The notes: generated by a model from the letters alone, not told the origin. A stretch of DNA of 15,631 bases from Roseibacillus sp. (GCA_965242925.1 CBDEUM010000008.1:1-15631), one strand, 5' to 3'; numbered from the stretch's first letter, positions 1 through 15,631 are shown. Numbers and translations are program-made.

Positions 1-40
1 GCGTCCGCCACAAAACGCAAAGAGCCAACCTCTTCTATCT

Positions 41-1570
41 CTATTCCTCGCTCTCCATGCGGGCCACCCGCTCAAAGGGCCTGACCCGATAAATTTTCCG
101 GCCCCGCTGGACCGCGATGGAAGTCTGCTGAACCGCCGCGGAGGCGACCAGGCGGGCGTAAAAGTCGATGGGATGCTCCACCCTGACGTTGTTGACTTCC
201 AGGATCAGGTCGCCCGGGCGCAAACCCCGTTGGGCCGCCTGACTGCGCGCGGAGACTGCGGTGATGAGGACTCCACTGCCCCCCCGCGTCCGCTGGAGGA
301 GGGTCAATTCCTGCACCTTTATACCGATGTCCTGGATGATCCGCTCATCGGTAGCACTGCGCGTGCCCGGTTCGCGCCGCCTGGTCAGGGACTCCGAGTC
401 TTCCGCGTCAATCACGGTGGCGGTGAGGTTCACCTCTTCCCCGGACCGCCACACCTCGATCGTCACTTCCCGATCGACGGGAGTCCGTTGAATCTCACTG
501 AAGAAGTGAACGCGGTTTGCCACCGGTTTTCCGTTGTAGCTGACCACCACGTCATCGGCCTGCAACCCGGCCTTCTGGGCCGGGGAGTCGGGCACCACAT
601 CCACGATATAGACTCCCCCGGTTTCGTCCCATCCTACCTTTTCCCGGATGAGGGGATTCCAATCGTAGCAGCGCACGCCGAGCCATCCTCGGGTGGCCCT
701 CCCCTTCGCCAGGATCTGTTCGAAAACCTCCCGCACGTCGTTGGCCGGGATAGAAAACCCGATCCCCACAAAGCCACGATCCTCGGTATCCGGGGAGTAA
801 ATCGCGGCATTGATCCCGATGATCTCTCCATAAATATTTATCAGAGGGCCGCCTGAGTTCCCTGGATTGATCGCCGCATCGGTCTGGAAAAGGTCCCGCT
901 GGCGATCCGAGATGGTCCTTTCCTTGGCGGAGATGATCCCGCGGGTCACGGTCTCTCCAAGACCAAAGGGGTTCCCGATGGCGAGAGCCTGTTGTCCCTG
1001 CCGCACGCGCCCCGAATCCCCGAATTTGAGAGGCTTGAAATCGCGATCCGCCTTGATCCTGATGACCGCGATGTCAAGGGCCCGGTCTTCTCCGATCACG
1101 GTCGCGGGATAGGTTTTGCCATCGTGCATGGTAACGCTGATTTTCGACTTCCCGTTTGTGACGTGTTCGTTGGTCACCACGTGGCCCTCTTCGGAGACGA
1201 TCACCCCGGACCCGATCCCGCGCACAGGGTAGCCCTCGTCGACCCAAACCCGCCCGAACCAGTCCTGCATGAGCTGGCGCTTAATGCCCTCGGTGTGCAA
1301 CGATACCACGGACGGCACCACCGCTTCAGTCAGTCTGGCGAATTCCCCGTCCAGGGCGGAAAGAAACTCAACCTCCCCGGGGGAGAGCGCCGGCTTGTTG
1401 CTCAGGGTGTAGCTTTCCGGAATGAAATTTTCCTGCCGGTCTCTCTCCCAGAATTTGAAGATGTCGAAGAATCCCTCACCCCCCTGCACTTTCCGAAAGA
1501 CAAAGACGGCGAGAAACGCAAAGACAAATACCCCCCCCAGAACAGCAAAGCGGCGCATTCCATCGTTCAT
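41..1570 (-). CDS. HtrA/DegP/DegQ-family serine protease (trypsin-like domain + 2 PDZ), N-terminal membrane anchor
   Basis: Catalytic triad motifs TNEHV (His), LDIAV (Asp) and AAINPGNSGGPL (Ser). Also GSGVIVS and AIGNPFGLGETVTRGIISA. Two PDZ-like segments (SPAQKAGLQADDVV, SQAAQRGLRPGDLILEVN). Hydrophobic N-terminus FAVLGGVFVFAFLAVFVF. Confidence 0.95.
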   Translation of the reverse strand: MNDGMRRFAVLGGVFVFAFLAVFVFRKVQGGEGFFDIFKFWERDRQENFIPESYTLSNKPALSPGEVEFLSALDGEFARLTEAVVPSVVSLHTEGIKRQLMQDWFGRVWVDEGYPVRGIGSGVIVSEEGHVVTNEHVTNGKSKISVTMHDGKTYPATVIGEDRALDIAVIRIKADRDFKPLKFGDSGRVRQGQQALAIGNPFGLGETVTRGIISAKERTISDRQRDLFQTDAAINPGNSGGPLINIYGEIIGINAAIYSPDTEDRGFVGIGFSIPANDVREVFEQILAKGRATRGWLGVRCYDWNPLIREKVGWDETGGVYIVDVVPDSPAQKAGLQADDVVVSYNGKPVANRVHFFSEIQRTPVDREVTIEVWRSGEEVNLTATVIDAEDSESLTRRREPGTRSATDERIIQDIGIKVQELTLLQRTRGGSGVLITAVSARSQAAQRGLRPGDLILEVNNVRVEHPIDFYARLVASAAVQQTSIAVQRGRKIYRVRPFERVARMESEE

Positions 1571-1620
1571 AGGGCGCTAAGGGGAACGGTGCCAAGGATG
1601 CCTCCATCCCGGCCAAGGTT

Positions 1621-1647
1621 AAAGCGGAATCTCTTCCCGCTTTTGTT
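1621..1647. terminator. Possible hairpin/weak intrinsic terminator between nnr and the htrA-family gene
   Basis: AAAGCGG-aatctcttc-CCGCTTT inverted repeat (1621-1643) just downstream of the nnr stop. The T-tract on the minus strand is short. Confidence 0.3.
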
Positions 1648-1657
1648 CAACCGTATT

Positions 1658-3145
1658 CTAGCAGCCCCGGCTGAGCGCCCGAAACGCTTCTCCCAGCGAA
1701 CGGGCGGTGTCTCCCGCCGTCAGGGACCGCTCCGACTGGCCGGCCTCCAGGGCCAACTCCGCCGCACGGCCAGCCAGCCAGGCGGCAGCGCGCGCCGCGT
1801 CCGTGAGCTGGAGCCCTCCCGCGACCAGCGCCCCCAGCAATCCGCTCAGGACGTCGCCCTGTCCTCCGGTGGCCATCCCGGGATGACCCGTGCTGTTGTA
1901 GTGAAGTTCCTCTCCCCTCGAGGTCACAATGGTTCGTGCTCCCTTGTAGAGCAAGGTGCAGGGGCAGGTCGCCACGAATTGTCGCGCCCTTTCCGCCCGG
2001 CTCAATTCGCCCCCCTCCGGGAAAAGTCTCTGCATCTCGCCCGGATGGGGAGTGAGCACCATCTGGCGGTGCACCCTGCCCGCCACCCCTGCCGTCGCAA
2101 GAAGGTTAAGCGCGTCGGCATCAACCACGAGCGGAATGTCGTTGCGGCCAAGAAGATCCAGGAGGGCCCTCTCCTCCCTGCCCCCCGGACGACCCAGGCC
2201 GGGCCCGACCACCAGCACATCCTGTCCGTCATCCCCAACCTCGGCATAACTGCCCACCGGCCTGATCATCGCTTCCGGTGGCGGCCCCGCGGAAATCAGG
2301 AGCGGATAGTCCTGCTCCATGACGTAAACGGTCACGAGGCCGGCGCCCCCGCGCAGCGCTCCGAGGGCCGCGAGTCCCGCGGCCCCGAGCATTCCCCGCG
2401 ACCCCGCCACGATTCCGACCCGGCCGGCCTGCCCTTTGTGGATCTCAAAGTCCCGGGGCGGAAGGAGGGGGCGGAGATTCCGTGCAGTGGTCAAGTGGTC
2501 TCCCCCGGCTGGAACGGGTAGTTCCTCCAGGGCAATGACCTCGATCCGGCCCACGTGATTGAGAGCGCCGTCAGCCACCAGCCCTCTCTTAGGTATTGCG
2601 ATAGTAGCAGTAAGGTCCGCCCGGACCGCTCCCTCGCCAGGCTCCCCGGTGTCTCCATTGAGCCCGGACGGAATGTCCACCGCCACCACCCGCGCACCCG
2701 CCCGTGCGCGCAGGTCGTTCATCTCGACCGCGAGGGGACGCAGGGGATCGCGCAAGGGGCCACTCGCCCCGATTCCGAGCAGCCCGTCAATCAGCAGGAG
2801 AGGCCCCGGATGGTCCATCGGCTCAAAGGCATCCTGTTGCAAATCCACCTCGCCCAGTTCCCGCAGCTTGCGGGAGGGGAGGAGGCCGAGCTCCAGTGGT
2901 TGAAAGGGACAGCGTAGCGCAATATCCCACCCCGCCGACCGCAATACCTGCAGGGCAACCAGAGCATCGCCCCCGTTATTCCCTCTCCCCAGATAAGCCA
3001 CCGCCGTCCCGGGTTCCGGGTAGAGTGCCCTCAGAACCTCCCCCAGTCGCCGTCCGGCCTTGTCCATGAGAGCCTCCGCCGAAGCCCCGGCCTGGAAGAC
3101 CTTTTCCTCCAGCTCGCGCATTTCCTGACAATCGATCAGGCCCAT
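1658..3145 (-). CDS. nnr: Bifunctional NAD(P)H-hydrate repair enzyme (epimerase NnrE + ADP-dependent dehydratase NnrD; YjeF family)
   Basis: YjeF_N motifs GRGNNGGDALV, IDGLLGIG and VDIPSG. Carbohydrate-kinase motifs HKGQAGRV, GPGLG, VVDADALN, LTPHPGE and GMATGGQGDVLSG. Start moved to ATG 3145 (MGLIDCQEMRELE) because the longer ORF start overlaps the amidase gene. Confidence 0.95.
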   Translation of the reverse strand: MGLIDCQEMRELEEKVFQAGASAEALMDKAGRRLGEVLRALYPEPGTAVAYLGRGNNGGDALVALQVLRSAGWDIALRCPFQPLELGLLPSRKLRELGEVDLQQDAFEPMDHPGPLLLIDGLLGIGASGPLRDPLRPLAVEMNDLRARAGARVVAVDIPSGLNGDTGEPGEGAVRADLTATIAIPKRGLVADGALNHVGRIEVIALEELPVPAGGDHLTTARNLRPLLPPRDFEIHKGQAGRVGIVAGSRGMLGAAGLAALGALRGGAGLVTVYVMEQDYPLLISAGPPPEAMIRPVGSYAEVGDDGQDVLVVGPGLGRPGGREERALLDLLGRNDIPLVVDADALNLLATAGVAGRVHRQMVLTPHPGEMQRLFPEGGELSRAERARQFVATCPCTLLYKGARTIVTSRGEELHYNSTGHPGMATGGQGDVLSGLLGALVAGGLQLTDAARAAAWLAGRAAELALEAGQSERSLTAGDTARSLGEAFRALSRGC

Positions 3146-3151
3146 GAGCAC

Positions 3152-3157
3152 ATCATA
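3152..3157 (-). promoter_or_regulatory. Candidate -10 element (TATGAT) 6 nt upstream of the nnr ATG; possible leaderless transcript
   Basis: Minus strand reads ggt-TATGAT-gtgctc-ATG, with no Shine-Dalgarno at the usual spacing. Confidence 0.4.
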
Positions 3158-3206
3158 ACCCCGGCGAACTCCATCGCACTCCTCATTTTCCGGCTTCTTT
3201 GCGGCT

Positions 3207-3824
3207 CTAGGGTGAGCGCCGGTAATTAGCAATCCCCTCGGCAATTCCGCGAGCCACCGCATCGCGGTAGTCCCCCTTCTTCATGCGAGACCGCTCCCGG
3301 GTGTTACTGACAAATCCGCATTCCACCAGGACGGCAGGGTTCCGGGAGGCCCGCAGGACATGATAGCGTCCGAACTTCACTCCCCGATTGGACGCCTTCA
3401 CTCGCCGCAGCATGCCCTGTTGAACGGCTTCCGCCAAAGGCTTGCTCTCTGCGCGATAGTAAAAGGTCTCCAGTCCGGAAACAGAGCGCCTCCAACTGTG
3501 GTTGTAGTGCAGGCTCACGAAGACCGAACTGCGATAGCGATTTCCGATCGCAGCCCGCCGGGGAAGCGAAATGAAGGTGTCGCTCTTGCGGGTCATGGTC
3601 ACCTGGTAGCCGCTCGCCTGCAGATAACGCTCAAGTCGAAGGGCGGTATCGAGCGCCAGGTGCTTCTCGTAGACCTTCCCTGTCCAGCCGCCGCGGTCAT
3701 GTCCTCCGTGGCCCGGATCGATCACAACGCGGCTAAAGTCGCCGGCGGAGGCGCCAGACGAACCGAACGCGCTCACAAGAGCGGTAATAACAACTCCCCG
3801 GAGGAGAGAACGGAGGGAAAACAT
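3207..3824 (-). CDS. N-acetylmuramoyl-L-alanine amidase (Amidase_3/AmiC-type catalytic domain only) with signal peptide
   Basis: Zn-ligand and catalytic motifs VVIDPGHGGHD, EKHLAL, FVSLHYN and VLVECGFVSN. The signal-like N-terminus ends in ASA. Confidence 0.93.
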   Translation of the reverse strand: MFSLRSLLRGVVITALVSAFGSSGASAGDFSRVVIDPGHGGHDRGGWTGKVYEKHLALDTALRLERYLQASGYQVTMTRKSDTFISLPRRAAIGNRYRSSVFVSLHYNHSWRRSVSGLETFYYRAESKPLAEAVQQGMLRRVKASNRGVKFGRYHVLRASRNPAVLVECGFVSNTRERSRMKKGDYRDAVARGIAEGIANYRRSP

Positions 3825-3863
3825 GAGCAGGAAATACCAGTGCAGGCTTATCTTGTTAGAGAT

Positions 3864-3892
3864 CTTTTACCCAAGACGAACTGTCTCCGCAA
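3864..3892 (-). promoter_or_regulatory. Candidate sigma70-type promoter of the amidase gene (TTGCGG-N17-TAAAAG)
   Basis: Minus-strand TTGCGG (3892-3887), a 17-nt spacer, then TAAAAG (3869-3864), about 40 nt before the ATG. Confidence 0.4.
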
Positions 3893-3913
3893 CGCATTTT
3901 TGGAGGCTGCGCC

Positions 3914-3965
3914 GAAAGTCGTTCCCCCCGGAAAGTCGTCCCCCCAGGATCCCCCCTCCATCCCC
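3914..3965. repeat. Tandem direct repeat GAAAGTCGT(T)CCCCCC x2 within four C-tracts (G-tracts on the minus strand)
   Basis: gaaagtcgttcccccc (3914-3929) and gaaagtcgtcccccc (3931-3945), followed by C6 at 3951-3956 and C4 at 3962-3965. Confidence 0.75.
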
Positions 3966-3966
3966 A

Positions 3967-4851
3967 TTAACGATAGGTCATCCGGGGGCGCTCCGATAGC
4001 TTTCGAAGCCGTGCCCTGCTCTGCGCCGCCGCCTGGGGATCGTAGGAGATCCCACCCGAAACAACGACCTCTCCATTGGTGAAGGTCGCCAGGGCCGGCT
4101 TCCTGCCCGGGGCGGGATTATAATACTTCGTCCCGAGGTACTTCCCCGCGGGCGTGACCGTGCCATGGGCGTAGATATTGGGCGCGGACAGGAAGAGAAC
4201 GTGCAGGTTGCTGCCTCGGTCTACGGTGGCCTTCGGCGTCTTGCTGTTAATGACGTCACCCATGCGGAAGGCCTGCATAGTGCGACCCGTGCGGATGTCG
4301 ATGAGGTGAACGTAGAGCGAAGATTTGCGTGAGGTATTATGAATGGAGAGACGATACTCTCGCACATTCCCGCCGGCCGGATCTCCCACACGCTGGCTGT
4401 AAACCTGTCGGCCCCGGGTGACATTGAAGTAGGCCGTGTTGGTAACGAACTGGCCCCCGCCCCCGGGAAGGCGAACCACGGCCTTACAGCGGAATCGTCC
4501 GGGTTCGGTCACGCGGAAAGCCCCCGTAAGATCGACCCTCTTGGTAATGCTGCGGCCCGCTGGAATTGTCACTGCGCCGAAATTCATTGCCGCCAGGGGG
4601 CTGAGGGCAGTGCCGCGTGAGTTCTTGATTTCGAAATCGAGCCAGTTCAGGGTTGTCCGGTCATCCGTGTGAATGAGCAGGTCACGTCCGGCATTATTTG
4701 TCAGAGTCACGGTGGCAACCACCGGCTCGTGGGCAATGTATTCCTTCTCTGACATGCTGAGGCTCGCCTTGATCTGAGCCTCAACGCTTTCGCCAGCTGA
4801 TAACGCCACAAGGGCGAAGGTCAGGAGCCGTATTCTGGAAGTGGGTAGCAT
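3967..4851 (-). CDS. Secreted/periplasmic hypothetical protein, beta-rich with an Ig-like N-terminal domain
   Basis: Signal peptide (RIRLLTFALVALSAGESVEA|Q). Alternating beta-strand pattern EPVVATVTLTNNAGRDL...TIPAGRSITKRVDL...PGRFRCKAVV. Co-directional with its neighbours and does not overlap them. Confidence 0.8.
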   Translation of the reverse strand: MLPTSRIRLLTFALVALSAGESVEAQIKASLSMSEKEYIAHEPVVATVTLTNNAGRDLLIHTDDRTTLNWLDFEIKNSRGTALSPLAAMNFGAVTIPAGRSITKRVDLTGAFRVTEPGRFRCKAVVRLPGGGGQFVTNTAYFNVTRGRQVYSQRVGDPAGGNVREYRLSIHNTSRKSSLYVHLIDIRTGRTMQAFRMGDVINSKTPKATVDRGSNLHVLFLSAPNIYAHGTVTPAGKYLGTKYYNPAPGRKPALATFTNGEVVVSGGISYDPQAAAQSRARLRKLSERPRMTYR

Positions 4852-4876
4852 GTTGGATGTGAATAACTGCGCCTGG

Positions 4877-4906
4877 GGTTTACGCCGTAAAAGGTTCCCC
4901 CCGCAA
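4877..4906 (-). promoter_or_regulatory. Candidate promoter TTGCGG-N18-TAAACC for the 3967-4851 gene
   Basis: Minus-strand TTGCGG (4906-4901) and TAAACC (4882-4877), 25 nt before the ATG. Confidence 0.3.
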
Positions 4907-4965
4907 GGGAAACTCGCCGGGTTTCCGATAATTTGTGCTCCATTCGCAGAATTTCCAGATGAACT

Positions 4966-6486
4966 TCATCTCTCTCCGGGAGCCACCTGCCGGACCAGTC
5001 GAAAGCCCACATCCCTCCGGCGGATTTCCCGCGTGTTCAGCCAGATCCGGGCACGCACCCCTCCACCCGGGGCCAGAAACGTCCCTCCACACGCCAGCGG
5101 ACTCTTGGCATTCATGGGAAAGGCGGGATTGCGTTCAGGGGTTTCTGACCACTCCGCCACGTTTCCCGCCAGACCATGAATCCTGCGGCGAGAGACTTCC
5201 CCGGCCAATTGATCAACCGGACCCCACCCGCCCGCGCTGCTTGCTTCCTCCCTGTCCAGGGTCGCAGCTGCCAGCCACTCCTCCTGAGTGGGCAGCCGCC
5301 CTCCTTTCCAGTTCGCATAGGCATGGGCATCCCACCAGTCAATGCGCGTGACAGGGCAATTGAGATCGAGGTCCAGGCCGTCATGATTCCTGCCGGCCCG
5401 CGCCGCACTCAGGACCGAATGCCAGTCATCCGGAAGGTGATCCAGCTTGATGGCTGGTTGAGTGATGTGATCGTAGGCGCTGCGCATGCTTTCCTCCAGG
5501 CTGGCCAGCGCATTGAGAAACGCCGCATACTCAGCGATCGTAACCTCGTGGGCATCTATCCAGAAGCGGTCCAGTTCAACTTCCTTGCCGGCATGGTTCT
5601 GATAGGTGCCGGCCGGAATCGCAATCATGGCTGAAAGATCGCGGGCCTCCGGCGCACGCGGGCGGGTGAACAGGAAAAACCCGCCCACCCCTGAAACTCC
5701 AAGAATAAGGACCACCAAAAGGATGATGCCACCCGCTCGCATTCGCTCCCGGCGGGAGGCCTTGGCCTGAAGCGCCCGGGAAGCCCCCGCTTCGGAGGCG
5801 AGATCCTGTTCCAGCATCCCTGACGTGTTGGCGACCTGCGCCCAGCTCAACTCGATTCCCTCCTCCAGGCCCATCATCATCCCCAACAGCCTCCCGGTGC
5901 GGGCGGCCCCCGGAAGGTCGGCCTCCAGCACCCCCTGGAAGAGTTCCCCAACCATGACCTGATCCCGGGCTCTCCCCTCAGGATCTGGCTGGCCTGCAGT
6001 CGCAAGATTCGCAATCCGCACGACCTCGTGTTCGCCCAGAACCAGGTGTTCCGGCTCCAGGGGAAGAGTCGCAATCGCCCGCTCCCCAAGATAGGCCATG
6101 GCCCCCCCGACCTGGCGCAGGAATCCCACAATGGTGAGGGGCGTAAACTTCCGGCCCTCCTGAGGAATCTGGGTGAAGGTCGCCCCCGGAAGAAGCTCCC
6201 GCGTCCAATAGACCTCCCCCTCTTCCTGTGCGGCCTCGTAGACTGAGCCAATCCCGGCATGTTCAATGGCCGCCTTGGCCCGCACGTCCGCCAGAAACGT
6301 CTCTCCCGACGGTCGGGTCGGGTCGATCACGCCCTTGAGCCTCACCAGGATCACAGCACGATCGACCGATATCTGCCGGGCGTGATAGGTTCGCGTATTC
6401 TCGTCTTCGGAGACCAACTCCACCAGCAGGTAATCTCCCAGCTGCCGGAGAGCAGGGCGGACTTGATCTTTTTCAGAGCCGGACAT
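4966..6486 (-). CDS. Membrane protein: degenerate Ser/Thr kinase-like (pseudokinase) domain + TM helix + FGE-sulfatase (SUMF1/EgtB/PvdO-like) domain
   Basis: Kinase N-lobe-like sequence LGDYLLVELV..YHARQISVDRAV..FLADVRAKAAIEHAGIGSVYE..ELLPG. TM helix AGGIILLVVLILGVSGVGGFFLF. FGE motifs FWIDAHEVTIAEY, PVTRIDWWDAHAYANWKGGRLPTQEEW, GLAGNVAEW and VGFRLV. The start is either ATG 6486 or TTG 6534. Confidence 0.85.
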   Translation of the reverse strand: MSGSEKDQVRPALRQLGDYLLVELVSEDENTRTYHARQISVDRAVILVRLKGVIDPTRPSGETFLADVRAKAAIEHAGIGSVYEAAQEEGEVYWTRELLPGATFTQIPQEGRKFTPLTIVGFLRQVGGAMAYLGERAIATLPLEPEHLVLGEHEVVRIANLATAGQPDPEGRARDQVMVGELFQGVLEADLPGAARTGRLLGMMMGLEEGIELSWAQVANTSGMLEQDLASEAGASRALQAKASRRERMRAGGIILLVVLILGVSGVGGFFLFTRPRAPEARDLSAMIAIPAGTYQNHAGKEVELDRFWIDAHEVTIAEYAAFLNALASLEESMRSAYDHITQPAIKLDHLPDDWHSVLSAARAGRNHDGLDLDLNCPVTRIDWWDAHAYANWKGGRLPTQEEWLAAATLDREEASSAGGWGPVDQLAGEVSRRRIHGLAGNVAEWSETPERNPAFPMNAKSPLACGGTFLAPGGGVRARIWLNTREIRRRDVGFRLVRQVAPGER

Positions 6487-6583
6487 CACAGCCTGGGACA
6501 ACGCCCGGAATATGCGACTATCCCAACGTCGCAAAGTCGAAAGTCAGGATGAATCCCGCCCTCCCGGGCAACCGCGTCCGGAT

Positions 6584-7966
6584 CTAGAAATGGATGGCAT
6601 GCCCCTCTGCGTCCAGAGAGGCCTCATGCACCCCTTCGGTGAGGGTGGGGTGGGCATGTATGGTGGCGTGAAAGTCCTCGATAGTGGCCTCCAGGGTGAG
6701 GCCAAGGCCCATTTCCGCAATAAGGTCGGTCGCATTCGCTCCGATGATATGAGCGCCCAGCAATTCGCCGTGCTCCTCTCCGAACAGGAGCTTGATGAAC
6801 CCGTCGGTTTCCGCTGTGGCCTGGGCCTTGCCCAGGGCCTGATAGGGGAACTTACCCACCTTGCAGGCCACGCCCTCCTCCTTCAGCTCCCGCTCAGTTT
6901 TTCCAACCGAGGCGATCTCAGGGTAGCAGTAGGTGCAGCCCGGGAAGACGTCGACCCGCTTCGGTTCGGCCCCCTCCACGAAGATCCCTTCCACGCACTG
7001 GGTCGCCTCGAACATCGCCGTGTGTGCAAGCCAGGGCGGCCCGGCAATGTCCCCGACAGCGTAGACCCCGCTCATCGATGTCTGGTAGCGATCTCCAATC
7101 TGGATCCAGCCCCGGTCCGTGAATTCGGGGAGTTGTCCGCCCGGCAGAACCGGCTCCACCCCGATGGCCACCAGACAAACGGCCGCTTCGATGACCTCGC
7201 TGCCCTTCGCATTCTCCACCGTCACGCTCACTGAGTCTCCACGATCCTCCGTGGCAGTCACCCTGGTATCCGTCAGGCACTTGATTCCCTGACGCGAGTA
7301 GGACTTCTTCAGGGAATCCCCGATCTCGTCATCCTCCACCGGAACAAGCCGCGGCATCATTTCCACCAGAGTCACCTTTGTTCCAAACGCACTGTAGATA
7401 TAGGCGAATTCCACGCCGATCGCGCCCGCTCCGATTATAACCATGCTCTCAGGCTGGGTGGGCAGGACCATCGCTTCCCGCGAACTGATGACACTCCTGC
7501 CGTTAGAGGGCAGCTCCGGAAGCTCGCGGGACTTTCCGCCGGTCGCGATGATGATATTGGCTGTTTCTAGTACCTGGGTGCTTCCGTCCTCCGCCTTCAC
7601 CTCCACATGGGCGCTGTCCACAATCGAGCCATGGCCCCGCACATAATCGACCTTGTTCTTCTTGAAAAGAAACTCAACGCCGCCCGAAAGCCTGTCGGAA
7701 ACCTTGCGGGAGCGCCCGATCACCGCCTCCCAGTCGTAGGAGAGGTTGTCAAACGCCATCCCGAACTCCTTGGCCCGGTGTTTAAGGGTGTGAAAAAGAT
7801 GGGCGTTCTTGAGAAGCGCCTTGGTGGGAATGCATCCCCAGTTCAAGCATGTTCCGCCCACCCGTTCCGCCTCCACGCAGGCAACCTTCTTCCCCAACTG
7901 CCCGGCCCGGATGGCGGCCACATAGCCGCCCGGGCCGCCACCAATCACAACGAGATCGTAGGACAT
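6584..7966 (-). CDS. lpdA: Dihydrolipoyl dehydrogenase (E3)
   Basis: FAD-binding GGGPGGY, redox-active disulfide GGTCLNWGCIPTK, NAD-binding GAGAIGVE, and the C-terminal HAHPTLTE His-Glu pair. Confidence 0.97.
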   Translation of the reverse strand: MSYDLVVIGGGPGGYVAAIRAGQLGKKVACVEAERVGGTCLNWGCIPTKALLKNAHLFHTLKHRAKEFGMAFDNLSYDWEAVIGRSRKVSDRLSGGVEFLFKKNKVDYVRGHGSIVDSAHVEVKAEDGSTQVLETANIIIATGGKSRELPELPSNGRSVISSREAMVLPTQPESMVIIGAGAIGVEFAYIYSAFGTKVTLVEMMPRLVPVEDDEIGDSLKKSYSRQGIKCLTDTRVTATEDRGDSVSVTVENAKGSEVIEAAVCLVAIGVEPVLPGGQLPEFTDRGWIQIGDRYQTSMSGVYAVGDIAGPPWLAHTAMFEATQCVEGIFVEGAEPKRVDVFPGCTYCYPEIASVGKTERELKEEGVACKVGKFPYQALGKAQATAETDGFIKLLFGEEHGELLGAHIIGANATDLIAEMGLGLTLEATIEDFHATIHAHPTLTEGVHEASLDAEGHAIHF

Positions 7967-8014
7967 GTAACAACGCGGAGTTCAAGAACGACCCAGACAG
8001 GGCGCTCCGCCCCG

Positions 8015-8042
8015 AAGCTGCTCGCACCCCGCGGAATGTCAA
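8015..8042 (-). promoter_or_regulatory. Candidate lpdA promoter (TTGACA-N16-CAGCTT)
   Basis: Perfect -35 TTGACA on the minus strand (8042-8037) in the intergenic region upstream of lpdA. The -10 match is weak. Confidence 0.45.
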
Positions 8043-8065
8043 GGCCGCGCAGGAACCGGGCCCCC

Positions 8066-10207
8066 TCAGTTGGCCGGGCCCTCGAAGACCTGCAGGAGGA
8101 GGTTGTTTCCATCCAGCGGAACCCGGATTGGTTGGGGCGTGGCATCGTCCAGGTTGAGGTGGGGGATGATGGGCTGGAAGTCGCGGCCATTCTGAGAGGC
8201 CCGCAGATGAAAGGTTCTTCCGACGGGAAGGTCTCCTATCTCAACACTCACCACCTCCGCGGCGCGGTCAATCCCGGAGATGTCGAAAGACAGTCGCGTC
8301 ACAACCGGAGCCGCCACCGTGAAGAACTGGTCGCCTGCAAGATGGTCAAAGTTGACGAAGGCGGGGTCCTGCAGGTTATGGGTCCCCTGGGGCAGTCCCC
8401 CCAGGGCCTGGTTTGAGAGGTAGTCGTGGTTCTGGTTGTTCTGGAGGAGCATCACGCGGATCTCCCCACCCGAATACCCGACATCGCTGAGCGCAAGGCT
8501 CAGTTCCAGCCCGGAGGCTACCGCGCGGGCCGCCCGCTGGTCCGCAGGAGCACCCGCGTTTCCTCCTATCCCGCGGACATTGCTCCCGTTGTAGGCCACC
8601 CCGATGAGGCTCTGGTTGACGGTTCCGAATCCGGTCGTCCCCACCCCTTCATTCAGCAGACTGAAGATGCGGGGGTAGGTATCGAAGGAAGAGGACCCGA
8701 TGATCGAGAAGTCGAGGTCAATCCGATCCCCCCCGCGGCGGAAGATCACGTGCCGCTCTGGCGTGAACGCGCTGTCAAATGTCAACCCGGCAAGGGAATC
8801 ACTCCCGTCATTCCCCGGGGTGGTGGGCATGACCGAGGTCCCGCCGGACGCTGCGTCGATGAAAACCTCCAGCCGGTTTCCGTTGGGCTCGAGGTTCCCG
8901 GTAAACATGAGGTAGAGCCGGTTACCATTGATCAGGCCATAGGCCCCATTCCACTCACTCTGATTGTTCCCGAACCCGGTTTCAACCGTCTGCACCGCGA
9001 GGGGCTGCCCGTAGGCTGCGTCCCGAAGGCCATCGACCACGATGATTCCCAGCAGGGCCGCGTTACTGCCCGTATCCCCGGGGTCCGTTCCGTTTCGAAC
9101 CTCAAAGCCGTCGTTCTCTCCGTCACCATCACTGTCTTCATTCAAAGGATCGGTGACAAAGCCGTCGGCGCCCTCCGCCACTTCTTCTCCGTCACCAAGT
9201 CCATCGCCATCAGTATCCACCCGGGCCGGATCCGTGCCGACCGCGACTTCCGCCTCATCGTCGAGTCCATCGCCATCACTATCCGTCCGGTTGGGATCAC
9301 TGCCCTGTTCGAACTCCTCCTGGTTGTCCAGCCCGTCCCCATCGGGATTGCCCGAGGAATCGTCCGCCCCGACATTCAAATGGTTCACACGTTCCCACTC
9401 GTCACGCATGCCGTCCTGATCGCTGTCCGCCGCGGCAACATGGTTCCCCGTAGTCACGTCGGCGTAGCTCGCACCGAAGCGAATCTCATCAAAGGTCAAA
9501 CCATCCTCGCCAAACCGCGCCATGCTTACGCGGTCAAAGCGGATGTTGAGGCCGCTGAACTCGGCATCCCCTACCCCCGGTTCGCTCAGGGGATCGGGGT
9601 TGCGCCAGACGGCCAGACGATCCCCACCGGGGACGGCCGAGAATTCCAGTTTGCCCACGAAGAGATTCACCGTCGCATCACCGACCCCGAGATCAACCGA
9701 GTCGACGAACCCGCCATCCTTCACCCGGATCACAAAATTGCTGGCGGAAAACGGTCCCGTCCCCTGTTCGCCGGTGGCAATCTGGAGAACCCGGTTCTCA
9801 TTGTCGTCGAAGCCGCCATTGTGAAGCTCAAAGGCCCGGTAGGAGCTGCCGGCCGACTGCAGTTGAACCAGAACGCTGAAATAGACCGTCCGCTCAATGG
9901 AGTCGTCGAACCTGGCCCGAAGGCGCCGTCCAACCCGGCCCCCGCCCGGCCCGTCAAAAAGGAACGCCCCTGCCCCGCTGCTCACGTTGGTGCGGCTCAG
10001 TCCGGTCGGCACCGCCATCGGCGATTCCGCTCCCGGATAGGCCGGGAGCCAGCTGCCCTCGAATCCCTTCAGGGCAGGGCCCGTCCCGGAGATGACAACC
10101 CCGGGGCGATAGGACGACGCGCCCAGGGGCACGAACTCAGCCGCCTCCGGAAGAGCGGAGGCGGACAGGGTAAGAGCCGTAAGAACAAAGGGAAGGGGGC
10201 GCTGCAT
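8066..10207 (-). CDS. Large secreted/cell-surface multidomain protein with thrombospondin type 3-like (DxDGDG) Ca-binding repeats, ~713 aa
   Basis: Signal peptide from ATG 10207 (MQRPLPFVLTALTLSASA). A beta-sandwich-like domain ends at FDEIRFGASYADV, followed by five DxDxDG repeats, a second beta-rich domain and a ~78-aa C-terminal domain. The upstream ORF extension to 10615 overlaps the divergent gene and was discarded. Confidence 0.85.
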   Translation of the reverse strand: MQRPLPFVLTALTLSASALPEAAEFVPLGASSYRPGVVISGTGPALKGFEGSWLPAYPGAESPMAVPTGLSRTNVSSGAGAFLFDGPGGGRVGRRLRARFDDSIERTVYFSVLVQLQSAGSSYRAFELHNGGFDDNENRVLQIATGEQGTGPFSASNFVIRVKDGGFVDSVDLGVGDATVNLFVGKLEFSAVPGGDRLAVWRNPDPLSEPGVGDAEFSGLNIRFDRVSMARFGEDGLTFDEIRFGASYADVTTGNHVAAADSDQDGMRDEWERVNHLNVGADDSSGNPDGDGLDNQEEFEQGSDPNRTDSDGDGLDDEAEVAVGTDPARVDTDGDGLGDGEEVAEGADGFVTDPLNEDSDGDGENDGFEVRNGTDPGDTGSNAALLGIIVVDGLRDAAYGQPLAVQTVETGFGNNQSEWNGAYGLINGNRLYLMFTGNLEPNGNRLEVFIDAASGGTSVMPTTPGNDGSDSLAGLTFDSAFTPERHVIFRRGGDRIDLDFSIIGSSSFDTYPRIFSLLNEGVGTTGFGTVNQSLIGVAYNGSNVRGIGGNAGAPADQRAARAVASGLELSLALSDVGYSGGEIRVMLLQNNQNHDYLSNQALGGLPQGTHNLQDPAFVNFDHLAGDQFFTVAAPVVTRLSFDISGIDRAAEVVSVEIGDLPVGRTFHLRASQNGRDFQPIIPHLNLDDATPQPIRVPLDGNNLLLQVFEGPAN
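9074..9427 (-). repeat. Five intragenic TSP3-like repeats (~22-27 aa): DSDQDG, NPDGDG, DSDGDG, DTDGDG, DSDGDG, four ending in G(S/T)DP or VTDP
   Basis: Directly visible in the translation. Confidence 0.9.
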
Positions 10208-10393
10208 GGCAACGTTTTCGGGGATTGAGACCATCCTCCCCGCTTGATTGAATATTACAATGGCTAGTTGCTTCATGAGAAAAAAGACCTTGAACTCCGC
10301 GCCGCGATCTCCCGTGATCCATGCGATATCCTGCCGCAATCTGTCCCCCTGAAGCTGCCCGCAGAACGGGTGACAATTCCAGACTCCGATACC

Positions 10394-11644
10394 ATGAATC
10401 CCGCCCTCTTTGCCTGTCTCTGTCTCTCCTTGGCGTCCCCTCTTCTCCGGGCTGAGCGCTCGATGGAGGAATGGAGTGACGAGCTCGGGAAGAGGTATAA
10501 TGCCCTCGGGAGTTTCCGTGCAATCTACACCGCGGTATCGCCCACCGCCAAGGAGCCGATGCAGGGCCTCGTTCTCGAGGATCGTGACAGCGGCGCCTGC
10601 CTGGTGAGGATGCACTCCGACGCCACCGGTGGGGTAACGATGTGGTGGCTCCCCGACGGAGCAGGCAATGGCGGCGCCACATTTGCACAGTTCGGCCAGA
10701 ACACCTTCCGGGTCCGGGGATTCGCAGAATTAAAGCGCCGCTACGACGATCTTGCCTTCCTCGGACAAAAGCGCCCCGCCCGTTCTCGCCGCCCGGTCCT
10801 GGTCCCGGTGATTCATCTTGGCGAAGAAACCATTGCCGTCTTCCTCGCCGCCATCCGGGCCAACCAATCTCCCCCGTTCTCCCATATTGCCCCCTCCCGG
10901 GTAGCGGAAGTCCGGGAGTTGGCCGAAACCGTGGAGTTTGTCCTCGACGACGGTAGCTGGCTGCGCCTCCAGCGTGAGACCGGCCTCCTCGCCGGCCAGG
11001 GGTATCCCGATGAAAAGGGAGAACGCAGCTTGCTGCTGGAAGCGGTCCAGCCCCTGGGGGGCATGGCGGAGTTCCGCAAGGAGATTCCAGAAATCGACCC
11101 TGCCAGGATGCAGGAGGCCTCAGCGGAAGAACTTCACTTTGCTAATGTTCTTCATGCCGCTCTTTTTCACATCTTCGTAAACTGGAAGAAGGCAGAGGGC
11201 GACCGGCTCCTCGCTGAAAACCCGGGTTCCCTCCAGGCCTACTGGCAAGCCGCCTGGGGCACCCGCCCACCACCGGGAATTCCCGCCGACCTGATCAAGC
11301 TCCTGCAGGATCTCAAAGGCCAGAAAAAGCAATTCCGTCTCGAGTGGAACGCCGCCAAGAAGGCCCGCCCCGACATCATGAAGGACGTTTCCTTCTTCCA
11401 GTTTTTCCGGCAACGACGGATGGAGTTCCGACGGGACCTTCGCCAGAAAATCGAAATGGAGGCTCAGAAACTTCCCTCCCTTGCCCGCCTGCAGACCCTT
11501 CTCGATGGCGAAATCGCCAACCTCAATCCGGCCCAGCTCACCCGAGGGAGGCGGCTGGCTGCCCTTATGGTGCAAAGCCAGCGTGACGCCATGGTCATCG
11601 CGCTTATGCCTCCGGTATCAGACGAAGACCTCGACAAGCTCTAA
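10394..11644 (+). CDS. Secreted hypothetical protein, ~416 aa (possible LolA-like N-terminal fold + helical C-terminus)
   Basis: ATG 10394 gives the signal peptide MNPALFACLCLSLASPLLRA|E. The long ORF fills the gap between its divergent and convergent neighbours. The fold call is tentative. Confidence 0.75.
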   Translation: MNPALFACLCLSLASPLLRAERSMEEWSDELGKRYNALGSFRAIYTAVSPTAKEPMQGLVLEDRDSGACLVRMHSDATGGVTMWWLPDGAGNGGATFAQFGQNTFRVRGFAELKRRYDDLAFLGQKRPARSRRPVLVPVIHLGEETIAVFLAAIRANQSPPFSHIAPSRVAEVRELAETVEFVLDDGSWLRLQRETGLLAGQGYPDEKGERSLLLEAVQPLGGMAEFRKEIPEIDPARMQEASAEELHFANVLHAALFHIFVNWKKAEGDRLLAENPGSLQAYWQAAWGTRPPPGIPADLIKLLQDLKGQKKQFRLEWNAAKKARPDIMKDVSFFQFFRQRRMEFRRDLRQKIEMEAQKLPSLARLQTLLDGEIANLNPAQLTRGRRLAALMVQSQRDAMVIALMPPVSDEDLDKL

Positions 11645-11650
11645 GCACCT

Positions 11651-11675
11651 GCCCCGGATTCTTCCCCCGGGGTTT
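11651..11675 (+). terminator. Possible hairpin between convergent genes
   Basis: CCCCGG-9nt-CCGGGG followed by TTT, 7 nt after the stop at 11644. Confidence 0.3.
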
Positions 11676-11694
11676 CCGGCAAAGGGCTGGTCCG

Positions 11695-12717
11695 CTACTC
11701 CAGCATGAACTGCAAGTGCCGGGCGGTAAGGTCGCCCATCGTCTCACACGCCTCGAAGGCCTGAGTGCCATACCGCTCCCCAAGAGCAGCACGCAGCTCG
11801 ACTAATTTCTCCAGGGGGGCGATGGTGTCCTTGCGCATCGTTTTGAGGACCCCCTTGAGGCGGACACGGGAGGCTCGGAACCGACGGGCCATCTGGCTCC
11901 GCTCCTCGCTGCGATACTGCAGGATGGTGGTCGGGTTGAGGTGCTGGCGCACCAACTCATCTACCGGTTTGTTGTCCGGGAAGTGGTGGGCCCGATAAAC
12001 TCCGAGGGCTCCCTCGTAACACTGTTGATCGAAGTCAATCGGCCGCACACGGTACTGGACCTCCTCGAAATCCGGGGTGATGTCGACCACGTAGTTTACG
12101 CTGCGCATGTCGCCCAGCAGACGGAGAAAACAGCGCTCCCCGAACTTTACGAATTCCTTCGCAACCCGTACCTTGTTGAGTTCCTCTTCCTCCAGGTAGT
12201 CCTTGATGAAGACATTCCCGGGCACTCCCGCGATGTGCTCCTCAACCAGGGTGTTGCCGTTGACAAGATAATTGATCCGATTGGGCGAAAGGATGTGCTC
12301 CAGTTCCAGCCCGTAGATACGGTTGGCGTCCGCAATCTTGACGTAGTAGTAGTCCGAGTTGCCGTTGAACTGGTTTGTAATCCTCACGCGGAAGGGTCGC
12401 GAGTTGCCGAACTCACCAAAATCGATCCGTTCCACGTTGAGGTGCTCCACAAGCGAAAGGTCCCCTCCGATCTTCAGGACAGCATAGATCTTGGTGAGCT
12501 TGGGCCGCAGGTCTTCCATGACCTCCGGCGGAAAGGAAACGGTGAGCCAGAGCGTTTCTTCCCCGCTTGGATCTTCATAGGGAATGGCCTCCGAAAAACG
12601 CAGGAGATCGTCGTAAACGAGTGGAATCTCGGAGCGCCGTCCGAAGTGCTGCAGGTACTGCAGAAGGAAGCTCGAGACCGGATAGTGCTGCTTGCGCTTC
12701 TGGATGAGGGGCGACAT
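11695..12717 (-). CDS. Hypothetical protein, ~340 aa, with PI3K/HipA-like atypical kinase motifs
   Basis: ATG 12717 (MSPLIQKRK). Motifs FGEFGNSRPF, YYYVK, LLGDMRSVNY and RPIDFDQQ occur in kinase order. CDS status is strong; the function is inferred. Confidence 0.8.
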   Translation of the reverse strand: MSPLIQKRKQHYPVSSFLLQYLQHFGRRSEIPLVYDDLLRFSEAIPYEDPSGEETLWLTVSFPPEVMEDLRPKLTKIYAVLKIGGDLSLVEHLNVERIDFGEFGNSRPFRVRITNQFNGNSDYYYVKIADANRIYGLELEHILSPNRINYLVNGNTLVEEHIAGVPGNVFIKDYLEEEELNKVRVAKEFVKFGERCFLRLLGDMRSVNYVVDITPDFEEVQYRVRPIDFDQQCYEGALGVYRAHHFPDNKPVDELVRQHLNPTTILQYRSEERSQMARRFRASRVRLKGVLKTMRKDTIAPLEKLVELRAALGERYGTQAFEACETMGDLTARHLQFMLE

Positions 12718-12781
12718 TGGATTTCGGATCCGGTTTTCAGATCTGCTTCGCTTACATTCGAAATTGAACCCCCGGGGCTCT

Positions 12782-13246
12782 CTAGCCCGTCTCGAACCTC
12801 GCAATCAAATGCAGGGTATCGATCCCGCATTTGGTGAATTCCTCCCAGTAGCTCTTCTCAATGGAGCTGGTGCGCTCCCGGCGCGCCTTCTCGTCCAGAG
12901 AGTTCCAAGCAGGCAGGCCTATCTTGCGAATCACATCGCGTTCGGCGAGGCGCAGGGTCAGCTCTTCCCAGAAAATCTCGTTGCGCATTTCATCAAGCGA
13001 TTCCTGCACAAAGGACCGGGTCAGGTAATCGGTGGTGACCCGGTAGCGTTGCTGAGCTTCATCAAACTCGACAATATCACCGAATCCGAGGTGAGTGACC
13101 TTCTCGAGAATGGTATTCTCCAACTCTTCAAAACGCCCAAACCGCTCCTTCGCCCCGGATCGTCGGTTCAGGGACGCGACCTCGACTGCGAGACTGATCA
13201 TATCGATCAGCACGCCGAGTTCTTCCTCTGTAAAGCGAAGATGCAT
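12782..13246 (-). CDS. Hypothetical cytoplasmic protein, ~154 aa, Glu-rich and predicted helical
   Basis: ATG 13246 (MHLRFTEEELGVLIDM). Protein-like composition with FWEELTLRLAERD and YWEEFTKCGI segments. Lies 64 bp upstream of the kinase-like gene on the same strand. Confidence 0.75.
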   Translation of the reverse strand: MHLRFTEEELGVLIDMISLAVEVASLNRRSGAKERFGRFEELENTILEKVTHLGFGDIVEFDEAQQRYRVTTDYLTRSFVQESLDEMRNEIFWEELTLRLAERDVIRKIGLPAWNSLDEKARRERTSSIEKSYWEEFTKCGIDTLHLIARFETG

Positions 13247-13353
13247 CAACTTGGCCGCAGCGCGGAAAGAAATCATCCCACCACCCGGTCCGCAAGCCCG
13301 CAACGCCGAATTCCCCTCGACCGGCTGGAAGGCAGCTGATTAGATTCCCGGTG

Positions 13354-13701
13354 ATGAGACTCCTGCTCATCATCCTGACCCTCCTCACCCTTCCCGGTTG
13401 TTTCCTGTTCAAGAAACGCCGCCCGAACCCCTACCCGGTGATCTCCTTTGAAGTGGTCCATGCCCGGGCCGGCGGCCTGCAGCCTCAGGATCATGTCGCC
13501 CTCGCCAAGTGGGATGACGCCTACTATTACTTTGAATGGCGCCGCATTCTGGAACCCGCTACCATGAAGACCAGTGAAGGGGCGGGCCGAGTCGCCGTCA
13601 GGGAATTCGACCAGAAAAACGGCCGGGCGCTGGAGCGCAGGCTCGGCATTATCGGCAAGGAGGACCTCAACGGTCAGCTCTATAACGCCGGTGCTTACTG
13701 A
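13354..13701 (+). CDS. Small putative lipoprotein, 115 aa
   Basis: MRLLLIILTLLTLPG|C: basic N-terminus, hydrophobic core and lipobox LPGC. Alternative GTG start at 13351. Confidence 0.75.
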   Translation: MRLLLIILTLLTLPGCFLFKKRRPNPYPVISFEVVHARAGGLQPQDHVALAKWDDAYYYFEWRRILEPATMKTSEGAGRVAVREFDQKNGRALERRLGIIGKEDLNGQLYNAGAY

Positions 13702-13766
13702 GGCCGGGGCGCCCTGGCCGCAGTCAGAAGGCTTCAGGCAAACGCAACCCCGGGATGTCGGGTTGC
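13702..13766. terminator. Two GC hairpins between the convergent lipoprotein and sixA genes
   Basis: GGCCGGG-gcgc-CCTGGCC (13702-13719) and GCAACCC-9nt-GGGTTGC (13744-13766). No strong U-tract. Confidence 0.3.
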
Positions 13767-13789
13767 TAATTCGCAGGGCGGAATCTGGG

Positions 13790-14281
13790 TTAACGCTCCC
13801 GCGGACGGATCACATCCTCGAGTTTCCACTTCCCCGGTTGAAGGGCGGCACTCCAGCTCTCCAGATCAAGCGAGAGAAGAGCCGCGTTCGCAGTCTTCAT
13901 CACGATGTCCTCTCCCGCCAGCCAGTCCACCAGATCCTCCCATCCGGGATTGTGCCCCAGCACGAGAAGACACGCCACTTGATCGGGCACGGCAGGCAGT
14001 TCGCCCTGCGCCGCGCCCAGACCGGCGTGATAAAAGGACGGGAGATAACGCGCCTCCACCGCGGAGGGGAAAAACTCGCTCATTCCCGCAAACGTTTCGC
14101 GCGTTCGCTGCGCATCGCTGCTCAGAACAAGTTCGGGCGTCCATCCCCGCTCCACCAGAGCGGCCCCGATCTTTGGCGCGTCCCTGCGGCCCCGGCCGTT
14201 AAGCGGCCGTTCGTGATCCGAGTGGGCCGGGCTGTTCCACGAGCTCTTGGCGTGGCGCATGACGATCAGGCGACGCGTCAT
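13790..14281 (-). CDS. sixA: SixA-family phosphohistidine phosphatase (histidine phosphatase superfamily)
   Basis: LIVMRHAKS, DHERPLNGRG, LSSDAQRTRET and LVLGHNPG; 163 aa. Confidence 0.9.
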   Translation of the reverse strand: MTRRLIVMRHAKSSWNSPAHSDHERPLNGRGRRDAPKIGAALVERGWTPELVLSSDAQRTRETFAGMSEFFPSAVEARYLPSFYHAGLGAAQGELPAVPDQVACLLVLGHNPGWEDLVDWLAGEDIVMKTANAALLSLDLESWSAALQPGKWKLEDVIRPRER

Positions 14282-14283
14282 TG

Positions 14284-15630
14284 TTATTCGGACTGTTCTA
14301 CCTGGTAGAACTCCCGAGCAGGGCTGGGAAGGGGAAGGTTAATCGTGTAGGACGCGCGATTCTTTGACGCCCGCACCAAGGGAAATTCATCCGTAAAGCC
14401 CTGCAGGTCGCTGCTACGTCGCACCTTGTAGAAAAGGCCACGGTGCTGGGTCCAATCGAGCCGGAACTGGGAGTTCGTTAGCTGCGTCACCGTCAACCTT
14501 GGACGTTCCTCCAGGATGCTCCCGTCGAAATACTTGATCCCAAGTTTCCAAACAGCGATCCCACACTCCGACCCCACAATCCGGCCTGGTCCGTCATCGA
14601 CTGGCACATGGATTCCTCCGTAAAGGCGCGAAATGCCCGCCTGATCCGCCGCATCATAATAGGTGGCCCATTGCAGCTCTACGTTCGTGGTTGGTCCGGC
14701 CTCGAACTCCAATTCGCCTGCCGCCACCTCGTGGGATAAAATCCCGCCCGGGAAGAATTCGCTTCCAGTGAGCCGAACAAGGACTTCAGCCGCCGCCCGG
14801 CTGAAGGTGCTGTGCCCTGAGATATACCCCGCGAAGGCGGGGGTCACGAAGGTGTCGCGTTGATAGGGAGCCCACTCTTCCGCCAGGATCCAGTCTACTC
14901 CCCCGATCTGGGTCTCGACATCAGCCGGTTCCCCCTGCCAGGCACGAACCGCAATCCTGCCGATCGCCCCCGGCCCAAGATGGGCATGCCGCTGGCCCGC
15001 CTTGGTTGTGCTGGCAGTCACCACCTCGATCAGGTCCGGCACCAAGGGCAGACCTTCCTCGTTGTAGGAGGAGCCGGCAGGGTCGCTCGACTGCCCGTGA
15101 CCGCCCATGTAGCGAATACTGCTGATCGGTCGCACGTAATCGTACTCGCGCTTGCAGGTCCAGGCCGCCACCGCCGCGTCATGCGCCGAGGCATTGATGA
15201 GGAAATACATCTTCGCGTCCCACTCAAGTTCCTCTATCACCGGACCCGTGCCCAGGAACCGCCGTTCAAAGGACGGGTGGTCAACCACTTTATTGGCAAT
15301 CACGTTCCAGTGCCCGGGAGGGGTTTCCGAGTTCGGGCCGTCCGCCCAGTGCTCCGCTATTACCCGTCCAAAATCCGCCTCGTTCACCAGATTTGGAGCG
15401 TAGGCCACGCCCGTGACCGGGTTGATTGCGTAGCCTGTCCCGTCGTTCGTTCCCAAGGGATTGTTGCCGATGGTGCCCGGTGAATAATCCTTCTGCGGAG
15501 CCTGGCCTGGATCGAGCAGGCTGCTGTAACGGATCACTTCTGCATTCCCCGCCTTGTATTCCTCGTCGCCATCGCCTTCCAGCTGCGGGGGGCCGCCCGG
15601 GTCGAAATAGAGCATCACGGCAGGCTCGCG
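14284..15630 (-). CDS. Vanadium-dependent haloperoxidase / PAP2-superfamily protein (5'-truncated by the window edge) with a C-terminal beta domain
   Basis: All three vanadate/phosphate-binding motifs are present: K-x6-RP (KREYDYVRP), YISGHSTFS and SR-x5-H-x3-D (SRLYGGIHVPVD). WADGP..ETPPGHW is also present. The frame stays open to the window end. Confidence 0.88.
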   Translation of the reverse strand, partial: REPAVMLYFDPGGPPQLEGDGDEEYKAGNAEVIRYSSLLDPGQAPQKDYSPGTIGNNPLGTNDGTGYAINPVTGVAYAPNLVNEADFGRVIAEHWADGPNSETPPGHWNVIANKVVDHPSFERRFLGTGPVIEELEWDAKMYFLINASAHDAAVAAWTCKREYDYVRPISSIRYMGGHGQSSDPAGSSYNEEGLPLVPDLIEVVTASTTKAGQRHAHLGPGAIGRIAVRAWQGEPADVETQIGGVDWILAEEWAPYQRDTFVTPAFAGYISGHSTFSRAAAEVLVRLTGSEFFPGGILSHEVAAGELEFEAGPTTNVELQWATYYDAADQAGISRLYGGIHVPVDDGPGRIVGSECGIAVWKLGIKYFDGSILEERPRLTVTQLTNSQFRLDWTQHRGLFYKVRRSSDLQGFTDEFPLVRASKNRASYTINLPLPSPAREFYQVEQSE

Positions 15631-15631
15631 A

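Follow-up and report, generated by a model that had tools for sequence, protein, structure and literature searches.

The minus strand of the window, by which we mean the whole 15,631-nt stretch of Roseibacillus sp. DNA analysed here, carries an open reading frame (ORF) at positions 11695–12717 that starts with an ATG at 12717–12715, stops with a TAG at 11697–11695, and encodes a protein of 340 amino acids. An alternative in-frame TTG farther upstream would give a product of 369 amino acids; homologues begin in the region of the Met of the 340-aa ORF. The genome (4.58 Mb, 89.9% complete) carries one copy of the gene, whose full length we annotate as encoding an SEAE1-family kinase-like protein with a PI3K/PI4K fold. 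The 340-aa protein appears soluble, with a top 19-residue hydropathy of 0.95, a pI of 6.06, and neither signal nor transmembrane segment. A promoter and terminator scan of positions 11400–13500 found none.

An earlier note on this DNA had read six motifs in the order expected of an atypical kinase, and all six are present in that order, at residues 98–110, 127, 135–140, 157–164, 200–208 and 227–230. Residue counts below refer to 98 aligned homologues, comprising 18 diverse database proteins (down to 26% identity) and 80 genome loci. The N-terminal extension (residues 1–92; 12442–12717), delimited by the structural model and by the starts of structural alignments, is predicted to form two helices, a β-hairpin and a long helix, and contains conserved Y21, L22, Y35, W57 and L81. 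It is followed by the equivalent of the nucleotide loop, IDFGEFGNSRPFR (residues 98–110; 12388–12426), between predicted strands 93–101 and 109–115. The loop itself is retained, with P108 identical in 98/98 sequences and N105, F109 and R110 in 97/98, but the glycines that had drawn attention to it are variable: G101 is replaced by Cys in 68/98 and G104 by Ala in 9/98. Judged from the alignment, the conserved core of the loop is N-x-x-P-F-R, not GxGxxG.

The motif YYYVK ends in K127 (12337–12339), which closes strand 121–128, the β3 equivalent, and is the predicted ATP-phosphate-binding lysine; it is identical in 98/98 homologues and corresponds to K140 of the founder of the family. The αC-equivalent helix (residues 131–143; 12289–12327) follows D130 (97/98) and contains R133 (97/98) together with E138 (94/98) and E140 (96/98), both within the segment YGLELE (residues 135–140). 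Strand 156–160 and the hinge are formed by TLVEEHIAG (residues 156–164; 12226–12252), of which LVEEHIAG occupies residues 157–164; in this segment, read earlier as hinge-like, E159 and G164 (98/98) and H161 (97/98) are conserved.

The catalytic loop, LLGDMRSVN (residues 200–208; 12094–12120), contains the proposed base D203, R205 at position +2, and the putative Mg2+ ligand N208. The variant D-M-R-x-x-N reading of this loop stands: G202, D203, M204 and N208 are identical in 98/98 sequences, and position 205 is occupied by Arg in 90 of them and by His in the other 8. The +5 spacing from Asp to Asn and the R/H at +2 are legible from the sequence itself. IDFD (residues 227–230; 12028–12039) provides D228, the predicted DFG-type Mg2+-binding Asp, along with F229 and D230, all three invariant, and the distance from N208 to D228 is 20 residues, just as had been estimated. 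In the 81 ORFs from genome loci, LLGDM[RH]xxN and xDFD both occur in 81/81, the latter as I/VDFD in 80 and as MDFD in one. A short, strongly conserved activation-loop equivalent (QQxYEG....Y; residues 231–246; 11980–12027) comes next, with E235 identical in 98/98 and Q231, Q232 and Y241 in 97/98. The C-terminal helical sub-domain (residues 247–340; 11698–11979) has six helices in the model and lies within the range aligned to the C-lobes of PI3K, PI4K and PIKK kinases, which extends to residue 336–340.

Relatives of the protein are numerous. Of 8,000 scored clusters at the 90%-identity level, at least 7,997 match; the top 120 of these are 67–91% identical and carry a precomputed Pfam domain in no case. 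At the 50%-identity level, 549 cluster representatives were recovered with E ≤ 0.001. Species-representative genomes yielded 579 loci, of which 80 were kept for the alignment. Identity between phyla is 50–56%, with high conservation along the whole length, and on these alignments the six motifs are far beyond what chance would give.

Predicted fold and structural neighbours

To obtain a structural model, we ran AlphaFold2 with an 18-row alignment. The model is confident (pLDDT 91.1, pTM 0.89) and shows a bilobal, kinase-like architecture, as the earlier note had anticipated. K127 closes the third strand of a sheet formed by residues 93–101, 109–115 and 121–128; helix 131–143 follows the K127 strand and is succeeded by two strands and the hinge (residues 150–166). 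The loop from D203 to N208 comes after helix 182–198, the DFD sequence comes after a β-hairpin (residues 209–226), and six helices complete the C-lobe. In the model, the motif residues thus occupy the positions required by a protein-kinase-like fold, and the reading of the protein as an atypical kinase is supported by this predicted fold and by residue conservation, from which catalysis may be deduced.

A Foldseek search of the PDB returned 191 matches at E ≤ 0.001, with PI3Kδ, Bud32 and Rio2 at the top (probability 1.00, TM 0.29–0.44). A VIA-align search against 48,161 representative chains placed Tel1 (Z 13.8; 278 residues, rmsd 4.3) and ATM (Z 13.7; 272 residues, rmsd 4.6) highest, followed by the lipid kinases Vps34 (Z 12.9), PI4KIIIβ (12.3) and PI4KIIα (10.6) and the protein kinase SMG1 (12.7). 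CotH (Z 10.0), actin-fragmin kinase (9.4), CtkA (9.0) and MavQ (8.8) score lower, as do HipA (8.2 and 7.5), Bud32 (8.2), the APH, Rio and choline kinases (about 7.5) and Fam20 (7.2). Re-alignment of the best 981 Foldseek chains gave the same class: the best 50 of the 981 are all PI3K/PI4K/PIKK kinase domains, including mTOR (Z 13.7), Vps34 (13.6) and PI4KIIIβ (13.4). Matches of this class reach Z 12–14 with 250–280 residues aligned, within residues 15–340 of the model; structural matches have an rmsd of 3.8–4.8 Å and 8–13% identity. Since lipid-kinase and protein-kinase members tie in Z, the fold does not reveal the class of substrate.

The aligned ranges, which are not residue maps, also bear on the proposal of an extra N-terminal domain of about 100 residues. 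Alignments to eukaryotic-type protein kinases (ePK), APH and Rio kinases start at about residue 62–69, and relative to these the N-terminal part is indeed additional; alignments to PI3K-type kinases start at residue 15–30, and relative to these it is not.

At the sequence level, no kinase family was recovered when the protein was searched with Pfam, NCBIfam and PADLOC and 18 members of the family with Pfam. PF00454 (PI3_PI4_kinase) gave no match at E ≤ 1, either to the protein or to one of the 18 members, and PF00069 (Pkinase) has no Pfam match in the protein. The Pfam-type matches that did appear are at chance level (Ubie_methyltran, E 0.13; the PI3Ka accessory domain in one member, E 0.089), and sequence and profile searches of the PDB gave chance matches only (E ≥ 0.2).

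The earlier note had classed the protein as PI3K/HipA-like. A rival reading is that the gene encodes a HipA-type toxin kinase of a toxin–antitoxin or defence module, and the motif resemblance described in that note speaks for it. In addition, the nearest named clusters in the ESM Atlas are HipA_2 (PF20613; score 0.90, 136 shared features), a lead that lies below the level that marks a family, and HipA structures are among the matches listed above. Against this, the PI3K-type matches stand 4–6 Z units above HipA, no HipA_C or HipA_2 Pfam match was found in any of the 18 members, and an hhalign comparison between the family and four HipA_2 proteins taken from genomes aligned 32 columns, in the nucleotide loop and the Lys strand, at a non-significant probability of 2.8%. 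A PF20613 search of this genome returned nothing, as did PADLOC. Furthermore, the gene is single-copy and tracks the phylogeny of its phyla, and no small upstream gene is conserved, the 173-aa ORF upstream in the window being kept in 3/80 other loci. Of the rival readings, the toxin kinase alone is effectively excluded, and on the evidence of the model the protein is PI3K/PI4K/PIKK-like rather than HipA-like.

Relation to SEAE1 and proposed active site

The earlier note regarded the protein as cryptic, a description overtaken by the naming of its family, on computational grounds, in a 2026 preprint. SEAE1 was defined there from Segetibacter aerophilus WP_147203046.1 (Krysinska et al., bioRxiv 10.64898/2026.09.18.752743, 24 Sep 2026). 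In that preprint, SEAE1 is described as comprising 7,867 homologues, 39.1% from Bacteroidota and 8.7% from Verrucomicrobiota, with PI3K-type structural neighbours and an HHpred match to PF00454 at E = 250 (bioRxiv 10.64898/2026.09.18.752743). In the AF3-ATP model of the founder, according to the same text, the phosphates are held by K140 and R146, D216 serves as base, and N221 and D241 bind Mg2+; K140 sits on the α-phosphate, while R146 touches the β-phosphate and pairs with D243 (bioRxiv 10.64898/2026.09.18.752743). That model is further described as having clustered active-site residues, ATP in the normal orientation and no Lys–Glu pair (bioRxiv 10.64898/2026.09.18.752743). A literature search found the name SEAE1 in no paper besides the preprint, and no earlier description of the family.

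Residues K127, R133, D203, N208, D228 and D230 correspond to K140, R146, D216, N221, D241 and D243 of the founder, as numbered in the preprint, minus 13 in each case. Homologues from the Chitinophagaceae, the family of the founder, are 51–57% identical to the Roseibacillus protein, and in five of them the longest ORF places the catalytic Asp at 216 and the Asp of DFD at 241. A Segetibacter entry is found neither among the best 120 matches of a Chitinophagaceae query nor among the 80 loci kept, and the founder was compared through its published residue numbering. By this indirect comparison, membership of the Roseibacillus protein in SEAE1 is strongly indicated, and the protein would be a new, Verrucomicrobiota (Roseibacillus-like) member.

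In our view the protein is probably an SEAE1-family phosphotransferase with a PI3K/PI4K/PIKK-type fold that works in the cytoplasm, depends on ATP and is competent for catalysis, an activity deduced from fold and residues. The roles proposed for residues around ATP and Mg2+ derive from the founder model, each founder residue being numbered 13 higher, and the active-site geometry of the Roseibacillus protein is inferred from motif order, predicted secondary structure and that model. Specifically, ATP would be seated between the two lobes, with K127 and R133 positioned to hold its phosphates; N208 and D228 would bind two Mg2+ ions, and D203 would deprotonate the hydroxyl of the substrate. R133 may form a salt bridge with D230 in place of the usual Lys–Glu pair. 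The Glu that the earlier note placed after the lysine is conserved, but in the founder model it is not the proposed ion-pair partner. The acceptor would bind the short post-DFD loop (residues 231–246).

PI3K and ePK kinases carry the catalytic motifs 'DRH' and 'HRDLK', respectively. By analogy, the +2 residue, Arg or in some members His, may act like the His of the former or the Lys of the latter and stabilise the transferred phosphate.

A kinase fold does not always imply phosphotransfer: the PKL superfamily includes cases of AMPylation (SelO) and glutamylation (SidJ), and the protein might likewise catalyse another reaction or serve as a non-catalytic scaffold. A PKL fold with other chemistry is also the theme of the SrfA-N example in the preprint (bioRxiv 10.64898/2026.09.18.752743). 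Such a role seems improbable for the Roseibacillus protein, as the Lys, catalytic Asp, Asn and DFG-type Asp are invariant and occur in the usual order and spacing, a phosphotransferase pattern and not that of known pseudokinases, and as the normal orientation of ATP in the founder model, so far as described, points the same way.

Distribution, gene context and candidate acceptors

The kinase gene occurs in 39/201 sampled Verrucomicrobiota genomes, with two families positive in 17/17 and 15/15 genomes and one genus of the window's own family in 0/16, and in 50/251 sampled Bacteroidota genomes, one of which has two copies. In a tree of 81 sequences, built without an outgroup by the quick method FastTree, Verrucomicrobiota (41) and Bacteroidota (38) are split on one branch with support of 99, and the protein of the window groups with two Roseibacillus MAGs at 88% identity. 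The tree fits vertical descent inside each phylum; horizontal transfer between the two phyla was considered and is unsupported, one branch parting them.

No neighbouring gene is conserved. After exclusion of two clusters of shadow ORFs overlapping the kinase gene, true neighbour clusters are found in 7/81 loci at most, and each is restricted to loci grouped together on the tree. From 115 immediate neighbours picked, three were dropped as lying past the end of a locus or as the window's own, and the remaining 112 representatives are miscellaneous housekeeping genes. Those next to the gene in the window recur in no more than 3/80 other loci. Fusions are rare and uninformative, amounting to two longer proteins, one with HATPase_c, and one Zn-ribbon fusion. 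The kinase gene has the behaviour of a housekeeping-type gene that stands alone, is present in one copy and is passed on vertically, and the 50–56% identity between phyla, the single copy and the strong constraint most probably reflect an important role.

For the acceptor, the preprint suggests an inositol lipid and reports a PAP2 phosphatase near the founder gene (bioRxiv 10.64898/2026.09.18.752743), which would make SEAE1 kinases, as phosphatidylinositol or other inositol-lipid kinases, bacterial counterparts of PI3K and PI4K. Vps34, PI4KIIIβ, PI4KIIα and MavQ are indeed among the closest folds, and the window contains a gene of the PAP2 clan (VCPO_2nd) some 1.6 kb upstream of the kinase gene. 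However, the PIKK protein kinases match equally high, PAP2 occurs in 0/112 representative immediate neighbours, and the PAP2-clan gene of the window is kept in two Roseibacillus loci only. Moreover, the post-DFD stretch is acidic rather than basic, with three K+R and six D+E in residues 228–262.

We searched for myo-inositol-1-phosphate synthase (MIPS) with the PF01658 profile, which found matches in the expected control genomes. MIPS was detected in 9/201 Verrucomicrobiota genomes (6/39 kinase-positive versus 3/162 kinase-negative) and in 48/251 Bacteroidota genomes of unreported completeness (14/50 versus 34/201). It is thus mildly commoner in kinase-positive genomes, in counts that include related, non-independent genomes, and to this extent the inositol-lipid reading gains support. 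On the other side, 69/89 kinase-positive genomes have no detectable MIPS, among them the present genome (89.9% complete), and in one family of Verrucomicrobiota the kinase is present throughout (17/17 genomes) and MIPS is absent from all (0/17). Hosts without MIPS could import inositol. Because most hosts have no detectable MIPS, the published idea of an inositol-lipid kinase is unlikely to be general; phosphatidylinositol is an unlikely acceptor in most hosts, and we give an inositol-lipid kinase little credence.

A more serious candidate is a Ser/Thr (or Tyr) protein kinase comparable to the PIKKs, CtkA, CotH, actin-fragmin kinase or HipA, with a conserved protein of the cytoplasm as its target. 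Tel1, ATM, mTOR and SMG1 are among the top structural matches (Z 12.7–13.8), CotH, actin-fragmin kinase, CtkA, HipA and Bud32 follow at Z 8–10, and the conservation along the full length, between phyla and in the best 120 clusters, would suit contact with a conserved partner. Nevertheless, no partner gene is linked, the tree-confined neighbour clusters reaching at most 7/81 loci, and the two longer forms found are uninformative. In addition, the activation-loop equivalent is short and near-invariant, apparently in contrast to the regulatory loops that most protein kinases have. We regard a protein acceptor as possible, at clearly less than even chances.

Our tentative preference over a protein, a weak one that falls somewhat short of an even bet, is for a defined polar small molecule or a non-inositol lipid head group, and it follows from the short, near-invariant, polar and non-basic character of the post-DFD loop. 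More speculatively, and with a low likelihood in our estimate, SEAE1 may be a bacterial branch of the PI3K/PI4K/PIKK catalytic domain that is both ancient and minimal and acts on a non-inositol acceptor, whether a metabolite, a lipid or a protein, that is conserved in Bacteroidota and Verrucomicrobiota. If so, it would show the use of this kinase fold before eukaryotes turned it to signalling by phosphoinositides and after DNA damage, and a new pathway of phosphorylation in bacteria would be defined. By its predicted structure, SEAE1 would be the bacterial family closest to the catalytic core of eukaryotic PI3K, PI4K and PIKK enzymes; knowledge of its substrate would reveal a further pathway in environmental Bacteroidota and Verrucomicrobiota and would bear on the origin of this class of kinases. 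For the window, the practical outcome is the annotation SEAE1-family PI3K-like kinase, together with a negative inositol result that narrows the hypotheses.

Comparison with known systems

The Roseibacillus protein resembles SEAE1, as set out in the preprint, in several respects. Its six active-site residues (K, R, D, N, D, D) have the spacing of the founder and are conserved in 97–98/98 sequences; the range covers Bacteroidota and Verrucomicrobiota, with 7,867 published homologues and at least 7,997 matching clusters here; the protein is intracellular; and PI3K-type structural neighbours are found in the absence of a useful sequence match to PF00454. One Chitinophagaceae locus is flanked by periplasmic-binding-protein and class II FBP aldolase genes, as the preprint describes for non-Segetibacter homologues. 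On the other hand, the Roseibacillus member has a shorter N-terminus than the founder, the PAP2/SmpB/AccD cluster is absent at its locus, and the co-occurrence with MIPS does not favour the inositol-lipid suggestion.

Among kinases of known function, the structural comparison that the earlier note had recommended, against HipA, PI4K, CtkA, CotH and Fam20, ranks the PI4K class highest. PI3K-type kinases are characterised by a DRHxxN or GDRHxxN catalytic loop and DFG. The PI3K/PI4K/PIKK kinases (PF00454) are the best structural match, over residues 15–340 and including the helical C-lobe, and share the catalytic Asp and Asn five residues apart, R/H at +2 and a DFG-like DFD. The Roseibacillus protein differs from them in having GDM[R/H]xxN, with Met for Arg at +1, and DFD for DFG; in its length of only 340 aa, without helical/FAT, C2 or Ras-binding domains and without a Pfam match; in the acidic post-DFD stretch; and in its bacterial hosts, most of which lack detectable inositol synthesis.

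HipA and HipA_2 (PF07804, PF20613) share with the protein a broad PI3K-like branch within the PKL fold, and the low-probability hhalign match pairs the nucleotide-loop and Lys strands of the two families. They differ in the low Z of 7.5–8.2, in the catalytic loop of the four HipA_2 proteins and in the absence, for the SEAE1-type protein, of a HipB-type antitoxin neighbour and of a Pfam match. Eukaryotic-type protein kinases (PF00069) are set apart by the variable loop glycines of the Roseibacillus protein, by the absence of a Pfam match and, in the founder model as far as it is described, by the absence of a Lys–Glu pair. CotH, CtkA, MavQ and actin-fragmin kinase are, like the Roseibacillus protein, small PKL kinases with a single domain, and they fall in its structural branch; they score below the PI3K/PI4K/PIKK kinases and are secreted, spore-coat or effector proteins, whereas the Roseibacillus protein is predicted to be cytoplasmic and is encoded on the chromosome.

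Genes upstream and downstream of the kinase gene

Upstream of the kinase gene, separated from it by 64 nt and on its strand, is a 173-aa ORF (12782–13303, minus strand) that has no match in Pfam, NCBIfam or PADLOC. It is found in only three of the 80 related loci (the kinase-bearing loci L001, L002 and L006), indicating that it is not a family-wide partner of the kinase. On the other side, a 458-aa ORF (10268–11644, plus strand) is convergent with the kinase gene; it has no family match, and its single counterpart among the related loci is in L001.

Further upstream, at a distance of about 1.6 kb from the kinase gene and on its strand, lies a gene pair conserved solely in two Roseibacillus loci among the 80 other loci compared. 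Specifically, a VCPO_2nd/PAP2-clan protein (14284–15631, minus strand; VCPO_2nd, E = 3.6e-11), whose gene is incomplete at the window end, is directly followed by a gene for a 163-aa histidine phosphatase (His_Phos_1; 13790–14281, minus strand). For the former protein, the match to the PAP2 model itself falls short of the cut-off (E = 0.0055). The SEAE1 preprint (bioRxiv 10.64898/2026.09.18.752743) emphasises a PAP2 neighbour of the SEAE1 gene in Segetibacter.

Other proteins of the window

Positions 41–7966 hold a run of housekeeping genes on the minus strand, including those for an HtrA-type protease with PDZ domains, a bifunctional NAD(P)HX epimerase/dehydratase, an Amidase_3 cell-wall amidase and a pyridine-nucleotide-disulphide oxidoreductase. 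A 522-aa protein (4966–6534, minus strand) may be a Ser/Thr-kinase-FGE fusion: it has an FGE-sulfatase domain at its C-terminus (E = 8.2e-23), and its N-terminal part matches Pkinase weakly, below the threshold (E = 0.0018). In addition, an 849-aa protein (8066–10615, minus strand) contains bacterial thrombospondin type 3 repeats (TSP3_bac, E = 7e-17) and is probably a secreted calcium-binding surface protein.

Putative fused forms and likeness to HipA_2

Putative fused forms of the kinase are rare, with two noted. One family member, P0124, has a TFIIB-type zinc ribbon at its N-terminus (E = 1.5e-10), while the other, the 686-aa P0273, contains HATPase_c.

Although the overall profile similarity between the kinase family and four HipA_2 proteins (L082–L085) is insignificant, all four have in common, across the nucleotide loop and the Lys strand, the pattern G-x-x-x-P-F ... 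Y-W-V-K, which is reminiscent of the GNSxPFR ... YVK of the kinase family.
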